From Pseudomonadota bacterium (GTDB taxonomy: Bacteria; Pseudomonadota; Gammaproteobacteria; Burkholderiales; JABEVD01): a DNA stretch of 64,000 nucleotides. Below the pieces are notes generated by a model. The model made no database searches and had not been told where the DNA came from. It saw nothing but the letters and a program-made list of their open reading frames with translations. Both the position numbers and the translations under genes were made by a program. The stretch covers positions 12,908 to 76,907 of the forward strand of contig JAKBJU010000001.1 in assembly GCA_021835845.1 (NCBI GenBank), written 5' to 3'. Numbering within the stretch: the first letter of the stretch is position 1; each line of letters begins with the position of its first letter. This document shows, one piece after another, positions 1 through 64,000 of this stretch.

Positions 1-183
1 GGTGATGGGAAGCCGGGTGTCCGCATCCATCTCCGGCAGCTCCAGGGTCCAGCCGTTTCCGAGCGTCACCACGCCACCCCACATCGATTCCTTCTCCATG
101 GAAACGATGGGCTCTTCCAGGTCCTTCTTCGGCACATAGGCGGAAAGCTCGCCAGAAGCGTTCCTGCGGATCATCACCTTCAT
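1..183 (-). CDS. nifT: NifT/FixU family protein, C-terminus cut by window edge
   Basis: Reverse translation from ATG 183-181 reads MKVMIRRNASGELSAYVPKKDLEEPIVSMEKESMWGGVVTLGNGWTLELPEMD, which fits the NifT pattern (MIRR..YV.KKDLEE..WGG.V.L.NG). ATGA overlap with the nifS stop at 180-183. Confidence 0.7.
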   Translation of the reverse strand, partial: MKVMIRRNASGELSAYVPKKDLEEPIVSMEKESMWGGVVTLGNGWTLELPEMDADTRLPIT

Positions 184-1307
184 TGCATTCTCCCTGTCAT
201 TTGCTCCACAATGCCCGGCAAAATGCCCAGCAATTGAGCTATTTCCTCTTCCGTCGTGTAACGGCTGAGCGAAAACCTTATCGAGGCTTCTGCAGCCTTT
301 CCCAATCCCATGGCAACGAGAACATGGGACGGCTGATTCCCGCCGGCAGCGCACGCCGCGCCGCTCGAAGCGTAAATTCCAGCCTTGTCCAGCCTGTCCA
401 GAATCGCTTCGCTCTCCATTTCTCCGAACCGGATACTGGACGTATTGGGAACCCTCTCCGTCCCGCCCCCGTTGATCCTCGCAAAGGGGATGCTTTCCAG
501 AATTCCGGCTTCGAGCTTCGCGCGCAGCAGGCCGATCCGCTCGCAGCAATCGTCTTCCATGAAGAGCCTGCAGGCCATCCCGAGCGCCGCTATCCCGGGC
601 AGGTTTTCCGTCCCTCCCCGCCGCCCCCTTTCCTGGCTCCCGAAAAAAAGGGGCGGGAGCCTGATGCCCTTCCTCACGAAGAGTGCGCCCACCCCCTTCG
701 GCGCATGCATCTTGTGCCCCGAGAAAACCAGGAAATCCACGGGTATCCTCGACAGATCGATTTTCAGCTTTCCCGCACACTGAACCGCATCGGTGTGGAA
801 CAGGCAGCCTTTCGATTTCGCAATCTTCACGGCATCCCCGATCGGGAAAACCACGCCGGTTTCGTTGTTCGCCCACATCAGCGACACGAGGGCCGTCTCG
901 TTCGTCACGGCTTTTTCCAGATCATCCGGATCGAGCCGGCCTTCTTCATCGACATCCAGCATCGTCACCCGATGCCCCTGCTTCTCGAGATGCCCGAAAA
1001 GGGCAAGCGTGGCAGGATGCTCGACCCTGCTGGTCACGATATGCCTCTTTCCCGGATTCAGCGCGCAGCTCCCCAGGATCGCCATGTGGTTTCCCTCCGT
1101 TCCGCTGCCCGTAAAAACCACTTCCTGCGGGGACGCGGCGAGAAATGAAGCAACCTGCATCCGCGCATCCATCAGTCTTTTCTTGGCGTTCTGACCCAGG
1201 ACATGCATGCTGGAGGGGTTGCCGTAATCCTCCATGCATTCCAGCATGGCATCCAGACTTTTCCGGGCCACCCGCGTCGTCGCATTGTTGTCGAGATAGA
1301 CATTCAT
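180..1307 (-). CDS. nifS: Cysteine desulfurase NifS
   Basis: 375 aa from ATG 1307 (MNVYLDNNATTRV). Motifs WANNETG, SGHKMHAPKGVGALFVR (PLP lysine), SSGAACAAG (active-site Cys), RFSLSRYTTEEEI. The upstream part of the 462-aa ORF overlaps the preceding gene and is not used. Confidence 0.9.
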   Translation of the reverse strand: MNVYLDNNATTRVARKSLDAMLECMEDYGNPSSMHVLGQNAKKRLMDARMQVASFLAASPQEVVFTGSGTEGNHMAILGSCALNPGKRHIVTSRVEHPATLALFGHLEKQGHRVTMLDVDEEGRLDPDDLEKAVTNETALVSLMWANNETGVVFPIGDAVKIAKSKGCLFHTDAVQCAGKLKIDLSRIPVDFLVFSGHKMHAPKGVGALFVRKGIRLPPLFFGSQERGRRGGTENLPGIAALGMACRLFMEDDCCERIGLLRAKLEAGILESIPFARINGGGTERVPNTSSIRFGEMESEAILDRLDKAGIYASSGAACAAGGNQPSHVLVAMGLGKAAEASIRFSLSRYTTEEEIAQLLGILPGIVEQMTGRMQ

Positions 1308-1645
1308 TGCCAGAATCTCCTCTCGGGATCCAGATTGAGTTCGTTCAGCAGCGCCTGCAGGGTTTCGTACTCGGCATAAAGCATCCATATCCCACCCGAA
1401 TGTTCCTTGCAGTAAAGCCGCCAGAGCCTCGATCTTTCCGCATACTCCATCCGCGCGATGTCTATCGTCCCGCCCAGCCTGTCGATGTTGCGCGAGCAGC
1501 AGGGGCTCCTGATCTCGTATCCGTTCGGGATGGCAACCACCTCCGGAGAAACATAGCGGTAGCGGCATCTCTCCGAAATCCTGCGCTCTATCCTCTTTAG
1601 ATCGAACTCATTGGGGTGTGGATAGCTGGCCAAGCGCGCCTCCAT
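1304..1645 (-). CDS. nif-cluster hypothetical protein, DUF3024-like by recollection
   Basis: 113 aa from ATG 1645, one nt after the upstream stop. ATGA overlap with the nifS start. The C-terminal WRLYCKEHSGGIWMLYAEYETLQALLNELNLDPERRFWQ resembles the DUF3024 pattern. Family assignment is unverified. Confidence 0.5.
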   Translation of the reverse strand: MEARLASYPHPNEFDLKRIERRISERCRYRYVSPEVVAIPNGYEIRSPCCSRNIDRLGGTIDIARMEYAERSRLWRLYCKEHSGGIWMLYAEYETLQALLNELNLDPERRFWQ

Positions 1646-1646
1646 G

Positions 1647-1886
1647 CTATAAGGGGGAGATTTCCTCCTCAAGGCAGCCCACAACGAATCCCTCCTGGAA
1701 TTCAACCAGATAAACAGGCGTCCTGGATTCCTCATGACTGCCGACCTGAACGATTTCACCACGGCTTCCACCTTTCACCAGAAGCGCCCCTTCATCCTTT
1801 TCCGGAAATGAGCCGTCGTTGTACAAATCCGAAGCGGCAAGCACAGGCTGGCCCCACTGGTATTTGGGCATCCTCGGTTCGATCAT
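1647..1886 (-). CDS. nifZ: NifZ-like protein (short paralogue)
   Basis: 79 aa. PKYQWGQPVLAASDLYNDGSFP...GEIVQVG...PVYLVEF..GFVVGCLEEEI matches the NifZ domain pattern. ATGA overlap with the upstream nifZ stop at 1883-1886. Confidence 0.7.
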   Translation of the reverse strand: MIEPRMPKYQWGQPVLAASDLYNDGSFPEKDEGALLVKGGSRGEIVQVGSHEESRTPVYLVEFQEGFVVGCLEEEISPL

Positions 1887-2185
1887 TGCAAGCTCCCTGC
1901 TTCTGGGACAACGGCGCCGACGATCTCAAGCTCCTTGCCACGCAATCCGACCCGGTATCCCCGATCGATGATCTCGACGCCGTAGATGTAGAATTGCTGC
2001 AGAAACGTACCTATGCTCGTCACGTAACCCAGGTCTCCCTTTTTCACCAGAATTTCCCCGATATCCTTTCCGGGAAAAGTGCCATCGTTCCTGATCGTCT
2101 TGATGACGCGCACCTTCTGTCCGTAATCGAACCAGGGCGGAGAAGTCAGCTCCACCACATCGCTATCCCTGCTGATTTTCGCCAT
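1883..2185 (-). CDS. nifZ: NifZ
   Basis: 100 aa from ATG 2185 with AGAGGAG upstream. F.YGQKVRVIKTIRNDGTFPGKDIGEILVKKGDLGYV...IYGVE...VGLRGKELE is the classic NifZ signature. Confidence 0.8.
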   Translation of the reverse strand: MAKISRDSDVVELTSPPWFDYGQKVRVIKTIRNDGTFPGKDIGEILVKKGDLGYVTSIGTFLQQFYIYGVEIIDRGYRVGLRGKELEIVGAVVPEAGSLQ

Positions 2186-2198
2186 GATTTCTCCTCTT

Positions 2199-2930
2199 TC
2201 ACAGGCGGGTTTTCGCCAAAGCCCGCACCGCCACATCCGGATCCGCCAGAAGCCTTTTCAGGTATTTCGGTGCCACCCTGCCCGCCACTTCGTACCTCAC
2301 CCGCCAATCCGCATCGTCGATGAGCAGCGGCAGCTTCATCTCGTCGATGCGCATGACGGCTTCCAGCCTCACCGAAGCATCCTCATCCTCGAGAATCCTG
2401 ACGAGCCACTCTTCGCCTATTCTTCTCGCCACAGTTTTCCTCACTTCCCTGTCCGAATCGCTCATCATCAGGGGCAGCATGGCAACTGGCATCCTGCGCG
2501 CCACGATCTGGCGAACGTAATAATCAGGGTCGTCGATCATCGCCCCGAGATTCGCCTCATCCAGTCGGGCTGCAACTCGGATTCTCACCTCCCTGTCGGG
2601 ATCCATGCGCATCCCCGCCAGATATTCCTGCGGCAGCCGCACCGCCACGCTCCACCTCACCGTCTCGTCCCGGTCATGCATGAGGCGGGGGAGAAACTCG
2701 GCTTCGACATGCTTGGCGGCGACCGCCCTCACCTCGAAATAGGGATGCTCCAGATATTCCTTCGCCTTTTCCGGATTCCAGTCAAAAAACCGGTCTATCC
2801 GCTTCGCATAGCGGTCCTCGACACAAGCTTGCATCAGGCGGCATTTCACGTCGCGGCTGCCACACATGCTGCAATCCAGCTCCTCTCCCAGCCAGTTTCT
2901 GGCCTCGACAATGTCGTCAGTCATCCTCAT
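2199..2930 (-). CDS. 4Fe-4S leucine-rich-repeat-variant (LRV) protein
   Basis: 243 aa. N-terminal Cys cluster (CSMCGSRDVKCRLMQAC) followed by repeated D.D..VR..VA.R modules, as in the Azotobacter nif-cluster LRV protein. Confidence 0.75.
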   Translation of the reverse strand: MRMTDDIVEARNWLGEELDCSMCGSRDVKCRLMQACVEDRYAKRIDRFFDWNPEKAKEYLEHPYFEVRAVAAKHVEAEFLPRLMHDRDETVRWSVAVRLPQEYLAGMRMDPDREVRIRVAARLDEANLGAMIDDPDYYVRQIVARRMPVAMLPLMMSDSDREVRKTVARRIGEEWLVRILEDEDASVRLEAVMRIDEMKLPLLIDDADWRVRYEVAGRVAPKYLKRLLADPDVAVRALAKTRL

Positions 2931-3426
2931 CCAGCCCCATCCGATCGAGCACCTTCAAAAGCACCTTCGCCCCTATCCTGTCCCCGGGATCCAGTTCCAT
3001 CAGTTTCAGGACTACATCCCTGCCTTCGACCAGGTTGCCAAGCCGCATGTTCAGGTACCCGTAAGCCTTCAGGGTGAAGAGATAGAATCTCGGCAATATC
3101 GCCTCGAAGCTGCCGAAATTCGCATCCTCATGGCGCACCATCCGCCAGTCCTGCGCCAAGGCATTGTCATGCGCCGCCTTCAAAAGGCAATCTTTCGCCA
3201 CTTTCAGCGCATCATTGAGCCGCCCCTTGTAGAAATAGAAACGGTAGCGCCCTATCAATACCGCGGCGTGTCCAGGCGCTGCCTCCATCGCCCTGTCGAG
3301 ATGGGCTTCAGCCACCTCGTCGTTCGAATAGGCGATTCCCGCGAGGCGAAGATGGTGCTCCGCCTCCGGCGGCAAGCCGCCTCCCAGGCATGCGCGCTCG
3401 AGCCAAGCCTCATCGGACGCATCCAA
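2917..3426 (-). CDS. TPR-like nif-associated hypothetical protein
   Basis: 169-aa ORF with a TTG start 3 nt after the iscA stop. Helical-repeat composition. Position between iscA(nif) and LRV. Start codon uncertain. Confidence 0.5.
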   Translation of the reverse strand: MDASDEAWLERACLGGGLPPEAEHHLRLAGIAYSNDEVAEAHLDRAMEAAPGHAAVLIGRYRFYFYKGRLNDALKVAKDCLLKAAHDNALAQDWRMVRHEDANFGSFEAILPRFYLFTLKAYGYLNMRLGNLVEGRDVVLKLMELDPGDRIGAKVLLKVLDRMGLDEDD

Positions 3427-3429
3427 GCA

Positions 3430-3783
3430 TCAGTTCCTGGCTATCGAGGCAATGTCGATGCTGGCAACTCCTGCACTGCTGCAACCGCAAGGCGCCGCCT
3501 TGGGATCGATGAAGGACAGCCCCGTCTTCGTCGGCGTATCGACAAAATCTATGGTCACCCCCTCCAGAAGCAGGCGGCTTTCCGCCGGGAGGAAGAGCCT
3601 GATGCCATCTTTCATCACCACGCTGTCGCCTGCTTTGGGGGCAGCCTCGACCGTGAATTCGGAAGCAAGACCCGAGCAGCCTCCTGCCGTGACGGAAAGC
3701 CTGAATCCGTAATTCTCTCCGCCGTTGAAGCGGACCATCTGGCGTATGAATTTTTCCGCGCCCGGGGTGATCATCACATTCAT
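3430..3783 (-). CDS. iscA: HesB/IscA-family Fe-S cluster assembly protein
   Basis: 117 aa. FRLSVTAGGCSG and a C-terminal CGCSS cysteine motif typical of A-type carriers. Sits in the nif operon. Confidence 0.85.
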   Translation of the reverse strand: MNVMITPGAEKFIRQMVRFNGGENYGFRLSVTAGGCSGLASEFTVEAAPKAGDSVVMKDGIRLFLPAESRLLLEGVTIDFVDTPTKTGLSFIDPKAAPCGCSSAGVASIDIASIARN

Positions 3784-3792
3784 GCTTTTCTC

Positions 3793-4014
3793 CTAGGCAG
3801 CCTGGTAGCGTGGATAGCTGGTGTCGATCACGCAGGTATTGTCAACGGGACAAACCGCAACGCACTGGGCATCATCGAAATAGCCGATGCATTCGGTGCA
3901 TTTCTTGGGATTGATGACGAAGGTGCCGTCCTTCTCGTAAATCGCCACGTTCGGGCATTCCGGTTCGCACGCTGAACAGGCTGTGCATTGGGATGAAATG
4001 ATCTTGTATGCCAT
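3793..4014 (-). CDS. fdxN: 2x[4Fe-4S] ferredoxin (FdxN-like)
   Basis: 73 aa. [12 protein letters not shown] and [18 protein letters not shown] cluster motifs. Immediately downstream of nifB. Confidence 0.85.
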
Positions 4015-4050
4015 GATTTTCTCTCCAGAAATTGAAATGAATTTAAATAT

Positions 4051-5586
4051 TCAAGCTGCGATATAGGCACCCTGCCGTATGTCCGCGTCGCCGCGGTCGA
4101 CATGGACGATCTCCCCGGATCTGATTTTCCCCAGGTATTCCTTGAAGTAGCGCACCGCCGACTGCTCGATGAATTCGTGGGCGTATTTCTCCACCGGGTC
4201 GATGCCCGCCGCGCGCAATTCATCCTTCGGGCAACCGCCGATCTTGGCCACGAATACCGCCGCGCAGTCGTTGATGGCGCGGATCACCGTCGGCAGCGCA
4301 TCCTCTTCGCCGTATCCGCCCTGACAGTAGAGATCGACGCGGCGATGCCCCACGAACTTGGTCCCTTCCGTGCCGACCTCGTAAATCTGGAATTCGCTCG
4401 CATGCCCGAAATGCTCGTTGATCCTGCCGCTGCCCTTGGTGGCAACTGCGACCAGTATCTTCACATCGGAATACTCTTTTTCCAGTTCGAGAAGCTCGGC
4501 ATTTCTGGCCGCAACCTTCTCCTGCCTGTCCTGCTCGACGATTTCCTGATAGGCGCGCCTCTTCTCGATGTCGTACTGGACATCCATTTCCATGATCTTT
4601 TCGGTAGTGAATTCGGCGCTTCTGTCTTCCCCGAGCAGCCCTACAGCATCCGCCCTGCACTGCCTGCAATGACGCATCATGTTCATTTCGCCTTCGCAGT
4701 CGTCCTGCAGTGCTTTCAATTCCTGTGCAGTGGGACCGCGCTGTCCGTTGAGACCGAATACCGTGCCATGCTCCGGCGCCGAAATCAGGGGCATGATGTT
4801 GTGCAGGAAAGCGCCCCTCGATTTCACCGCCCGGTTGACTTCGACCAGATGCCTGTCGTTGATCCCGGGGATCATGACCGAATTCACCTTGCACAATATG
4901 CCGGCCGCAGTCAGCATCTCCAGCCCCAGCATCTGGCGCTCGGTGAGTATCCTGGCCGCCTCGATCCCGGTGACACGCTTGTGCTTCCAGAAAATCCAGG
5001 GGTAGATGTACTGCCCCACTTCAGGATCGACCATGTTGATGGTGATGGTCACATGGTCCACATTGAAGGCCTTGATGGTTTCCACATGGTCAGGCAAGGC
5101 AAGCCCGTTGGTGGACAGGCAAAGCTTGATGTCCGGGGCGCTTTTCGAGATCAGCTCGAAAGTCTTGAAAGTCTTTTCGGGATTCGCAAGGGGATCTCCC
5201 GGGCCTGCGATTCCCAGAACGGTCATCTGCGGAATGGTGGACGCGACCGCCAGCACCTTCTTCGATGCCTGCTCCGGAGTCAGCTTCTCGCTTACCACGC
5301 CCGGCCGGCTTTCGTTCGCGCAGTCGTATTTCCTGTTGCAGTAGTTGCACTGGATATTGCAGGCAGGCGCAACCGCCACATGCATGCGCGCATAATGGTG
5401 ATGCGCTTCCTCGCTGTAGCAGGGATGGTTCTTGACCTTTTCCCATACTTCTGGCGCCATGTCCTCGGGAGCCGAGGAAGAGCCGCAGCTCGCCTTTCCG
5501 CCTTCGCTCGAAGTGCCGCATCCCTTGTACTCGGCAATTTGCTGCATCATCTCTTCAAGCGGCTCGGTTTGATTTTGTCCCAGCAT
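4051..5586 (-). CDS. nifB: Nitrogenase cofactor biosynthesis radical-SAM protein NifB
   Basis: 511 aa. [36 protein letters not shown] radical-SAM motif plus a C-terminal NifX-like domain. AAGGAG RBS 6 nt upstream. Confidence 0.95.
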
Positions 5587-5633
5587 GTTCGCTCCTTGTC
5601 ATCTTCGGAATGAAATCCGTCTGAACAGGAATG

Positions 5634-5649
5634 AGCAACAACCATGCCA
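5634..5649 (-). promoter_or_regulatory. sigma54 (-24/-12) promoter of nifB
   Basis: Minus strand reads TGGCAT-GGTTG-TTGCT against consensus TGGCAC-N5-TTGCW, about 48 nt upstream of the nifB ATG. Confidence 0.75.
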
Positions 5650-5703
5650 AAGGCAGTATCGCCCGGAGAACGCCGAAATGCTTGAATCTGGAGTGAGCCG
5701 GAT

Positions 5704-5719
5704 TGTCTGAATCCGTACA
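5704..5719 (-). promoter_or_regulatory. NifA upstream activator sequence (TGT-N10-ACA)
   Basis: TGTctgaatccgtACA, exact TGT-N10-ACA, about 70 nt upstream of the -24 element. Confidence 0.7.
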
Positions 5720-5732
5720 GCGTTGTCGCAAG

Positions 5733-5748
5733 TGTAGCGTTTGCTACA
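5733..5748 (-). promoter_or_regulatory. NifA upstream activator sequence (TGT-N10-ACA), second copy
   Basis: TGTagcgtttgctACA, exact TGT-N10-ACA, 29 bp from the first copy. Confidence 0.7.
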
Positions 5749-5769
5749 GTTGCTAGTTCGACCGGAAAG

Positions 5770-7392
5770 TCAGAACCGCTTGATCTCGATCTTGTGTTTC
5801 TGCAGAGCGTAGCCCATTTGCCTGGAAGTCAGCTTGAGCAGCCTCGCGGCCTTGGCCTGGACCCAGCCGCATTGCTCCATGGCCCAGACCAGGCGTTCGC
5901 GCTCGGAGGCGAAGGAGGAAGGTTCGGAGTTCTGGAAATCAGGCGGCGCTTCCCTGGATTCCGGCTCTGCCGCCTGCGCTGAAATTATGGGAATCACCGG
6001 GCTGCCCGATTTTCCGTAGCTGCGCAGGGAGAGCGAGAAACACTTGTTCTGCTGGCAGGGAAGATCCACCTCCCGGATCGTATTGCCGCGCGCCATGGTC
6101 ATTGTCCGCTCGACGCAATTTTCGAGCTCCCTCACGTTGCCAGGCCAATAGCAATCCAGCATGACCTTCAGCGCTTCCGGGGTGATCGCGAGCTTCTTCT
6201 GATTCTCCTGGTTGAATTCCTGAAGAAAATGATCGACCAGCAGGGGGATGTCTTCGCGCCGCTCGCGCAAGGGCGGAAGAAAAATGCTCACCACGTTGAT
6301 CCTGTAGTAGAGGTCGGCCCTGAATTCCCCCTTGGATACCGCCTCCTCCAGGTTGCGGTTGGTTGCCGTGACGAGGCGTATGTCCACCTTGATCGGCCTG
6401 TTGCCGCCGACCCGTTCGAATTCCCGCTCCTGGAGCACCCGCAACAGCTTCGTTTGGAACGATGGCGTGATGTCTCCGATCTCGTCGAGAAAGAGGGTGC
6501 CGCCATGGGCAAGCTCGAAGCGCCCCTTGCGCTCCTGGGTCGCCCCCGTGAACGATCCCTTTTCGTGGCCAAAAAGTTCCGATTCGAGCAGGGTCTCGGA
6601 CAGGGCCGCGCAATTGACCTTGATAAAAGGCTTGTCTTTTCTCGAACTGAGGTAATGGATGGCGCGGGCGATCACCTCCTTACCCGTCCCGCTTTCCCCA
6701 CGCAACAGCACCGTGGATTTCCCGGGAGCAGCCTGATGCACTTCGGCAAAAACCGCCTGCATGACCTTGCTCTGCCCGATCACGTTGTCCAGCCTGTATT
6801 TCCCGTGCAGTTCCTTCTGCAGGCGGCTCTTTTCCAGCATGAGTTGCTGCCGCTCACTCGCCACTTTCTGATGCAGCCTGACCGTCTGGCCGATCAGATT
6901 GGCGACCATGACCAGGAAGCGGATATCTCCCTCGAAACTCGGACGCTGCCCATCGAGTTCACGGTCCACGCTGAGGACGCCTATGGTCTCGCGCCCCACC
7001 TTGACCGGCACCCCCATGAAGGAGATGACCTTGTCTTCATTCAGGTTGCGCGAACCGGTGCGGTTGAGGAACATGGGTTCCTTCGCGATGTCAGGAACCA
7101 CGACGGGCATGCCCGATTTCATGATATTCCCGGTCACGCCCTCCCCGATCCGGAAACGACCCCGACTGATTTCCGCGTCAGAAAGTCCGGATGCACCAAC
7201 AACCTGTAACTCCCCCGACTCCTGCACCAGGCTAACCATGCCGCGCTGCATCTTCAGATGCGACGAAAGCACGTTGAGAACTTCCCGCACCGTCTTCCTC
7301 AAATCGAGGGACGAACTCAGTATCTTGCTGATCTCGTAGATAGTTATCAGCTCGACGCTGCCTTCTTTTTCAGATCCTCTCGCCATGCCCAT
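5770..7392 (-). CDS. nifA: nif-specific sigma54 enhancer-binding protein NifA
   Basis: 540 aa. N-terminal GAF domain, AAA+ domain ([14 protein letters not shown]-like [16 protein letters not shown]), C-X11-C-X19-C-X4-C linker motif, C-terminal HTH. Confidence 0.93.
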
Positions 7393-7636
7393 GCCCCATT
7401 AACCTCATCGTCGATTCGATCCTGCCGCAGATCGCAAGTTCGGCTCTCTGGAACTAGCAATTTCCATACCCACAACACGACTTCCCCCGGCCAAATTGGC
7501 GGTCGACGCGAGTTTCGAAATTTCGACACGATAAATGATGCTGCGAGCAGGATCAGCAGGGCAGTCCCTACATGGTGATTTGAAAGTTCTTGAAATCCGC
7601 GATACACGACATGAAAACCGCGCATGTCGCTGATTT

Positions 7637-7683
7637 TGGAGGCGGGGGTCGGAATCGAACCGGCGTCCACGGCTTTGCAGGCC
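7637..7683 (-). repeat. att direct repeat: displaced 3' 47 nt of tRNA-Cys
   Basis: 47/47 identical by eye to 26245-26291 (CCA end to anticodon stem). Lacks the tRNA 5' half, so it is not a gene. Confidence 0.85.
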
Positions 7684-7731
7684 ATTCCTTTACCCCAACA
7701 AAACAATAAGATACAATTAAATATGTATTTA

Positions 7732-7750
7732 TTGGGTGATTCTTGGGTGA
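7732..7750 (+). promoter_or_regulatory. Two TTGGGTGA direct repeats with 11-bp phasing: putative integrase arm sites
   Basis: TTGGGTGA at 7732-7739 and 7743-7750. The same octamer with the same phasing recurs at the other island end (26154-26172). Confidence 0.5.
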
Positions 7751-7766
7751 ACCAACAGGGGACATT

Positions 7767-8747
7767 ATGGCACAAATAGAGCGGCGCGGTGATTTGCAAT
7801 GGCGGGCCAGAATCAAGAAAAAGGGCTTTCCCGAACAGTCAAAAACCTTCTTCACGAAAAAGGATGCAGAGGACTGGTCCAAGATCATAGAATCCGAAAT
7901 GATCCGAGGAACGTTCATTGCCCGGACGGAATCGGAAAAAGTTACCTTCGGCGATCTAGTAGATCGGTATCTACGAGAAGTTACCCCGTCCAAGAAAAAC
8001 TGGAAGAGCGAAACCGAGATCATGGGCAAGATCAAGGAGAGATTCGGACAGCACGCTCTCGTTGCGATCCAGTCTAAAGAAATTGCCGAATACCGCGATG
8101 AGCTTTTAGAAAAGAGGGCAGCCTCCACGGTCTGTCATTACCTGAATGCAATTTCTGTCGTGATAGATACCGCACTCAAAGAATGGGGCTACGTCCTCCC
8201 AGCAAATCCAGTTCGCAATGTGCGCCGTCCTTCCCAACCAACGGGAAGAGATAGGCGGCTTTCGACTGAAGAGGAAACAGCACTCATTGAAGAATGCAGG
8301 AAGTCCGGCAACGTCTGGCTTGTGCCTGTCGTGGTTCTTGCTACTGAAACGGCGATGCGGCAAGGAGAGATTTTCAAGCTGTCGTGGGAGCATGTGAACC
8401 TGAAAAGGCAAATAGCGCATATCCCGGAAACCAAGAACGGCGAAGCTCGAACAATCCCACTTTCGACTCGCGCTGTCGCGGCGCTGGACGCTCTCCCACG
8501 CTCTATTGATGGCCGGGTTATCCAGGCGCGTCAGGATGCTTTGAGAAAGTGTTTCGAACGGGCCGTGGTCAGGGCTGGTATCAAGGATCTACGATTCCAT
8601 GATCTCAGGCACGAGGCGACATCCAGATTGTTCGAAAAAGGACTAAACCCGATGGAAGCTGCGAGCGTAACCGGACATAAAACGCTTGCCATGCTGAAAC
8701 GCTACACGCATTTGAAGGCTGAGGAACTGGCGAAGAAGCTTGGATAG
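7767..8747 (+). CDS. int: Tyrosine-type site-specific integrase
   Basis: 326 aa from ATG 7767 with AGGGGA upstream. The ORF track begins at TTG 7743. Catalytic-domain pattern ATETAMRQGEI...FHDLRHEATSRL...GHKTLAMLKRYTH (R..HxxR..Y). Confidence 0.9.
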   Translation: MAQIERRGDLQWRARIKKKGFPEQSKTFFTKKDAEDWSKIIESEMIRGTFIARTESEKVTFGDLVDRYLREVTPSKKNWKSETEIMGKIKERFGQHALVAIQSKEIAEYRDELLEKRAASTVCHYLNAISVVIDTALKEWGYVLPANPVRNVRRPSQPTGRDRRLSTEEETALIEECRKSGNVWLVPVVVLATETAMRQGEIFKLSWEHVNLKRQIAHIPETKNGEARTIPLSTRAVAALDALPRSIDGRVIQARQDALRKCFERAVVRAGIKDLRFHDLRHEATSRLFEKGLNPMEAASVTGHKTLAMLKRYTHLKAEELAKKLG

Positions 8748-8820
8748 ATTCAGCCCAGTTCCCCCAGTTGGCTTAATCTATTAATTATGGCTACAATCCC
8801 CCGTTACTTAAGGGGGTAAT

Positions 8821-9285
8821 TTGAAAAGAAAGCAGCTAGATCGTACTCTTTTAGATTGGATTAAATCAGAAGGAGGGCGTAACGCAATACCTGAGACTGC
8901 ATTGGATGATCATGTGGTTCTTGGTCGATTTAATGCTGGCATGCTAGCTATCCTAAAATGCGTTGATTTAGAGATTGTTACCTCCGTAGCAGTTTTGGAT
9001 AAAATGCTGTTCGATCATGGTATTAGCATTAATAAATTAGAGCGGTTACATAGCCTGATCTGCTCTCCCATAAAAGTCTATCAATCTGCGACACAATCAA
9101 CTTCTGTTGTAATAATGACAGTTGAACTTCACCGAGGAAAACCTATTCTGCTACCAATATGGTTAAATAAACCGGGGGCTACTGGAAAACCGCCTATGCA
9201 TTGGCTATCAAGTGGCTATACGAAGGATAATCCAAATTGGCAGTCAACTTGGGATTCTAAAGGTCTGTTGCTTTGGCAGAAATAA
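8821..9285 (+). CDS. Hypothetical protein in the AT-rich cargo pocket
   Basis: 154-aa ORF with a TTG start after AAGGGGG. Local GC is much lower than the rest of the island. No motif recognised with confidence. Confidence 0.45.
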   Translation: MKRKQLDRTLLDWIKSEGGRNAIPETALDDHVVLGRFNAGMLAILKCVDLEIVTSVAVLDKMLFDHGISINKLERLHSLICSPIKVYQSATQSTSVVIMTVELHRGKPILLPIWLNKPGATGKPPMHWLSSGYTKDNPNWQSTWDSKGLLLWQK

Positions 9286-9491
9286 AAAAGCCTCAGTGTG
9301 TGGATACCGAAGCTCTAATTGCTGAAGTATTTGTCACACCCCTAAGGCTCTTCAATCCTAGTCAAAAATTTCTTAGTTGTCAAAGTAATTTATACACAAC
9401 CAGTACGCCACCGCATACAATCTGTCTGTATCCATCTGATTATAACGGTAAATCTCCTGTAGTGTGGGGCGGCTTCCCGCCCCTGGCTGAT

Positions 9492-9884
9492 TTAAGCTGC
9501 TCTTTTCTTCTTCGAAGCGCTCGAAGCAGCTGCGACTGCGCGTTGAAGGTCTTGCTCGGCGAGGATGAACGGGTAAAGTTCTGACTTTTCACCTGCGGTC
9601 AGCAGCTCCAGAGTGTTCCGCACCTCTTCGCTGTCGCCGAGAATCGAAACAATCTGGTCATCGATCACGCGATTTTCGAAGTCGTCTGCATGATTCAGGA
9701 GCTTGTTCGCGAGGCGGCGGCATTCGGTCGGGGTGATATCTGATTGGAAACTCACCCCGGCTGTCCGGAGCCCAATCACCGAAACCAATGATCCTCTGTC
9801 ATTGTGCCAGCTGGAAAGGCTGACCTCGGATTCGTATCGGCGGCCCTTTTCCAGCGCGATTTCTCTGTTGTGAAAATCACTCAT
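9492..9884 (-). CDS. Hypothetical protein
   Basis: 130-aa ORF convergent with 8821-9285. Acidic with a K-rich tail. No recognised domain. Confidence 0.5.
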   Translation of the reverse strand: MSDFHNREIALEKGRRYESEVSLSSWHNDRGSLVSVIGLRTAGVSFQSDITPTECRRLANKLLNHADDFENRVIDDQIVSILGDSEEVRNTLELLTAGEKSELYPFILAEQDLQRAVAAASSASKKKRAA

Positions 9885-9927
9885 GATGTCTCCCTTCGTT
9901 GTTGAAAAAGTGTTTTAAAACAGTTTG

Positions 9928-10077
9928 TCATGCTCTCGCGAAACCATTAACTTTCAGGTCTGCGAGCTGCACCAGCCCCAGCACGATTTCGAAAACCGTT
10001 CCGGCGTCGTTGAGTGCCGGGCTCACGGTTCCGAGAGCCGCTACAGTCATGCTCAAAACGATCAATACGGTTTTCAT
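9928..10077 (-). CDS. Small exported or membrane peptide (49 aa)
   Basis: ATG 10077 preceded by GAGGAG. MKTVLIVLSMTVAALGTVSPALN looks like a signal peptide. Sits in an operon with 10089-10364. Confidence 0.35.
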   Translation of the reverse strand: MKTVLIVLSMTVAALGTVSPALNDAGTVFEIVLGLVQLADLKVNGFARA

Positions 10078-10088
10078 GTCTGGTCTCC

Positions 10089-10364
10089 TCAAGCGGCTTG
10101 GAATGCCGCGATTTGTTCGATTCTGGCGCTCCCCTGGCGCTGGCCGAAGAGTCGAATAACCCCTGCTGCCGCAATCGCTTTTGCCCCTTCCCACCCCCTG
10201 CGCTTCGCGCCGGTTTCCAGAGCTGCCAGATTGTGCGCTGTCGGTTTCACGTGAATCATAACTTGTTGATTTTGTGCGCTTTTACCTGCCTGTTGGTGAG
10301 CCTCGCGGGGGGCGCCCGAAGGGGGCGCGGTTTTGATGGTTTCCGGTTTGTTTCGAGTCGCCAT
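10089..10364 (-). CDS. Hypothetical protein, possible ribbon-helix-helix DNA binder
   Basis: 91 aa. GGAGG RBS 8 nt upstream of ATG 10364. VMIHVKPTAHNLAALETGAKRRG resembles an RHH strand-helix. Weak call. Confidence 0.45.
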   Translation of the reverse strand: MATRNKPETIKTAPPSGAPREAHQQAGKSAQNQQVMIHVKPTAHNLAALETGAKRRGWEGAKAIAAAGVIRLFGQRQGSARIEQIAAFQAA

Positions 10365-10832
10365 TTTTCGTCCTCCCTTTTCGTTTGCCTGCCTGTCGGA
10401 GCCGCCTCACCCTGATTTCCGGAAGGAGCGCGGGAGGTAAGCGAAAGCAAGGGGGGCATGACAGACGGAAAAAGCGAAAAACGGAATACCGGAGGCCGAA
10501 GGCCGAGGATATGCCGGATTTTCGCCCGGCTGGCGTGACGCCTTGCCATTGAGCGGGCGCGAGGGAAGGAAATAGGGTGGCTCCGAGAGGTAGGCCGAAA
10601 AGGGCCAAGGACGTGGGCGACTCGAAACGGTCTACCGGAAACACCGCGCTTGCGCGGGCGCTGCGAGGCGAAGCAACGGCAGCGCGAAGAGCCCGCCCGC
10701 TTGCGGGCGACGGCCTGGGGGGTTCCCCGCCCTCGGGCGGGGGTTGGTTTCACCAAAGGATACCTATGGTTAAGCGGCTTGCTGCTCCGCTAGTCTTCGT
10801 TCGGAAGCATGATCGTTATGAGCGGCAAGGGG

Positions 10833-11102
10833 TTAGGCCGGTCTGAATTTAAGCCGGAGAGCGACAGCGAGCCAGGCGACATTTGCGGAAATCCTGACCG
10901 ACGAAAAGACAATGGTGAGGGGCTGGTGAAGTGATGGATAGATATATCCAACTTCCCAAGCTCCCCAGAGCACATACCATGCCCATGCGATCCAGTTGAT
11001 GCCGCGAATTTCTCCATCTGCTCGAAGCTTGAAAAAGTTGGTCCAGGCGAAATATGCGCCGCCCGCTTCAAGCGTACTGTTAATCAAATCTGGTATGGTC
11101 AT
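10833..11102 (-). CDS. Small integral membrane protein
   Basis: 89 aa. Trp-rich hydrophobic segments. Immediately downstream of ardC. Confidence 0.45.
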   Translation of the reverse strand: MTIPDLINSTLEAGGAYFAWTNFFKLRADGEIRGINWIAWAWYVLWGAWEVGYIYPSLHQPLTIVFSSVRISANVAWLAVALRLKFRPA

Positions 11103-11152
11103 GGTGATACCCTTTCAAGAAAAAAAGGGCGGATTTCTCCGCCCGGTTTCCA

Positions 11153-12016
11153 TCATGCTGCGGCTTGCTGCTGCTCCTGAAATGCCATGATGTAGCCGTG
11201 CGCCTTGCTGGCCTGACTTGCTGCGGTGAAAATCGCCCGCTTGTCGTTCTTCAGTACCTTGAGCCACGAATCGATATAGCTTGCATGGTTGGGAATCTGC
11301 GAAGCGATAAACCCGGTTTCAGCATTGAGAAACGCGCTTCCAAGCTCCGCTACCAGTTCCTCGAATGCGTAAGCCTCGCTTCCGAATCTGCCGGAAAAGT
11401 CGCGGTTAAGGCGGTGCTTCGCTCCCGTCCAGTGGGTGAGTTCGTGGAGCGCCACGCTGTAGAAATCCTTGGCGCTGGCAAATCTGGCACGCTCCGGCAT
11501 GGTGATTTCGTCGGTCGAAGGACGATAAAAAGCCTTCTGTCCGGTCTCGTTGATCTTCGCGCCTGACGCCTTCAGGATCGCCTCGGCGGCCTCTACCTGC
11601 TCCCATTCGGTTCTGACGGTTGCGGCTGCTGGCCTCTCGATGCCGTCGATCTGGTCGAGGTTGAAAACCCAAAAAGGTGAGGCCATCGGGATTTCTTTCT
11701 CTTCTTCGGTTTCCTTGTCCAGGATTTCGAGCATCTTGAAATAAACGCAAAGCTCGCCTTTCTCGCCCTTCCTGACCTGTCCGCCAAGCTCTGCGGCTTG
11801 CTTGTAGGTCAACCATGCGTTGCTGCTGTAGCCGTTCGCTCTCGCTGCGCTCCAGAGAATCAGGGTGTTTATGCCGCGATAGGCTGCGCGGGTCTTATGG
11901 TTGATCGGCATGCCTCCTGCCGCGTCCTGCGTCCAGGTGATGCCCTCGCCCGTCGCGTTGGCCTCGATTGCGGCAATGATCGAATCGGTGATTTGCTGGT
12001 AGAGATCGGTTTTCAT
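11153..12016 (-). CDS. ardC: ArdC-like antirestriction protein (ssDNA-binding N-domain plus zincin metalloprotease)
   Basis: 287 aa. N-terminal DUF1738/ArdC pattern (YRGINTLILW, WLTYKQA..LGGQVRKGEKG) and C-terminal HELTHWTG zinc motif. Confidence 0.9.
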   Translation of the reverse strand: MKTDLYQQITDSIIAAIEANATGEGITWTQDAAGGMPINHKTRAAYRGINTLILWSAARANGYSSNAWLTYKQAAELGGQVRKGEKGELCVYFKMLEILDKETEEEKEIPMASPFWVFNLDQIDGIERPAAATVRTEWEQVEAAEAILKASGAKINETGQKAFYRPSTDEITMPERARFASAKDFYSVALHELTHWTGAKHRLNRDFSGRFGSEAYAFEELVAELGSAFLNAETGFIASQIPNHASYIDSWLKVLKNDKRAIFTAASQASKAHGYIMAFQEQQQAAA

Positions 12017-12124
12017 GGTCTAGCTCCTTGGTCGGTTAAAAGTGATGCTCTCGACCTGAAAGCTCTCTTCGCCTTCCCCTGTGGGGGACGGGAGGGGGAG
12101 ATAAAGACGTTTGCGGAGAATGAC

Positions 12125-12144
12125 AAAAACCGGGATTTTCCCGG
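12125..12144 (-). terminator. Rho-independent terminator-like hairpin upstream of ardC
   Basis: Minus strand reads CCGGG-aaaat-CCCGG followed by TTTTT. Separates the 12330-12629 gene from ardC. Confidence 0.6.
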
Positions 12145-12329
12145 CTTGCTTGTGATGCCCACGATCAGTTCCCCCTTCGCAAATCGACAGGGGGCTGATC
12201 CAGTGGGTATGCAATGACGGGAAGCTGGTGAGCTCGAAGCGGGTAAACGGCGTGATTTTGCTTTCTTGAGGCTGACCCCATGCGCGGCCCGAATGCCAGC
12301 CTTGCGCTGGCGTGATGGGCGCGGGAAGC

Positions 12330-12629
12330 CTAGTCGAAATCGATTTGAACCGCCCGGATCGAGCGTATGCGCTGGTCCGGGAAAGGGATGATTTCGGCTT
12401 GTTGAAGCTGTTGAAATTGCTGCAGCTGGTATTGGTTGCGGATTCCCGCCTTTTGCTGTTCCTCGACTTCGTGCCTGACAATAAAGAAGAGAGCGGCGGC
12501 CCTCATCGCGCCAAGCCATGCGAGAAGCGCGATGAAGCTCCATAAGCCGTGAGTTTTCGGCAAAATGTAGGCTATTGCGCCGGTCAGAATTGAAGCGGTT
12601 GCGACGACTTGAAGAAAGCGCGAAAACAT
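12330..12629 (-). CDS. Membrane protein, hypothetical
   Basis: 99 aa. Two hydrophobic helices then a Q-rich tail. Start overlaps the upstream stop (TGATG). Confidence 0.5.
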   Translation of the reverse strand: MFSRFLQVVATASILTGAIAYILPKTHGLWSFIALLAWLGAMRAAALFFIVRHEVEEQQKAGIRNQYQLQQFQQLQQAEIIPFPDQRIRSIRAVQIDFD

Positions 12630-12877
12630 CAGTCTAGCTCCTTGAATTTTTTCCAGAGAATGCAGGTTTTCTCGGTTGCCCAGTCCGCGAATCTCGAATT
12701 GAGCGCGTCGAGAAAGCTCCTACGCTGTTGCTGTTGTGCTGGAGCGGGGAGAGAAACCGTCCCGGTCCCGCCGGTTGCAAGCGCCTTGAGGTAGGCGCTC
12801 GCGGTCAAGCCTGCTGCGAGCGCCCGAGATTCGAAAGCCTGGGCCTCGTCGTCCGTGAAATCGATTGAGAGTTTCAT
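12629..12877 (-). CDS. Ribbon-helix-helix-like protein (MobC/CopG-like fold)
   Basis: 82 aa. MKLSIDFTDDEAQAFESRALAAGLTASAYLKALA fits strand-helix-helix. ATGA coupling with the upstream gene. Confidence 0.5.
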   Translation of the reverse strand: MKLSIDFTDDEAQAFESRALAAGLTASAYLKALATGGTGTVSLPAPAQQQQRRSFLDALNSRFADWATEKTCILWKKFKELD

Positions 12878-13647
12878 TGCGCCGCTCCGGGGTAGCTCAA
12901 TTCTTGCTGGGTGGTTTGCTGCTCCGCTGCCTTCGCCTTCAAGTAAGCCTGCATTGCAGCCGCTTTGTCTTCGGTGTTCTGCGCCTGCCCCTGCGCCTGC
13001 GCTTTCGATTGAGCGACAAGCTGATTGAGCGCTCCGTTCTCATCGATCAGCATTGCCGACATTTGCGCATTCTGGCTTGCAAGCGTCTGGAAGCCTTGGA
13101 CGTTGCCCGAAATGTTCGGGATTTGCTGTGCAAGTGCCGTGACGGCCTGCGACTTGTTTTGCAGGTCGGCGAGGTTCGCTTGAGTTGTTTTAAGCTGGTC
13201 GCTGTACACCTTGTTTCCGGCTGCGGCCTGCTGCGCGACATAGCCGTAGTATTGGTTGGGCGTCATGCCCAGCCGGGTCATCGTCGCAGCGTCCACGGAA
13301 ATGTTCTGCGTGACATTGTTCGCTGCGGCTTTCAGGTTGAGCAAGTCCTGGGCCATCGCGGCGTAACCCTGCACCCCGCCCATGCCTGCGCCCGCCTTCG
13401 CCATTGCGCCAAATTGCTGCACGTTTGCCGCCGCCCCCTGAAGGTTCTGCACCTGCGCCTGATACTGCTGCAGCTGAGTAATGTACTGCTGCAACTGGGT
13501 CGCCTGGATGCCTGCCTGCTGCGCGACGGATGCGACAAGCTCCGCATTGTTGGCAAGCTGGGTAATTTCGGTCGCCCCGCCCGTGACCCCACCCCCGGCG
13601 AATGCGGGAGCGGAAACGAGAAGAAGAAGAGAAAGGATTTTTTGCAT
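12874..13647 (-). CDS. Secreted Q-rich coiled-coil protein, TrbJ/VirB5-like
   Basis: 257 aa. Signal peptide MQKILSLLLLVSAPAFA, then ITQLANNAELVASVAQQAGIQATQLQQYITQLQQYQAQVQNL, which resembles the TrbJ/VirB5 N-terminal pattern. Family not verified. Confidence 0.5.
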   Translation of the reverse strand: MQKILSLLLLVSAPAFAGGGVTGGATEITQLANNAELVASVAQQAGIQATQLQQYITQLQQYQAQVQNLQGAAANVQQFGAMAKAGAGMGGVQGYAAMAQDLLNLKAAANNVTQNISVDAATMTRLGMTPNQYYGYVAQQAAAGNKVYSDQLKTTQANLADLQNKSQAVTALAQQIPNISGNVQGFQTLASQNAQMSAMLIDENGALNQLVAQSKAQAQGQAQNTEDKAAAMQAYLKAKAAEQQTTQQELSYPGAAQ

Positions 13648-13702
13648 GATGACTCCTTTTGGAAGGGTGATGGGGACAGTCTAAACCGCCCCCGGAAATC
13701 CA

Positions 13703-14659
13703 TTATTTGCCGGGCTTGCCGGGCATTTGCAGCTGCATCACGGTATTGGTCGGGTCGGGCGTGAGCGATTGCGAGAGTCCTCCGAAAAGTCGTCCGGTGA
13801 TTTGCGTCGCGTTCAAAATCAGGCCGAGGATCGCGAGGCTCAAGATCGACACGAAAATCATGAGGACCGTTGTCGGCATTGTCGATGAGCCGGTCTGGCC
13901 TGCGATTACGCCGATTTCGGTCACGATGTCGAGACAAAGCATGATGAGCACGCCGAGAACCGGTTTGTAAAAAATTGCGCCGACGAAAAAACCGATCCAG
14001 TTGCCCATCATCGACCGCAACTTGCCGATGATCGAGAGCGCAAGAATGATCGGGCCGAAGCAGAGGGCCAAATATATGACCACGTTTGCGATGAGCAGAC
14101 TGGCCCAGCATGCGGCCATAGCGCCGACGAGAATTGCGACTGCTGACATCATCACGACAAATGAACTAATCGAGTCAACAGCGGTAAGCAAGCTGCTTCC
14201 GAGGATCGCGAAGATAGAAGACGCATTCGAAGCGTTCGAAGCGTTCTGCGCGATGGACTGCGAAGACGGGAAAATCGAAGTCGAAATGGCTTTGACTGCG
14301 GGCGAAAAGTTCGCAATGACGAGATGTCCAAGTCCTTCCGACGTTTGCCCTCCGGTCGCGGCTTTAACGAGGTCGTCTGCGACAGACATAGCCGGATCGA
14401 CCGCGAGGGTTTGCCAGTGAAGAATGATTGCAGCAATCGCAATCGACGGGATGACGGCTTCGAAAAGCCGCTTCATCGCGCCTTTTCCGTCGTTTGAAAG
14501 CAAGATGACAAGGGCCGCGACAATCTCGAAGATGACCGCCGCGACAAAGACTTTTTCGGTCGTGTCCGAGGTTGCGAAGTTCATTGCAAAGGCTTTACCG
14601 TGCGTGTCAACGGTCGAGAAAACTTGATCGAGGACGGTGAAATCGAGGTACATGGTCAT
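13703..14659 (-). CDS. Polytopic membrane protein, TrbL/VirB6-like
   Basis: 318 aa from ATG 14659 (GAAGGAG RBS, ATGA overlap with the upstream gene). Five to six TM segments and a hydrophilic tail. Adjacent to the VirB5-like gene. Family not verified. Confidence 0.5.
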   Translation of the reverse strand: MTMYLDFTVLDQVFSTVDTHGKAFAMNFATSDTTEKVFVAAVIFEIVAALVILLSNDGKGAMKRLFEAVIPSIAIAAIILHWQTLAVDPAMSVADDLVKAATGGQTSEGLGHLVIANFSPAVKAISTSIFPSSQSIAQNASNASNASSIFAILGSSLLTAVDSISSFVVMMSAVAILVGAMAACWASLLIANVVIYLALCFGPIILALSIIGKLRSMMGNWIGFFVGAIFYKPVLGVLIMLCLDIVTEIGVIAGQTGSSTMPTTVLMIFVSILSLAILGLILNATQITGRLFGGLSQSLTPDPTNTVMQLQMPGKPGK

Positions 14660-14973
14660 GCTCCTTCGGTCGAGATGTGGACGCGGTGGTGATGCGCGAC
14701 ATGGTGCATGTGCGCCGCTGCATGCTGCGGTTTTGCTGGCGGCTGGGGGTGAACCGGGCCGTGGGTCAGCATTGCAAGTTCCATGAAGATGCCGAAAACG
14801 CCGACTGCTGCGAAGAGCTTGAGGTAGGGCCGGAAAATTATGTAGATGACGCCAGCGCCTGCGCAAATTGCGAGCGAGAGGGTGAAGCCTGCCCATGGGG
14901 CGCAGCCGAAGAAGAGGACCAAAAGTGCGGCAATCTTGACGTAAGTCGTTTTCTTGAATTCAGGCATTTTCAT
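14656..14973 (-). CDS. Small membrane protein with a His-rich C-terminal tail
   Basis: 105 aa. Three hydrophobic segments. Tail reads PQHAAAHMHHVAHHHRVH. Confidence 0.5.
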   Translation of the reverse strand: MKMPEFKKTTYVKIAALLVLFFGCAPWAGFTLSLAICAGAGVIYIIFRPYLKLFAAVGVFGIFMELAMLTHGPVHPQPPAKPQHAAAHMHHVAHHHRVHISTEGA

Positions 14974-15243
14974 GTTGTTTCTCCATTTTCGACCCGGCTT
15001 CCCGCCGTATGAATCGCGTTTTGTTTCGGCAAGGGAGGAAAGGCAAGAAATTCGACCGAAGCCGCAGCCCGAAGGGACCGGGTGACGGCGAACCCGAAGG
15101 GGGCGAAGCCTTACTTGCTTTTCCGAGCGCCGAAACGATCTTTGCGATTCGGGGCGGGATGCAGGGCGAAGGAGAATTGAAAATCCAAATTCAAAGACGC
15201 CCTGGTGCCGCTTGATTCATCTTCCCATGCGCCTGGGATACCA

Positions 15244-15471
15244 CTATTCGTGGGTGTCGAGCACGCGGAAAGCGTCTTCTGTGAATTCGGCTAAAGCTGC
15301 ATCGCCTCGGGTCAGCGCGTGAATCTGGATTGCTGCCAGCACGGCCTCAAGGTCAAGCCCGGCATCTTGTCGCAAAACCCGGATTGCAGAGTGCAGCGGA
15401 TTTGCGGGAACCCCAAGCTCACGAAGTCGTGCATGTCCGAGGTCTTGAGATGAAGTCAGAGTTGTTTCCAT
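15244..15471 (-). CDS. Hypothetical protein
   Basis: 75-aa ORF with a weak AGGA RBS. No recognised domain. Confidence 0.4.
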   Translation of the reverse strand: METTLTSSQDLGHARLRELGVPANPLHSAIRVLRQDAGLDLEAVLAAIQIHALTRGDAALAEFTEDAFRVLDTHE

Positions 15472-15480
15472 GATTTTTCC

Positions 15481-15507
15481 TTTCGAAAACCCCGCCCGAG
15501 GGCGGGG
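15481..15507 (-). terminator. Rho-independent terminator after the lipoprotein gene
   Basis: Minus strand reads CCCCGCC-ctcg-GGCGGGG followed by TTTTCG, 13 nt after the stop at 15520. Confidence 0.65.
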
Positions 15508-15519
15508 GGTGGGTGGGTT

Positions 15520-16326
15520 TCAGGGTAAAACGATGGTGTCGCCGACGCGGGGGGCCGTCGGCGTGACAACCGAGCCAGTGCCGCCCGCAAAGCGCTCGTA
15601 ATCGACCCGATAGCCGTCCGTCACGTCGCGGGTGACGTTGTGACACGTCGTGGTGGGCGTGTGCTGGATGTGGTCGCCGGTGAGCGCCCCGACAATAGCG
15701 CCGAGGGCTGCGGCTGCGACTCGTCCGTTTCCGTTGCCGATTTGAGACCCGGCCATGGCTCCGGCTGCGCCGCCCAGCCCGGCCCCCAGGTACTGGGGAT
15801 TTGTCGAGTTCTGCTGCTCGCAAACCTGCTGACTGACCTGGTGCGTGATGGGCACGACATCGATGACGCGGGCTGCATGCTGCCGAGCCTCGTTTGCGTT
15901 CGCGATCACGTCGGGCGGAAGCTGCTCGTCCTGCCGTGCCTCATGACGTGGACGGTGAGCTTCGCGGTGCTTGTGCTCCTTCGGCTTTTCCTCTGCCGGT
16001 GCTGCTGCCGGGGCGGAAGCTGCGGCCTGCCCTGCCCTGGCTTGCTGCAAAAGCTCGGAAAACTGCTCTTGCGTGAGCGTTACCTGGCCGGGACCCGATG
16101 CGACGGGGGCGGAGGCAGGAGCCGAAGCCGGGACCACGGCGGAAGCTGCAACGGGAGCCGAAACAGGCGCGGGAGCCGCCGGGACCACGGCGGAAGCCGG
16201 GGAAAGCGTGAGCGCCGAAGCCGGAGTCTTGGCCGGGGCGGTGGAGCCGCCGCCGAAGATTCCGGGCATGTCGCAACCGGCGAGGCCGATAGTCGCGAGA
16301 GCGACGATGAGAGCGGTTTTCTTCAT
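15520..16326 (-). CDS. Lipoprotein with Ala/Pro-rich linker and glycine-zipper (17-kDa antigen-like) domain
   Basis: 268 aa from ATG 16326. Lipobox LAGC. GAGLGGAAGAMAGSQIGNGNGRVAAAALGAIVGALTG glycine zipper. Confidence 0.7.
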   Translation of the reverse strand: MKKTALIVALATIGLAGCDMPGIFGGGSTAPAKTPASALTLSPASAVVPAAPAPVSAPVAASAVVPASAPASAPVASGPGQVTLTQEQFSELLQQARAGQAAASAPAAAPAEEKPKEHKHREAHRPRHEARQDEQLPPDVIANANEARQHAARVIDVVPITHQVSQQVCEQQNSTNPQYLGAGLGGAAGAMAGSQIGNGNGRVAAAALGAIVGALTGDHIQHTPTTTCHNVTRDVTDGYRVDYERFAGGTGSVVTPTAPRVGDTIVLP

Positions 16327-16327
16327 G

Positions 16328-16834
16328 TTACTGTCCTTTCGTGGTTTGAGGGATGATGAGGATCGCGCAAGCCGGGTCGCCAATCAGGTGTTGCGAGAGC
16401 TGCGCCCGCGCTTGAGCCAGCGGTTGAATGCATTGGCTTTTGACCGTAAAGCTCTTGTTGACGAGTGGCGCGGTGATGAGCGCCTGGCCGCCTGCTTGTT
16501 GCTTGATGAAGACCGGAGAAAAAGCTGTCTGCTGGTCCGTCGCTATGATCTCGTGGCAGCCGTATTTCTGCGCTGCCGCTTTGATCGCCGCATTCGTCGC
16601 TTCGCGGCTCGTCATGGTGCAGCCGAGGAGCACGGTTTCATGTGCCTGCGCGGGCTTCGCGCCTGCGGCGAGTGCGGCGGGAAAAGTGACCTCGACCGTC
16701 TTTCCGTCGCGGTTCGGTATGATGATCACGGGTGCGACGGCTGTCGCTTCTGTGCCGCCGGTCTGCGGGCTCTGCGCGCAACCTGCGACGATTCCCGCAA
16801 GTGCGAGTACGGCGATGGGTGTGAATTGTTTCAT
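16328..16834 (-). CDS. Lipoprotein, hypothetical
   Basis: 168 aa from ATG 16834 (AAGGAG RBS). Lipobox IVAGC. Confidence 0.65.
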   Translation of the reverse strand: MKQFTPIAVLALAGIVAGCAQSPQTGGTEATAVAPVIIIPNRDGKTVEVTFPAALAAGAKPAQAHETVLLGCTMTSREATNAAIKAAAQKYGCHEIIATDQQTAFSPVFIKQQAGGQALITAPLVNKSFTVKSQCIQPLAQARAQLSQHLIGDPACAILIIPQTTKGQ

Positions 16835-16887
16835 GTCTGCTCCTTTTTCGATGTGACAATCCAGTGTCTCACTGGTCCGAAAAACGA

Positions 16888-17661
16888 CTATTCGCGGTCG
16901 TCGGCGAAAAACCAGACGCCCCGGAAGCATTCGCGGTTTCGAATGCGGCGGTCAGCGAAGACTTCGCGAAGCGCTTCCGACTTGTGAACGATGCATTCGC
17001 CGTGGACCGAATCGTATAAACCGTTTACAGTGTTTTGGCCGTCGTAATAATTGCCAGCGGGCGAGTAGTCGGAAAGGCTCCAGGGCATTACTGCTGCGCC
17101 GAAACGCGGATTTTTCGGGTCGCGCACGTAAAGGCTGGGACAAACCCCGCGCTTCTCCCGGTCGCGTCCGTCGCTGAAATCGAAGAGCGACGGGATGAAA
17201 CAGATCGGAGAAACCGAGAAAGTGTTTTCTGTCGCAACCGAATCAGCGGCCACAATCTTTCCGGGGTGAGCGCCGTCCGGAAAAAACTCCATTGGTTCTA
17301 TATGGATTGCGAGTCGAGCCGTGGGCGGTGGCGGCGTCAAGCTGCGCGGCTGAGCTTGTGCCTGAATCCGCAACTCCGTAGCTTGATGCTGGTCGGCGAA
17401 GAGTCCGCCGGTCGCCGGTGTTGCGGCTGCTGGCTGAGCGGAAGCGGGAGCGTCGGGGTCTTGAAGGCCAAAAAAGAAGTAGTAGCCAAGTTTCTTTTCC
17501 CAGTGCGGTGCGGGCCCGAAGAAAATTCCGGTGGTGCTGTTGCCCTGGTCGCTGGTCGTCGCGCTCTTCGAAGAGAAAAGCGAGGATGCGCCGAAGGCGA
17601 TGACCGCGACGGCAATTCCGAGCGCTGCGAAACTCAGAACGGTTTGTGTTTTCTTGTCCAT
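16888..17661 (-). CDS. Exported or membrane-anchored hypothetical protein
   Basis: 257 aa from ATG 17661. N-terminal signal anchor (VLSFAALGIAVAVIAFGASSLF). C-terminal Cys-containing domain of unknown family. Confidence 0.55.
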   Translation of the reverse strand: MDKKTQTVLSFAALGIAVAVIAFGASSLFSSKSATTSDQGNSTTGIFFGPAPHWEKKLGYYFFFGLQDPDAPASAQPAAATPATGGLFADQHQATELRIQAQAQPRSLTPPPPTARLAIHIEPMEFFPDGAHPGKIVAADSVATENTFSVSPICFIPSLFDFSDGRDREKRGVCPSLYVRDPKNPRFGAAVMPWSLSDYSPAGNYYDGQNTVNGLYDSVHGECIVHKSEALREVFADRRIRNRECFRGVWFFADDRE

Positions 17662-17766
17662 GTCCTTTTCCTTTCCGGGGGCAGCGCCCCCGCTGTTGAG
17701 AGATGGGGGGCAGCGCCCCCCCCGTCTTGCCGCGACGCTCAATGCGTCCCGGACTCCGGGAAACTG

Positions 17767-18051
17767 TCAGCGTCCAATGCCTTTAATCGCTCCGAAAACA
17801 ACTTCTGCAAGCCATTTCGCGAAGCGAAAGAGCCACTTCGCGGGCAAAATCAGGCCGTCAAGGCCGCCCTGCCATGCGCGGTGCCACTCGCCATGACGGA
17901 TGCCGGAAACCAGAAAGCCGCCGACGAATGTGAGGCCCGAGGCCATTGCGAGGATTGCGAAGCCCTGGGGCGTGAAGGCAATCTGGATCGCGCCGAGGAA
18001 TACGCGGATTGCGATGATGAAGCCGAAAAGCATCAAGCCGAGGCGAATCAT
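17767..18051 (-). CDS. Small membrane protein
   Basis: 94 aa from ATG 18051. ATGA overlap with the upstream 64-aa gene. Three hydrophobic segments. Confidence 0.45.
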   Translation of the reverse strand: MIRLGLMLFGFIIAIRVFLGAIQIAFTPQGFAILAMASGLTFVGGFLVSGIRHGEWHRAWQGGLDGLILPAKWLFRFAKWLAEVVFGAIKGIGR

Positions 18052-18242
18052 TTGAGCTGCCCTCCCGTTTTTTCGATTGCTGATTTGAGGAATTCGAGCG
18101 CATGGTCTGCCGAAATCGGCAGGGTTCCGCCGGTTTTCGTCCAGATGAAGATCATCAAATAGATGCCACCGATTCCGCAGGAAAGCGCGAACACGATGCG
18201 CCAGATGAAGGGCATGGAAGATTGTTGAGTTTGAGATGCCAT
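18048..18242 (-). CDS. Small membrane protein
   Basis: 64 aa. One TM (FIWRIVFALSCGIGGIYLMIFIW). First gene after the Replic_Relax-like gene. Confidence 0.45.
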   Translation of the reverse strand: MASQTQQSSMPFIWRIVFALSCGIGGIYLMIFIWTKTGGTLPISADHALEFLKSAIEKTGGQLK

Positions 18243-18245
18243 TTG

Positions 18246-19019
18246 TTAAGCTCCTTTCTTCTGTGCGAATTTCGAATAAGAGAAAAAGGCGAATCGAGCG
18301 CGATGAGAATCCGTCACCTTGACGTTTTCGCCTTCGAACCGGATGGTTTCGACCCGCGCAAAAGCTCGCTCTACAAGCTTTTCGAGGCCGTCGGGGCAAA
18401 CGTAAGCGACAAAAGCGTAGCGCCCTGCTTTAATCGATTTGAGATGCGCGAGCAGCACAGATTCATACCGCCGGGGGGTCTTGATGGTCCTCTCGATCTC
18501 GATTGCGACTCGGTCGCCCTTCGGGCTTGTGGCGATGAAATCGGGGATTTTTTCCGAGTCCTTGCCTTTCCCTTTCGCTGCCGTTCGCTCCCTGGGCGAT
18601 TCCTGCATTTTCTGCAATCGCTCGGGCACGAATGCGGTCCAGCCTGCGGCTTCGGCCTTGATCCGCATGCGCTGGCCGTCCAGTTTGTGAGCGAGAAATG
18701 CCGGGGACGTGCGCCCGAGTTCGTGGAAAGGCATGTCCCATTTGTCGATGAGCGCGAGGCCATGCGGGGTGATGCCGTAGATTTTCGATTTCCGGCCCGC
18801 GTTCTCTATTTCTTCCGACTTGAGCGCACCGTCGCGCTCCAGGCCGCCGACTGTGGATTGTGCGGCCCGTCGGCTGCATTGCAGCAGCAATGCGGCGATT
18901 TCAACGGTCGAGAAGACTTCGCCAGATGCGAGGAAATCAAGCAGTATGCGGCGTTTCGCTTCTGCGCGAGCCTGCTTTTCAGCGTAAGTCATGGCCGGGA
19001 GTCGTTCTGTTTTTTCCAT
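18246..19019 (-). CDS. wHTH plus PD-(D/E)xK-like protein, replication-relaxation (Replic_Relax)-like
   Basis: 257 aa from ATG 19019 (GGAG 9 nt upstream). The ORF could extend to 19040. N-terminal wHTH (ILLDFLASGEVFSTVEIAALL...ERDGAL), H-containing middle (FLAHKLDGQ), PDFIATSPKGDRVAIEIERT core. Confidence 0.6.
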   Translation of the reverse strand: MEKTERLPAMTYAEKQARAEAKRRILLDFLASGEVFSTVEIAALLLQCSRRAAQSTVGGLERDGALKSEEIENAGRKSKIYGITPHGLALIDKWDMPFHELGRTSPAFLAHKLDGQRMRIKAEAAGWTAFVPERLQKMQESPRERTAAKGKGKDSEKIPDFIATSPKGDRVAIEIERTIKTPRRYESVLLAHLKSIKAGRYAFVAYVCPDGLEKLVERAFARVETIRFEGENVKVTDSHRARFAFFSYSKFAQKKGA

Positions 19020-19091
19020 TTCTTCATCTCCAAAAAACACAATTCAATTTTCCCATGCGTTCGAAAAACCATTGTTTGCCGAGCCGCCTTT

Positions 19092-19165
19092 CCCGCGAAG
19101 CGGGTTAGTCCGGCGCGTGAGCGCCTGGGGGTCTCGCGAAGCGAGTTCGGGGCTCGCGAAGCGAG
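19092..19165 (+). repeat. Cluster of four mini-hairpins (three GCGAAGC-core, one GTGA-loop)
   Basis: cccGCGAAGCggg 19092-19104, GGCGCgtgaGCGCC 19112-19125, ctcGCGAAGCgag 19133-19145 and again at 19153-19165. Confidence 0.8.
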
Positions 19166-19212
19166 TAAATTGATGGTCCGGCGAAATGGGGCGGGTCTCC
19201 CGCCCCTGGTGG

Positions 19213-21024
19213 TCAATCGAAGCTGATTGTCTCGGGTTGGTCGAGGTCGAGGCCGTCGGTCTCGACTATGCGCGAAGTCGCGGGCGGCAAGTCGAACGGT
19301 GCTTTCTCGGTGCCCGAATCGAGCGCGACGGACTCGGAAGCGCTCTTCAAGCTCGCCCCTTCAACCTCGCGAATTGCGATTGCTTCTGGCGACTTCGCGA
19401 CTCTCAGCGGTCGAATCGAAACGAATTTCGGAAGTCCGCTTCCATACAGAACCGCTACCGATGCGGGCAGATTCAACAGCATGTTTTCATCAATGAAATA
19501 GCGCTCGGCTTGTCGAATCGACCTGCGAGCATCGACGGTTTCAGAGAGAGCCAGATTCCGCTCAACCGTCCGGCTCTCGTCGTCCACGAGGATCTTCCCG
19601 GACATGCTTGCAAGCCATTCGGCTGTGACCGGGGATTTAACCTGGTAGCAGAGCTTGACGCGGCAATTCTCAACGACAGCATCAACGACAGCATCAGGGT
19701 TGAGATCCTTGGTGCAGTCTTTCAAGTCGCCCAAGCTCTGGTGAGCAAGGATCAGGTGGACACCTTTGTCGCGAGCGGCCCCCAGTCCTTCAAGCGCTGG
19801 GCGGGAAAGGTGGTATTTCACTTCGTCAAGGACAATACAGATTTTGCGAAGTTCTCCGGCCATGCGGTCGCGCCGTTCGGCAAGCTGCAACAAGCGCACA
19901 AGCAAGATGCGCTGCGCGGTCTTCACGATGTCGTTTCGCATCGATCCGACGATGTAGACACATCCGCCGTTTTCGATAACTTCGGCGAGCGATACGCCCC
20001 CAGCGGTCGCGTTGATCGACGGTGTTTCGGCCATTTCGCGCAGCTTGCCGTAGAACTTCTCGGCTTCGCCTACCTGGTCTTTTCGCGCCTCGAAAACCTC
20101 AGCGATGGTTAGATTTTCAGCGGCCATTTGCCGGGCGGTCGCAAGTGCTTCACGACGATCTGCAATGCCGTAGAAGTCGCTGGCGTCGCCTTTCTCGATC
20201 AAGCTGAACCCGGCTTGAAACAACTCGAAAGCTTCATCAGCCGTTGCGCCTTCGAATGGGTTAAACTGCGCCCCGTTCGGGCGGTTGAGGTTGATGTAGT
20301 AATACGGCTTGCCGGTTCGCTGTGCTGCGGCATGCATGACCGATGGAGCCCACTCGTCGTTTTTCGGGTCGCAGAAAAAAACTGCTTCTCCGCGCTCAAG
20401 GAATTGAGACGCCATGACGCCCAGGCTCACGCCTTTACCCGCTCCGGTCGTGCCGACCACCTGAACGTGAGGCGCGGAAGTGCCGCCGCCGAATTCGATG
20501 TAGATAGGTTTTTTCTTCTCGTCCAGGCCGAGAAAAACGCCCTTGCTCTTATCAAGAAATTTCACCGGATCGAACGCGGCGGCGGAATCAGGAAGGTGCT
20601 TTTCGATCTCGCGAACGTCGGTCTTTCTGTTCCGCTCGCGCTCACTCGTAACCGTAGCCTTGCCTTTGAGCTTGTCGATTGCTTGGACGCCATCGCGCAG
20701 AAGAAAGATAGCGCCCGCGATTCCCGCTGCTGCGGAAATAATGAAAATGCCTATATCCAGCCAGCCGGGAAACAAAGTCGGAACGGTCCCGTCATCCCGA
20801 GGATAAAAAGTTACTTTCGAGAGCGTTGGGATAACAAAAAGGATTGCGAGCGCTGCCCATGCTGGCAGCGAAAACAGAGAGAAAAGCCGGGATAAAAAAC
20901 CTTCTTTGTTCTGCGCTTTTCGGTTATGCGAGAGGATTAAAAAGCCGAAACCAAAACCGAAAAAGCGGAGAGCGTGGAATGCCAAAAGCAGGCAGCCGAG
21001 CACGTAGAAATTCAGAACTTGCAT
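19213..21024 (-). CDS. Type IV secretion coupling protein (TraD/TraG/VirD4 family)
   Basis: 603 aa from ATG 21024 (AGGAGG RBS). N-terminal TM helices, Walker A VVGTTGAGKG, Walker B CIVLDEV, AHQSLGDLKD. The upstream part of the 668-aa ORF is rejected. Confidence 0.85.
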   Translation of the reverse strand: MQVLNFYVLGCLLLAFHALRFFGFGFGFLILSHNRKAQNKEGFLSRLFSLFSLPAWAALAILFVIPTLSKVTFYPRDDGTVPTLFPGWLDIGIFIISAAAGIAGAIFLLRDGVQAIDKLKGKATVTSERERNRKTDVREIEKHLPDSAAAFDPVKFLDKSKGVFLGLDEKKKPIYIEFGGGTSAPHVQVVGTTGAGKGVSLGVMASQFLERGEAVFFCDPKNDEWAPSVMHAAAQRTGKPYYYINLNRPNGAQFNPFEGATADEAFELFQAGFSLIEKGDASDFYGIADRREALATARQMAAENLTIAEVFEARKDQVGEAEKFYGKLREMAETPSINATAGGVSLAEVIENGGCVYIVGSMRNDIVKTAQRILLVRLLQLAERRDRMAGELRKICIVLDEVKYHLSRPALEGLGAARDKGVHLILAHQSLGDLKDCTKDLNPDAVVDAVVENCRVKLCYQVKSPVTAEWLASMSGKILVDDESRTVERNLALSETVDARRSIRQAERYFIDENMLLNLPASVAVLYGSGLPKFVSIRPLRVAKSPEAIAIREVEGASLKSASESVALDSGTEKAPFDLPPATSRIVETDGLDLDQPETISFD

Positions 21025-21905
21025 TGCTTCCTCCTGAAAATGAAATTGCTTCTCTAGGATCGCATGGGAAAGAAATACCACTAAATTGAGCGGTAAGCAT
21101 GGGTTAAAGCGCACCTTCGATTCCGTAGATGCGCTCGAAATCGTGTGGCTTGGCTGTGACGGCAAGGCGCAGCCGCGCAGCCCGAAGGGCGAAGGCAAGA
21201 CGGACTCATCGTCGCGCAAGTCGCGGTGATTTTTCGCGACTGAAGGGGGACCGGCGAAGCCGGGGCAAGACGCAGACCGAAGGTCGTCGCGTCGAGCCTC
21301 CGAGGATCAGCGAAGCGGTCCGAGGATCGGGGGGAGCCATGAGTCCCGAAGGGACCGAAGCCAGCCAGCGTCGAGTAAGGACGGCTTCATCGTCCGCACC
21401 GAGACCTGGATGGGCATGGGGGGCGAAGCCCCGGCGACCCGAGCGCGAAGCGCCAAGGGTCCAAGGTGCACTCTCCGAGCCTCGCTTTTTTGCGAGCGCA
21501 GCGAACAAAAAAGAAGAGAAGAGAGTGCTCCGCAGGACCCGCAGCCCTCCGGGGTCTTTGAGCGAAGCGAAAAAGACTCTGGAGGGGCGGGGTCGAGCGG
21601 TGGAAGGACCGGCGAAGCCGGGACTGGAAGCGCTCGACCCCGCCCGTCCAGCGGACGGGTCGGGTCGCCCGCTTTTGACGTGCCCCTGGGACTGCGACAG
21701 CAGGCCAGGAAGAGCCGCCGCGTCCAGCGGCGAAGCGATTCCGGCAGGGGATGCCTTTGACTTTGCTTGTGTTTTTGACTTTCCCAAAGTCAAGCCCGAA
21801 ACACTTAAGCGCATCATGAATATCAGAGTGCGCTAATGGTCGAAGCTGAAATCACACATGAAATGTATCGATTTCGGTGAGACGAAGAAGCCCCGCGAGA
21901 AGCCC

Positions 21906-21953
21906 CCACGAGAAGCCCCATAGTCCCGGCGCTTCTTCCGGGGCTTCTCGTGG
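21906..21953. repeat. 14-bp inverted repeat (CCACGAGAAGCCCC / GGGGCTTCTCGTGG) with a 20-nt spacer
   Basis: Read directly. Preceded by two more direct copies of GA(A/G)AAGCCCC at 21884-21906. Confidence 0.8.
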
Positions 21954-21976
21954 AGCTACTCGACACGAAAAACGCC

Positions 21977-22004
21977 AAAAAGAAAGCCCGGAAAAATCCG
22001 GGCT
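21977..22004 (-). terminator. Rho-independent terminator of the 22032-22223 gene
   Basis: Minus strand reads AGCCCGG-attttt-CCGGGCT followed by TTCTTTTT, 28 nt after the stop. Confidence 0.7.
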
Positions 22005-22031
22005 TAGAGGCGGGGAGAGTGCGGGGAAAAT

Positions 22032-22223
22032 TTAGGCGGGGCGGCTGGGATTTTCGCGAGCGATTTCAGCGAAAGCTGCGAGTAAAACATCGTCGGGGAG
22101 ATGCAGGATTTTTGCTTTTTGAGCGAGAGCGAAAATCGATTCTTTCCGAGCTTCGTCTTTCTGCGCTTGCGCGATTTGCTTTTCGAGATCGTCGCGTTTT
22201 TTCAGAAGAGTTTCGAGCTTCAT
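22032..22223 (-). CDS. Small coiled-coil protein, RSF1010 MobC / Ti TraD-like architecture
   Basis: 63 aa with AAAGGAAAG RBS. KKRDDLEKQIAQAQKDEARKESIFALAQKAKILHLPDDVLLAAFAEI parallels the coiled-coil plus LxAAxxxxL layout of RSF1010 MobC. Weak call. Confidence 0.4.
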   Translation of the reverse strand: MKLETLLKKRDDLEKQIAQAQKDEARKESIFALAQKAKILHLPDDVLLAAFAEIARENPSRPA

Positions 22224-22256
22224 GGTTCTTTCCTTTCGTCGTGAAAATTGAAAAAA

Positions 22257-22535
22257 TCAGCGGGCGTTTTTCCAGCCGCTGGCTTCAGCCGCATGAAAAT
22301 CCTGGATCGATTTCGCGGTGGGTGAGAGGTAAGCTCCGAGCAGCATTCCAGCCCCGAAAATCGATGCGACGATCAGCACGCGGTTAAAGATGACCAGCGC
22401 CTTGAAAAGCCGAAGCCGATTCCTCATCCTGCGGAGAGTGGCCGCTGAAATCGGCTTGCCGTCGGCGTCGAGATGAGGGAAAAGCTCTTCATGGAGAAAA
22501 GACGATGTGCCTTTTCGAAAGTAACGTTCATGCAT
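22257..22535 (-). CDS. Membrane protein, hypothetical
   Basis: 92-aa ORF with one TM (ALVIFNRVLIVASIFGAGMLLGAYL). Overlaps the upstream gene by 8 nt. Confidence 0.4.
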   Translation of the reverse strand: MHERYFRKGTSSFLHEELFPHLDADGKPISAATLRRMRNRLRLFKALVIFNRVLIVASIFGAGMLLGAYLSPTAKSIQDFHAAEASGWKNAR

Positions 22536-22752
22536 TGCGTGGCTCCTTTCCGTCGATGATGCGTTCTTGAAAAATTCGGGAAATCATGTCGCGCTGCTTC
22601 TCCGAAAGATGAATTCCGGTGTCGGGGTCTTCGCCGTATTTCTCAAGCCGCTGCGCCTGGTCGGCGATGTAGGATTTCTCCCATGCGCTCAGCTTGTCCG
22701 TCTGAGCTGAGAGCGTGCGGATTTTGTCGAAAATTGAAACTGGTTCGGTCAT
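22528..22752 (-). CDS. Hypothetical protein
   Basis: 74 aa from ATG 22752 (GGAG upstream). Helical and acidic. Confidence 0.4.
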   Translation of the reverse strand: MTEPVSIFDKIRTLSAQTDKLSAWEKSYIADQAQRLEKYGEDPDTGIHLSEKQRDMISRIFQERIIDGKEPRNA

Positions 22753-22894
22753 GATGTGGCTCCGGTGGTTGAACATAGAATCATTCTCGGGTAAATTTTC
22801 CAAACCACTAAATTGAAACTTTTCTGGTTGATGCGATGGGCTCCGTGCCAACCAAACTTTCAACTCATGAGCCTAAAAATTGGAGGGAAAAAAC

Positions 22895-23092
22895 ATGCGT
22901 TTAGTCTTGGGGATTCTGCTTCCGTGGCTTCAGTTTTTCACTATCGGTCGTCCCATCGCGGGAATAATATGCCTGATTCTTCAACTCACGCTCATCGGCT
23001 GGATCCCTGCCGCGATTTGGTCCATCTACGCCCTGAGCCAGTACAAGACAGACAAGAAAATTGAAAAGGCATTGGGTCAAGCAAAAGCCTGA
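22895..23092 (+). CDS. Small two-TM membrane protein
   Basis: 65 aa from ATG 22895 with GGAGGG 8 nt upstream. LIGWIPAAIWSIYAL motif. One of only four plus-strand genes in the island (with int, 8821-9285 and 25440-26132). Confidence 0.5.
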   Translation: MRLVLGILLPWLQFFTIGRPIAGIICLILQLTLIGWIPAAIWSIYALSQYKTDKKIEKALGQAKA

Positions 23093-23096
23093 TTTT

Positions 23097-23169
23097 GGGG
23101 CGGCGATAACCCTACGCCGACTTGTCGGGCGAGGGGGCGGCGATAACCCTATGCCGCCTGCCTCGCCCT
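23097..23169 (+). repeat. Composite palindromic module R1 (downstream flank of the primase gene)
   Basis: GGCGGCGATAACCCTACGCCG then GGGCGAGG-G-GGCGGC-gataaccctat-GCCGCC-TG-CCTCGCCC. About 85% identical by eye to 24098-24169 in the same orientation. Confidence 0.8.
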
Positions 23170-23187
23170 CATGCGCATGTTGAGTTT

Positions 23188-24066
23188 TCAGGATGGAAAA
23201 AGGCGCTCTTTTGCGGCGGCCAAAGTCCGTCGAGCATACTTTTCTGCGGACCTCCCTTTTCGAGTCGCTGAAATTGCCAGCAGCCTCACAATTTCTTCGT
23301 CCTCCACCCCTTCTTTCACCTTCAAAATCGTCCATTGGAAGTCCACTTCTGACTGCGTTTTTCCGGGGCGTCTGTTAGATGTCACGGGGGGCAGCGGCTT
23401 GCTGCCGCCGACTGGAACGGCAGATTTTTTCGGTCGCGGATTGTTTGCGGGCGTCGTGACGGCTGCGGGCTTTATCGTCTCAACATCGAGCGGCTTTCCC
23501 TTTGGCCGCTTCAAAACGTTCACCCAACAGCCGCCCCGCTTGTGATTTTTGAATCCGGGGATTCGTCCTGGCTGAATTCCGCTCGTCGCGGCTCGATCTG
23601 CGCCGACTTTCTGTGCGAGAATCGCTTGCAGCCGCTGCCGCTCGCGTCCGTCGATGCGTTGATTTGTTATGAGCCAGATCTGGCAATTGTTCGGCGAAGT
23701 CTCGATAACAAAGCATCGATTGAAGTCAGCGATTTCAAAGGCCGTCTTCCTTGGCACGTCGTCAAGAAAAAGGTATCTGTACGATGCGATGCTGTCCGCG
23801 CTCGAAGCTGCGGGTCGAAAATAGACGTTCCCGCCGAGCTTGTTTTCTTTGCGAAGGTCGGCCAGCAAATCCTCAACGTATTTCATTCCGTACCGTTCGC
23901 GGGTACGCGCCATTGTCTGCGGCGGGTCTGTGAGTCTGCCACCATCAAACACGCGCCATGCTGACTTGTCCGACGGGTCGCGGGAAGAGAAAAGATTGAA
24001 TGCCTGGCAACCGACTTCTTCAGCAAGTTCGATCATGAATCTCATTTGAATTTCTTCGATGCTCAT
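23188..24066 (-). CDS. repB: RepB'-type DNA primase (RSF1010 RepB' family)
   Basis: 292 aa. Motif-by-motif match to RSF1010 RepB': GGNVYFRPA / GNDVYIRPA, YLFLDDV / LVLVDDL, VIETSPNNCQIW / VVETSPKNYQAW, GRIPGFKNHK / GRLAGFTNRK, C-terminal ...RKGRSAEKY / ...SRGRSAEEI. Confidence 0.85.
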   Translation of the reverse strand: MSIEEIQMRFMIELAEEVGCQAFNLFSSRDPSDKSAWRVFDGGRLTDPPQTMARTRERYGMKYVEDLLADLRKENKLGGNVYFRPAASSADSIASYRYLFLDDVPRKTAFEIADFNRCFVIETSPNNCQIWLITNQRIDGRERQRLQAILAQKVGADRAATSGIQPGRIPGFKNHKRGGCWVNVLKRPKGKPLDVETIKPAAVTTPANNPRPKKSAVPVGGSKPLPPVTSNRRPGKTQSEVDFQWTILKVKEGVEDEEIVRLLAISATRKGRSAEKYARRTLAAAKERLFPS

Positions 24067-24097
24067 TCCCTGCACTCCAAAAAACCCTACCCCCTAT

Positions 24098-24169
24098 GGG
24101 CGGCGATACCCCTATGCCGCCCGTGACGGGCGAGGGGGCGGGGTGACCCTATCCCGCCTGCCTCGCCCT
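24098..24169 (+). repeat. Composite palindromic module R2 (upstream flank of the primase gene)
   Basis: GGCGGCGATACCCCTATGCCGCC then GGGCGAGG-G-GGCGGGgtgaccctatCCCGCC-TG-CCTCGCCC. Direct repeat of 23097-23169. Confidence 0.8.
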
Positions 24170-24312
24170 ACACGCTCTGAGAGCACTGAGGCGTTGAGAC
24201 TTGCAGCCCCGCCCTAGGGGCCTGACTGTGATAAAAAGCATCACAGATTTTGGTCGTTGATTTTAGATGCATTAAAATTCAACGCATCTATTCGCCACCC
24301 CCCCCAAAACCC

Positions 24313-24663
24313 TCAATCTAGCAAAGGGTTTTTCCGGGGTGAACGGAAAAAGGTCCGGGTATGGCTCCAATTCCCACGTCCTTTCCCGCCGAGGTTCCTC
24401 CTCTCCAGCCAACCTTTTTCTACAAGCTCCTTCGTGTACTTGATCCAGCTGCTTTCTTCGAAGCCCGCGAGCCTCTTCAGAATCTTCTTTGTGGGCTTCT
24501 GCGGCAGGGAAAACGCATAGATGAGGATTGACCTCGCGGGTCCCGATAAAGCGGTTTCAGGGTCCAAAATTTTGAGCGGGACGAGTGCTGCGGTGTCGGT
24601 CGATTCCTCAACGTCATATTCTTCCTCAGGCCCGTCTTCAGGTGAACGAGTGTTCTTGGCCAT
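24313..24663 (-). CDS. Winged-helix-like DNA-binding protein, hypothetical
   Basis: 116 aa from ATG 24663. C-terminal half (ILKRLAGFEESSWIKYTKELVEKGWLERR) looks like a wHTH. Confidence 0.5.
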   Translation of the reverse strand: MAKNTRSPEDGPEEEYDVEESTDTAALVPLKILDPETALSGPARSILIYAFSLPQKPTKKILKRLAGFEESSWIKYTKELVEKGWLERRNLGGKGRGNWSHTRTFFRSPRKNPLLD

Positions 24664-24664
24664 G

Positions 24665-25045
24665 TCACACCTCGTCATCCCCGAACAGATCCCCGGTCCG
24701 ATCCGCTGCTTCCTTCTCTGCTTTCTTCCGTCGCCCCATGCGCGGCCCCGTCTTCGCGCCGTCCTCGACTCGACTTTCTAGCCGAGCGATCTCTCCCGAA
24801 ATCGCTTCGATCACGTCTTCGAGACCGAGGAAGAAACTCCATTCCGCGCCACCCAGCGCGAATTTCCAAGCGATTGAGATGAGGTCCTGTATTTCTTCGC
24901 TCTTGAGACTTGCTAAGATCGCATCGTGGGTTGAGCGCTTGTGCTGGTTGCGGAGCACTTTAAAGTGCTCAGAAAGGGCTTTGAGGGCAATATCGCCCGC
25001 CTCCTCGGGCGAAACCGAGCGGGTGAACAGAACGTCCTGACTCAT
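24665..25045 (-). CDS. Hypothetical protein
   Basis: 126-aa ORF coupled to its neighbours. No recognised domain. Confidence 0.5.
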   Translation of the reverse strand: MSQDVLFTRSVSPEEAGDIALKALSEHFKVLRNQHKRSTHDAILASLKSEEIQDLISIAWKFALGGAEWSFFLGLEDVIEAISGEIARLESRVEDGAKTGPRMGRRKKAEKEAADRTGDLFGDDEV

Positions 25046-25317
25046 TGCGCACCTCCAGCCTGGCGGCGTGCAATCGTCTCGGCTTTCGTGGGGCGGCCCC
25101 TCGTCGCCGCTTTTTCAGCTTTGGGCTGGCTCGTTGCGCTGCTGGCAAGAGGAAGACTGTTCAGCCATTCGATCACATCGGATTCGAGCCAGACTTTCAT
25201 GTTCCCAATAAGCCTGGTGGGGGGGAGTGTTTCTGGCTCGCGACTCTTCCGGCCTTCAATCGTCAGTACGCTGACGCCCATGATTTTCGCGAGATCAGAA
25301 TTCTTGAGGATTTTCAT
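25042..25317 (-). CDS. AlpA/excisionase-family HTH protein
   Basis: 91 aa. DLAKIMGVSVLTIEGRKSREPETLPPTRLIGNMKVWLESDVIEWL matches the AlpA/Xis pattern. First gene of the long minus-strand operon set. Confidence 0.7.
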   Translation of the reverse strand: MKILKNSDLAKIMGVSVLTIEGRKSREPETLPPTRLIGNMKVWLESDVIEWLNSLPLASSATSQPKAEKAATRGRPTKAETIARRQAGGAQ

Positions 25318-25369
25318 ACCGCGCCTTTAAATTAAAGTGAACACGGTTCAATGCTATTCTTTCCTTGCA

Positions 25370-25398
25370 AAAACTGTTATTGCGTAAATAATAGTTTT
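25370..25398. promoter_or_regulatory. 12-bp imperfect inverted repeat operator in the divergent control region
   Basis: AAAACTGTTATT-gcgta-AATAATAGTTTT with one mismatch, in the AT-rich 122-bp gap between the divergent genes at 25317 and 25440. Confidence 0.55.
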
Positions 25399-25439
25399 GG
25401 TGTAGCATTATTTAGGAACACTCACGAGGGGGCGGAATC

Positions 25440-26132
25440 ATGACTCGACCTGCAAAGCGCGGACGCGGACGGCCAAGGATCGAAGAGACGGAAAAGCAAC
25501 AAAGTCTCGCTCTGACGCAAAAGCTCGCACGCGAGATCAAAGACCTTTCTGGGCTGACGGTTGAGGCGCTAGTGCAGAAAATGCGCTTGAGTCGCTACAA
25601 GGGGATTGCGACAGACGACAGCACTGGGGTATGGAGAAAGTACCTGTGCGCAAGGGCGATCATGTCGCCCGCTCGTATGCGAGACGTTTCAGCATTCGCA
25701 TGGGAGAAGGGTTGGAGAGGGGAAACGGTACGTACGGTTTTAGTTGGTCGCGGAAATGTCGGCACGCTGTCCGAAAGCAATGCAGATGCAAAAAAGATGG
25801 AGGAGTTGCAGGCCGCGATTTTTAAAATCTTTGGTCACGGACTATCGTTTGACGATCCCGCTGTAGACGAACAAATAGCTCGGATCAAGCGGCTTGCAGA
25901 CATCGCGATTCACGCTGCGGTCAATGACGCATTCAAAAAGCACGAACAGCACTGCGCGAAAGAAGCAGAAGAGAGCCATGAACGTTTCGGGCAAATGACG
26001 GCAGAAGAGCTTCGCGAATGGGATGAAAAAACGTGTCAGGATCACGAAGAAGCTCATATCTTCGTGCCCGACATCGAACACCCCGGCTTCCGTCATGCAA
26101 TCCCCAAAAGCCAGCTGGGAAAGAAGGGGTAG
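25440..26132 (+). CDS. Hypothetical protein with an AT-hook-like N-terminus
   Basis: 230 aa with GAGGGGG RBS. N-terminal KRGRGRPR. Divergent from the Xis-like operon. Confidence 0.5.
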   Translation: MTRPAKRGRGRPRIEETEKQQSLALTQKLAREIKDLSGLTVEALVQKMRLSRYKGIATDDSTGVWRKYLCARAIMSPARMRDVSAFAWEKGWRGETVRTVLVGRGNVGTLSESNADAKKMEELQAAIFKIFGHGLSFDDPAVDEQIARIKRLADIAIHAAVNDAFKKHEQHCAKEAEESHERFGQMTAEELREWDEKTCQDHEEAHIFVPDIEHPGFRHAIPKSQLGKKG

Positions 26133-26153
26133 GTAGCAAAAGCTAGGGATTCC

Positions 26154-26196
26154 TTGGGTGAAATTTGGGTGAATGAAAACACCCAAAAAACCCAAG
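26154..26196 (+). promoter_or_regulatory. TTGGGTGA repeats (two direct, two degenerate inverted): putative arm sites
   Basis: TTGGGTGA at 26154-26161 and 26165-26172 with 11-bp phasing. ACACCCAA at 26179-26186 and AACCCAAG at 26189-26196 on the other strand. Confidence 0.5.
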
Positions 26197-26244
26197 AACT
26201 CACAAACTTTCACAAGGGAATGCTAGGTAACTTACTGATATTTA

Positions 26245-26318
26245 TGGAGGCGGGGGTCGGAATCGAACCGGCGTCCACGGCTTTGCAGGCCGCTGCATAA
26301 CCACTCTGCCACCCCGCC
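26245..26318 (-). tRNA. tRNA-Cys (GCA)
   Basis: 74 nt: GGCGGGGTGGCAGAGTGGTTATGCAGCGGCCTGCAAAGCCGTGGACGCCGGTTCGATTCCGACCCCCGCCTCCA. Anticodon loop CUGCAAA, T-loop GGTTCGATTCC, CCA end. Confidence 0.93.
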
Positions 26319-26534
26319 GTACGACTATTGAGGCTTCCCTCAATTAAAAAGGGAAAGCGAACGCTTTCCCGTATTCGGCAAAGCAGAATTCTAACATCTG
26401 CGCGCCCCGCATACAATCGCTTTCACGGTATTCAGCGCCGCCGCAAGAAAAACAAGTATCGAATTGGCAACCGGCCCTATCTTGACTTGCTCTACAGAAT
26501 GCCTCGGGGAAACTGGACAAATGAAAATTCGGAA

Positions 26535-26609
26535 TGGAGCGGGAAACGAGGTTCGAACTCGCGACCCCAACCTTGGCAAGGTTGTGCTCTACCACTGAGC
26601 TATTCCCGC
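26535..26609 (-). tRNA. tRNA-Gly (GCC)
   Basis: 75 nt: GCGGGAATAGCTCAGTGGTAGAGCACAACCTTGCCAAGGTTGGGGTCGCGAGTTCGAACCTCGTTTCCCGCTCCA. Anticodon loop UUGCCAA. Confidence 0.93.
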
Positions 26610-26647
26610 TTGAAAGAGACGCTATTATAAAGGGGCGCGCCCTTTTG

Positions 26648-27217
26648 TCAAGGCTCTGCCGCTCCGGGCGCAGCCATCTTCAGATAGTAGGCCATGGAAA
26701 CCAGGGTGAGAATGGCAGCCAGATAAATCAGCCAGGTGCCAATCCAGAAAGAGTCCAGGCCCATAATGCTGCCATCGTAGAGCAGCAGGAGAATCGCCGC
26801 CATCTGGGATGCGGTCTTGACCTTGCCGATGAAGGAGACCGCGACGCTGCCGCTTTCGCCGATCTTCGCCATCCATTCGCGCAGCGCGGAGATCGCGATT
26901 TCGCGGCCGATGATGATGAAGGAAACCAGATCGTTCACGCGCCCGAGCTTCACCAGCACGATGAGGGCTGCGGCGACCATCAGCTTGTCGGCGACAGGAT
27001 CGAGAAAGGCGCCGAAGGCCGAAGTCTGCTCAAGAGCCCGTGCAAGATAGCCGTCAAGCCAGTCGGTGATTGCGGCAAAAAGGAAAATCAGCGCCGAAAA
27101 GAGGTTCTTGTCTTCCGCGGAAATCCAGAGATCGGGAAAATAGAACATGCCGACGAAAAGCGGAATCAGGAGTATCCTGAGCCAGGTCAGCAGATTGGGA
27201 ATGGTATAGGGCATCAA
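26648..27217 (-). CDS. pgsA: CDP-diacylglycerol--glycerol-3-phosphate 3-phosphatidyltransferase
   Basis: 189 aa. NLLTWLRILLIP, DWLDGYLAR...G..LDPVADK CDP-alcohol phosphatidyltransferase motif. uvrC-pgsA-tRNA-Gly-tRNA-Cys synteny. Confidence 0.92.
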   Translation of the reverse strand: MMPYTIPNLLTWLRILLIPLFVGMFYFPDLWISAEDKNLFSALIFLFAAITDWLDGYLARALEQTSAFGAFLDPVADKLMVAAALIVLVKLGRVNDLVSFIIIGREIAISALREWMAKIGESGSVAVSFIGKVKTASQMAAILLLLYDGSIMGLDSFWIGTWLIYLAAILTLVSMAYYLKMAAPGAAEP

Positions 27218-28983
27218 TGCAAATGTCGGTATATTTTCTCTGCAAGCGCACGGCTGATCCCGTCCGTCTGCTCCAGCTCCTCTATGCTCGCGGCAAGCAC
27301 GCCCCTGAGTCCCCCGAAACGGGTGAGAAGGTGCTGTCTCCTCTTCCCGCCTATCCCTTCGATTTCCTCAAGCCCGGATGCGGTCCTGGCCTTTCCCCTT
27401 CTGGCGCGATGCCCGGAGATCGCAAATCGGTGCGCTTCGTCCCTGATTGTCTGGATGAGCAGAAGTCCGGGGTTGTCGCGTTCCAATTGTAACGGTTTTT
27501 CAGCTCCCAATAAAATCAGCCTGTCGTTTTCCGCGCGCCTCCCCTCCCCCTTCGCCACCCCGACCATGTCCACCCCGGCGATGCCGAGTTCATGGAGCGT
27601 TTCACTAGCGGCCTTCAATTGCCCCTTTCCGCCGTCTATCAGGATGAGATCGGGCAGCAGCCCGCCCCCTTTCCCGTAGCGCTTTTCGAGCGCGATGCGC
27701 ATCGCCCCGTAATCGTCCCCCGGTATGCCCGCGATATTGTAGCGACGGTATTCTCCCTTCTGCATGGCGAACCTGTCGTAGACCACGCAGGAAGCGACCG
27801 TCGCCTCCCCTTGCGTGTGGCTGATGTCGAAGCACTCGATCCGCCCGGGTGCCTCCTCCAGATTCAGCGCCTCCTTGAGCGCCTCCAGCCTCGCCTCCTG
27901 GCCGAGCTTCTCGCCGAGCATCCTGCCCAATGCAAGCCGGGCATTCTCGATTGCCATGTCCAGCCAGATGCGCTTCTCCCCGATGGGATCGGTGACGAAT
28001 TGAACCTTTCCCCCCAGCTGTTCGGCGAGCAGCCCGACTTTTCCGTTCAGGATGATCTGCGAGGGGACCGGAACGGACAGATAGTGCTGGGAAAGGAAGG
28101 CTTCGAGCACGTCCGGAATTTCGCATCCCTGCGCATTTTTGGGAAAGAAGCTCCTGTCCCCGAGATGCTGCCCTCCCCTGATCATCGCAAGATTCACGCA
28201 GACCGCATCCCCGCCGGCAATGCAGACCACGACATCGGCATCCACCGCATGGCCGCTCAGGACATACTGCTTCTCCTGAACGCGCCTGAGCGACTGCATC
28301 TGGTCGCGGCAGATCGCGGCCTGCTCGAAATCCAGTTTTTCCGCGGCCGCATTCATCCTGGCGGCAATGTCCTGCAGCAATTCGTTCTGCCTGCCGCTCA
28401 GGAAAGCGCTCGCCGCCTTCACGTCCCCTGCATAGGATTCATTCGACACCAGCCCGACGCAAGGGCCGCTGCAGCGATGGATCTGGTGGAGCAGGCAGGG
28501 ACGCGAGCGGTTGGCAAAAACGCTGTCCTCGCAGGTTCTCAGACGGAATATCTTCTGCAACAGATGAATGGCTTCCTTTGCCGCGCCCGCGTTCGGGAAG
28601 GGGCCGAAAAACCGGCTCTTGCGGTCGAGCGCTCCCCGGTAATAGGCCAGGCGGGGAAATTCGTGTCCGCTCAACTGGATATAGGGATAGGATTTGTCGT
28701 CCCTGAACAATATGTTGTAGCGGGGGCTCAGCGACTTGATGAGGTTGTTCTCGAGGATCAGCGCCTCCGCTTCGGTGCGCGTCACGGTGGTTTCGATCGA
28801 TGCGATCTGCGACACCATCAGCCTGATGCGGGGGGAATGGTCGGTCTTCTGGAAGTAGGAACTCACGCGCTTCTTGAGTTCGCGCGCCTTGCCGACATAG
28901 ATCACCTCGCCTGCGGCATCGATCATGCGGTAGACGCCGGGCTGCATGGGAAGCCCGGCGGCATAAGCCTTGAGAAACTCCAA
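27214..28983 (-). CDS. uvrC: Excinuclease ABC subunit C
   Basis: 589 aa. N-terminal GIY-YIG (PGVYRMIDAAGEVIYVGKA), UVR domain, C-terminal (HhH)2. Confidence 0.95.
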   Translation of the reverse strand: MEFLKAYAAGLPMQPGVYRMIDAAGEVIYVGKARELKKRVSSYFQKTDHSPRIRLMVSQIASIETTVTRTEAEALILENNLIKSLSPRYNILFRDDKSYPYIQLSGHEFPRLAYYRGALDRKSRFFGPFPNAGAAKEAIHLLQKIFRLRTCEDSVFANRSRPCLLHQIHRCSGPCVGLVSNESYAGDVKAASAFLSGRQNELLQDIAARMNAAAEKLDFEQAAICRDQMQSLRRVQEKQYVLSGHAVDADVVVCIAGGDAVCVNLAMIRGGQHLGDRSFFPKNAQGCEIPDVLEAFLSQHYLSVPVPSQIILNGKVGLLAEQLGGKVQFVTDPIGEKRIWLDMAIENARLALGRMLGEKLGQEARLEALKEALNLEEAPGRIECFDISHTQGEATVASCVVYDRFAMQKGEYRRYNIAGIPGDDYGAMRIALEKRYGKGGGLLPDLILIDGGKGQLKAASETLHELGIAGVDMVGVAKGEGRRAENDRLILLGAEKPLQLERDNPGLLLIQTIRDEAHRFAISGHRARRGKARTASGLEEIEGIGGKRRQHLLTRFGGLRGVLAASIEELEQTDGISRALAEKIYRHLH

Positions 28984-28984
28984 G

Positions 28985-29173
28985 CTAGTCTTCCTCGTCG
29001 AGGAGCTTCCCGGCTATCGCCCAATTGGCGTCCGGCAGCTCGTCGAAGGCAATGTAGGTGTAGGATGCAGGCTTTTGCGCGATGCGCTCCAGCGTATCGG
29101 TGATCTCCTGCGCGATTCTCCGCTTCTGCTCGCGCGTGAGCGTTCCCGCTATCCTGATGTTGACGTATGGCAT
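28985..29173 (-). CDS. 4-oxalocrotonate tautomerase family protein
   Basis: 62 aa from ATG 29173. MPYVNIRIAG.LTREQKRRIAQEITD with the Pro-1 signature. Confidence 0.75.
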   Translation of the reverse strand: MPYVNIRIAGTLTREQKRRIAQEITDTLERIAQKPASYTYIAFDELPDANWAIAGKLLDEED

Positions 29174-29793
29174 GCTGACATCCTCCCGATGTTTTCGAAA
29201 ACGGCCTCGAACATTTCCCGCGTCAGGCGCCTCGTCTGCGTATTGTAGCGGCTGCAATGATAGCTGTCGTGAAGCCCGAGTCCGCCGGGCAGATCGTGAA
29301 TGCTGCCGTGCCCGAACGGATAATCCTTCGCCTTCAGCCTGAGCGCCAAGAGCACGGCATTGTGCGCGATCGTGCCGAGCGCGAGGATCGCGCTGCCGCG
29401 GTCGAGGTCGGCAATTTCCTGCGCCAGATAGGCATTGCATTGCCTGATCTCGGCATTGTCCGGCTTGTTCTGGGGGGGAAGGCACTTCACCGCATTGGTG
29501 ATCCGGCATCCCTTCAGGACAAGGGCATCGCCCTTTTCGGACGCAGCCTGACTGGAAAAACCGAATTTGTAGAGTGTCTCGTAGAGCAGTATTCCCGCAT
29601 GGTCTCCGGTGAAGGGGCGCCCGGTGCGGTTCGCCCCATGCATGCCAGGCGCAAGCCCCACCACGAGCAGTGCCGGGGAATCGTCCCCGAAAGGTGAAAC
29701 GGGCTTCGCATGATAGCCCGGGTGGGATTCTTTCACTTCATCGAGAAAATTGGCAAGCCTCGGGCACAGGCGGCAGTCTTCGGAAAATTTCAT
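29149..29793 (-). CDS. Uracil-DNA glycosylase (family 4/5 type)
   Basis: 214 aa from ATG 29793. C.LCPRL, LLVVGLAPGMHGANRTGRPFTGD, H.S..N motifs. Overlaps the downstream gene by 25 nt. Confidence 0.85.
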   Translation of the reverse strand: MKFSEDCRLCPRLANFLDEVKESHPGYHAKPVSPFGDDSPALLVVGLAPGMHGANRTGRPFTGDHAGILLYETLYKFGFSSQAASEKGDALVLKGCRITNAVKCLPPQNKPDNAEIRQCNAYLAQEIADLDRGSAILALGTIAHNAVLLALRLKAKDYPFGHGSIHDLPGGLGLHDSYHCSRYNTQTRRLTREMFEAVFENIGRMSACHTSTSG

Positions 29794-29794
29794 T

Positions 29795-30694
29795 TCAGAC
29801 CAGGTGCTCCGGAGCCAGGGCGCAGGGATGCATGGGGTCCCCGATTTCGACCTGCATCGTCGCGTGCCCGATATGGAAAGAATCGCGCAAGTCCCGGGCA
29901 ATTTTCGCCATGAAGGCATCGCCCGGATGCCCCTGCGGCATCACCAGGTGAACCGTCAAGGCGGATTCCGTCGTGCTCATCCCCCAGATGTGCAGATCGT
30001 GCACTTCATGCACGCCTGCAAGGGAGGAAAAGTAGTCCCTCACGCCTTTCGGGTCGATGTTTGGCGGCACGGCATGCAGGGCAAGGCCCGCCGAACGCTT
30101 GAGGAGATCCCAGGTGCCGTAGACGATGGCTGCAGATATCCCAAGGCTCACCAGCGGATCCAGCCTGTAGAATCCGGTGAACAGGACGATCGCGCCTGAT
30201 ATCGCGACGCCGAGCGACAGGGCGGCATCGGAGGCCATGTGCAGGAAAGCCGCCCTGACATTGAGATCCTCCTCGTGCCGATGATGCAGGAGGATTGCCG
30301 TGGACAGGTTCACCAGAAAGCCCATGAACGCGATTCCGATCACGGTCTTTCCGCCTATGGGGGAAGGATGGCTCAACCTGGCGAGGGCTTCCCAGATAAT
30401 TCCCCCGGTGACGACGAGCAGCAGGAGCGCATTGAACAGCCCCGCCAGGATGGAAGAACTTCTGAAGCCGTAGGTGTAGCGCAGGGAGGGAATTTTTCTG
30501 GATAAGACAGCCGCCCCCCAGGCTGCGGCAAGCCCGAGCACATCGCTGAAATTGTGGCCCGCATCGGCGAGCAGGGCGAGCGAATGGCTCTGCAATCCGA
30601 AAAACAGCTCCAGGCAGACGAACGCCGTGTTGAGCGTCACCCCGATCCGGAAAGCCCTCGAATAATCGTGAACATGGTCATGGTCGTGCCCCAT
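29795..30694 (-). CDS. Cation diffusion facilitator (CzcD/ZitB-like) metal efflux transporter
   Basis: 299 aa. His-rich N-terminus (MGHDHDHVHD), six TM segments, HSLALLADAGHNFSD signature. Confidence 0.9.
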   Translation of the reverse strand: MGHDHDHVHDYSRAFRIGVTLNTAFVCLELFFGLQSHSLALLADAGHNFSDVLGLAAAWGAAVLSRKIPSLRYTYGFRSSSILAGLFNALLLLVVTGGIIWEALARLSHPSPIGGKTVIGIAFMGFLVNLSTAILLHHRHEEDLNVRAAFLHMASDAALSLGVAISGAIVLFTGFYRLDPLVSLGISAAIVYGTWDLLKRSAGLALHAVPPNIDPKGVRDYFSSLAGVHEVHDLHIWGMSTTESALTVHLVMPQGHPGDAFMAKIARDLRDSFHIGHATMQVEIGDPMHPCALAPEHLV

Positions 30695-31741
30695 TTACAG
30701 CGCAAGCTCCCCGTCCTTCACCCCGACCCCGGCCACCTGGCGGACGGCATCGCAGTAATGCACGTCCTCCCGCAACTGAAACCATGTCTTGGGGTGGGGC
30801 CTGCCGTGCATCCTGGCGAGCCTCGACATGGAAAGCGCAGGCATTTCCCATTTCAATCCACAGAGCAGTTCATCCGCCGAAGCCGGATCGTTGCACACCA
30901 GCACCATGTCGCAGCCTGCGCCGAGCGCAGCCTGGGCCCGCTCGACCACGCCTCCCGCAACCTTTGCTCCTGCCATGCTGAGATCGTCGCTGAATATCAC
31001 CCCCTCGAAGCCGAGCTGCCGGCGCAGAATCTTCTCCAGCCATGTGCTGGAAAATCCTGCAGGCAGGGAATCGACTTTCGGATAGATCACATGGGCCGGC
31101 ATCACCGCGGTCATCCCGAAATCGATCATCTGCCTGAACGGGACGAGATCCTTCTCCAGGATTTCGTCGAGGCTGCGCTCGTCGACGGGCACTGCGACAT
31201 GCGAATCCGCTTCGACATGACCGTGCCCCGGAAAATGCTTGCCGACGCTACCCATCCCGCCCTCCCTGAGTCCGATCGTGAGGCTGTGGGCGAGCGCGGC
31301 TATCGCTTCCGGGTCTTCATGGAAAGCCCGATCTCCGATCACGCCGCTCCTACCGTAATCGATGTCGAGCACCGGGGCGAAGCTGAAATCCACGCCGCAG
31401 GCGCGCAGTTCGGAGGCGAGCACGAAGCCGGTCAGCTTGGCAAGATGCCTCGCGCGTGCGGGATGCGTGTCCCATATTTCCCCGAATTCGCGCATCGGCG
31501 GAATGCGGGTGAAGCCCTCGCGAAAGCGCTGAACCCTGCCGCCCTCGTGGTCGACAGCGATCAGGAGCGGCGGCGTGCGCAAGGCATGAATCGAGGAACA
31601 GAGCTCGCGAACCTGCTCGACTGACTGGAAATTCCTGGAAAAGAGGATCACTCCCCCCGTTCCGGGATGCATCAGTCTTTCCCTGTCCTCAGGAGTCAGT
31701 TCCACTCCCTGAATGTCCAGCATGATCGGGCCGAGCGCCAT
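30695..31741 (-). CDS. nagZ: Beta-N-acetylhexosaminidase
   Basis: 348 aa. GH3 pattern GGVILFSRN, IAVDHEGGRVQRF, KHFPGHG. Confidence 0.92.
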   Translation of the reverse strand: MALGPIMLDIQGVELTPEDRERLMHPGTGGVILFSRNFQSVEQVRELCSSIHALRTPPLLIAVDHEGGRVQRFREGFTRIPPMREFGEIWDTHPARARHLAKLTGFVLASELRACGVDFSFAPVLDIDYGRSGVIGDRAFHEDPEAIAALAHSLTIGLREGGMGSVGKHFPGHGHVEADSHVAVPVDERSLDEILEKDLVPFRQMIDFGMTAVMPAHVIYPKVDSLPAGFSSTWLEKILRRQLGFEGVIFSDDLSMAGAKVAGGVVERAQAALGAGCDMVLVCNDPASADELLCGLKWEMPALSMSRLARMHGRPHPKTWFQLREDVHYCDAVRQVAGVGVKDGELAL

Positions 31742-32125
31742 TTATTCTCCCTTTTCCAGAACCACGAAAGCGCAGGCGAGGCTCTTTTCGTCGCTGAGGC
31801 TGAGGTGGTGGTTCGAAATACCGCATTCCTTGAGGAACGCATCCAGTTCGCCGTGAAAGCTGAATCCTGGCTTGCCCAGGGCATCGTTCACGACCGAAAT
31901 AAACCCGAAGCTGACGGGATGCCTGAGTCCCACGCCGAGCGCCTTGGAAAGCGCTTCCTTGGCCGCAAAGCGCTTGGCGAGAAAATGCACCGGGCTGGCG
32001 CTCGCCTCGAAGGCCGGCCATTCGCCGAAAGACAGTATCCGCTTCGCAAATCGCTCACCGAAGCGCTCCAGGAGCTTCGCGACGCGCCCGATCTCGATGA
32101 TGTCGGTGCCGACGCCGTAGATCAT
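31742..32125 (-). CDS. acpS: Holo-[acyl-carrier-protein] synthase
   Basis: 127 aa. [27 protein letters not shown]. Confidence 0.9.
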
Positions 32126-32841
32126 CGGGCTTCCAGCATCAGCTGCTTCATGGAGCGAATCGCTTCGGGAAGCCCCACGAAAAGCGCTCGCGCGACGATG
32201 GCGTGCCCGATGTTGAGTTCTTCCACGCCGGCTATCGCCGCGATCCGCTGCACGTTGTGGTAGTCGAGACCATGGCCGGCATTGACCTTGAGCCCCAGCG
32301 CCATGGCGCTTTCTACTGCATTTTCGATGCGCAGGATTTCTTCTTCCCGCTCTTCCCCGCGCAGGTTCGCATAATGTCCGGTATGGATCTCGATCACCGG
32401 CGCTCCGGCCTTCGCGGCCGCTTCGATCTGCCCGGATTCGGCATCGATGAACAGGGAAACCCGGATTCCGGCATCACGCAGTTTTGAACAGGCAGCCCTG
32501 ATGCGGTCGAAATGCGCAATCACGTCGAGTCCGCCTTCCGTGGTCAGCTCTTCCCTGCGCTCGGGAACGAGGCAGATGTCCTGCGGCCTGATGCGCAGCG
32601 CGAATTCCACCATCTCCTGCGTCACCGCGGATTCGAGGTTCATCCTGGTCTGCAGGATCTCGCGCAGGATCTCGACATCCCTGTCCTGGATGTGCCGCCG
32701 GTCTTCCCTGAGATGCAGCGTGATCGAATCCGCTCCCGAATTTTCGGCGAGCAGCGCGGCATGAATGGGGCTGGGGTAGGTCGTGCCGCGCGCCTGCCTG
32801 ACCGTTGCGATATGGTCTATGTTGAAGCCGAGCTGAATCAT
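32122..32841 (-). CDS. pdxJ: Pyridoxine 5'-phosphate synthase
   Basis: 239 aa from ATG 32841 (ATGA overlap with the recO stop). [35 protein letters not shown]. Confidence 0.93.
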
Positions 32842-33557
32842 AATTTCTGCAAATCCTGAAGCAGGCGCCGCGTGTGCAAGGGCTGGGCGCCCAAATGGTG
32901 ATTGATCAACATGCGCATCAGGGCCTTGCTCTGCTGCTGGGTAGCGGCGTCCGCATAATTCCCGCACGCCATGTCGAGCAGCGTCTTGCCCGTGAGCCTG
33001 ACGGAATTCGGGGTCGCCCCCTCGTCCGGCACAGGCCCGCGCTCCAGTTCGTAAGTATAAACCCGTTCCGGCTCGATCGGCTTCCCCCTGACATCGGCGT
33101 CGAGGATGGGCGCATAGCCCATCTCCTTCAAAAGATCGACTTCGAAGCGCCTGAGTATGCCTTGCAGATCTGCATCCCGCCCCATGGCCTGCAAGGTTTC
33201 CCGGTAATTGACGAAAAGCCCTTCGTGGGCGTCGTCTCTGGGAAGAAGCCGCATCAGCAGCTCGTTCAGGTAGAGTCCGCAGATCAGCGCCATTCCGGCG
33301 AGCCTGGGGTGACCGCCCTGCCATTCGGCCCGATGCAGGGTTCTGAGCTCGGACTTGCCGTACCAGGAAAGCAGCAGGGGCTGGAAAGGGAGCAGCAACC
33401 CCCTGAAACTGGACGCTGGCCTGCGCGCGCCGCGCGCGACCAGCGCCACCCTGCCCAGATCCAGGCTGAACGCCTCGACGATCAGGCTCGTCTCGCGGAA
33501 GGGGTAGCTGTGCAGGACGAAAGCCTCCTTGGAATCGAACCGCTCAGCCTTCTTCAT
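32838..33557 (-). CDS. recO: DNA repair protein RecO
   Basis: 239 aa. [19 protein letters not shown] start. era-recO-pdxJ synteny. Confidence 0.9.
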
Positions 33558-34425
33558 ACCCCAGGCTCTTGATCACGCGCTCGTCGTCACTCCATCCCGA
33601 TTTCACCTTGACCCAGACTTCGAGAAAAACCTTGCCGTCGAACAGCTTTTCCATGTCCCGTCTCGCCTGGGTGGCAATCGCCTTGAGCTTTTCGCCGCCC
33701 TTGCCGATCACGATCGCCTTCTGGTTCGGCTTGTCGACGAGTATCAGGGCATGGATGCGGCGCATCCCCCCTTCCATCCTGAATTGCTCGATCTCGACAG
33801 CAGTCGAATAGGGGATCTCGTCCCCCAGGAGACGAAAAAGCTTTTCCCTGACGAGTTCGGATGCGAGGAAGCGCTCGCTCCTCTCGGTGATCTCGTCCTC
33901 CCCGAACAGCGGCTCCCCTTCCGGGAGGGCGGGTTCGACGGCCTTCACCAGCTGGTCGAGCTGCAGATTCTTTTCGGCGCTGACCGGAATGATCGCGGCA
34001 AAGGAAAATTTGGTTGCAATCTTTTCCATGAAGGGCAGAAGGTGCGCCTTGTCGGCCAGCCTGTCGATCTTGTTGATGACGAGAAAAACCGGCTTGTCCA
34101 CGGGCAGAAGTTCGAGCACGATGGCATCGCGTTCGTCGAAATGTCCCGCCTCGATCACGAAAAGCACGACATCGACTGCCTCGAGGCTGCGCTTCACGCT
34201 GCGGTTCATCGCGCGATTGAGCGCATTCACATGCTGGTTCTGGAAGCCCGGCGTATCGACGAAGACCAGCTGGCTGGCGCTGGTCGTCAGTATTCCCGTG
34301 ACGCGGTGCCGGGTCGTCTGGGCACGGCTGGAAGTGATGCTGATCTTCTGTCCGACGATATGGTTGAGCAGGGTCGACTTGCCGACGTTCGGCCTGCCCA
34401 CGATGGCGACATATCCGGTCCTCAA
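33544..34425 (-). CDS. era: GTPase Era
   Basis: 293 aa from TTG 34425, overlapping the rnc stop (TTGA). [23 protein letters not shown]-terminal KH domain. The longer 472-aa ORF is rejected. Confidence 0.9.
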
Positions 34426-35093
34426 GGGTTGGCCCGGGTGGCGCTGCGATAGGCATCGAGCGCCGCTGACTGCTCCGCCCCGCGACGGCTTTCGCCTTCG
34501 CCCGTGGTGCGGATGTCGAGTTCGGCAATGCAGCATTCCACCTTGAAGCGCTGCCTGTGCGCTTCCCCGCTCGTCTCCACCACCTGGTAGCGCGGAAGTG
34601 CGATTCTCCTGCCCTGCAGGTATTCCTGAAGCTGCGTTTTGGGATCCTTGACCGGCATGCCGGAATCGATTTCGCCCATCGATTTCTCGTAAAGCTTGCC
34701 GATGACAGAGGATGCCGCATCGAAGCCGCCGTCGAGAAAAATTGCGCCGAACACCGCTTCCAGTGCATCGGCGAGTATCGAAGGGCGCCTGTTTCCGCTG
34801 CTTTTCATCTCCCCCTCCCCGAGCAGGAGAAAGCTGCCGAGATCGAGCCTGATCGCGAGTTCGCAAAGGCTCTGCTGGTTGACGAGGTTCGCCCTGATGC
34901 GCGAGAGATCCCCTTCCGGAAGCTTGGGAAATGCCTTGAAGAGGGCATCGGCGATCACGCAATTCAGGATGCTGTCTCCGAGGAATTCGAGGCGCTCGTT
35001 GTTCGGGCTGCCATGGCTGCGATGGGTCAGCGCCTGCCGCAGCAGCGCATTGTTCCGGAATGCATAGCCCATTCTGGGGCAGAGCGCTTCCAA
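34422..35093 (-). CDS. rnc: Ribonuclease III
   Basis: 223 aa. [13 protein letters not shown] signature and a dsRBD. Confidence 0.93.
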
Positions 35094-35094
35094 G

Positions 35095-35454
35095 CTACTT
35101 TGCCCCCTTGACCGCCTTGACCTCGAAATCGAGATGCAGGCCGAAATTCGTCACCAGCGGAACATCTACCACATATTTGACATGAAGCTGGAAAGGCTCC
35201 CTGTCGATCTGGATGTCCTGGGCAGTGACCGATGTGACATCGTCCACCGATGCCTTCTTCGCAAAGGCATCGCGAATTTCGAGATCCGATGCGTCGGCCA
35301 TGTCAGGATTGTTCACGATCTCGGTCATGTCGCGCTTGATGTTCTCGTATTCGGTATAAGCAGGAATGATCTTCACCGCGAGCAGCGCTGCCACGATGAC
35401 AATCGCAGATGCCATCAGAAAGCCCGAAAGGGTAATCCCGCTCTGCTTCTTCAA
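35095..35454 (-). CDS. DUF4845-like membrane-anchored protein
   Basis: 119 aa with one N-terminal TM. Conserved lepB-x-rnc position in Betaproteobacteria. Confidence 0.7.
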
Positions 35455-35464
35455 GTTCGTCTCC

Positions 35465-36268
35465 TCAATTGATCAAGGTGCCGATGCGCTTCATGTCGCT
35501 GAAATTCCACCAGATCAGGAACGCACGCCCGACAATGTTGCGCTCCGGCACGAACCCCCAGTAGCGTCCGTCGCTGCTGCCGTCGCGGTTGTCTCCCATC
35601 ATGAAATAATTGCCCGGGGGCACGACGCAGCTGAATTCATGCTCACTGTAGGTGCAGTTCTCCCGGTGCGGAAAATCCCTCACCCCTTCCAGATGGACAT
35701 TGGGCTGATCCGGATTGATCAGGATATCGTGGATGTGCCCGTCCAGATTCTCCTTCATGCGGTTCAATTGCATGAAATTGAGTCCACCTTCCACATAGCT
35801 GTATTTCCCTTCCGGCTCCTGGAAAGCTTCCGCACCGTTCACGAACAGATGCTTGTCCTTGTAGAGGACCGTGTCCCCCGGCAATCCGACGACGCGCTTG
35901 ATGTAATCGACCGAAGGATCGTTGGGATAGCGGAACACCATCACTTCGCCGCGCTTGGGCTCATTGATGTCTATGACTTTCCTGTCGATGACAGGGATCC
36001 TGATGCCGTAGGTGTACTTGTTGACGAGAATGAAATCGCCCACCAGCAGGGTCGGTATCATCGAACCGGAGGGGATCTTGAAAGGCTCGACCAGAAAGGA
36101 GCGCAGCACGAAGACTGCCAGAATCACGGGGAAAAAGCTCTTGGAATATTCGACCCACCATGGCTCCTTTTCGCCCGTCGCCCGGCTCTTTCCTAGCGAA
36201 AACCTGTCCAGCAGCCAGATCGCACCGGTCACTGACAGCAGGATCACCATGATCAAAGCAAAGTCCAT
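35465..36268 (-). CDS. lepB: Signal peptidase I
   Basis: 267 aa. IPSGSMIPTL (catalytic Ser), YIKRVVGLPGD, GDNRDGSSDGRYWGFV. Confidence 0.93.
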   Translation of the reverse strand: MDFALIMVILLSVTGAIWLLDRFSLGKSRATGEKEPWWVEYSKSFFPVILAVFVLRSFLVEPFKIPSGSMIPTLLVGDFILVNKYTYGIRIPVIDRKVIDINEPKRGEVMVFRYPNDPSVDYIKRVVGLPGDTVLYKDKHLFVNGAEAFQEPEGKYSYVEGGLNFMQLNRMKENLDGHIHDILINPDQPNVHLEGVRDFPHRENCTYSEHEFSCVVPPGNYFMMGDNRDGSSDGRYWGFVPERNIVGRAFLIWWNFSDMKRIGTLIN

Positions 36269-36280
36269 ATTTCCCCCGAA

Positions 36281-38077
36281 TTATTTGTTGTCGATCTGCA
36301 GCACGGCGAGGAATGCTTCCTGCGGAATTTCGACGCTGCCGACCTGCTTCATGCGCTTCTTTCCGGCCTTCTGTTTTTCCAGGAGTTTGCGCTTCCTGGA
36401 AATATCGCCGCCGTAGCATTTCGCCAATACGTTCTTGCGCAATGCCTTGATGGTTTCCCTCGCGATGATGTGCGCCCCGACCGCAGCCTGCACCGCGACA
36501 TCGAACATTTGCCTCGGAATGAGCTCGCGCATTTTTTCGGCGAGCTGCCTGCCGCGATACTGGCTGTTCGAACGATGCACGATCAGGGAAAGCGCATCGA
36601 CCTTCTCGCCGTTGATCATGATGTCGAGCTTGACGAGATCGGACGCCTGATATTCCTTGAATTCGTAATCGAGCGAAGCATAGCCGCGGCTGGCGGATTT
36701 CAGCTTGTCGAAGAAGTCCATCACCACCTCGTTGAGCGGCATGTCGTAATTGAGCATCACCTGCCTGCCCATGTACTGCATGTTGCGCTGCACCCCGCGC
36801 TTCTGCACGCAAAGCGTCATCACGACGCCGACATATTCCTGGGGCACCAGTATGGTCGCGTTGATGATCGGTTCCCGGATCTCCTCTATCTTGGAAGGAT
36901 CGGGCATTCTGGATGGATTCTCGATCTCGGACACCGTGCCGTCCCTGGCCACCACCTGGTAGACGACAGTGGGGGCGGTGGTGATGAGATTCATGCCGTA
37001 TTCGCGCTCGAGGCGCTCCTGCACGATTTCCATGTGCAGGAGTCCCAGAAAGCCGCAGCGGAAGCCGAATCCCAGCGCCTGCGAAGTCTCGGCTTCGTAA
37101 TTGAGGGAGGCATCGTTCAGCTTGAGTTTCTCGAGGGCGTCCCTCAGGGCATCGTACTCGTTGGATTCGACAGGATAAAGCCCTGCGAAAACCTGGGGCT
37201 GGATTTCCTTGAATCCCGGGAGCGGAGATGCCGCTGGACGCGAGGCAAGGGTAATCGTATCGCCGACCTTGGCGGATTTCAGTTCCTTGATTCCCGCGAT
37301 CACATAACCCACCTGCCCCGCGCTCAGGCTTTCCTTCGCCATCGATTTGGGCGTGAAGGCCCCGACTTCCTCGCAAAGATAGGATAGTCCGTTGGACATC
37401 AGCAGGATCTTGTCCTTGGGGCCGAGCACCCCGTCCACCACGCGCACCAGCATCACCACGCCGACATAATTGTCGAACCAGGAATCGATGATGAGCGCCT
37501 TCAGCGGCGCATCGATGTCGCCCTTCGGCGGCGGGATCTTGACGATAATCTCCTCCAGGACATCCTCGACACCGAATCCAGTCTTCGCGCTTGCCCGCAC
37601 AGCACCGTGCGCATCGATCCCGATGATGTCCTCGATTTCCTGGATGACCCTGTCAGGCTCGGCAGCCGGCAGATCGATCTTGTTGAGCACGGGGAGCACT
37701 TCCACTCCCTGATCCAGCGCAGTGTAGCAGTTGGCCACCGTCTGCGCCTCGACTCCCTGGGACGCATCGACCACCAGCAGCGCACCTTCGCAGGCGGCCA
37801 GCGAGCGGGAAACCTCATAGGAGAAATCGACATGCCCCGGAGTGTCGATCAGGTTGAGGTAATAGATCTCGCCGTTCTTCGCGACATATCTCAGGGCTGC
37901 AGTCTGGGCCTTGATGGTGATGCCTCGTTCACGCTCGATATCCATCGAATCGAGCACCTGGGATTCCATCTCCCGCTCGGAAAGCCCGCCGCAAAGCTGG
38001 ATGATCCGGTCGGCCAGGGTGGATTTGCCGTGGTCGATATGGGCGATGATAGAAAAGTTGCGGATATGCTGCATCAT
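36281..38077 (-). CDS. lepA: Translation elongation factor 4
   Basis: About 598 aa from ATG 38077 or 38074. [30 protein letters not shown]. Confidence 0.95.
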
Positions 38078-38159
38078 GATTCGGAAAAAAGGGCACTGGA
38101 GGTGCCCTTTGAAAGTCAATTCCGGATTTTAGCGGATTTCGGCATGCAATGGTAATACT

Positions 38160-39533
38160 TCATCCGACTTTCATCGTGACGAATATCGCATTCCCGCCGC
38201 GCCACACCAGCAATGCGATGACCTTCCCCTTGGGAATCTTCGCAAGCAAACTGTCAAACTGGGAGACGCTGACAACGTCCTGGTTGTTGAACGAGAGAAT
38301 CACATCCCCCCTCGCGATCCCGGCATCGGCCGCCGGGCCATCATCGATGTTCGTGACGACGAGGCCATGCGTGCTCTGAATCTGCTTCTTCTGGTCGGGA
38401 GTCAGTTCGGACAGATAAAGCCCCAGCCTGTCGGATTTCCTTGCGCCCCCCTGTTGCGTCCCGCTCACGGCAGTCTTGTCTGCAGGCATCTCACCCACGA
38501 CGAGCGGCACCTCGACACTTTTTCCCTTGCGCCAGATCTCGACATCGATCTTCGACCCCGGCTTCGTCGCAGCGACGATCTTGGGCAGGTCGCGCGACTC
38601 GCCAATGGCCTGTCCGTTGAATTTCAGGATGATGTCTGATGGCTGCAGACCCGCCTTGTCGGCCGGCCCATCCTTCTCCACCTTGCTGATCAGCGCGCCT
38701 TTGGGCTCGGAAAGTCCAAAGGATTCGGCAAGCTCCCGGCTCACATTCTGGATCACGACGCCCATCCTGCCCCGAGTCACATGTCCGGTGCTGCGCAACT
38801 GGTCGACCACATTCATCGCGACATCGATAGGAATGGCGAAGGAAAGCCCCATGAATCCGCCCGTCCTGCTGTAGATCTGCGAATTGATTCCGACCACTTC
38901 CCCTTCCATGTTGAAAAGCGGCCCGCCCGAATTGCCGGGGTTGATCGCCACGTCAGTCTGGATGAACGGCACGTAATCTTCCTGAGGCAATGCGCGTCCC
39001 TTGGCGCTGACGATTCCGGCGGTCACCGTATTGTCGAAGCCGAAGGGCGAGCCGATCGCGACCACCCACTCCCCGACCTTCAGCTTGGCAGGATTCCCCC
39101 TCGTCACGAAAGGCAGCCCATGAGCCTTGATCTTGACGAGCGCAACGTCGGAACGCTTGTCCACCCCGACCACCCTGGCCTTGAACTGGCGCTTGTCGTT
39201 GAGCTTGACCATCACCTCGTCTGCGGAATCAACCACATGGGCATTGGTCAGGATGTAGCCGTCGGAGCTGATGATGAAACCCGAACCCAGGGAGCGCGCT
39301 TCATAATCGCGCGGCGCCTGAGGGCCGAAACGGCGGAAAAACTGGTAGAAAGGGTCGTCGGGAGACAGGCCGGGCATGGCGGGAACTCCGGAATCGTGCA
39401 CCATATGGGTAGTGCTGATATTGACGACAGCGGGGCCCTCTTTCGACGCGATCTGAGTGAAGTCAGGGAGATTCTGGGCATTGGCCGCAGAGACCATGAA
39501 CAGCGCGATCAAAAAGCCGTAAAATTTCGTCAT
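38160..39533 (-). CDS. Periplasmic serine endoprotease DegP/MucD family
   Basis: 457 aa. Signal peptide, trypsin-like domain (GNSGGPL), two PDZ domains. Confidence 0.9.
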   Translation of the reverse strand: MTKFYGFLIALFMVSAANAQNLPDFTQIASKEGPAVVNISTTHMVHDSGVPAMPGLSPDDPFYQFFRRFGPQAPRDYEARSLGSGFIISSDGYILTNAHVVDSADEVMVKLNDKRQFKARVVGVDKRSDVALVKIKAHGLPFVTRGNPAKLKVGEWVVAIGSPFGFDNTVTAGIVSAKGRALPQEDYVPFIQTDVAINPGNSGGPLFNMEGEVVGINSQIYSRTGGFMGLSFAIPIDVAMNVVDQLRSTGHVTRGRMGVVIQNVSRELAESFGLSEPKGALISKVEKDGPADKAGLQPSDIILKFNGQAIGESRDLPKIVAATKPGSKIDVEIWRKGKSVEVPLVVGEMPADKTAVSGTQQGGARKSDRLGLYLSELTPDQKKQIQSTHGLVVTNIDDGPAADAGIARGDVILSFNNQDVVSVSQFDSLLAKIPKGKVIALLVWRGGNAIFVTMKVG

Positions 39534-39557
39534 AGGTTCTTCCTTTGCTTCAAGAAA

Positions 39558-39980
39558 TCATTTTTCCAGAATGTAGGGCTGGAAGCGGGGATTGCCGCGA
39601 TTGATCGAACTGTAGTGCCTTGCCCACAAGAACCCCAGGACAAGGCCGACTGCACCGCCCAGAACTGCAGCCCCATCGCCCCCGTAGGCATTGCCTGCAA
39701 GAGCGCCCGCAAGAAGCGCCAGCATCGGCACCCCATAAACCGCAAGCGATCCCTTCAGCAGGGCACCATCCCGAACCCCTATCCGAACCTCATCGCCCAC
39801 CGTGGCTCCCACCGGGTCGATGACCTCGAACCGCCGGGGATTGGAGCAGAACAGCTTGGACATGGCAGACTTGCCGCAACCTTTCTCGGTATCGCAATGA
39901 CCGCATCCCGCCTGCCTTTCGGCTTCGACCATGGCAACCCCGTTCCCGGTTTCGATCACCCTTGCGCGCGTTTCGATCAT
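39558..39980 (-). CDS. rseC: RseC/MucC family protein
   Basis: 140 aa. CGHC motif then two TM segments. Downstream of rseB. Confidence 0.8.
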   Translation of the reverse strand: MIETRARVIETGNGVAMVEAERQAGCGHCDTEKGCGKSAMSKLFCSNPRRFEVIDPVGATVGDEVRIGVRDGALLKGSLAVYGVPMLALLAGALAGNAYGGDGAAVLGGAVGLVLGFLWARHYSSINRGNPRFQPYILEK

Positions 39981-40939
39981 GGCTTTCCCTTGTAGGCAAC
40001 AGAGTCGCCAATCTGCCTCACGGTAACTTCGGGAACTTCACCGACTACGGTAACCTGATATTGGCCGTCCGGGCGAGCATACAGATTCACCGAACCCTGC
40101 TTTGCCACCCCGTCCATGGGTCTCGCTCCCGGCTTCAACGACTCGATGAAAACCGAAACGGCCACGATGCCGTCAGAATAAACGAGGTGCGTCACGGGAT
40201 CGGATTTACCCCGGAACAGCCGCTTCATTTCAGCGATTTTCCTGAATCCGGAAGGCAGGTTGCCGACTTCCCACCCGCTCTGAACTGGATCACGGGGATG
40301 CTCGTTATGCAGCAGGGGCGCCTTTACCGGCAGGGTGGGCTTGAGCAGGTTCCTGTCCAGGCCGCCCCCGATCTTGACGTAGGTGAATGCGAATTGCTCG
40401 ATAACGTCGCCATCCTCGCCAACCATCGCAACCTTCAGGAGTAGACCGGTTGCAGGATCGACCCACAGCTTGTGTCCATAACGAAACCCATCCTTGGGCA
40501 GCAGGCGATAAACCTTGGCCTGGTAGCCGGCCAACCGCTCATTCCCATCGTCCTCAACCCGGTAATTTTCGGAAAGCGTCTGCAGCTGTTCCGGCAACAG
40601 GGCGGGGAATCCCCTTCTCGCCACATCATGGCGCTCCGCCATCATGGATTTCTGATCGGGATAGTAGAACTGGTAATCCTCCCCATTGAAGATGATTTCC
40701 CTCGCAGGTCCGTCCAGCCTGACCAGCTTCTCGTATTCGCCAGCGTGATCGGCAAGATGGTAGATTCGCGTGCTTTCGACTCGTCCTTCGCGCTGAAAGA
40801 TGAAGGTTCCCTGATAGGTCACCCGACGTGCCGCTGCAGAGATGTTCTGCAGCAACTGGAGGGATTCCTGCGCCGGAATCGGGGTCGATGCAAACGCGAC
40901 ATTGGCCAGAAGGCAGGCCAGCAAAACCACAACTCTCAT
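39977..40939 (-). CDS. rseB: Sigma-E regulatory protein RseB/MucB
   Basis: 320 aa. Signal peptide. rpoE-rseA-rseB-rseC order. Confidence 0.85.
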   Translation of the reverse strand: MRVVVLLACLLANVAFASTPIPAQESLQLLQNISAAARRVTYQGTFIFQREGRVESTRIYHLADHAGEYEKLVRLDGPAREIIFNGEDYQFYYPDQKSMMAERHDVARRGFPALLPEQLQTLSENYRVEDDGNERLAGYQAKVYRLLPKDGFRYGHKLWVDPATGLLLKVAMVGEDGDVIEQFAFTYVKIGGGLDRNLLKPTLPVKAPLLHNEHPRDPVQSGWEVGNLPSGFRKIAEMKRLFRGKSDPVTHLVYSDGIVAVSVFIESLKPGARPMDGVAKQGSVNLYARPDGQYQVTVVGEVPEVTVRQIGDSVAYKGKP

Positions 40940-41418
40940 CTGCCGTTTTCCTGATAGGTGTCGGAAACCTGCACGATGTTGGAATTCATCATTCCGGATT
41001 CGGGAGAAACTTCCTGGTGCGCAAGCAGGTAGTCACTCAGTCTGGATTTGATGACATCGAGATGCGTGGCCTGCGCGACCTGTTTCGGAACCGGGGAGTT
41101 CTCGGGACTTTGCAGTGCGACCCATCCGACCAGGACGACTGCCGCGAACGAGGCTGCCGCCGACCAGGCGTAACGATTGACTTTGTGCAGGTTCGCCTTA
41201 TGCGGAACAGGAGCCAGCACGGTGGGTTCGGCATGGATGGCCTCGCTGCAATCCAGATCGAGATCGGCCCTGAATCCCACGGGATCCCTGATGGCATCTC
41301 CGATCAGATGATAAAAAAGCCAGTCGTCCTGGTCCTCAGCCTTCATCCCGGACACCAGGGTGAGCGCTTCGTCATCTTCCAGTTCGCCGTCCATCAGCAT
41401 CGAAATTTTTTCAGTCAT
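40936..41418 (-). CDS. rseA: Anti-sigma-E factor RseA-like
   Basis: 160 aa. ISMLMDGELEDDE N-terminal motif and a central TM segment. Confidence 0.75.
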   Translation of the reverse strand: MTEKISMLMDGELEDDEALTLVSGMKAEDQDDWLFYHLIGDAIRDPVGFRADLDLDCSEAIHAEPTVLAPVPHKANLHKVNRYAWSAAASFAAVVLVGWVALQSPENSPVPKQVAQATHLDVIKSRLSDYLLAHQEVSPESGMMNSNIVQVSDTYQENGR

Positions 41419-41419
41419 T

Positions 41420-42019
41420 TCACCACCTCTTGTTCTTCCTGGGTTCCAACATCGGTTTCAGCTTTTCTGCAATCACTTCCCTTGCGCGAAAGATTCTGGA
41501 GCGCACCGTTCCTATCGGACAATCCATGATGTTCGCGATTTCCTCGTAACTCAAGCCTTCGATTTCGCGCAGCGTGATCGCCCGCCTCAGTTCGTCAGGC
41601 AGGTTCTGCAGCGTGCTGTTCACCGTCTGGACGATCTGTTTGCTCATCAACTCGTTCTCCGGGGTGGTCACCTCCCACAACCCCTCCCCGTCTTCGGAAT
41701 TTTCCACCTCCTCGTTGTCCAGCGCCGTCGTCGTCGGCGCTCGACGCCCTTGCGCCACCAGATAATTCTTTGCCGTATTGATGCCGATCCGATAGAGCCA
41801 GGTATAAAATGCGCTGTCGCCCCTGAAGGAGGGCAGGGCACGGTAAGCCTTGACAAAAGCCTCCTGCGTCACGTCCTCCACCTCGGCCGGATCGCGAATG
41901 AACCGCGAAAGCAGCCTGGCGAGCTTGCGTTGGTACTTTTCTACCAGCAGTCCGAACGCTTGCTTGTCTCCGCGCTGCGCCCGTTCAACCAGCTGCTGGT
42001 CTATGCTTCTGTCCTCCAT
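41420..42019 (-). CDS. rpoE: RNA polymerase sigma-E (sigma-24)
   Basis: 199 aa. ECF regions 2 and 4 (DVTQEAF.KAYRAL, LSYEEIA.IM.CP.GTVRSR). Confidence 0.93.
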   Translation of the reverse strand: MEDRSIDQQLVERAQRGDKQAFGLLVEKYQRKLARLLSRFIRDPAEVEDVTQEAFVKAYRALPSFRGDSAFYTWLYRIGINTAKNYLVAQGRRAPTTTALDNEEVENSEDGEGLWEVTTPENELMSKQIVQTVNSTLQNLPDELRRAITLREIEGLSYEEIANIMDCPIGTVRSRIFRAREVIAEKLKPMLEPRKNKRW

Positions 42020-42246
42020 GAATTTCCCTGAAATAGTGCGAAAAGATTCGATTCAGCTTCGATCGTATTGCGTATTCGCTTAAGTATAACCTTTCAGGAC
42101 ATCGTTCATGAAGCACAAGAAGCATGCAATTTCAAACACAGACAACCCGGGGTGGGCATTAGTTCACCGGGCGCGCCATGTTTTCGTAAAAACATCCGGA
42201 TTGCGTGATATATTTGCGACAGCAATATAACACAGGGTTTGAACGG

Positions 42247-43821
42247 ATGCGCTTTGACACGATCATCGTCGGCAGCGGACTCGCCGGGCTTTCCCTTGCA
42301 TTGCAGCTCGCCGAAAGGCAGAAAGTCGGCCTGATCACGAAAAAATCCCTGCTCGGAGGCGCAAGCTACATGGCCCAGGGCGGCATCGCAGCAGTCCTCT
42401 CCGAAGACGATTCGATCGAAGCGCATGTGAGGGACACCCTCGTCGCGGGCGCCGGCCTGTGCAACGAGGAAGTGGTGAGGCACGTCGTGAGCGAGGGAAA
42501 GGAAGCCATCCAGTGGCTGATCGACAGGCATGTGCCCTTTACCCACGACCCCGAAGATGCAGGCCACTACCACCTCACCAGAGAAGGCGGGCACAGTTTC
42601 AGAAGAATCATCCATGCCGACGACGCAACGGGGAAGGCGGTCCAGCAAACCCTCGTCGACCAAGCAAGGGAAAATCCCAACATCACCATACTCGAGAACC
42701 ATATGGCGATCGACCTGATCACGGGATCGAAGCTCGGTCTCGAGAACAACCAGTGCCTCGGCCTGTATGCCCTGGACTCCGTGGAAAACCGGGTGAAGAG
42801 CATTGCAGCGGACAATACCGTCCTGGCCACGGGCGGCACCGGCAAGGTTTACCTCTACACCACGAACCCCGATACCGCAACGGGAGACGGCATAGCGATC
42901 GGATGGCGCGCAGGCTGCAGGGTAACCAACATGGAGTTCATCCAGTTCCATCCCACCTGCCTCTATCATCCCAAGGAAAAATCCTTCCTCATTTCCGAGT
43001 CCCTCAGGGGAGAGGGCGGAATCCTGAGACTGCCGGACAGGACGCGCTTCATGCCGGATCACGATGAAAGGGCCGAGCTTGCGCCGCGGGATGTGGTCGC
43101 CCGCGCGATCGATTTCGAAATGAAAAAGCGCGGCATCGAATGCGTCTATCTGGACATGACGCACAAGGGGGCGGATTTTCTGCGCAGCCATTTTCCCAAC
43201 ATCTATTCCCGGTGCCTGGAACTCGGCATCAACATCTCCCGAGAGCCGATTCCTGTCGTTCCCGCTGCGCATTACCTTTGCGGCGGCATCGCGACCGATC
43301 TTTCAGGCAGAACCGACGTCCCGAATCTCTATGCCCTGGGAGAGACCGCCTGCACCGGCTTGCATGGCGCAAACCGGCTCGCCAGCAATTCCCTGCTGGA
43401 ATGCCTGGTTTTTTCTAAGGCTGCGGCGAGGGACATCCTGGCAAAGCCCCCCGGGGAGAAGCGTGAGCTGCCATTGTGGGACGAAAGCCGCGTGACCGAT
43501 GCCGACGAGGAAATCGTTATCCATCACAACTGGTCTGAATTGCGCCGCTTCATGTGGAACTATGTGGGCATCGTGCGCACCAGGAAGCGCCTGGAGCGGG
43601 CACAGAACAGAATCAGGCTGCTTACCGAAGAAATCGAGGAATACTACTCCAACTTCAGGGTCAGCCAGGATCTGCTCGAGCTCAGGAATCTCGTTCTGAC
43701 CGCGGATCTCATCGTGAGAAGCGCGATGCTGCGCCGCGAAAGCCGAGGACTTCATTTCAGCCGGGATTACCCGGAAAAACTCGCCAATGCCGTTGACACG
43801 GTGCTCAAGGCATCGCCATGA
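42247..43821 (+). CDS. nadB: L-aspartate oxidase
   Basis: 524 aa from ATG 42247. FDTIIVGSGLAGLS FAD motif, HPTCL, RGEGG. Confidence 0.93.
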   Translation: MRFDTIIVGSGLAGLSLALQLAERQKVGLITKKSLLGGASYMAQGGIAAVLSEDDSIEAHVRDTLVAGAGLCNEEVVRHVVSEGKEAIQWLIDRHVPFTHDPEDAGHYHLTREGGHSFRRIIHADDATGKAVQQTLVDQARENPNITILENHMAIDLITGSKLGLENNQCLGLYALDSVENRVKSIAADNTVLATGGTGKVYLYTTNPDTATGDGIAIGWRAGCRVTNMEFIQFHPTCLYHPKEKSFLISESLRGEGGILRLPDRTRFMPDHDERAELAPRDVVARAIDFEMKKRGIECVYLDMTHKGADFLRSHFPNIYSRCLELGINISREPIPVVPAAHYLCGGIATDLSGRTDVPNLYALGETACTGLHGANRLASNSLLECLVFSKAAARDILAKPPGEKRELPLWDESRVTDADEEIVIHHNWSELRRFMWNYVGIVRTRKRLERAQNRIRLLTEEIEEYYSNFRVSQDLLELRNLVLTADLIVRSAMLRRESRGLHFSRDYPEKLANAVDTVLKASP

Positions 43822-44015
43822 CAGCCTCCCCCTGCCTGCGCAACTGCTGCCTGGACGAGAACGACATCTGCCTAGGCTGCTTCAGATCGCTTTCCGAAAT
43901 CGTGGCCTGGAACGAGATGGACGCCGCAAAGCGCCGCGCCACGCTCGACCATGCCGAAAAGCGCAGGCAAGCCTTTGAGGTCGGACGAAAAAAATGGAGT
44001 CCAATGATTCTGTAA
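43818..44015 (+). CDS. DUF1289 Cys-rich protein
   Basis: 65 aa. SPCLRNCCLDENDICLGCFRSLSEIVAW. Confidence 0.7.
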   Translation: MTASPCLRNCCLDENDICLGCFRSLSEIVAWNEMDAAKRRATLDHAEKRRQAFEVGRKKWSPMIL

Positions 44016-44039
44016 AATGAGAGGAATCGGAGGAACGAA

Positions 44040-44180
44040 ATGGCACGAATACCGCATGGGCAATACACGAAGGAATTGAGGGAAGAAGCAGTCCGGATGG
44101 CGGAAGTCGAGAAGCTTGGGTTGAGGGAAACGGCCCGGTGCTTGTCGATTCCGAGCGGGACGTTGAAGAACTGGGTGATG
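44040..44180 (+). pseudogene. IS3-family transposase OrfA N-terminal fragment
   Basis: MARIPHGQYTKELREEAVRMAEVEKLGLRETARCLSIPSGTLKNWV is an IS3/IS911-type HTH. Similarity ends at about 44180. A matching IS3-type end motif lies at 44398-44435. Confidence 0.65.
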
Positions 44181-44181
44181 G

Positions 44182-44345
44182 TCACTTCAGCAGGCCGTTC
44201 TCGCCAATCAGGTCTTCAGGCTTCTTGTAATCAGACAGCAGGCTGTCGATCAGGTCTGTGGGCAATGCTTTTGATACGGTCATTTCTTCTCCTTGCTAAA
44301 GTACGGCAGTTTCCTGCCAAATGACCGTTTACACAAAAATTCTTA
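44182..44345 (-). mobile_element. IS256-family fragment (terminal sequence plus first 33 codons of the transposase)
   Basis: Minus-strand ATG 44283 reads MTVSKALPTDLIDSLLSDYKKPEDLIGENGLLK then stop, which is the IS256/mutator transposase N-terminus. An upstream GTGTAAGAATTTTTGTGTAAACGG end-like sequence is present. Confidence 0.6.
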
Positions 44346-44587
44346 CACCCTCCCTCTTCTATTTGCCGTTCTTCACGGCTTCGGTTGAGCAAGATTACCA
44401 CTTATCCGACTGTCCGAATTTCCGGGGCCACCTCTTTATTCTTTGGGTAGCCGCCCATGAAGGGACGGAATCAGCGAGAATGAAAAATAGACTGAACTTA
44501 CCAATTGGCGCCAACATGAGACAGTTGGTATTGTAACTTGCTGTATTATTGTATTTTGTGCATCAGAGACATAATAGCGGATCATGA

Positions 44588-44612
44588 CAAAAAACCCGGG
44601 TTTCCCCGGGTT
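44588..44612 (-). terminator. pnp terminator
   Basis: Minus strand reads AACCCGGGgaaaCCCGGGTT followed by TTTTT, just after the pnp stop. Confidence 0.7.
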
Positions 44613-44615
44613 CTT

Positions 44616-46739
44616 TTATTCGGCGACTGGTTCAGGCTTGTGTTCTTCCCTGGGCGGCTCCGGCAGTATCGCCTTCATCGAAAGGCGCAACCTGCCCTTC
44701 TCGTCGGCTTCCAGCACCTTGACCTTGACCTGCTGGCCTTCCTTGAGGTGGTCGGATACGGCATTCACCCGCTCGTGCGCGATCTGCGAAATGTGCAGCA
44801 GCCCATCCTTGCCAGGCAGGACTGCGACGATAGCGCCGAAGTCGAGCAGCTTCTGCACCACGCCGTCGTAGATCTTGCCGACTTCGACATCGGCCGTGAT
44901 GTCCTCGATGCGCTTCTTGGCAAGCTCGCCGCCCTGCGCGGTAACGCAGGCGATCGTCACCGTGCCGTCCTCGGCGATGTCGATCTGGGTCCCGGTCTCT
45001 TCCGTCAGGGCGCGGATCACCGAACCGCCCTTGCCGATCACGTCGCGGATCTTCTCCGGATTGATCTTGATCTTGATCATGCGCGGCGCATGGATCGACA
45101 TCTGCTCACGGGTCCCGCCCAGGGCGGATTTCATGATTCCGAGAATGTGCAGGCGGCCTTCCTTTGCCTGAGAGAGCGCGGCCTTCATGATCTCGCGGGT
45201 AATGCCGGTGATCTTGATGTCCATCTGCAGCGCGGTGATGCCGTTTTCGGATCCGGCCACCTTGAAATCCATGTCGCCGAGATGATCCTCGTCGCCCAGG
45301 ATGTCCGTCAGCACGGCAAAGCGGTTGCCTTCCTTGATGAGGCCCATCGCGATTCCGGCGACATGGGCCTTGAGCGGCACGCCCGCATCCATGAGGGAGA
45401 GGCACCCGCCGCAAACCGAGGCCATGGAACTGGAACCGTTCGATTCGGTGATTTCGGAAACGATCCTGATCGAATAGCCGAATTCATCCTGCTTCGGCAG
45501 CACGGCAGCCAGCGCGCGCTTGGCAAGACGCCCATGGCCGATTTCGCGGCGCTTGGGAGAGCCGACACGCCCGGTTTCCCCGGTCGCATAGGGCGGCATG
45601 TTGTAATGCAGCATGAAGCGTTCCGTGACTTCGCCCTGGAGCGCTTCGATAACCTGCGAATCCCGCTCGGTTCCCAGAGTCGCCACGACCAGCGCCTGGG
45701 TTTCCCCGCGGGTGAAGAGGGCGGAACCGTGCGTGCGCGGCAGCACGGAAGTCCTGATGGCAATCGGCCTGACGGTTCGTGTGTCGCGTCCGTCTATCCT
45801 GGGCTCGCCATTCAGAATCTGGTCGCGGACGATCTTCGCCTCGAGGTCGCTGAACAGGGTCTTGATGGTCTGTCCGCGGTCGGCATCGGAATCGGGATTG
45901 AGGGCTGCGAGCACTTCGTCCCTGATCGATCCGATCTTTTCGCTCCTCGCCTGCTTCTGTTTGACCGCATAGGCTTCCCGCAGGGCTTTCTCGGCCCTGG
46001 AGGCGACTTCGGCAATCAATGCCTCGTCCTTTTCCGGCGGATTCCAGTCCCAAGGTTCCGCGCCGACCGCCTCGCTCATCTCGTTGATCGCCGCGATCAC
46101 GGCCTGCATCTGGCTATGGCCGTACATCACCGCATCGAGCATCACTTCCTCGGAAAGCTGCAACGCTTCGGATTCGACCATCAATACTGCGGATTCCGTC
46201 CCGGCAACCACGAGGTTGAGTTCGGATTCGTTCAGTTCGGAAAGGGTGGGGTTGAGCACATACTGCCCGCCGATATAACCGACCCTCGCCGCCCCGATCG
46301 GCCCGTTGAAGGGAATGCCGGATATGGCGAGCGCAGCCGAAGTGCCTATCATCGCCAGGATATCGGCATCCACTTCGGGATTGGAAGACATCACGGTCGC
46401 CACCACCTGGACTTCGTTGTAGAAGCCTTCGGGAAAGAGGGGGCGGATCGGCCTGTCTATGAGGCGGGAAGTCAGCGTTTCCTTCTCGGTCGGTCTGCCT
46501 TCGCGCTTGAAATAGCCCCCTGGAATCTTACCCGCAGCATAGGTCTTTTCCATGTAGTCGACGGTGAGCGGCAGGAAATCCTGGCCGGGCTTGACCGATT
46601 TCGACCCCACGACGGTCGCCAGAACCACCGTGTCGTCCATGGTGACCATCACTGCCCCATGTGCCTGCCTTGCGATCTCTCCGGTTTCGAGAGTCAGCTG
46701 GTGGCGGCCATAAGCCACAGTTTTCTTGTAATGATTCAA
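44616..46739 (-). CDS. pnp: Polyribonucleotide nucleotidyltransferase
   Basis: 707 aa. Two RNase PH domains, KH and S1 domains. Confidence 0.96.
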
Positions 46740-46760
46740 GGTGCTATCCTTTGTAAAAAG

Positions 46761-47030
46761 TTACTTGCGCAGGCCGAGACGTTCGATCAGGGTCTTGTAG
46801 CTGTCCGCATTGACGCTCTTGAGATAATCCAGGAGCTTCCTGCGGCGGCTCACGAGGCGCAGCAGACCCCTGCGGGAATGGTGATCCTTGATGTGGGTCT
46901 TGAAATGCTCGGTCAGGTAATTGATCCTGGCCGTGAGCAGCGCGACCTGAACCTCGGGCGAACCCGTGTCGCTCCCTGCCCGCTGGTAATCCTTGACGAT
47001 CTGTGCTTTTTGCACGGTGCTGATAGACAT
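46761..47030 (-). CDS. rpsO: 30S ribosomal protein S15
   Basis: 89 aa. [29 protein letters not shown]. Confidence 0.95.
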
Positions 47031-47083
47031 TGCCGCTTCTCCAAAATAAAGTTTCGTATTTTACCTTTTAAAAGGCGCATTCC

Positions 47084-47977
47084 TCAAGCAGAAATTGCCT
47101 GAAAATCCCCCGACATCATGCGTTTCGGCCTGATTTTCCCGTCTTCTCCCGCCTCCACGAGACCCAGGAACCGATTCCCGACATCGTACAGCCTGTAGAC
47201 TCCCTGCCCAGCACGAGCCTCCACCGCTCTTCCGCTCGTCAGGAATTGCGCAGCCTCCTCCCCGACGACCAGCTTTTCGAATTGCCCAAGCAGGGCGTCG
47301 CACGGAAGCAGCATGGCATCGCGATCCTCCCGTTTCCCGACTTCGTCCAGGGTGAAAGCCTCCCCGAGATCGAAAGGCCCTATCCCCGTCCTGACCAGCC
47401 CCTTCAGATGGGCGCCGCAGCCGAGCGCTTTCCCGATATCCTCGGCGAGCACCCTGACATAGGTTCCCTTGCTGCACCTGACAGTCAGGTGCAGCTCGTC
47501 GCCCGAAAAACTGTCCATCACGATATCGTGTATCGTCACGCACCTTTCCTGGCGAGCGATTTCCACTCCTGCCCGGATGTAGGCATAAAGCGGCTTGCCC
47601 TTGTGCTTCAGGGCGCTGTGCATGGGAGGAACCTGCCTGATTTCCCCCCTGAACTGTTCCAGTGCCGCTTCGACCTGCCGCGCATCGAGCGAGACATCGC
47701 GCCGCTCCAGAATTTCGCCTTCGGCATCGCCCGTGGCAGTCGTCTGCCCCAGCTTCAGGGCAGCGCGGTAGGTCTTGTCCGCATCGAGCATCATGGCCGA
47801 GAATTTCGTCGCCTCTCCGAAGCAGATCGGAAGCAGGCCGGAAGCCAGTGGATCCAGCGTTCCGGTATGCCCCGCCTTGGCGGCACAGAACAGTCTCCTG
47901 GCCATTTGCAGCGCCCCGTTCGAGCTCACCTCGAGCGGCTTGTCGAGCAAGAACACCCCGTCGATGCGGCGCCTCAT
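47084..47977 (-). CDS. truB: tRNA pseudouridine(55) synthase
   Basis: 297 aa. GVFLLDKP...SSN, KAGHTGTLDPLASGLLPICFGEATK. Confidence 0.93.
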   Translation of the reverse strand: MRRRIDGVFLLDKPLEVSSNGALQMARRLFCAAKAGHTGTLDPLASGLLPICFGEATKFSAMMLDADKTYRAALKLGQTTATGDAEGEILERRDVSLDARQVEAALEQFRGEIRQVPPMHSALKHKGKPLYAYIRAGVEIARQERCVTIHDIVMDSFSGDELHLTVRCSKGTYVRVLAEDIGKALGCGAHLKGLVRTGIGPFDLGEAFTLDEVGKREDRDAMLLPCDALLGQFEKLVVGEEAAQFLTSGRAVEARAGQGVYRLYDVGNRFLGLVEAGEDGKIRPKRMMSGDFQAISA

Positions 47978-47981
47978 CGAA

Positions 47982-48338
47982 TTACGATCCGCCCCCGACC
48001 GCCTCGTCGATCAGCCTGGAAAGATAGGCGCCCCGCTCGACGGAAGCGTCATACTCGAAATGGAGCTGGGGCACGACGCGCAATTTCAGCCTGTGGAAAA
48101 GCTGGCTGTGCAGGAACCCGGAGGCGCGCTGCAAGCCCTCGGCAATTTCGCCGCGGTCCTTTTCGGTTCCCAGAACCGTGTAGTACACTTTCGCATGCGA
48201 ATAATCGCGGCTCACCTCCACACCGGTGAGCGTCACCATGCCTATACGCGGATCCCTGACTTCGGTCCTCAGCAGATCGGCGAGGTCGCGCTGGATCTGC
48301 TGTGCGATGCGCTCTACCCTGGCGGAATCCTTGCCCAT
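47982..48338 (-). CDS. rbfA: Ribosome-binding factor A
   Basis: 118 aa. RVERIAQQIQRDLADLL..EVRDPR.G.VT...VEVS.D...AKVY. Confidence 0.92.
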   Translation of the reverse strand: MGKDSARVERIAQQIQRDLADLLRTEVRDPRIGMVTLTGVEVSRDYSHAKVYYTVLGTEKDRGEIAEGLQRASGFLHSQLFHRLKLRVVPQLHFEYDASVERGAYLSRLIDEAVGGGS

Positions 48339-50857
48339 CAGAGGGTGCGCGCAATCTCGACGATCTCGTACACTTCGAGCTTGTCGCCGACTTCTATCTC
48401 ATTGTAGTTCTTGAGGGAAAGACCGCATTCGAAGCCGGCCTTCACTTCCTTGACGTCGTCCTTGAAGCGCTTCAGCGAATCGAGCTCTCCGCTGTGGATG
48501 ACGACATCGTCCCTCAGCACGCGAACCATGGAACCGCGCTTGACGACACCCTCCAGCACATAGCACCCGGCCACTGCGCCGACTTTCGAAATCCTGAAAA
48601 CCTGCCTGATTTCGACGAGCCCGATGACGTTTTCCTTGCGCTCAGGAGCGAGCATGCCGGAGAGCGCAGCCCTGATTTCGTCCACCGCCTCGTAAATGAT
48701 GGTGTAATACCGCACGTCCACGCCTGCGGATGCAATCAGCTTTCTCGCCGTGACGTCGGCCCTGACGTTGAATCCCAGCACCACTGCATTCGATGCCAGG
48801 GCAAGATTGACGTCGGATTCGGTGATCGCGCCCACGCCGTTGTGGATGATGTTGACCTTGACCTCGTCCGTGGAAAGCTTCTCGAGAGAATAGGCCAACG
48901 CCTCGGCAGAGCCCTGCACGTCCGCCTTGACGATGATGCGCAGCGATTTGACCGCGTCTTCCGCCATCTGGTCGAACATGTTTTCGAGCTTGGAAGCCTG
49001 CTGCTTGGCGAGCTTGACGTCCCTGAATTTCCCCTGCCTGAAAAGCGCGATCTCGCGCGCCTTGCGCTCGTCGACCAGCACCATCGCATCCGCCCCTGCC
49101 GCAGGCACATCAGAAAGCCCCTGGATCTCGACCGGGATGGAAGGGCCGGCTTCCTGAATGGTCTTGCCGTTTTCGTCGAGCATGGCGCGCACGCGCCCGT
49201 AAACCGCGCCAGAAAGCAGAACGTCGCCGCGCTTCAAGGTACCCGACTGGACCAGAATCGTCGCGACCGGTCCCTTGCCCTTGTCCATCCGCGCTTCGAT
49301 CACGATGCCCTTTGCCGGAATATTCTTCGCGGCCTTCAACTCGAGCACTTCGGATTGAAGCAGGACGCTGTCCAGAAGGTCGTCCACGCCTTTTCCGGTC
49401 TTTGCGGAAACTTCGACGAACATGGTATCGCCGCCCCAGTCATCGGGCACCACGCCCTGGGCGACCAGTTCCTGCCTGACGCGCTCAGGATTCGCCTCCG
49501 GCTTGTCGATCTTGTTGACGGCAACGACAATCGGCACGTTGGCCGCCTTGGCATGATGGATCGCCTCGATGGTCTGCGGCATCACGCCGTCGTCGGCCCC
49601 GACCACGAGAATGACCACGTCCGTGACTTTCGAGCCCCGTGCACGCATTGCCGTGAAAGCTTCATGTCCCGGCGTATCCAGGAAAGTGATCATCCCCTTG
49701 GGAGTTTCGACATGATAGGCGCCGATGTGCTGGGTAATGCCGCCCGCTTCCCCGCTCGCAACGCGGCTCCTGCGGATGTAGTCGAGCAGGGAGGTTTTGC
49801 CGTGGTCCACATGGCCCATTACGGTTACCACGGGCGCGCGCGGCTCAAGTTCGGCCTCGTGCGACTGCATGGATTCGGTCAGATAGGCATCCGGCTCGTC
49901 GAGCTTGGCCGGTTTTGCGATATGCCCCAGCTCTTCCACCGCGACCATCGCGGTATCCTGGTCGAGCACCTGATTGATGGTCACCATGCTGCCGAGCTTC
50001 ATCAGAACCTTGATGACTTCAGCTGCCTTCACGTTCATTTTCTGGGCCAGAGCCGCGACGCTGATGGTTTCGGGAACCAGCACTTCACGCACGATCGGCT
50101 CGGTCGGCATGGAAAAGGCATGCTCTTCCTTGCGATGATTCTTGTGCTCCTTCTTCCCGCCACGCCAGCCCTGCGAAGCGCCCAGATCGCCCCGCACCTT
50201 CAGCCCGCCCTTCTTGACGCCTTCGTCTTTCCAAGCCGGCTTTGCACTCTTCTTGGCGCCCTTTTTCTCGCCTTTGTCTTCGGTGGCGGCAGGCTTGTGG
50301 AGCGTCCCCTCGACCTTGACCTCCTCGGCAGGCTTGGCTTCCGCCTGTTCGCGCTTCTGCAGCCTTCTTTCCTCCTTCTCGCGGAATTCGGCCGCCTGGC
50401 GCGCCGCAAGCTCGGCATTCTTTGCCGCCTCTTCCTGACGCAGCAGAAGCTGCTCTTCGTCGAGAACTCTCGGGGCAGCCACCTCGGCTACCGGAGCCGC
50501 AACGGGTACCGGCTCGGGCACTTCGATCTTGACAGGGGCCTCCTCCTGGACAGGCGCTTCCTCGCGCTTGACGAATACGCGCTTCTTCCTGACTTCGACT
50601 TGAATGGTTCGCGATTTCCCGCTGCTGTCCGCTTTCCTGATCTCGGATGTCTGGCGGCGGGTCAGGGTGATCTTGTTCTGGCCTTCGCCAGTGCCATGAG
50701 CGCGCCGCAAATAATCAAGCAGCCTGGTTTTGTCCTGCTCGCTCACGACATCGGAGAGCCTCTGCTTGTCCACACCCGCCGCCCGCAGCTGCTCGAGCAG
50801 CTGGGCGCCGGGCACGCCCAGTTCAGCGGCAAATTGCTCTACATTCATCTGTCCCAT
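48338..50857 (-). CDS. infB: Translation initiation factor IF-2
   Basis: 839 aa. GTPase core [29 protein letters not shown]. Confidence 0.95.
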
Positions 50858-50873
50858 TGATTTCCCTTACACC

Positions 50874-52346
50874 TCATTCAAACCATGGCGCACGCGCTGC
50901 CATGATCAACTGGGCCGCCCGCCCCTCGTCCATTTCGGTCAACTCGACCAGGTCGTCCACTGCGAGATCCGCGAGATCATCGCGGGTCGAAATGCCTTTT
51001 GCAGCCAGCAGCTTGGCAGTCTGCTCGTCCATTCCGTCGAGCGAAAGGAGATCGTCGGCGGCATGCTCGACCTTTTCCTCGCTCGCAATCGCTTCCGTCA
51101 GCAGGGCATTTCTTGCCCGGCTCCGGAGGGCGTTGACCGTATCCTCGTCGAAAGAATCGATCTCGAGCATTTCGTTGAGCGGCACATAAGCCACTTCCTC
51201 GAGCGTGCTGAACCCTTCCTGGACCAGGATATCGGCGACTTCCTCGTCGACATCCAGCTTTTCCATGAACAGCCCCCTGATCTCCAGGAATTCCTCCTGG
51301 TTCTTCCTGTCGGACTCCTCGACCGTCATGAGATTGATCTGCCATCCGGTCAGCTCCGTGGCAAGCCTCACGTTCTGGCCGCTTCGCCCGATCGCCTGGG
51401 CAAGCTGATCATCCTCGACGACGATGTCCATGCTGTGCGCTTCTTCGTCCACGACCACGCCGCTGATTTCGGCAGGGGCAAGCGCATTGATCACGAAAGT
51501 CGCCGGGTCCGCCGACCAGAGAATGATGTCGACGCGCTCGCCGGCAAGTTCGCCCGTCACGGCCTGAACACGGGAACCGCGCATGCCTACGCAGGTCCCG
51601 ATCGGATCGATGCGCTGATCATTCGATTTCACCGCGATCTTGGCACGCGACCCCGGATCCCTGGCCGCGGACACGATTTCGAGCATCCCCTCCTCGATCT
51701 CGGGAACCTCCAGCTCGAACAGCCGGACCAGAAATTCCGGCGCAATCCTGGAAAGGATCATCTGGGGGCCGCGCCCTCCCCTGTCGATCTTCAGGAGATA
51801 GGCGCGCACCCTGTCCCCCACCCGCAGATTTTCCTTCGGAATCATCTGCTCCCTGGGCAGAACGGCTTCTATCTTGCCGGCCTCGATGATCGCGTTGCCG
51901 CGCTCCATCCTCTTGATCGTGCCGCTGACCAGAAATTCCTTGCGCTCGAGAAAATCGGCAACGAGCTGTTCCCTTTCCGCATCCCGTATCTTCTGGACGA
52001 TCACCTGCTTTGCGCTCTGCGCGCCGATGCGACCGAACTCGATGGCATCAACCGGCTCTTCGATCACGTCGCCCACATCGAGGCTGGCGTCCCTTTGCTT
52101 CGCTTCGGACAGCCTGATCTGGCTCGGAGTGACCTCTTCGGCGTCGTCGGCCACGACTTCCCAGCACCGGAAAGAGGCGTAATTGCCGGATGCGCGATCG
52201 ATCTCCACCCTGACATCGACATCGTCGTGCAATTTCTTCTTGGTGGCCGCAGCCAAAGCCGCCTCAAGCGCTCCGAAAACGATATCCTTGTCGACATTTT
52301 TCTCGCGCGCCAGCGCATCGACCATCAACAACACTTCGCGACTCAT
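50874..52346 (-). CDS. nusA: Transcription termination/antitermination factor NusA
   Basis: 490 aa. S1, two KH domains and C-terminal acidic repeats. Confidence 0.95.
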
Positions 52347-52373
52347 TCACCCTCCAGCATAATCAAACCGCCA

Positions 52374-52805
52374 TTAATCAAAATCGGGAATCAGCCTTGC
52401 CTTGTCCACATCCGCAAGGTTCAGCAGAACGGGCTTTTCGTCGACCAGCAACTGAACCGCGCCGTCGTGCATTTCACCCAGAACACCCGAAAAAATCTTT
52501 CGCCCACCGAGGGGCGATCTCAACTTAATTCTAGCCCTGCATCCGGCAAACCGGACAAAATCCTTTTCCTTGTTGAGGGGCCGATCCATTCCCGGAGACG
52601 ACACCTCGAGTCTGTCGTAGTCGACATTCTCCACGGCAAAAACCCGGGAAAGGTGATTGCTGACCGCGGTACAGTCGTCTATGCTGATGCCGCCGGACTT
52701 GTCGATGAACACCCTCATCAACCTGCCGCGGTTGCCGATCTCCAGATCGACCAGCTCGTAACCCAGGCCGGACAGTGTTCCCTCCAGCAATGCACGCAGA
52801 TCCAT
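52374..52805 (-). CDS. rimP: Ribosome maturation factor RimP
   Basis: 143 aa from ATG 52805. GYELVDLE....GR.LRVFID. Confidence 0.9.
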
Positions 52806-52824
52806 AACGCCCCACAAACAAAAA

Positions 52825-52882
52825 ATGGGCTCACGGCCCATCAAATTCCTTGAATTCTACCAAAAAACCGAAATAATTGGAA
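52825..52882 (-). promoter_or_regulatory. rimP-nusA-infB promoter-like element plus leader hairpin with U-run
   Basis: Minus strand reads TTCCAA-N17-TAGAAT (52882-52854), then ATGGGC-cgtga-GCCCAT followed by TTTTTT (52841-52819), 14 nt before the rimP ATG. Confidence 0.5.
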
Positions 52883-52941
52883 GATTCAGGACGATACGAA
52901 ATCCGCCCCCGCCGATGCGCGGCCCGGCCAAGCGGCCGTGC

Positions 52942-53820
52942 TCAGGCTCGATCCCATGGCGCCCGCCCTGAAAACCGCTCCGCAATATAATCGACGAACG
53001 CCTTGATCCTGGCCGAGCGCCTCGCGCTTTCGAGGTACACGACATAGACGCCGAGCCCCGGAAAAGGATGATCGTCCAGCACGCTGCGCAATTTTCCGGA
53101 GCGCAGATCGTCTGCCACCAGAAACAGGGGCAGCATGGCGATTCCCTGGCCGGCGAGCGCAGCCAGTCGGATCATGTCGCCGCTGTTGGTTCTGAAATTG
53201 CCGCTGACCGGGATGTTTTCCAGCAACTGGGACGATGCATAGCTGTATTGCAGGCAATCGTGCGACTTCAGGTCCGCCGGGGTTTTCGGCAAACCCGACC
53301 TGCCGAGATAGGACTCAGACGCGCAAGCCACGACAGGAACCGTCATGAGGCGGCGCGCCACCAGGGATTCCTTCAGCTCGAATGCAATTCTCACTGCCAC
53401 ATCCACGCCTTCCTCGACGAATTCGATCACCTTGTCCGAGAAACTGAGGTCCAGCTGAAGCGCGGGATGGCGCGCGCAGAAATCGGGAATCATGGGCGCG
53501 ACATGGCGCAGCCCGAAGCTCTGCGGCAGACTGATGCGCAGCAAGCCCTTGGGCTGGGCATCGGCTTCGGCGGCGAGGCTTTCGGCTTCCTCGACATCGG
53601 AAAGAATCTGCCTGCACCGCTCGAAATAGGCGGATCCGGTTTCGGTGAGGGACAGCCTTCTGGTGGTGCGCTGCAGAAGGCGCGCACCGAGATGACTCTC
53701 AAGTTCGGAGACCAGCCGCGAAGCGGAGGTCGTCGATATACGCTGCTGTTCCGCTGCGCGGGCAAACGAGCCCGCCTCGACCACGGCGACAAAAGTCTGC
53801 ATTGCCGAAATCCTGTCCAT
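52942..53820 (-). CDS. LysR-family transcriptional regulator
   Basis: 292 aa. N-terminal HTH (MQTFVAVVEAGSFARAAEQQRISTTSASRLVSELE) and a substrate-binding domain. Confidence 0.88.
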   Translation of the reverse strand: MDRISAMQTFVAVVEAGSFARAAEQQRISTTSASRLVSELESHLGARLLQRTTRRLSLTETGSAYFERCRQILSDVEEAESLAAEADAQPKGLLRISLPQSFGLRHVAPMIPDFCARHPALQLDLSFSDKVIEFVEEGVDVAVRIAFELKESLVARRLMTVPVVACASESYLGRSGLPKTPADLKSHDCLQYSYASSQLLENIPVSGNFRTNSGDMIRLAALAGQGIAMLPLFLVADDLRSGKLRSVLDDHPFPGLGVYVVYLESARRSARIKAFVDYIAERFSGRAPWDRA

Positions 53821-53902
53821 ACATTATCCCGAAAATCGATACATTCCATCCCGTAAATGGAAGTTTATCCCGATTGGCAAAACTGGCACAATTCTTCTCA
53901 TC

Positions 53903-54685
53903 ATGACAGTCCAGCCTGCGCTTTTTTTGCCCCACGGGGCGCCCACCTTTGCATTGTCCCCGGGCCATGCCGGGGAAGCCATTCGGAAATTCGCGGCTTC
54001 CCTGGAGAAGCCCGAAGCCATTATCGTCGTCTCGGCGCACTGGAATACCGGCATCCCCATGTTCGGCGCCTCCCCAAACCCGCAGACCATCCATGATTTC
54101 TGGGGTTTCCCGGAAGAATTGTATGGCATCAATTACCCTGCGAAGGGATCTCCCGAGCTTGCGCGGCATGCCTCCAAGCTGCTCAACGAAGCCGGCATCG
54201 CAGCCGGGGTCGCCGAGAAACAGGGACTCGACCATGGCGCATGGATACCCTTGCGCATCCTCTATCCGGATGCAACGGTGCCCATCGTTCCATTGTCCCT
54301 GCAATACCGCAACACACCAGAGCACCATTATCACCTGGGGGAAGCGCTCTCTCCATTGAGGCGCGAGGGCATACTGATCGCGTCATCCGGAAATCTCACG
54401 CACAACCTGTCCCATTACCGGCAAGATGCCGCCGAGACGCCGCCTTACGTCTCCGAATTCATGGCATGGCTCAGGAAAATGCTGCAAGCGAAGGACATCG
54501 GCGCCTTGCTGAACTACCGCAAAATCGCGCCCGGCGCGCTGCAAGCGCACCCAACCGACGAGCACCTGCTTCCGCTTTTTGTCGCGCTGGGCACCGCAGG
54601 GGCGGATTTCAGAACCGAATTCATCTATGAAGGCGTTTATGACGGCTCGATCGCCATGGACGCCTTCGCCTTTCATTCAAACTGA
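53903..54685 (+). CDS. 4,5-DOPA dioxygenase extradiol-like (YgiD family)
   Basis: 260 aa. PALFLPHGAP, SAHW, GLDHGAW class III extradiol dioxygenase pattern. Divergent from the LysR gene. Confidence 0.85.
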   Translation: MTVQPALFLPHGAPTFALSPGHAGEAIRKFAASLEKPEAIIVVSAHWNTGIPMFGASPNPQTIHDFWGFPEELYGINYPAKGSPELARHASKLLNEAGIAAGVAEKQGLDHGAWIPLRILYPDATVPIVPLSLQYRNTPEHHYHLGEALSPLRREGILIASSGNLTHNLSHYRQDAAETPPYVSEFMAWLRKMLQAKDIGALLNYRKIAPGALQAHPTDEHLLPLFVALGTAGADFRTEFIYEGVYDGSIAMDAFAFHSN

Positions 54686-54694
54686 GGAGAAAAC

Positions 54695-55270
54695 ATGGCG
54701 AAAATAGCAGTTGTCTACCACAGCGGATACGGGCACACGGCGCGCCAGGCCGAAGCGGTCAAGAACGGCGCAGCCTCCGTTCCCGGCGTCCATGCCGCGC
54801 TCTATCCGGTGGCGGAAATCGACGAGGCAAAATGGGCCGAACTCGAAAAAGCTGACGCGATCATTTTCGGCGCGCCGACCTACATGGGCAGCCTTTCCGC
54901 ACCCTTCAAGGATTTCATGGACAAGAGCTCAAAAGTCTGGTTCTCGCAGGGGTGGAAAGACAAGATCGCGGCCGGCTTCACCAATTCGGCAAGCCAGAGC
55001 GGGGACAAGCTCAATTCACTGATCCAGCTTATGGTTTTCTCTCAGCAGCATTCGATGATCTGGGTCGGAACCGGGCTTCTGCCCGGGAACAACTCCAGCC
55101 AGGGATCGGTGAACGACCTCAACCGGCTGGGCAGCTCTTCGGGCGCGATGGCCCAGTCGAACGCCGACCAGGGAGCAGATGCGATGCTGGCATCAGACCT
55201 GGAAACCGCATCCCACTTGGGGGGGCGCGTTGCGGAAACAACCCTTCAATTCGTCAAGGGGCGCGCCTGA
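54695..55270 (+). CDS. NAD(P)H:quinone oxidoreductase / flavodoxin-like (WrbA family)
   Basis: 191 aa. KIAVVYHSGYGHT, GAPTYMG. Confidence 0.85.
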   Translation: MAKIAVVYHSGYGHTARQAEAVKNGAASVPGVHAALYPVAEIDEAKWAELEKADAIIFGAPTYMGSLSAPFKDFMDKSSKVWFSQGWKDKIAAGFTNSASQSGDKLNSLIQLMVFSQQHSMIWVGTGLLPGNNSSQGSVNDLNRLGSSSGAMAQSNADQGADAMLASDLETASHLGGRVAETTLQFVKGRA

Positions 55271-55794
55271 GCCAGTGACTCCGGAATGTTTTCGTCCGGA
55301 AGAGCGATGCGTCTTGCCAGGGTGAGGCGCCTGGCCCAATAGCTTTCGCCGAGATCCGAGATCACGACGCTCCCGGTTCTGGTGCTCGCGGCATGGATGA
55401 AGCGGTTGTCCCCGAGATAGATGCCGACATGCGAAATGCCGCGGCGCATGATGCGGAAAAAGACGAGATCGCCCGGCTTGAGCTCGGCGAGCTTGATGCG
55501 GTTTCCGATCAGGCTCATGGCTTTTGAGCTGTGCGGCAGGGATAGTCCTTCGACGTGGTCGAACACGTAGCGCACGAATCCGCTGCAATCGAAGCCGGTC
55601 TCCGGACGGGTTCCGCCCCTGCGGTAGGCGACTCCCGCCTGGCTGACGGCGTAATCCAGGAGGCCGCGCACCGAATCGGGAAGCCCTTTCAGGAGCGCTT
55701 CGCCTTCTGCAGCATAGGACATCCCGGCGTCACCCGCATGGACTATCCCGCTGAAAAGCAGCGCAAAAAAGAATAACAGCACCCTCGAAGTCAT
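55246..55794 (-). CDS. NlpC/P60 family peptidoglycan endopeptidase
   Basis: 182 aa. Signal peptide, DCSGFVRYVF catalytic Cys, H...GIY. Confidence 0.85.
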   Translation of the reverse strand: MTSRVLLFFFALLFSGIVHAGDAGMSYAAEGEALLKGLPDSVRGLLDYAVSQAGVAYRRGGTRPETGFDCSGFVRYVFDHVEGLSLPHSSKAMSLIGNRIKLAELKPGDLVFFRIMRRGISHVGIYLGDNRFIHAASTRTGSVVISDLGESYWARRLTLARRIALPDENIPESLAQARPLTN

Positions 55795-55833
55795 GGGCGG
55801 AGTTTAAGAGGCTTTTTCGCCTCTGTAAAGTCC

Positions 55834-57750
55834 TCAGCGGTAAAACGTGACGGGGAAAATCGAAGGGGGCGGCGAGCTGAGGACAGGTTTTCTGATTTTG
55901 CCGACGACATGCATCTCGCAGGCCCTGCAGTCGAATTTCAGGGCGAGCTTCTCGTTGCCGTTCACGAGCGTCATCGGCTCGGCGCGCACCTGTCCCTGGA
56001 CCCCGGATATGCCCTTGGCCTGCTTGGGGCAGAGATTGAACGCGTGGCGCAGGCAATGCCTGGTGATCATGAGCGAGACGTCCCCTGCTTCCTCGTGCGC
56101 TTCATAGGCCGCATCGATGAGCTTCACGCCGTGCTTCTCGTAAAACGCCCTGGCCTTCCCATTGTAGACATTGGCAAGATAGCTGAGCGAAGCTTCAGGA
56201 TAGGGAACCGGAGGATAGGCAGGAGGCTTGCGAACCCCTCTCGGTCTGCCCTCCAGCCTTGCCGCCTCGAGTTTCTCGATGGCTTCCCGCCTCATGGCAT
56301 TGATGACGGAGGCCGGAACGAACCAGCCATGCGAAAAATCGACGGTGATATCCCGCACGAAGAAAGGCGTGCCGCCCAGCCTGGCAAGATTTGCCTTCAG
56401 GGAAGACACCGTCCCTTCGGCGTCTTTTGCAGGTTCGAGCTTGAGCTTAGCCTCAGAAACCGCAACGCAGCCGTCTTCGTCGGCGAGGGTGAGCCTGATA
56501 CCATCCGAAGTCTCCGCAAGATGCATCCCGAGGCCGATCCTGCGTTCCGCGGAAGGCTTGAGCAGCGCCTGCTCCCAGACATGGTCGCGGTTCCGGTACA
56601 AGTCCAGCCCGACTTTCAGGCCCGCCATGTCGTTCGGATAAATCCGCCAGAGATCGCCCGACTTCTCCACCCGGTTTGCCCGGGTGCCGACCGCCTCGCG
56701 CTTTCTCATGAATGAGAAGCCGTCGCCGTTGTTCAATACTTCAGGGCTCTCCATTTCGAACCAGTCCGTTCCCATTCGCGAGACTGTCCCGACCGGTTTT
56801 CCCAGGAATTTCGGTGAATCGAAAGCCCCGATGTCGTCCTGCCTGCCGTTCACGAAGTAGTCGGTCGAGCCGCGGTGGAAAGTCCTTTCGGGATCGGGAG
56901 AAAAGCGGAATGTCGAAATCCCGCTGGAAGACCGCGAAAACTCGGGCCTCTTCTCCATTATCCTGTCGAGAAGTATCCTGTAATGCGCGGTGATGTTCTT
57001 GACATAGGGGGCATCCTTGTAGCGCCCCTCTATCTTGAAAGAGCGGATTCCCGCATCGATCAATGCTTCGAGATTCGCGCTCTGGTCGTTGTCCTTCATC
57101 GAAAGCAGATGCTTCTCATAGGCCACCACCCGCCCCTGCCCGTCCTGCAGGGTATAGGGAAGGCGGCATGCCTGGGAGCAGTCGCCCCGGTTCGCGCTTC
57201 TGCCGGTTTGGGCATGGCTGATGTAGCATTGCCCGGAATACGCGACGCAAAGCGCACCGTGGATGAAGAATTCCAGCACGGCGTCGCACGATGCGCTGAT
57301 TGCGCTGATTTCGGGCAGGGCAAGCTCCCTTGCCAGCACGATCTGGGAAAATCCGGCTTCCGACAGAAATCTTGCCTTCCCGATTGAGCGGATATCGGTC
57401 TGCGTGCTCGCATGCAATTCTATGGGCGGCAGATCGATCTCCAGCAGCCCCATGTCCTGGACGATGAGCGCATCGACCCCGGCATCGAAAAGCTCCCAAA
57501 CAAGCTTCCCTGCCGGCTCGAGTTCGGAATCGTGCAAGATGGTATTGAGCGTCGCGAAAACGCGCGCATGGTAGCGGTGGGCGAAATCGCAAAGCCCGGC
57601 GATATCCTTCACCGAATTCGACGCATTGGCCCTCGCCCCGAAGGAAGGTCCCCCGATATAGACGGCATCCGCCCCGTGCAGAATCGCTTCTCGCCCGATT
57701 TCGGCGGTCTTCGCGGGAGAAAGGAGTTCGAGCAGTGGCGTCATGGGCAA
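55834..57750 (-). CDS. U32 family peptidase (long YegQ-like form with a C-terminal extension)
   Basis: 638 aa. LELLSPA, GADAVYIGG, E.F.HGALC..YSG.C U32 signature. Confidence 0.85.
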   Translation of the reverse strand: MPMTPLLELLSPAKTAEIGREAILHGADAVYIGGPSFGARANASNSVKDIAGLCDFAHRYHARVFATLNTILHDSELEPAGKLVWELFDAGVDALIVQDMGLLEIDLPPIELHASTQTDIRSIGKARFLSEAGFSQIVLARELALPEISAISASCDAVLEFFIHGALCVAYSGQCYISHAQTGRSANRGDCSQACRLPYTLQDGQGRVVAYEKHLLSMKDNDQSANLEALIDAGIRSFKIEGRYKDAPYVKNITAHYRILLDRIMEKRPEFSRSSSGISTFRFSPDPERTFHRGSTDYFVNGRQDDIGAFDSPKFLGKPVGTVSRMGTDWFEMESPEVLNNGDGFSFMRKREAVGTRANRVEKSGDLWRIYPNDMAGLKVGLDLYRNRDHVWEQALLKPSAERRIGLGMHLAETSDGIRLTLADEDGCVAVSEAKLKLEPAKDAEGTVSSLKANLARLGGTPFFVRDITVDFSHGWFVPASVINAMRREAIEKLEAARLEGRPRGVRKPPAYPPVPYPEASLSYLANVYNGKARAFYEKHGVKLIDAAYEAHEEAGDVSLMITRHCLRHAFNLCPKQAKGISGVQGQVRAEPMTLVNGNEKLALKFDCRACEMHVVGKIRKPVLSSPPPSIFPVTFYR

Positions 57751-57925
57751 GGCATCCTGAGAGAAGGCAATGTTACTCGAAAACAGGGGCGCCTTCCAGG
57801 ACAGCGAATACCCGGGGCCGATTTAATGCATTATGAATACACTTTTATGTTAACATGACCATAATGCTGGAATGGATATCCGGAAACAGCAGAATTCATC
57901 GATAAATCATGGAGGGTTTAGCAAC

Positions 57926-58390
57926 ATGGAAAATTCACTGCCTTTTTTAATCCTTTTTTCGCCATTCCTTTTCTTGGCGCTGACGATATTGACTTCGGGA
58001 AAACTGCCTCCCGCGCCAGTCCGCCCCCGGACGCTGTTTGAAAATATCGGCGGCGAAGCCGCGGTCAATGCTGCGGTGGACATCTTTTATCGCAAGGTGC
58101 TGGCGGACGACCGCATCAGCCGTTTCTTCGAAGGCGTCGACATGGACAAGCAGGCCGCCAAGCAGAAAGCTTTCCTCACCATGGCCTTCGGCGGGCCCAA
58201 CAACTATTCGGGAGAAGACATGAGGCGCGGCCATGCGCACCTCGTCAAGCAGGGTCTCAACGACTCCCACTTCGATGCCGTGATGGAAAACCTAGGCGCA
58301 ACCCTCACCGAACTCAAGGTGCCCGGGGATCTCATCGCTCAGGCCGCGGCGATCGCAGAGAGCACCCGCAAAGACGTTCTCGGCAAGTAG
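57926..58390 (+). CDS. Group I truncated haemoglobin with an N-terminal hydrophobic extension
   Basis: 154 aa from ATG 57926 (GGAGGG 9 nt upstream). LFENIGGEAAVNAAVDIFYRKVLADDRISRFF trHbN core, preceded by LPFLILFSPFLFLALTILT. Confidence 0.85.
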   Translation: MENSLPFLILFSPFLFLALTILTSGKLPPAPVRPRTLFENIGGEAAVNAAVDIFYRKVLADDRISRFFEGVDMDKQAAKQKAFLTMAFGGPNNYSGEDMRRGHAHLVKQGLNDSHFDAVMENLGATLTELKVPGDLIAQAAAIAESTRKDVLGK

Positions 58391-58489
58391 AGCCCATCCC
58401 CGGGGGAATTTGCGCGCTTTCTTGACAGGCGCGGGCAGATGCATAAGAATTGGAATATACGCTTCCTCTTATATTCCACCGGGGTTTCC

Positions 58490-58858
58490 ATGGCCACGAC
58501 AGAACTCGATCAGCACAATTTCGAAAGCACCATCACCGGCAACGACATGGTCATCGTCGACTTCTGGGCGCCCTGGTGCGCCCCCTGCCGGTCTTTCGCC
58601 CCGACCTACGAAAAGATTTCCGAGCAATATCCGGACATCGTTTTCGCCAAGGTCAATACCGAAATCGAGCAGGGCATCGCCGCCTCCTTCAACATCCGCT
58701 CCATTCCAACACTGATGATATTCCGGGAACAGGTGATCATTTACGCCGAGGCAGGCGCCCTTCCCGCATCCGCCCTCACCCAGCTCATCGAGGAAGCTAG
58801 GAAGCTCGACATGGCCGAAGTGCACAGCCAGGTCGCCAAGGCGCAGCAATCCTCCTAG
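58490..58858 (+). CDS. trxA: Thioredoxin
   Basis: 122 aa from ATG 58490. VDFWAPWCAPCR active site. Confidence 0.9.
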   Translation: MATTELDQHNFESTITGNDMVIVDFWAPWCAPCRSFAPTYEKISEQYPDIVFAKVNTEIEQGIAASFNIRSIPTLMIFREQVIIYAEAGALPASALTQLIEEARKLDMAEVHSQVAKAQQSS

Positions 58859-58908
58859 GGAACCGCTGATTTGTTCCCACGCGGTCGCGGGAACAAATCA
58901 GTGGTTCC
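58859..58908. terminator. 20-bp-stem bidirectional terminator-like hairpin
   Basis: GGAACCGCTGATTTGTTCCC-acgcggtcgc-GGGAACAAATCAGTGGTTCC with one mismatch, between convergent trx and rhodanese genes. Confidence 0.6.
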
Positions 58909-59370
58909 TTAGGGTTTTCGCTGATCCGTCCGCAGGCGGGAGGCGAGAAGCTCCTCCGCACTGTCCGCATCCACCGGCGCTCCGTTGCCGTCCACAAGCG
59001 GCTGCTCGAAATCGTTCCAGCCGCGCACCCCGGTCCTGAGCGACGAGACATCAGAAAACCCCATTTCCCGCATCCTGTCCGCCGCGAGCACGGATCTTTT
59101 CCCGGAGCGGCAGATGACCACGATATCCAGATCGCGGCCGGCCGCAAGCCTGGGCACGGTTTCCTCGTAATCCCATTCGCACGCCTGCTCGAGAACGCCT
59201 CTCGGCACGTTGAGAGATCCCGGAATGTGCAGCATGGCAAATTCGGCAGGCTCCCTGACATCGAGAAGCAGCAGCTCGCGCCCTGACACCATGGCATCGC
59301 GCAGATCCCATGGCTGAATTTCCTTCACTCGCGCCAGGGCTTCCTGCACAAGTTCATCATAGCGCTTCAT
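58909..59370 (-). CDS. Rhodanese-domain sulfurtransferase
   Basis: 153 aa from ATG 59370. LLLDVREP.EF...HIPGS.N.P, ICRSGKRS active-site loop. Confidence 0.8.
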   Translation of the reverse strand: MKRYDELVQEALARVKEIQPWDLRDAMVSGRELLLLDVREPAEFAMLHIPGSLNVPRGVLEQACEWDYEETVPRLAAGRDLDIVVICRSGKRSVLAADRMREMGFSDVSSLRTGVRGWNDFEQPLVDGNGAPVDADSAEELLASRLRTDQRKP

Positions 59371-60541
59371 CGGCATCCATCTCCTGTGGTTCTCCAGCCT
59401 CGACCCTGTTCCTTCCGTGCGATTTGGCGCGATAGAGTGCGTGATCCGCGCGCCGGAAATAACGATCCATATCGGGACTGGAAACCGCATCCTCGCCGTA
59501 AACCCCGGTGCTGACGGTGAACCGGATCGGCTCGTCTCCTGCCCTGATTTCGCAATTTTGAACGGCAAGCCTGATCCGCTCGGCCGCATCCCCGGCTGCG
59601 CCGGGAGGCGTGTCCGGCATCAACACCCCGAATTCCTCGCCGCCCAGTCTGACCAGAAAATCGCATTGCCTGGTGGCGGAGCGCAGTATGTCCGCGAAGG
59701 CTTCCAGCACCCTGTCCCCGGTATCGTGTCCGAATCGGTCGTTGATCTTCTTGAAATGGTCGATGTCCAGAAGAAGCAGCGACATGGCCTGCCCCGTGCG
59801 CTTCCCGAGGGAGAACACCTTGCCTGCCATCGAATAGAAGGCCCGACGGTTCGGCAGGCCGGTGAGGTGATCGGTGCCCGCCTGCATCTCCAGTTCCCTG
59901 TCGGTTTTCTCCTTCGCAAGCAGCAGGAAACCGAAGGAGGTGGCGATCGTCTCCACGAACCCGATGAATATCGCCACGACCTGGAAGGCATCGCGGGAGA
60001 ACACCCCCTCTTCCGGATGCCACACCGCTTCGACGCCGCGCAAGACCGTGACCGCAACGAGAAAAGGAGTGAAGGAAGCCAGAAACTTCTGCAAGATGGA
60101 ATTGTCCCGCCAGCCCACGGACAGATCCTTCGATATGACGACCAGGGCCATGGAAAAATAGACGGAAAAAAGCACTATCCTCATGTTCTCGGGAATGCCG
60201 AGAAGGAGGAAGGCAAGCCATGCGAGCGCGAACCCGAAAAAAACCGTTCCGGTCGAAGGCAGCTCCGGCACTGGCCTGTTCAGGCAGGACTTGAACGCAA
60301 TCACGGAAAGGTAAATGGCTGTCCAGATCATGGCGTTGGCAAAAACGATGGCAACCGGGACGGGCAGCAGCACCCCGCGCAATGCGAGGATAATGGCCCC
60401 CATCCCGGCAAAAAAGCGCGACACCCCCCAGATGCTTATGGAATGGTGAACGGAATGCTGTCCCTTGACGTAAAGAAAGATGCCCAGGGCGAAGGCCAGG
60501 TTGGAGACCGACATTGCGACGAAAAGGGTTCTGATATCCAT
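59357..60541 (-). CDS. Membrane-bound diguanylate cyclase (GGDEF)
   Basis: 394 aa. About seven N-terminal TM segments. DHLTGLPNRR, RLGGEEFGVLM. Confidence 0.88.
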   Translation of the reverse strand: MDIRTLFVAMSVSNLAFALGIFLYVKGQHSVHHSISIWGVSRFFAGMGAIILALRGVLLPVPVAIVFANAMIWTAIYLSVIAFKSCLNRPVPELPSTGTVFFGFALAWLAFLLLGIPENMRIVLFSVYFSMALVVISKDLSVGWRDNSILQKFLASFTPFLVAVTVLRGVEAVWHPEEGVFSRDAFQVVAIFIGFVETIATSFGFLLLAKEKTDRELEMQAGTDHLTGLPNRRAFYSMAGKVFSLGKRTGQAMSLLLLDIDHFKKINDRFGHDTGDRVLEAFADILRSATRQCDFLVRLGGEEFGVLMPDTPPGAAGDAAERIRLAVQNCEIRAGDEPIRFTVSTGVYGEDAVSSPDMDRYFRRADHALYRAKSHGRNRVEAGEPQEMDADEAL

Positions 60542-60657
60542 GAAGCTCTTTAGAAAATCGTTCGAGGCAACCGCTTTCTTCTATCCCGCACGATTATACC
60601 CCTGGCGCTTGGGCCGGAACAGCAAAGCCTTTATACTGGCGCATTTTGGCAGAAATC

Positions 60658-60975
60658 ATGGACGATCCGGACAGAGAAATTCTGAAAGCGAAGCTCAATC
60701 TCGACACTTCCCTGATAAGCTGGCACGAACTGCAGCGCCATTTCGCAGCCGGATGCGTGATTTCCGTGCGGACGAATCTCGATCTCGTCGAGGTCGCCCT
60801 GCGCATCTCTACGGACGACAGTGAAAAGGTCGGGAAATGGCTATCTGCCGGGATGATCGGCAAGGTTTCGGACGAGGAAGCCCGGATGTGGCTCGATTCC
60901 AAAGCCCGACTCTGGGCAGTCGTCGTCAAGCCCTGGGTGCTCGTCCAGGAGCCCTGCGCAGGCTCCCTTCAATAG
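60658..60975 (+). CDS. DUF2288-like protein
   Basis: 105 aa from ATG 60658. The track ORF starts at TTG 60646. W.ELQRHFA.G.VI.V...LDLVEVA pattern. Family by recollection. Confidence 0.6.
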   Translation: MDDPDREILKAKLNLDTSLISWHELQRHFAAGCVISVRTNLDLVEVALRISTDDSEKVGKWLSAGMIGKVSDEEARMWLDSKARLWAVVVKPWVLVQEPCAGSLQ

Positions 60976-61097
60976 CCCCCGCACTGTCCGTGCTTCCGGA
61001 AATCTTGCCGCGACGGACAAGATATCCGAACCTATTTTCAGACAAATGGTCTGACTCCGCGGTGCATTCCTAATTTGAACAAACAGGGGGAAGGTAA

Positions 61098-61385
61098 ATG
61101 GAGGAGCGATGGACAGAATCGGACTTGAAAAAATACGAAGGCATGATGAAATATCCGGAAATCTTCTATCTGCCCGAGGGCTGGGTCATCCTATTCACCA
61201 CGAATTACGGGGATCACGGGTTCCTGGTCAATTCAAGACACGACCCGTCCCCGCGCGGATTCAAGACCCTGGATGAAATTGCGAAATTCCTTTATTCGCA
61301 CGGATTCGAATCCACCATTGTCACCTTGCATCAATATCCCAGGGATCAGATCATGAAAAAATCCAAACACCTTCGGAAATGCTAG
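61098..61385 (+). CDS. Hypothetical protein
   Basis: 95-aa ORF with GGGGGAAGG RBS. No recognised domain. Confidence 0.4.
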   Translation: MEERWTESDLKKYEGMMKYPEIFYLPEGWVILFTTNYGDHGFLVNSRHDPSPRGFKTLDEIAKFLYSHGFESTIVTLHQYPRDQIMKKSKHLRKC

Positions 61386-61417
61386 GATGAAGTGATCCAG
61401 CATGCTCCCCGGACCAG

Positions 61418-62668
61418 ATGAAAAATATCCGCCAGAAAATCTTCAAGCGCCTGTTTCTGGGATGGGCAGCCTTGTCCTTCATTCTCGGCACAGCCGTCTT
61501 TTATCTCGAGATGGAAAAAGTGGACAAGCTGGTCAAGGGACTTGCCCTGGAGGAATCCGGTTTTTTCACGTCCGGGCTCGATAGATCCAGCGTCGCGGAA
61601 AGGGAAAGCCTGAGGCAGCGGGCGAACCGGTTTCTCACCGGACATTTTGTTGCGATTTCCCTGTATGACGAGAACGGCAGGCTGATCCTGCATGAAACAA
61701 ATCCGCAAAAAACTCCCGTCATGAAGCAGGTCGAGCAGCACGCCCGCCCCTTCACGCCGGTTTCCTCGGTGCACTACAGAAGATTCCTGACCGAACGGAA
61801 TCTGTACATGCAGATTCTGCTGCCGCTACGCGACAGCACTTCCAGGCCACTCGGTTACTTCGATGGCATTTATCAGGTCGACGCAAGAACCTATCGCAAC
61901 ATCCGGATCGACATAGTCGGCACCCTCCTTCTGGTAATCGTCGTATGCTTCATCACGGCCGTCATGCTCTATCCCATCATCATTTCCCTCAACAGCGAAC
62001 TCATCAAGCTCTCTTCAGATCTGCTCAAGGGAAACATCGAACTGATGGATGTGCTTGGCAGCGCCATCGCCAAGCGCGATTCCGACACCAATGCCCACAA
62101 TTACAGGGTCACCATCTATGCGATCCGTCTCGCCGAAGCGATCGGTCTGGAAAACAGCCAGATTCGCAACTTGATCGCCGGCGCTTTCCTCCACGATGTA
62201 GGCAAGATCGGCATCAGCGACAACATCCTGCTCAAACCTGACAGGCTGAACGATGAAGAATTCAGGATCATGCGCAGCCATGTTGTGCTGGGCCTGGACA
62301 TCATCAGCCAATCCGAATGGCTCAGGGGCGCGCGTGACGTAATCGAATTCCATCACGAAAAATATGACGGAACGGGCTATCTGAAGGGGCTGAAGGGAAA
62401 TGAAATACCGCTTAACGCGAGGCTCTTCACCATTGTAGACGTGTTCGATGCCCTCACATCCAGGCGCCCCTACAAGCAAGCCTTCAGTTTTGACGAATCG
62501 ATGAAACTGCTGAAGCAGGATTGCGGCAAGCGATTCGATCCCGAATTGTTCAGCCGGTTCGACATCATCGCTCACGGGCTGTATCTGGAAATCGCCGATT
62601 CCGACGAGAGCGTTCTGGCAAAGATGATGAGCGATCTGCTCGACAGACATTTCATCCGGGGTGGGTGA
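61418..62668 (+). CDS. HD-GYP domain c-di-GMP phosphodiesterase with an N-terminal membrane sensor region
   Basis: 416 aa. Two TM segments flanking a sensor region. HNYRV, FLHDVGKIGI, HHEKYDGTGYLKGL (HD-GYP). Confidence 0.88.
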   Translation: MKNIRQKIFKRLFLGWAALSFILGTAVFYLEMEKVDKLVKGLALEESGFFTSGLDRSSVAERESLRQRANRFLTGHFVAISLYDENGRLILHETNPQKTPVMKQVEQHARPFTPVSSVHYRRFLTERNLYMQILLPLRDSTSRPLGYFDGIYQVDARTYRNIRIDIVGTLLLVIVVCFITAVMLYPIIISLNSELIKLSSDLLKGNIELMDVLGSAIAKRDSDTNAHNYRVTIYAIRLAEAIGLENSQIRNLIAGAFLHDVGKIGISDNILLKPDRLNDEEFRIMRSHVVLGLDIISQSEWLRGARDVIEFHHEKYDGTGYLKGLKGNEIPLNARLFTIVDVFDALTSRRPYKQAFSFDESMKLLKQDCGKRFDPELFSRFDIIAHGLYLEIADSDESVLAKMMSDLLDRHFIRGG

Positions 62669-62760
62669 TCCCACCGGCTCCAGCGCCTTGCTCCCCGCGA
62701 GACTTGTCGCGATCCTGAAACGAACCGATACACCACTATAGGCCGAATCAGAGAATTTCA

Positions 62761-62994
62761 GACTGGTTCGAGTCATTCCTCGGCAATTCCCTGATATTGC
62801 CGGTAAGCTTGGAAATTTCACGGCAGGCCGGGAAACTGCGGGGCAATTTCGCAGCATCAGGACAGGTCAGAACTCAGGCGGATATGCTGATCGCAGCCAC
62901 TGCACAGATATACAGCCTGCCACTCGCGACGCGGAATATCCGCGACTTCAAAGGCTGCGGCATCGAAGTCTTTGACCCTTTCGGTCAGCGCTGA
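62761..62994 (+). pseudogene. vapC: PIN-domain VapC toxin remnant (N-terminal third missing)
   Basis: In-frame DWFESFLGNSLILPVSLEISRQAGKLRG...QADMLIAATAQIYSLPLATRNIRDFKGCGIEVFDPF. No ATG, no N-terminal LDTN motif, an upstream stop at 62716, and no adjacent antitoxin. Confidence 0.6.
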
Positions 62995-63218
62995 CTTGAA
63001 AGCCGAGCTGATGCCTGTGCCTTGCGGCACGCTCAGGGCAATTCTCAGGCGGGCCGAAATCGAGCCTGAAAAATTCCTGAAAGACTGATTTCCAGACCTT
63101 CCGGGCAGACGGGACGAACAAGTTGGATTTGCCGGTCGGAGGGGAGTAGGATTGCCGGAATTGCAGCAGGCGGGAAATGCGATACTTCAAGAACATCCCC
63201 GCAGGAAGTCGAGTCCTC

Positions 63219-63941
63219 ATGCCCATGCAGCGCACCTACTCGCAATGCCCCAAGTGCGGAAAGCGCCTGCCGCAGCCTTTGCCTGAAGCTGCGCCCTGCC
63301 CTTTCTGCGGGGTCTATTTCTTCAAATGGGCAGCGCCAGCCCCGCCGCGCATCGAGAAAACGACTGAAAGCGCGCTGCTCGCCCCGCTGGATGAAATCGG
63401 CAACACGAGCTTCTACGGCCGCGTCGTCGCATTCGTGATGCTCGCCTCCTGGAGCCGGGTTCTGTTCTCCTACGATTACCGTGACGGCGAAATGGGCTCC
63501 TCCTTCATGCATCTCGTCCTCCTACCGATACACGAAGCAGGTCACGTGTTCTTCATGCCATTCGGCGAATTCATGCACATACTCGGCGGCAGCCTTTTCC
63601 AGCTCCTTCTCCCGTTCGGGATAGGTGCCGCCTTTTTCTGGAAGAACAAGGACAACTTCGCAGCCGCGCTCGGCATGTGGTGGGGCGGCGCCAGCCTGAT
63701 CGACTTGTCGCCCTACATCTACGATTCGCTGCACCCGCAACTGATCCTGCTCGGCGGCCATACCGGAGAAGACGGCCCGCACGACTGGATCTACCTTCTG
63801 AGCGCCCTGGGGCAACTCGACAATGCACAAACATGGGGGGCGGACGCACACCTGCTGGGCGGCCTCGTGATGCTTTCCGCATTGGCCTGGGCGCTTGCCG
63901 TGCTCTGGAAGCAGCGGATGAAAATGAAGTCTTCGGGGTGA
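63219..63941 (+). CDS. Zinc-ribbon plus HEAGH membrane protein (putative metalloprotease-like)
   Basis: About 240 aa. CPKCG...CPFCG zinc ribbon, then a polytopic region with HEAGH. Start uncertain among 63177, 63219 and 63225. Confidence 0.6.
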   Translation: MPMQRTYSQCPKCGKRLPQPLPEAAPCPFCGVYFFKWAAPAPPRIEKTTESALLAPLDEIGNTSFYGRVVAFVMLASWSRVLFSYDYRDGEMGSSFMHLVLLPIHEAGHVFFMPFGEFMHILGGSLFQLLLPFGIGAAFFWKNKDNFAAALGMWWGGASLIDLSPYIYDSLHPQLILLGGHTGEDGPHDWIYLLSALGQLDNAQTWGADAHLLGGLVMLSALAWALAVLWKQRMKMKSSG

Positions 63942-64000
63942 CGCCGGTTGCCGGTTTTCTGGCACAATGGACAGATCATGAACAGACACCGCGCCATGAA

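Follow-up and report, generated by a model that had tools for sequence, protein, structure and literature searches.

A conserved, hairpin-rich non-coding block upstream of a MobB-like coupling-protein gene as the probable origin of transfer of a MOB_C-type ICE

The intergenic block at positions 21025-22031 (1007 nt) of the window, that is, of the whole 64,000-nt stretch of Burkholderiales DNA that was analysed, probably serves an 18.7-kb MOB_C-type integrative conjugative element (ICE) as its oriT, the region in cis at which the DNA is processed. It is most likely a diverged member of the CloDF13/ICEKp1 oriT type, and not a new kind of system. A candidate oriT had been proposed here by an earlier reading made from the letters alone (the sequence-only reading), beside a leading-strand ssDNA signal, an origin, and a large structured RNA, and the oriT proposal is supported by the gene context, by conserved synteny, and by a motif architecture held in common with the CloDF13/ICEKp1 class. 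MOB_C oriTs are located upstream of the coupling-protein gene (10.1101/2024.01.30.577996; 10.64898/2026.01.13.699239). As in MOB_C oriTs, the block precedes the genes for the coupling protein (T4CP) and MobC, is conserved as non-coding DNA, and contains a large inverted repeat together with boxes.

The ICE is inserted in tRNA-Cys, lies between two 47-nt tRNA-Cys repeats (7637-7683 and 26245-26291), and has an integrase gene at 7743-8747; besides T4CP and MobC, TrbL/VirB6 and ArdC genes were identified. The block runs from the end of a 63-aa gene (p63) at 22032 to the coupling-protein gene, and is followed in order by the T4CP and MobC relaxase genes (Table 1). The T4CP product (database protein P0001, 603 aa) shares 28.5% identity with the CloDF13 mobB region (E 2e-22), and MobC shares 27% with the MobC of an E. 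coli ICE (E 8e-23); the two are homologous to CloDF13 mobB and mobC. In the relatives a p63 homologue is always directly upstream of the non-coding block, and from this position p63 is a candidate relaxosome accessory factor. The adjoining operon includes a RepB'-like primase gene (RepB_primase domain) at 23188-24075. The terminator said to isolate this upstream operon is present, but at 22005-21984 on the - strand rather than at 21977-22004. Since the upstream operon ends at this terminator, the T4CP-MobC-T4SS operon must have its promoter in the block; a promoter scan found no promoter-like site.

That about 1 kb lacks a credible ORF was borne out, as the neighbouring genes bound 21025-22031, and gene callers left the gap empty in six of seven distinct related contigs. 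It is extremely improbable that the block encodes a protein through its 203-aa (- strand) or 235-aa (+ strand) ORF, even though ORFs of 200-235 aa occur both here and at the equivalent site of several relatives, and one gene caller predicts an antisense 226-aa gene in the related locus L200. Both ORFs are Ser/Arg/Ala/Pro-rich and without a Pfam hit, in keeping with their earlier description as low-complexity shadows. Open frames of such length are found only in the most GC-rich relatives and are interrupted in others (L202, L075, and L076), near-identical loci have different frames open, and the sense and antisense translations match each other, which is a palindrome artefact. Additionally, the blocks of close relatives differ by 4-7 one-nt, frame-breaking indels, and substitutions are flat over codon positions (22/26/24, vs 49/23/196 in the adjacent T4CP gene), while identity is 85-93% in the block vs 80-82% in the T4CP gene. 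This frame test was run on Gallionella-type relatives; the window's own subfamily was judged by interrupted frames. A conserved coding frame was looked for among homologues and none was found. The coding reading is thus disfavoured and, as far as sequence can tell, refuted.

All features listed by the sequence-only reading were found in the block, two coordinates needing small correction. The perfect 15-bp stem at 21585-21599/21631-21645 is as described. This long inverted repeat corresponds in position to the large G4T-containing inverted repeat of the relatives (9231-9252/9308-9329 in the E. coli ICE L074), which is taken as the "IR2" said to carry nic motifs in HPI-ECOR31 and pMET1 (PMC2262945), and it is a candidate nic region. 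It shares 3 nt with the hairpin at 21643-21659, so that only one of them can form at a time; L075 and L076 show this overlap too. The hairpin at 21468-21528 is an insertion specific to the window relative to its subfamily. On the T4CP-sense strand the core hairpin (21420-21432) reads GGGGC-TTC-GCCCC, and the GGCTCCCCCCG box follows it at 93 nt, vs 69-78 nt in all three relative groups. Within the most conserved block of the subfamily, the stem of the hairpin at 21379-21395 covaries in L202 and L079. The pair TTGACTTT-ccc-AAAGTCAA, placed earlier at 21779-21797, is present at 21775-21793 together with a third box (21757-21764). Three of the five copies of AAAGTCAA in the window fall within 21757-21793 (1.46 expected per 64 kb), and such boxes recur in L076, L015, L001, L006, and L074, sometimes as 12-bp tandem arrays. 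The repeat cluster at 21886-21960, in which the 13-mer copy (21891-21903) is an alternative pairing partner in the 14-bp inverted repeat, is not conserved in aligned relatives. A 16-mer reported as duplicated near 21248 and 21606 proved to be a 17-mer, GGACCGGCGAAGCCGGG, found nowhere else in the window.

Table 1. Coordinates of the block's features and of the genes beside it (window positions)
Feature	Position	Strand	Remark
MobC-family relaxase (MOB_C, PD-(D/E)XK-type)	18246-19040	-	NCBIfam NF041423, E 8.7e-53
Coupling protein (T4CP, MobB-like)	19213-21024	-	T4SS-DNA_transf, TraG-D_C, TrwB_AAD_bind domains
Ribosome-binding site AGGAGG (21031-21036) and ATG (21024) of T4CP gene	21022-21036	-	
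GAA-triloop mini-hairpin array	21180-21355	+	21180-21190, 21251-21263, 21275-21285, 21343-21355
GGCTCCCCCCG box	21329-21339	-	
Most conserved block of the window's subfamily	21368-21409	-	GGTCTCGGTGC(G)GGACGATGAAGCCGTCC(C)TTACTCGACGC
Core hairpin GGGGC-GAA-GCCCC, family-wide, then GCGCGAAGCGC	21420-21453	.	hairpin 21420-21432; GCGCGAAGCGC 21443-21453
Hairpin GCACTCTC...GAGAGTGC	21468-21528	.	around CTCGC-T6-GCGAG (21481-21496)
Hairpin GTCTTT...AAAGAC	21554-21577	.	around GCGAAGC
Long inverted repeat, perfect 15-bp arms GGGCGGGGTCGAGCG / CGCTCGACCCCGCCC	21585-21645	.	21585-21599 with 21631-21645; 31-nt spacer
Mini-hairpin CCGGCGAAGCCGG	21609-21621		inside spacer of long inverted repeat
Hairpin CCCGTCC-agc-GGACGGG	21643-21659	.	
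Fourth box, variant ACGTCAAAA	21673-21685	-	position just 5' of long inverted repeat conserved
Hairpin cgccgc-TGGAC-gcggcg	21714-21732	-	window's sole hairpin with family signature loop
Three AAAGTCAA boxes	21757-21793	.	21757-21764 and 21775-21782 direct on - strand; 21786-21793 inverted
Repeat cluster: perfect 14-bp inverted repeat and tandem 13-mer copy	21886-21960	.	21906-21919 / 21940-21953; 13-mer 21891-21903
Intrinsic terminator of upstream operon (p63 and others)	21984-22005	-	AAGCCCGG-ATTTTT-CCGGGCTT, then T-run
p63, small helical protein	22032-22223	-	

The eight or more GAA mini-hairpins of the sequence-only reading were counted as eight with a stem of at least 4 bp, all on the + strand and none on the - strand, far above 500 dinucleotide shuffles (mean 0.17, maximum 3). 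CGAAG occurs 14 times in the block vs once for CTTCG, seven of the 24 window copies of GCGAAGC are inside it, and two hairpins of the array at 21180-21355 are followed by GGCAAGACG. When single-stranded folding was predicted for each strand, as had been suggested, both folded far better than shuffled sequence (z-scores over 21130-21800 of -7.7 for the + strand and -6.6 for the - strand). A plain count of perfect hairpins shows only a modest excess (13 vs 6.8 +/- 2.8).

A non-coding block of 0.7-1.0 kb occupies the same place in every relative. The family, which occurs widely among environmental bacteria such as Gallionella, Sideroxydans, Thiothrix, and their relatives, was reached through single-sequence nhmmer and blastn comparisons with related loci, in which the 17-nt core hairpin alone was matched; among plasmids, blastn found nothing that matches the block. 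The metagenomic pattern TCGGTGC(N)GGACGAT-N6-GTCC is common in GC-rich coding DNA, and of the loci inspected just one (L146) was a true relative. A covariance model that we built from nine Gallionella-type loci (R1, an author-made model without a published definition) finds the block in 53 loci, including Enterobacterial ICEKp1-like ICEs at E 1e-9 to 1e-16. Of the alignment cells, 94.5% are paired (71% in shuffles), and double-sided changes occur at 42 of 47 pairs, with a score of 0.43 vs 0.05 for slid controls. A complete lack of conservation or covariation among related elements, named in advance as evidence against a signal region, was therefore not what was found; the block is conserved with covariation.

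The window itself is not recognised by R1 (8.6 bits, E 0.04 in 1.5 kb, at 21328-21433 on the - strand; no significant match) and thus represents a diverged subfamily. A subfamily profile built without the window matches 21243-21605 (E 1.6e-15), and nhmmer profiles gave no bridge from this subfamily to the Gallionella/Enterobacterial group. The link to that group rests on synteny and collinear short motifs. The order of motifs in the window matches the family (AAAGTCAA boxes, long inverted repeat with a G4T motif, GGGGC-TTC-GCCCC hairpin, GGCTCCCCCC box), and includes the collinear core of a GGGC-NNN-GCCCC hairpin (21420-21432) and then a GGCYCCCCC box (21329-21339); a chain of short GC-rich hairpins is a further common element. 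One-strand TGGG/TGGAC-loop hairpins are common to CloDF13, the E. coli ICE, the Gallionella type, and the window's subfamily, with one T(G/A/T)GG- or TGGAC-loop hairpin in the window (21714-21732) vs 3-8 in the other groups. The eight TTC-loop hairpins lie on the same strand as the TGGAC hairpin, and the GAA mini-hairpins are regarded as a lineage-specific replacement of the family's TGGG/TGGAC loops, not as part of the conserved core.

Strong covariation and strong folding z-scores are also features of a large structured RNA, either a long 5' leader controlling the T4CP operon or an independent non-coding RNA. Part of the block must be transcribed, since it lies between the terminator and the T4CP start, and its orientation relative to T4CP is constant in the window's subfamily, the Gallionella type, and CloDF13. 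However, this alternative of the sequence-only reading is unlikely. Helices with 20 or more compensatory changes have zero G.U intermediates, which is unusual for RNA; the local hairpins are without one-sided (G.T) intermediates (none over 57 distinct sequences for helices 5 and 6), and mismatches outside three doubtful pairs are GT 13 vs AC 22. Such Watson-Crick-only compensatory changes in the relatives' stems point to DNA rather than RNA. The comparison of G.T with A.C mismatches as an indicator of the folding strand gave almost none of either, a DNA-like result that does not distinguish the strands. Moreover, about 40 Enterobacterial loci have the module turned round with respect to T4CP and to every neighbouring gene, and Rfam gave no family match in the window or in 10 related loci (chance miRNA-like hits only, at gathering and permissive thresholds). 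The empty promoter scan also speaks against an RNA, as does the ICEKp1 interval corresponding to the block, which works in cis as an oriT (PMC6761156, PMC4891358).

The oriT reading is strengthened by comparison with known systems. CloDF13, HPI-ECOR31, pMET1, and ICEKp1 have an oriT-mobB-mobC layout, with the putative oriT upstream of mobB and nic motifs in IR2 (PMC2262945). In CloDF13, as in the window, the block, a T4CP-like MobB, and a MobC relaxase follow in order and the proteins are homologous, but sequence similarity between the blocks is undetectable by blastn or covariance model. CloDF13 against R1 reached only 10-12 bits, a weak score that pointed to GCTGGGGC-loop hairpins. About 800 nt before mobB carry six TGGG/TGGAC-loop hairpins, every one of them on the mobB-sense strand, whereas the window has one hairpin of this type and eight TTC/GAA triloops. 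CloDF13 is a mobilisable plasmid, and the window element is an ICE with its own T4SS.

Similarly, a non-coding interval precedes mobB in ICEKp1, HPI-ECOR31 (ICEEc1), pMET1, and pCRY, and experiments have shown it to function as an oriT (PMC6761156, PMC4891358, PMC2262945). [quoted passage not shown] The 1-kb block is several times this length, and much of it may therefore serve promoter, regulatory, or priming functions. The ICEKp1-type oriT contains a large inverted repeat with GGGGTTG, a repeated box, a GGGGC-NNN-GCCCC hairpin, and a GGCTCCCCCC box, in the same order as in the window. In contrast to the window, it is recognised by the model from beta-proteobacterial relatives (R1), its inverted-repeat spacer is 55 nt rather than 31 nt, and in these elements of Enterobacteria the module is wholly inverted relative to mobB. 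A further MOB_C system, oriT2/TraX of pAD1 from Enterococcus, combines a large inverted repeat with short direct repeats that are bound by the relaxase away from nic (PMC12857230); TraX binds these 70-120 bp away (PMC12857230). The AAAGTCAA boxes of the window, at a distance of about 110-190 nt from its long inverted repeat, are by analogy with the TraX-bound repeats a candidate protein-binding site; pAD1 has no sequence relation to the window, and binding of MobC to the window boxes is putative.

The GAA hairpins raise the further question of whether the main role of the block is that of a single-strand initiation (ssi) region or a vegetative origin, its + strand hairpins being sites at which the RepB'-like primase would prime the transferred or displaced strand, as at RSF1010 ssiA/ssiB. 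GAA-tipped GC hairpins on one strand, beside a RepB'-type primase gene, are features that the window has in common with RSF1010 (PMC8567376; PMC13037366). The ssiA hairpin, tipped by a CCGAAGG mini-hairpin, is a RepB' site (PMC8567376, PMC13037366), and its sequence was confirmed in IncQ plasmids; d(GCGAAGC) forms an exceptionally stable single-stranded hairpin that recurs at origins (PMC13037366). The AAAGTCAA boxes are iteron-like, all eight GAA hairpins are on one strand, and if entry of the T4CP genes comes last, as it does in F-like systems, it is the + strand that would be transferred. Nevertheless, we consider such a main function quite improbable. The stems in the window are 4-5 bp vs 9 bp or more for the ssiA hairpin, and neither shared flanks nor an inverted pair of sites is seen; the hairpins lack the RSF1010-type arrangement of about 40 nt with a long GAA-tipped hairpin, a 5' tail, and a 3' GTG start. 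In Gallionella-type and Enterobacterial relatives the block is retained with no RepB homologue nearby, and L075 has a D5-type primase instead. A tie between GAA hairpins and a RepB-like primase found no support, as the number of hairpins is unrelated to whether a primase gene is present: in L202, RepB occurs with only one GAA/TTC hairpin, and L200 has several hairpins (13 CTTCG motifs, two with stems of at least 4 bp) with no RepB hit in the DNA covered.

Alternatively, the block could be a spacer padded by host palindromic (REP-like) repeats with no function of its own. GCGAAGC and GCTTCGC are by estimate about 3-fold over-represented across the whole window, and many TTC hairpins are seen in the window and L200 only. 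However, within the window the 17-mer repeat is confined to the block, the backbone of the block persists in distant hosts with a conservation exceeding that of the neighbouring gene, and a uniform orientation of eight out of eight hairpins is not expected of random insertions. A mere spacer is thus very improbable.

As an oriT, the block would act in several steps. MobC, perhaps with the T4CP and p63, would bind the repeated boxes and nick one strand within or beside the long inverted repeat, and the nicked strand would be unwound and then handed to the T4CP. The hairpins would extrude only in single-stranded or supercoiled DNA and could be structural recognition marks for initiation, and also for termination and rejoining, the eight GAA/TTC triloop hairpins being this lineage's version of the TGGG/TGGAC-loop hairpins. 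No MOB_C relaxase has been observed to remain covalently attached to the nicked strand, and the 5' end left by CloDF13 is free; reviewers find transfer in the absence of a pilot protein hard to envision (PMC6736028, PMC12857230). One speculative and rather doubtful idea is that the long, strongly conserved one-strand hairpin array is a DNA-borne signal that folds on the displaced strand and is recognised by the MobB-type coupling protein, taking the place of a covalent relaxase as the signal for recruitment; the GAA mini-hairpins would be a nuclease-resistant version that might also prime.

Overall, a probable transfer origin has been located for a small, previously undescribed ICE family. The CloDF13/ICEKp1 origin class appears larger and more structured than the usual 250 bp or so, with a covarying hairpin module of 450-700 nt. 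One-strand TGGG/TGGAC-loop hairpins, the GGGGC-NNN-GCCCC hairpin, and the GGCYCCCCC box offer a simple signature by which genomes could be searched for such origins and for dependent oriT-only islands, and provide concrete DNA elements for studying how MOB_C systems hand over DNA to the secretion machine.

The block is part of an ICE of ~18.7 kb, since 47-nt copies of the tRNA-Cys 3' half, present as a flanking direct repeat (7637-7683 and 26245-26291), and a tyrosine integrase gene enclose it. NifB and a NifA-like gene lie in the left flank, and tRNA-Gly and UvrC in the right flank. A MuF C-terminal-domain protein is encoded at 8821-9285 (+), adjoining the integrase, where the GC content of the ICE is low (0.47-0.52 at 7-10 kb). 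Downstream of the block, on the minus strand, are the genes for the coupling protein (T4CP; AGGAGG ribosome-binding site 7 nt upstream), a MobC-family relaxase (NCBIfam NF041423, E = 9e-53), TrbL/VirB6, other transfer proteins, and ArdC. CloDF13 has homologues of both the T4CP gene (mobB) and the MobC gene (mobC), and the MobC encoded here is 27% identical to that of an E. coli ICE. The operon upstream of the block includes a RepB-primase-domain protein; homologues occur in two comparison loci (L001 and L202), and a third (L075) has a D5-type primase in its place. The positions of the p63 end and T4CP start define a gap of 1,007 nt (21025-22031). Homologues of p63 are helical proteins of 63-84 aa without family assignment, encoded directly upstream of the non-coding block regardless of other gene order, and a p63-type protein is a possible relaxosome accessory factor.

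All repeats and hairpins that the sequence-only reading had listed in the block were found; two of its coordinates needed a shift of a few bases. The plus strand has eight GAA-triloop hairpins with a stem of 4 bp or more and the minus strand none (0.17 on average in dinucleotide shuffles), and CGAAG outnumbers CTTCG by 14 to 1. The ssDNA fold of 21130-21800 is 6.6-7.7 standard deviations better than shuffles for either strand. Additionally, a repeat cluster at 21886-21960, just downstream of the p63 terminator and not conserved in relatives, looks like an alternative-pairing switch, in which the arm CCACGAGAAGCCCC pairs with either of two tandem GGGGCTTCTCG(T/C)GG copies.

A protein gene was considered and rejected, as reading frames, indels, codon profile and Pfam were all against it. 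ORFs of 200-230 aa are also present at this position in related loci, and their frames differ between near-identical loci. In close pairs (from L004/L013/L014 and L006/L008/L010, with the block upstream of the T4CP gene), blocks differ by four to seven 1-nt indels and substitutions are spread evenly over the codon positions (22/26/24), against a 49/23/196 profile and no indels in the adjacent T4CP gene. DNA identity in these pairs is 85-93% for the block versus 80-82% for the T4CP gene. Within the window's subfamily, long frames occur only in the most GC-rich members, and sense and antisense translations resemble each other, a palindrome artefact. Gene callers placed no gene in the gap in six of seven distinct related contigs, and a Pfam search of the block ORFs gave no match.

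The block was compared with 73 loci encoding T4CP relatives. Gallionella, Sideroxydans and Hydrogenophilales-type loci share the order small p63 homologue, ~700 nt of non-coding DNA, T4CP gene. Nine of these served to build a covariance model of 175 positions (R1), which matched 53 loci; Enterobacterial ICEs of ICEKp1/HPI type (E = 1e-9 to 1e-16) account for ~40 of them. In the R1 alignment, 94.5% of cells are paired versus 71% in shuffles, and double-sided changes occur at 42 of 47 pairs; with slid controls the signal collapses. Among the local hairpins, the best two show 99% pairing across 57 distinct sequences with zero one-sided (G.T) intermediates. This pattern fits hairpins in DNA, or cruciforms that require pairing of both strands, and does not fit RNA. 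In the Enterobacterial loci, the entire module also has the opposite orientation to the T4CP gene and all neighbouring genes, which is further evidence against a 5' leader RNA.

The Enterobacterial loci belong to the ICEKp1/HPI-ECOR31/pMET1/pCRY group (virB operon, gap, mobB, mobC, ardC), in which oriT-mobB-mobC is arranged as in CloDF13 and nic motifs lie within inverted repeat IR2 (PMC2262945). In ICEKp1, pACYC184 can be mobilised by the virB11-mobB interval (PMC6761156), and an oriT of ~250 bp within a conserved region of 300-500 bp suffices in cis (PMC4891358). As a rule, MOB_C origins are located upstream of the gene for the coupling protein (10.1101/2024.01.30.577996; 10.64898/2026.01.13.699239). 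The R1 match in the E. coli ICE L074 (9042-9251) borders on the largest inverted repeat there and covers part of it. CloDF13 scores poorly against R1, and its ~800 nt upstream of mobB contain six C:G-closed TGGG/TGGAC-loop hairpins, all on one strand. Similarly, Gallionella-type and Enterobacterial modules have three to eight TGGG/TGGAC hairpins per block, with none or one on the other strand. The module lies on the mobB-sense strand in CloDF13, Gallionella-type ICEs and the window, and opposite to the mobB and virB genes in ICEKp1-like ICEs. CloDF13 (L204, NC_002119), the MOB_C prototype, has only partly annotated mobB/mobC genes and is 'non-mobilizable' in PLSDB/MOB-suite typing; automated typing may therefore miss the MOB_C class.

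The window is a member of a diverged subfamily (with L075-L079, L146 and L200-L202; T4CPs 68-72% identical). A subfamily profile built without it matches 21243-21605 (E = 1.6e-15); R1 gives the window 8.6 bits and fails to recognise it, and nhmmer profiles gave no bridging match between subfamilies. The proposed bridge instead rests on synteny (p63, block, T4CP, MobC), TGGAC-loop hairpins (one in the window, 21714-21732), and a shared order of A(A/C)GTCAAA boxes, a long inverted repeat with GGGGT(T/C)G in its arms, a GGGGC-NNN-GCCCC hairpin, and a GGCYCCCCC box. This hairpin and the GGCYCCCCC box are 69-78 nt apart in all groups of relatives and 93 nt apart in the window, which also has ~110 extra nt (21468-21577) between the long inverted repeat and the core hairpin. 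The perfect 15-bp stem at 21585-21645 is the positional counterpart of the relatives' large inverted repeat; its arm sequences are wholly different among subfamily members, with pairing kept. The AAGTCAAA box also occurs in iteron-like, 12-nt-spaced tandem arrays flanking the hairpin module on either side (L076 has three copies and L015 several).

The window's eight TTC loops (GAA on the plus strand) lie on the strand that bears TGGG/TGGAC loops in relatives. L200 has the same motif bias (13 CTTCG versus 2 CGAAG), but just two of its TTC hairpins reach a stem of 4 bp; the remaining subfamily members have one or two TTC hairpins. Therefore, the GAA mini-hairpins are a lineage-specific trait of the most GC-rich members and not part of the conserved core. 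A priming role tied to the RepB-like gene is attractive because the d(GCGAAGC) hairpin, recurrent at origins, is exceptionally stable as ssDNA, and RSF1010 ssiA, the RepB' primase site, is tipped by CCGAAGG (PMC13037366, PMC8567376), a sequence confirmed in IncQ plasmids. However, the window stems are only 4-5 bp, share no flanks with ssiA, and do not track primase gene presence in number, leaving priming as a minor rival or an added function.

Features of the block, its host element and related loci
Feature	Locus	Position	Strand	Remark
NifB	window	4051-5586		left flank of ICE
NifA-like gene	window	5770-7392		left flank of ICE
Tyrosine integrase gene	window	7743-8747		left end of element
T4CP gene	window	21024 to 19213	-	603 aa, identical to database protein P0001
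Terminator	window	22005-21984	-	after p63 ORF
p63 ORF	window	22223-22032	-	63 aa; next gene upstream of T4CP
RepB'-type primase catalytic domain, C-terminal ribbon-helix-helix motif	window	23188-24075	-	operon just upstream of block
p63-type gene	L001	2837-3004		also L004, L006, L008, L010, L013, L014, L016, L201, L202
Inverted module	L074	9042-9251		also ~40 other Enterobacterial loci (L019-L073)
Largest inverted repeat	L074	9231-9252/9308-9329		arms TAAAGGGGTTGGTCGCGC
AAGTCAAA array	L076	741-776		
AAGTCAAA arrays	L015	4674-4700, 5195-5220		

The ORF-free structured block noted from sequence is thus real, and the explanation that fits it best is an oriT region belonging to a MOB_C ICE and diverged from known MOB_C origins. 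The T4CP-operon promoter must lie within it; a consensus scan for this promoter found none. MobC would assemble on the boxes, possibly with the MobB-type T4CP and p63; relaxation of CloDF13 reportedly needs both MobC and MobB. A single strand would be nicked within or close to the long inverted repeat and passed on to the T4CP, and hairpins forming on the unwound DNA would flag the origin at initiation and again at termination and rejoining. The novelty is modest and lies in the size, conservation and one-strand hairpin signature of MOB_C-type origins, and in the GAA-loop variant of the window.

Follow-up and report, generated by a model that had tools for sequence, protein, structure and literature searches.

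Paired hairpin modules around a RepB'-type primase gene on a tRNA-Cys-integrated mobilizable element: possible single-strand signals

Introduction

RepB' of plasmid RSF1010 is the textbook example of a primase that starts synthesis only at elaborate hairpin sites. Initiation by RepB' is confined to the hairpin ssi sites and requires both domains of the enzyme (PMC8567376). In ssiA the hairpin spans nucleotides 7-27 and has a 9-bp stem with a GAA triloop, a single-stranded hexamer on its 5' side and a GTG start on its 3' side (PMC8567376). Both ssiA and ssiB are 40-nt sites, placed on opposite strands of an oriV with iterons and working with RepA and RepC.

Folded DNA starts second-strand synthesis in other systems as well. 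The plasmid sso, the sso of ICEBs1 and the Frpo or ssi signals of leading regions are strand-specific structures with lineage-specific sequences. Signals of the sso and Frpo type are read by host RNA polymerase or by host primosome proteins. In plasmid pRN1, replication requires in cis the regions on either side of the primase operon, and the origin lies in the downstream one (PMC4234260).

Here, a RepB'-type primase gene is described from a 64-kb stretch of DNA, referred to as the window. The gene is bracketed by two direct copies of a hairpin-forming module. Together the modules appear to be a pair of structure-constrained hairpin cassettes on the primase arm of a mobilizable element integrated in tRNA-Cys.

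An integrative mobilizable element

The element that carries the modules (Table 1) combines att repeats in a tRNA gene, a tyrosine integrase, a relaxase and a coupling protein with no full mating-pair apparatus, and is thus an integrative mobilizable element. No ORF longer than 400 aa lies between 7.4 and 19.2 kb, so that no gene for an ATPase of VirB4 size fits there. Among the island ORFs scanned, none matched an IncQ-type RepA helicase or RepC initiator in Pfam or NCBIfam. Neither an HUH transposase nor an integron integrase was detected in the island, and its tyrosine recombinase scores 27.7 bits against an integron-integrase cut-off of 265. The missing RepA and RepC matches, taken with the coupling protein and the MobC-type relaxase, make a transfer-linked role on single-stranded DNA plausible. 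The initial annotation had preferred priming of a single transferred strand to vegetative replication, a view that the setting fits, given the island's integrase, coupling protein and MobC-type relaxase.

Of the candidates for an oriT, or for other signals in single-stranded DNA, the better conserved is the hairpin-rich stretch upstream of the coupling-protein gene, with its family-invariant core. An oriT at the modules was considered and rejected; the core is preferred, adjoining as it does the coupling-protein and MobC genes. That the family-conserved hairpin region lies here, elsewhere than at the modules, is an observation that tells against a primase signal.

Table 1. Features of the element and of its primase locus, numbered from the first nucleotide of the window
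Feature	Position	Strand	Description
Integrative mobilizable element	7634..26291		18.6 kb, in tRNA-Cys; holds the modules, primase and Pmp3
50-bp direct repeats	7634-7683 and 26242-26291		Copies of the tRNA-Cys 3' end; element boundaries
Integrase	7743-8747	+	Phage_integrase, 4e-28
ArdC	11153-12016	-	
NikA-like	12629-12877	-	
MobC-family relaxase	18246-19040	-	NF041423, 8.7e-53, 179 bits, just below the cut-off of 200
Coupling protein	19213-21219	-	T4SS-DNA_transf/TraG-D_C matches
Hairpin-rich non-coding stretch	21250..21740	+	Upstream of the coupling-protein gene; seven GCGAAGC mini-hairpins, all on the + strand
Family-invariant core	21368-21431	read on -	GGTCTCGGTGC, hairpin, TTACTCGACGC
Pmp3/YqaE small membrane protein gene	22895..23092	+	Convergent with primase; absent here in relatives
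Module A	23097..23169	+	Between the convergent stops of Pmp3 (23092) and primase (23188)
Module A, small hairpin	23099-23121		GGCGGCG-ATAACCCTA-CGCCGAC; one stem mismatch
Module A, spacer	23122-23126		
Module A, large nested hairpin	23127-23168		GGGCGAGG, bulged G, GGCGGC, loop GATAACCCTAT, GCCGCC, TG, CCTCGCCC
RepB'-type primase gene	23188..24066	-	292 aa; AEP (archaeo-eukaryotic primase) catalytic domain and C-terminal three-helix domain (residues 238-289)
Two extra unpaired loop-motif copies	24084-24097	+	ACCCTAC, CCCCTAT; directly 5' of module B
Module B	24098..24169	+	Within the primase leader, 31 nt upstream of the ATG
Module B, small hairpin	24098-24122		GGGCGGC-GATACCCCTAT-GCCGCCC
Module B, spacer	24123-24127		
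Module B, large nested hairpin	24128-24168		Inner stem GGCGGG/CCCGCC, loop GTGACCCTAT
Family-conserved block upstream of primase	24226..24300	-	...TCTAAA...ACCAAAATCT, then palindrome
Palindrome	24226-24246		CTGTGAT-N7-ATCACAG; arms vary between elements
HTH protein	24313-24678		121 aa; upstream of primase

A RepB'-type primase without close relatives

Pfam, the catalytic residues and the predicted fold all confirm the earlier naming of the gene product as a RepB'-type primase. The protein matches RepB_primase (PF16793) with E=3.5e-18 and 66.6 bits (cut-off 24.3), and PDB 3H20/3H25 at ~8e-7 in phmmer. Residues D77, D78, D134 and R145 of RepB' are all identical in the primase, as counted by hand on the phmmer alignment with 3H20/3H25, and the corresponding D102, D103, D157 and R168 of the primase are invariant across an alignment of 20 family sequences. 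The AlphaFold model (pLDDT 81) finds its best Foldseek matches in 3H20 (E=9e-12) and 3H25 (target-normalised TM-score 0.70). The three C-terminal helices are predicted with a pLDDT of 85-97 and, going by the full-length alignment and shared motifs, correspond to the helix bundle of RepB'; these motifs, S-x-x-D/E-F/W and further on Y-A-x-R-T, are presumably common to both proteins. The start codon at 24066 is backed by the alignment of homologues; the public annotation has 24036.

A search for primase homologues returned 21 matches, the next best being 36% identical. The gene adjoining the primase has no homologue but itself, and all other assemblies with the primase are 100% identical to the window. 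In public sequence data, the primase lineage is therefore one without close relatives.

Architecture of the modules

The coordinates, common orientation and approximately 85% identity first reported for the modules are right: MAFFT gives 85% column identity, and blastn between the two primase flanks aligns them as direct repeats (86% over 73 nt, E=5e-11). They do flank the primase gene, though not immediately as had been claimed, module A ending 18 nt past the stop codon (23188-23190) and module B 31 nt before the ATG. Each module consists of a small hairpin and a large nested hairpin, both made of one 23-nt unit, GGCGGCGATAACCCTATGCCGCC, which gives four units in all. A repeat search places the copies at 23097, 23134, 24097 and 24134, with a spacing of 37 nt inside each module. 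At three mismatches or fewer the unit has three matches in the 64 kb, all within the modules, and shuffles expect none. No further module copy occurs in the window, its 45 kb of host DNA included. That the primase gene stands between the sole two copies in the 64 kb is an observation in favour of a primase signal. The motif MCCCTAY has 12 matches in the same 64 kb, and the six at the primase are all on the + strand (four in module loops, two unpaired).

Hairpins were compared by a direct hairpin scan; in the MAFFT alignment one of the four units is out of register. A large hairpin with a GGCGGC/GCCGCC stem and an 11-nt loop had been ascribed to both modules, which is accurate for module A but not for module B, where the inner stem is GGCGGG/CCCGCC and the loop has 10 nt. 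By hand count on the alignment and folds, the loss of one stem base in module B is offset by a compensating G->C change that brings back six pairs. Further pairing (ATA/TAT) is possible within the 'loop' of the large hairpins and would reduce it to an ACCC or CCCC tetraloop. Again by hand count, the two copies differ at 4 of 42 paired positions, one of which breaks a pair, and at 6 of about 30 unpaired positions. Both large hairpins are intact despite 14% divergence, which argues for constraint; two diverged copies and no relatives make covariation statistics impossible. Conservation between the copies stops exactly at the hairpin feet in the MAFFT alignment, so that no common single-stranded binding hexamer or start triplet is visible.

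Folded as DNA, both strands of both modules reach -25 to -28 kcal/mol (z -4.2 to -4.8), a stability matched by 0 of 200 shuffles. The two strands are equal under DNA parameters, and an asymmetry arises only with RNA parameters, through G.U pairs. The + strand is then favoured in module B (-54.6 vs -46.8 kcal/mol) and in module A (-41.5 vs -38.0 kcal/mol), and two A->G changes in module B stay paired only as G.U wobbles. The GCGAAGC mini-hairpins upstream of the coupling-protein gene are likewise on the + strand, where module B folds better counting wobble pairs, and this agreement is also on the side of a primase signal.

Surroundings of the modules

The family-conserved block upstream of the primase and its palindrome probably constitute a promoter and operator. 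In the family alignment, module B falls within a window-specific stretch of about 130 nt between this block and the primase start codon. Being downstream of the block, it lies inside the leader and not upstream of everything, and it takes the place of a hairpin that in relatives overlaps the ribosome-binding site. Since module B interrupts a conserved leader and module A adjoins an acquired gene, both look like insertions. The acquired gene, Pmp3, is 77-83% identical in DNA sequence to Pmp3 genes on plasmids of Cupriavidus, Burkholderia and Ralstonia. Joint arrival of the module with Pmp3 was rejected, as the closest plasmid Pmp3 genes have no module downstream.

A scan of 22700-24700 found no Rho-independent terminator at either module, and no U-tract follows any of the hairpins on either strand; the nearest T6 run lies 13 nt past module B on the minus strand. 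No sigma-70 promoter was found at the modules, inspection by eye revealed no sigma-54 motif, DnaA box or attC core site there, and no Rfam family matched. A REP-like GTAG head adjoins the large hairpin of module B and is missing at module A.

Comparison with related loci and with ssiA and ssiB

None of six related loci has a bracketing repeat or a comparably strong hairpin at the primase, the best 80-nt DNA folds being -10 to -18 kcal/mol there vs -25 to -29 kcal/mol here. The initial annotation had offered the absence of the modules next to orthologous primases as grounds against its proposal; they are indeed absent from these six loci. The nearest primases are only 34-37% identical. With the nearest primases this distant, an adjoining gene without homologues and all other assemblies identical, one would not expect to recognise cognate sites by their sequence. 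In relatives without the modules, the primase is found in the same syntenic slot, and no iteron arrays were found at the primase in relatives.

Three relatives (L002, L003 and L044) carry three hairpins each, with covarying stems and the loop G-AT(G/A)AA(A/T)C-T. The 500-nt region that holds them is 77-83% identical where the primases are 72-90% and the coupling proteins only about 50% identical. The coupling proteins of the window and of L044 share 70% identity, yet two of the three hairpins are missing from the window. Hairpins of this kind therefore travel with the primase arm. The module loop GATAACCCT agrees with GATAAAACT of the relatives at 7 of 9 positions and has the same G.T or G-C closing pair, and the two kinds of hairpin have opposite orientations relative to the genes. 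A loop that resembles the relatives' lineage-specific hairpin loops, and pairing kept by a compensating change, are further observations favourable to a primase signal.

A degenerate pattern of the 23-nt hairpin gave 20 single matches in 185,579 representative genomes, in unrelated phyla, at about the number expected by chance and mostly in coding-looking DNA. The same pattern gave 19 single, chance-like matches in JGI metagenomes and 2 in IMG/VR. A looser pattern of the outer-stem palindrome was non-specific (>120 matches), none of its matches being module-like. One metagenome contig (L041) has one similar hairpin, without the primase or related genes, and blastn of the module against plasmids and phages returned nothing below E=2.

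Alignment to ssiA and ssiB, a check proposed with the initial annotation, gave no significant similarity for either module on either strand when the sites of the IncQ plasmid pMS260 were used. Local alignment scores of 11-21 compare with shuffle means of 13-15 and with 31 for the ssiA-ssiB control, and the best score was equalled by 10-11 of 300 shuffles. In pMS260 the ssi sites do lie on opposite strands and the modules face the same way, as had been pointed out.

Possible functions of the modules

The modules may be lineage-specific single-strand hairpin signals for the primase, functional analogues but not homologues of IncQ ssiA and ssiB. This reading is only tentative, and hairpins acting in RNA or a selfish palindromic repeat come close to it in likelihood. 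The tests run lend no positive support to the original idea of cognate ssi sites or an origin, which they leave neither shown nor excluded. As signals for the primase, the modules would act once the element becomes single-stranded after relaxase-driven transfer or rolling-circle copying. The + strand, presumably the relevant one in vivo, would then fold into a small and a large hairpin at each module and present (A/C)CCCTAY. The element's RepB'-like primase would load at these hairpins and start complementary-strand synthesis there. Under this mechanism only one of the strands ever becomes single-stranded, and for that reason both signals would lie on it. Also on the side of this reading are the RepB' catalytic residues and fold of the primase, RepB'-type enzymes being in need of hairpin sites, and the hairpins that travel with the primase arm. 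Weighing against it are the want of similarity to ssiA and ssiB, the divergence right at the hairpin feet, six related loci with neither bracketing repeats nor hairpins of like stability, the insertion-like look of both modules, their orientation opposite to the relatives' hairpins, and a strand asymmetry confined to RNA parameters.

It is conceivable, if rather doubtful, that the modules represent an undescribed class of priming signal for RepB'-family primases, with tandem small and nested large hairpins displaying (A/C)CCCTAY, both on the strand that is single-stranded during transfer of a CloDF13-like (MOBC) element. Each primase lineage would then have its own hairpin set, and that of the relatives would be their G-ATGAAAC-T hairpins.

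A role in RNA is a possible alternative, though again rather doubtful. Module A would serve as end point or insulator for the convergent transcripts of Pmp3 and the primase, and module B would be an attenuator, stabiliser or target in the leader. The positions suit such a role, since module A, between convergent genes, lies as close as 5 nt past the Pmp3 stop as well as 18 nt past that of the primase, and module B lies downstream of the promoter/operator-like block, 31 nt from the ATG, where relatives have their ribosome-binding-site hairpin. The A->G changes that pair only as G.U and the preference of RNA parameters for the + strand also agree with it, but the strand that wobble pairs favour runs antisense to the primase, and upstream of module B neither a gene nor a promoter is evident on the + strand. 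In addition, the hairpins lack U-tracts, the terminator scan was empty at the modules, Rfam gave no match, and a terminator needs neither a conserved loop motif nor extra unpaired CCCTAY copies. In a sharper version, a Pmp3 transcript ending in module A (+ sense) could be an antisense regulator of primase translation; module A and module B, the latter in the primase leader, have about 86% complementarity, and pairing between their loops could extend over 7 nt (ACCCUAU/AUAGGGU).

It is unlikely that the modules are a selfish or neutral palindromic repeat, whether REP/BIME-like, MITE-like or a local duplication at the acquisition of Pmp3, that landed twice in neighbouring gaps and has no dedicated primase function. 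Repeats of the REP kind typically occupy the gaps between genes, above all convergent ones, as nested, GC-rich palindromes that no U-tract follows. The modules, intergenic GC-rich nested palindromes without U-tracts, conform to this type, and, set against the layout of the family, both copies look inserted. Intergenic gaps are few in the island, so that adjacency by chance is not very unlikely. A repeat of this kind is disfavoured by the want of any other copy in the 45 kb of host DNA of the window, in the 185,579 representative genomes, JGI metagenomes and IMG/VR, where pattern matches are single and chance-like, or in the plasmids and phages searched by blastn. There are no target-site duplications or terminal inverted repeats beyond the palindrome itself, the REP-typical GTAG head adjoins only one copy, and both large hairpins are intact at 14% divergence.

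Less probable again is recognition as duplex DNA, in which four iteron- or operator-like 23-bp units would be bound by the C-terminal domain of the primase or by the HTH protein, so as to form either a two-part replicator, as ori/crr does in P4, or a repression loop in the excised element. The four direct units have a conserved asymmetric centre, lie 37 bp apart within each pair and are near the primase gene, just upstream of which small HTH proteins are encoded. Essential flanks on both sides of a primase operon have a precedent in pRN1 (PMC4234260). However, no helicase or initiator was detected in the island, relatives have no iteron arrays at the primase, and intramolecular pairing, not duplex recognition, is what the compensating change in the stem and the strict conservation of the outer stem suggest.

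Very improbably, the modules are sites at which site-specific or single-strand recombination, of the kind seen at integron attC sites or IS200/IS605 ends, swaps or removes a module-primase-module cassette: hairpin-forming repeats do stand in direct orientation around one gene, and the primase and coupling-protein arms do differ in evolutionary history, but the primase keeps its syntenic slot in relatives without modules, the module ends GGGGCGGCG and CCTCGCCCT have no RYYYAAC/GTTRRRY core sites of the attC organisation R''/L''-L'/R', and no HUH transposase or integron integrase was detected in the island, whose tyrosine recombinase scores far under the integron-integrase cut-off.

If the modules are signals for the primase of the proposed class, hairpin-dependent, sequence-specific priming would not be confined to IncQ plasmids and would be a general, co-evolving trait of RepB'-type primases on integrated elements. 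Should the modules or the other hairpins of the family be cognate sites, they would offer a natural system for the co-evolution of primase and site, and the element family would also bear on how mobilizable islands turn a transferred strand into duplex. As RNA-level hairpins or selfish repeats, they would be an ordinary finding. Whatever their function, the window supplies an 18.6-kb mobilizable island of defined extent, mosaic in its history and with a likely core of oriT.

Relation to known systems

The locus recalls that of pRN1, with its primase-polymerase ORF904, where cis-essential regions lie on either side of the primase operon (PMC4234260); pRN1 differs as an archaeal plasmid of unrelated sequence whose two flanking regions are not copies of each other. 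With the IncQ plasmids RSF1010 and R1162 it shares a primase of RepB' fold with the same catalytic residues and nearby GC-rich hairpins in two similar copies. Unlike the IncQ sites, the modules are 72 nt long, have two hairpins each and lie on the same strand, 1 kb apart around a gene. Their stems have 6-7 bp and 8+6 bp with 10-11-nt loops or an ACCC tetraloop, in place of the 9-bp stem and GAA triloop of ssiA and ssiB, and their flanks diverge right outside the hairpins, whereas ssiA and ssiB have a conserved 5' hexamer and 3' GTG. The element is moreover integrated, and no repA, repC or iterons were detected in it, unlike IncQ. The modules thus depart from IncQ-type ssi sites in sequence, in hairpin geometry and flanks, and in the arrangement on opposite strands with iterons and RepA-RepC.

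Compared with sso signals, the modules appear to lack the conserved motifs RSB and CS-6 and promoter-like hexamers. They are like REP and BIME sequences as GC-rich imperfect palindromes without U-tracts in intergenic positions, including between convergent genes, which are sometimes paired; REPs, however, occur in tens to hundreds of copies on the host chromosome and in related genomes, and of the modules only two copies were found, both in a mobile element, with none in the public collections searched. The transfer region recalls the CloDF13-type (MOBC) order, in which the MobC-family relaxase gene comes after the coupling-protein gene and a structured non-coding region lies upstream. In contrast to CloDF13, the arrangement here belongs to an element integrated at a tRNA gene, which also carries genes for a RepB'-type primase, ArdC and a NikA-like protein.

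Primase gene and hairpin modules

The ORF between the two modules carries the Pfam RepB_primase domain (66.6 bits, cut-off 24.3), and identical residues align with D77, D78, D134 and R145 of RepB' (phmmer alignment, our own residue count). Its AlphaFold model (pLDDT 81) has 3H20 and 3H25 as nearest structures and ends in a three-helix domain that is predicted with confidence. On these grounds the RepB'-type primase of the initial annotation stands. The 72-bp direct repeats said to bracket it are confirmed as well. Modules A and B share 85-86% identity in the same orientation, and blastn between the primase flanks recovers the match at E=5e-11. Each module holds two copies of a 23-nt unit, GGCGGC-GATAACCCTAT-GCCGCC, four in all, with a spacing of 37 nt inside each module. 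The first unit forms a small hairpin and the second, flanked by GGGCGAGG...CCTCGCCC, a nested large hairpin. DNA folding makes both strands of both modules far more stable than shuffled controls (z -4.2 to -4.8).

Two details of the earlier description need amending. The GGCGGC/GCCGCC inner stem does not hold for module B, where one base is lost, a G->C change on the opposite arm restores six pairs and the stem reads GGCGGG/CCCGCC. Further pairing (ATA/TAT) is possible within the 11-nt loop and would reduce it to an ACCC or CCCC tetraloop. Immediately 5' of module B, the + strand has the loop motif twice more, unpaired, as ACCCTAC and CCCCTAT; counted with the loop copies, six of the 12 window matches to MCCCTAY lie at the primase, every one on the + strand. 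The double modules are real and non-random, and are probably under structural constraint.

Coordinates of the features discussed, in the window and in related loci (L002, L003, L044, L045, L046)
Feature	Locus	Position	Strand	Remark
Direct repeats	window	7634-7683 and 26242-26291		50 bp, 98% identical; copy tRNA-Cys 3' end and bound the 18.6-kb island
Tyrosine integrase	window	7743-8747		adjoins left repeat
ORF with MuF C-terminal domain	window	8821-9285	+	
GCGAAGC mini-hairpins (three)	window	19095-19162	+	
Coupling protein	window	19213-21219		
ORF	window	21129-21836	+	
ORF	window	21206-21817	-	
GCGAAGC mini-hairpins (seven)	window	21254-21736	+	
Invariant-core block	window	21368-21431	-	
	L002	4710-4775		
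	L003	6616-6681		
	L044	3018-3083		
Three hairpins	L002	4675-4867		
	L003	6581-6771		
	L044	2860-3179		
Imperfect palindrome	window	21579-21651		73 nt, 77% self-complementary
Pmp3/YqaE small membrane protein	window	22895-23092	+	cargo, convergent with primase
Module A	window	23097-23169		
Primase	window	24066-23188	-	
Module B	window	24098-24169		
Conserved primase-upstream block	window	24226-24300	-	
	L002	2590-2650		
	L044	690-745		
	L045	1255-1320		
tRNA-Cys	window	26245-26318	-	3' end copied by direct repeats
Primase-ATPase region	L046	6126-15457		

A mobilizable island and its mosaic relatives

The island also encodes an ArdC protein, a NikA-like protein, a coupling protein and a MobC-family "replication-relaxation" protein (NF041423, 8.7e-53). 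With no gene of VirB4 size, and with neither RepA nor RepC detectable, the island is an integrative mobilizable element rather than an IncQ-like replicon. Just beyond its left end are the host genes nifA and nifB; on the right are tRNA-Cys, tRNA-Gly, a CDP-alcohol phosphatidyltransferase gene taken to be pgsA, and uvrC. Just inside the island, beside the integrase, an ORF in the window's lowest-GC part (47-50%) encodes a phage MuF C-terminal domain (1.4e-10).

The primase belongs to a small family (21 homologue matches, next best identity 36%), and other assemblies with this primase are all 100% identical to the window. Six related loci were retrieved for comparison, of which L002, L003 and L044 have in common the order small genes, primase, small genes, long non-coding stretch, coupling protein. 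The initial annotation had proposed looking for the modules next to orthologous primases, and they are absent from all six loci: in none does a direct repeat bracket the primase, and none has a hairpin of comparable stability in the primase flanks, where the best 80-nt DNA folds reach -10 to -18 kcal/mol versus -25 to -29 here. This absence is real, but the primases are too diverged for sequence to reveal cognate sites. In 185,579 genomes, JGI metagenomes and IMG/VR, scans for the pattern yielded single, chance-like matches only, and blastn of the module against plasmids and phages gave no match.

The window and L044 are 70% identical in the coupling protein and only 36% in the primase, whereas L002, L003 and L044 among themselves have primases 72-90% identical and coupling proteins only ~50% identical. 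These opposed patterns place a recombination boundary between the coupling-protein gene and the hairpin region. The elements are mosaic, and the window's primase arm is an orphan; the gene adjoining the primase has no homologue except itself. In the more distant relative L046, a RepB'-type primase lies beside an AAA_25 (RepA-like) ATPase, with a coupling protein, ArdC and a TrwC relaxase, so that in some elements the primase may be part of an IncQ-like helicase-primase pair.

Hairpins upstream of the coupling-protein gene

Non-coding DNA upstream of the coupling-protein gene contains the hairpin region that the family has in common. Its invariant core is GGTCTCGGTGC-[GGGACG-ATGAAAC-TGTCCC]-TTACTCGACGC, and the block around this core is ~80% conserved across elements whose proteins share only 35-50% identity. 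Because it adjoins the coupling-protein and MobC genes, this block is the best oriT candidate, probably the nick region for the MobC-family relaxase alongside. L002, L003 and L044 each have three hairpins at a kept spacing of 71 and 101 nt, with the loop G-AT(G/A)AA(A/T)C-T and fully covarying stems (e.g. GGGCAC/GTGCCC, GCCCGC/GCGGGC, ACCCAC/GTGGGT), and the window retains only the middle, core hairpin. It lacks the two lineage-specific hairpins of its relatives, but four hairpins peculiar to it lie at the primase. Among the three relatives the 500-nt hairpin region is 77-83% identical and tracks the primases, not the coupling proteins; taken together, hairpins in this family move with the primase arm.

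In the non-coding DNA that flanks the coupling-protein gene, GCGAAGC mini-hairpins form two clusters. Stems are extended in several of them, such as CCGGC-GAA-GCCGG (twice), and the island has 24 in its 18.6 kb versus 16 in the 45 kb of host sequence. The hairpin-rich stretch, which also contains an imperfect palindrome, is spanned by a long ORF on each strand, and the minus-strand ORF is a 203-aa gene in public annotation. The low-complexity translation of that ORF and the conserved DNA hairpins suggest that the stretch is non-coding.

The modules as apparent lineage-specific additions

Upstream of the primase, alignment reveals ...CTAAAG...ACCAAAATCT as a conserved block. The palindrome that comes next has different arms in each element (TGCGGAT.., TGCTGAT.., CTGTGTTGTGTT.., CTGTGAT..), and the arrangement resembles that of an autoregulated promoter whose operator is specific to each element. 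Module B lies inside ~130 window-specific nt between this block and the primase ATG, in place of a hairpin that in the relatives overlaps the ribosome-binding site. Module A adjoins the Pmp3 gene, which the relatives lack. For these reasons both modules look like lineage-specific additions. The Pmp3 gene has 77-83% DNA identity to plasmid copies from Cupriavidus, Burkholderia and Ralstonia, ~82% for those of Cupriavidus and Burkholderia, and no module lies downstream of the Cupriavidus and Burkholderia plasmid copies.

Possible roles of the modules

Sequence data lack the power to assign a function to the modules, and five readings were ranked by confidence. Tentatively placed first is that the RepB'-like primase uses them as hairpin signals, single-stranded and specific to this lineage. 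Its main support is circumstantial, namely hairpins that move with the primase arm and a likeness of loops: the module loop GATAACCCT matches GATAAAACT at 7/9 positions and is closed by the same G.T or G-C pair. A caveat is that the orientation of the module hairpins with respect to the genes is opposite to that in the relatives.

The second reading, somewhat doubtful, is that the modules act at the RNA level, as hairpins that insulate the convergent Pmp3 and primase genes or exert antisense control there. In the large hairpin of module B, two A->G changes stay paired only as + strand G.T or G.U wobble. RNA parameters favor the + strand in module B (-54.6 versus -46.8 kcal/mol for the other strand) and in module A (-41.5 versus -38.0 kcal/mol); under DNA parameters both strands fold equally. 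The + strand is sense to Pmp3, antisense to the primase and the bearer of the GCGAAGC hairpins. The pattern is compatible with + strand ssDNA or + strand RNA (the Pmp3 3' end, for example), and less so with hairpins in the primase mRNA.

That the modules represent a selfish or duplicated palindromic repeat is unlikely. Beyond the modules the 23-nt unit does not occur in the 64-kb window (shuffles predict 0). Of 42 paired positions, 4 differ between modules A and B, and only one of these changes breaks a pair; of ~30 unpaired positions, 6 differ. These are our own counts, in numbers too small for statistics. Duplex iteron- or operator-like sites, ranked fourth, are improbable, and recombination sites, ranked last, highly improbable.

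Comparison with IncQ initiation sites

In the IncQ plasmid pMS260, ssiA is found on the + strand and ssiB on the - strand, in line with the opposite-strand arrangement that the initial annotation had given for RSF1010. ssiA comprises six single-stranded nt, a 9-bp hairpin with a GAA triloop and a conserved 3' tail, in which synthesis starts at T32 (PMC8567376). The modules differ from it in geometry, and the proposed alignment to ssiA and ssiB gave no above-chance resemblance for either module on either strand. Conservation between modules A and B stops exactly at the hairpin feet, so that no common single-stranded flank or start triplet is visible. All defining features that were tested failed, and membership of the modules in the IncQ ssi family is rejected. 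The GAA triloop motif of the GCGAAGC mini-hairpins is common to the RSF1010 ssiA hairpin (PMC13037366). The modules themselves could still function like IncQ ssi sites.
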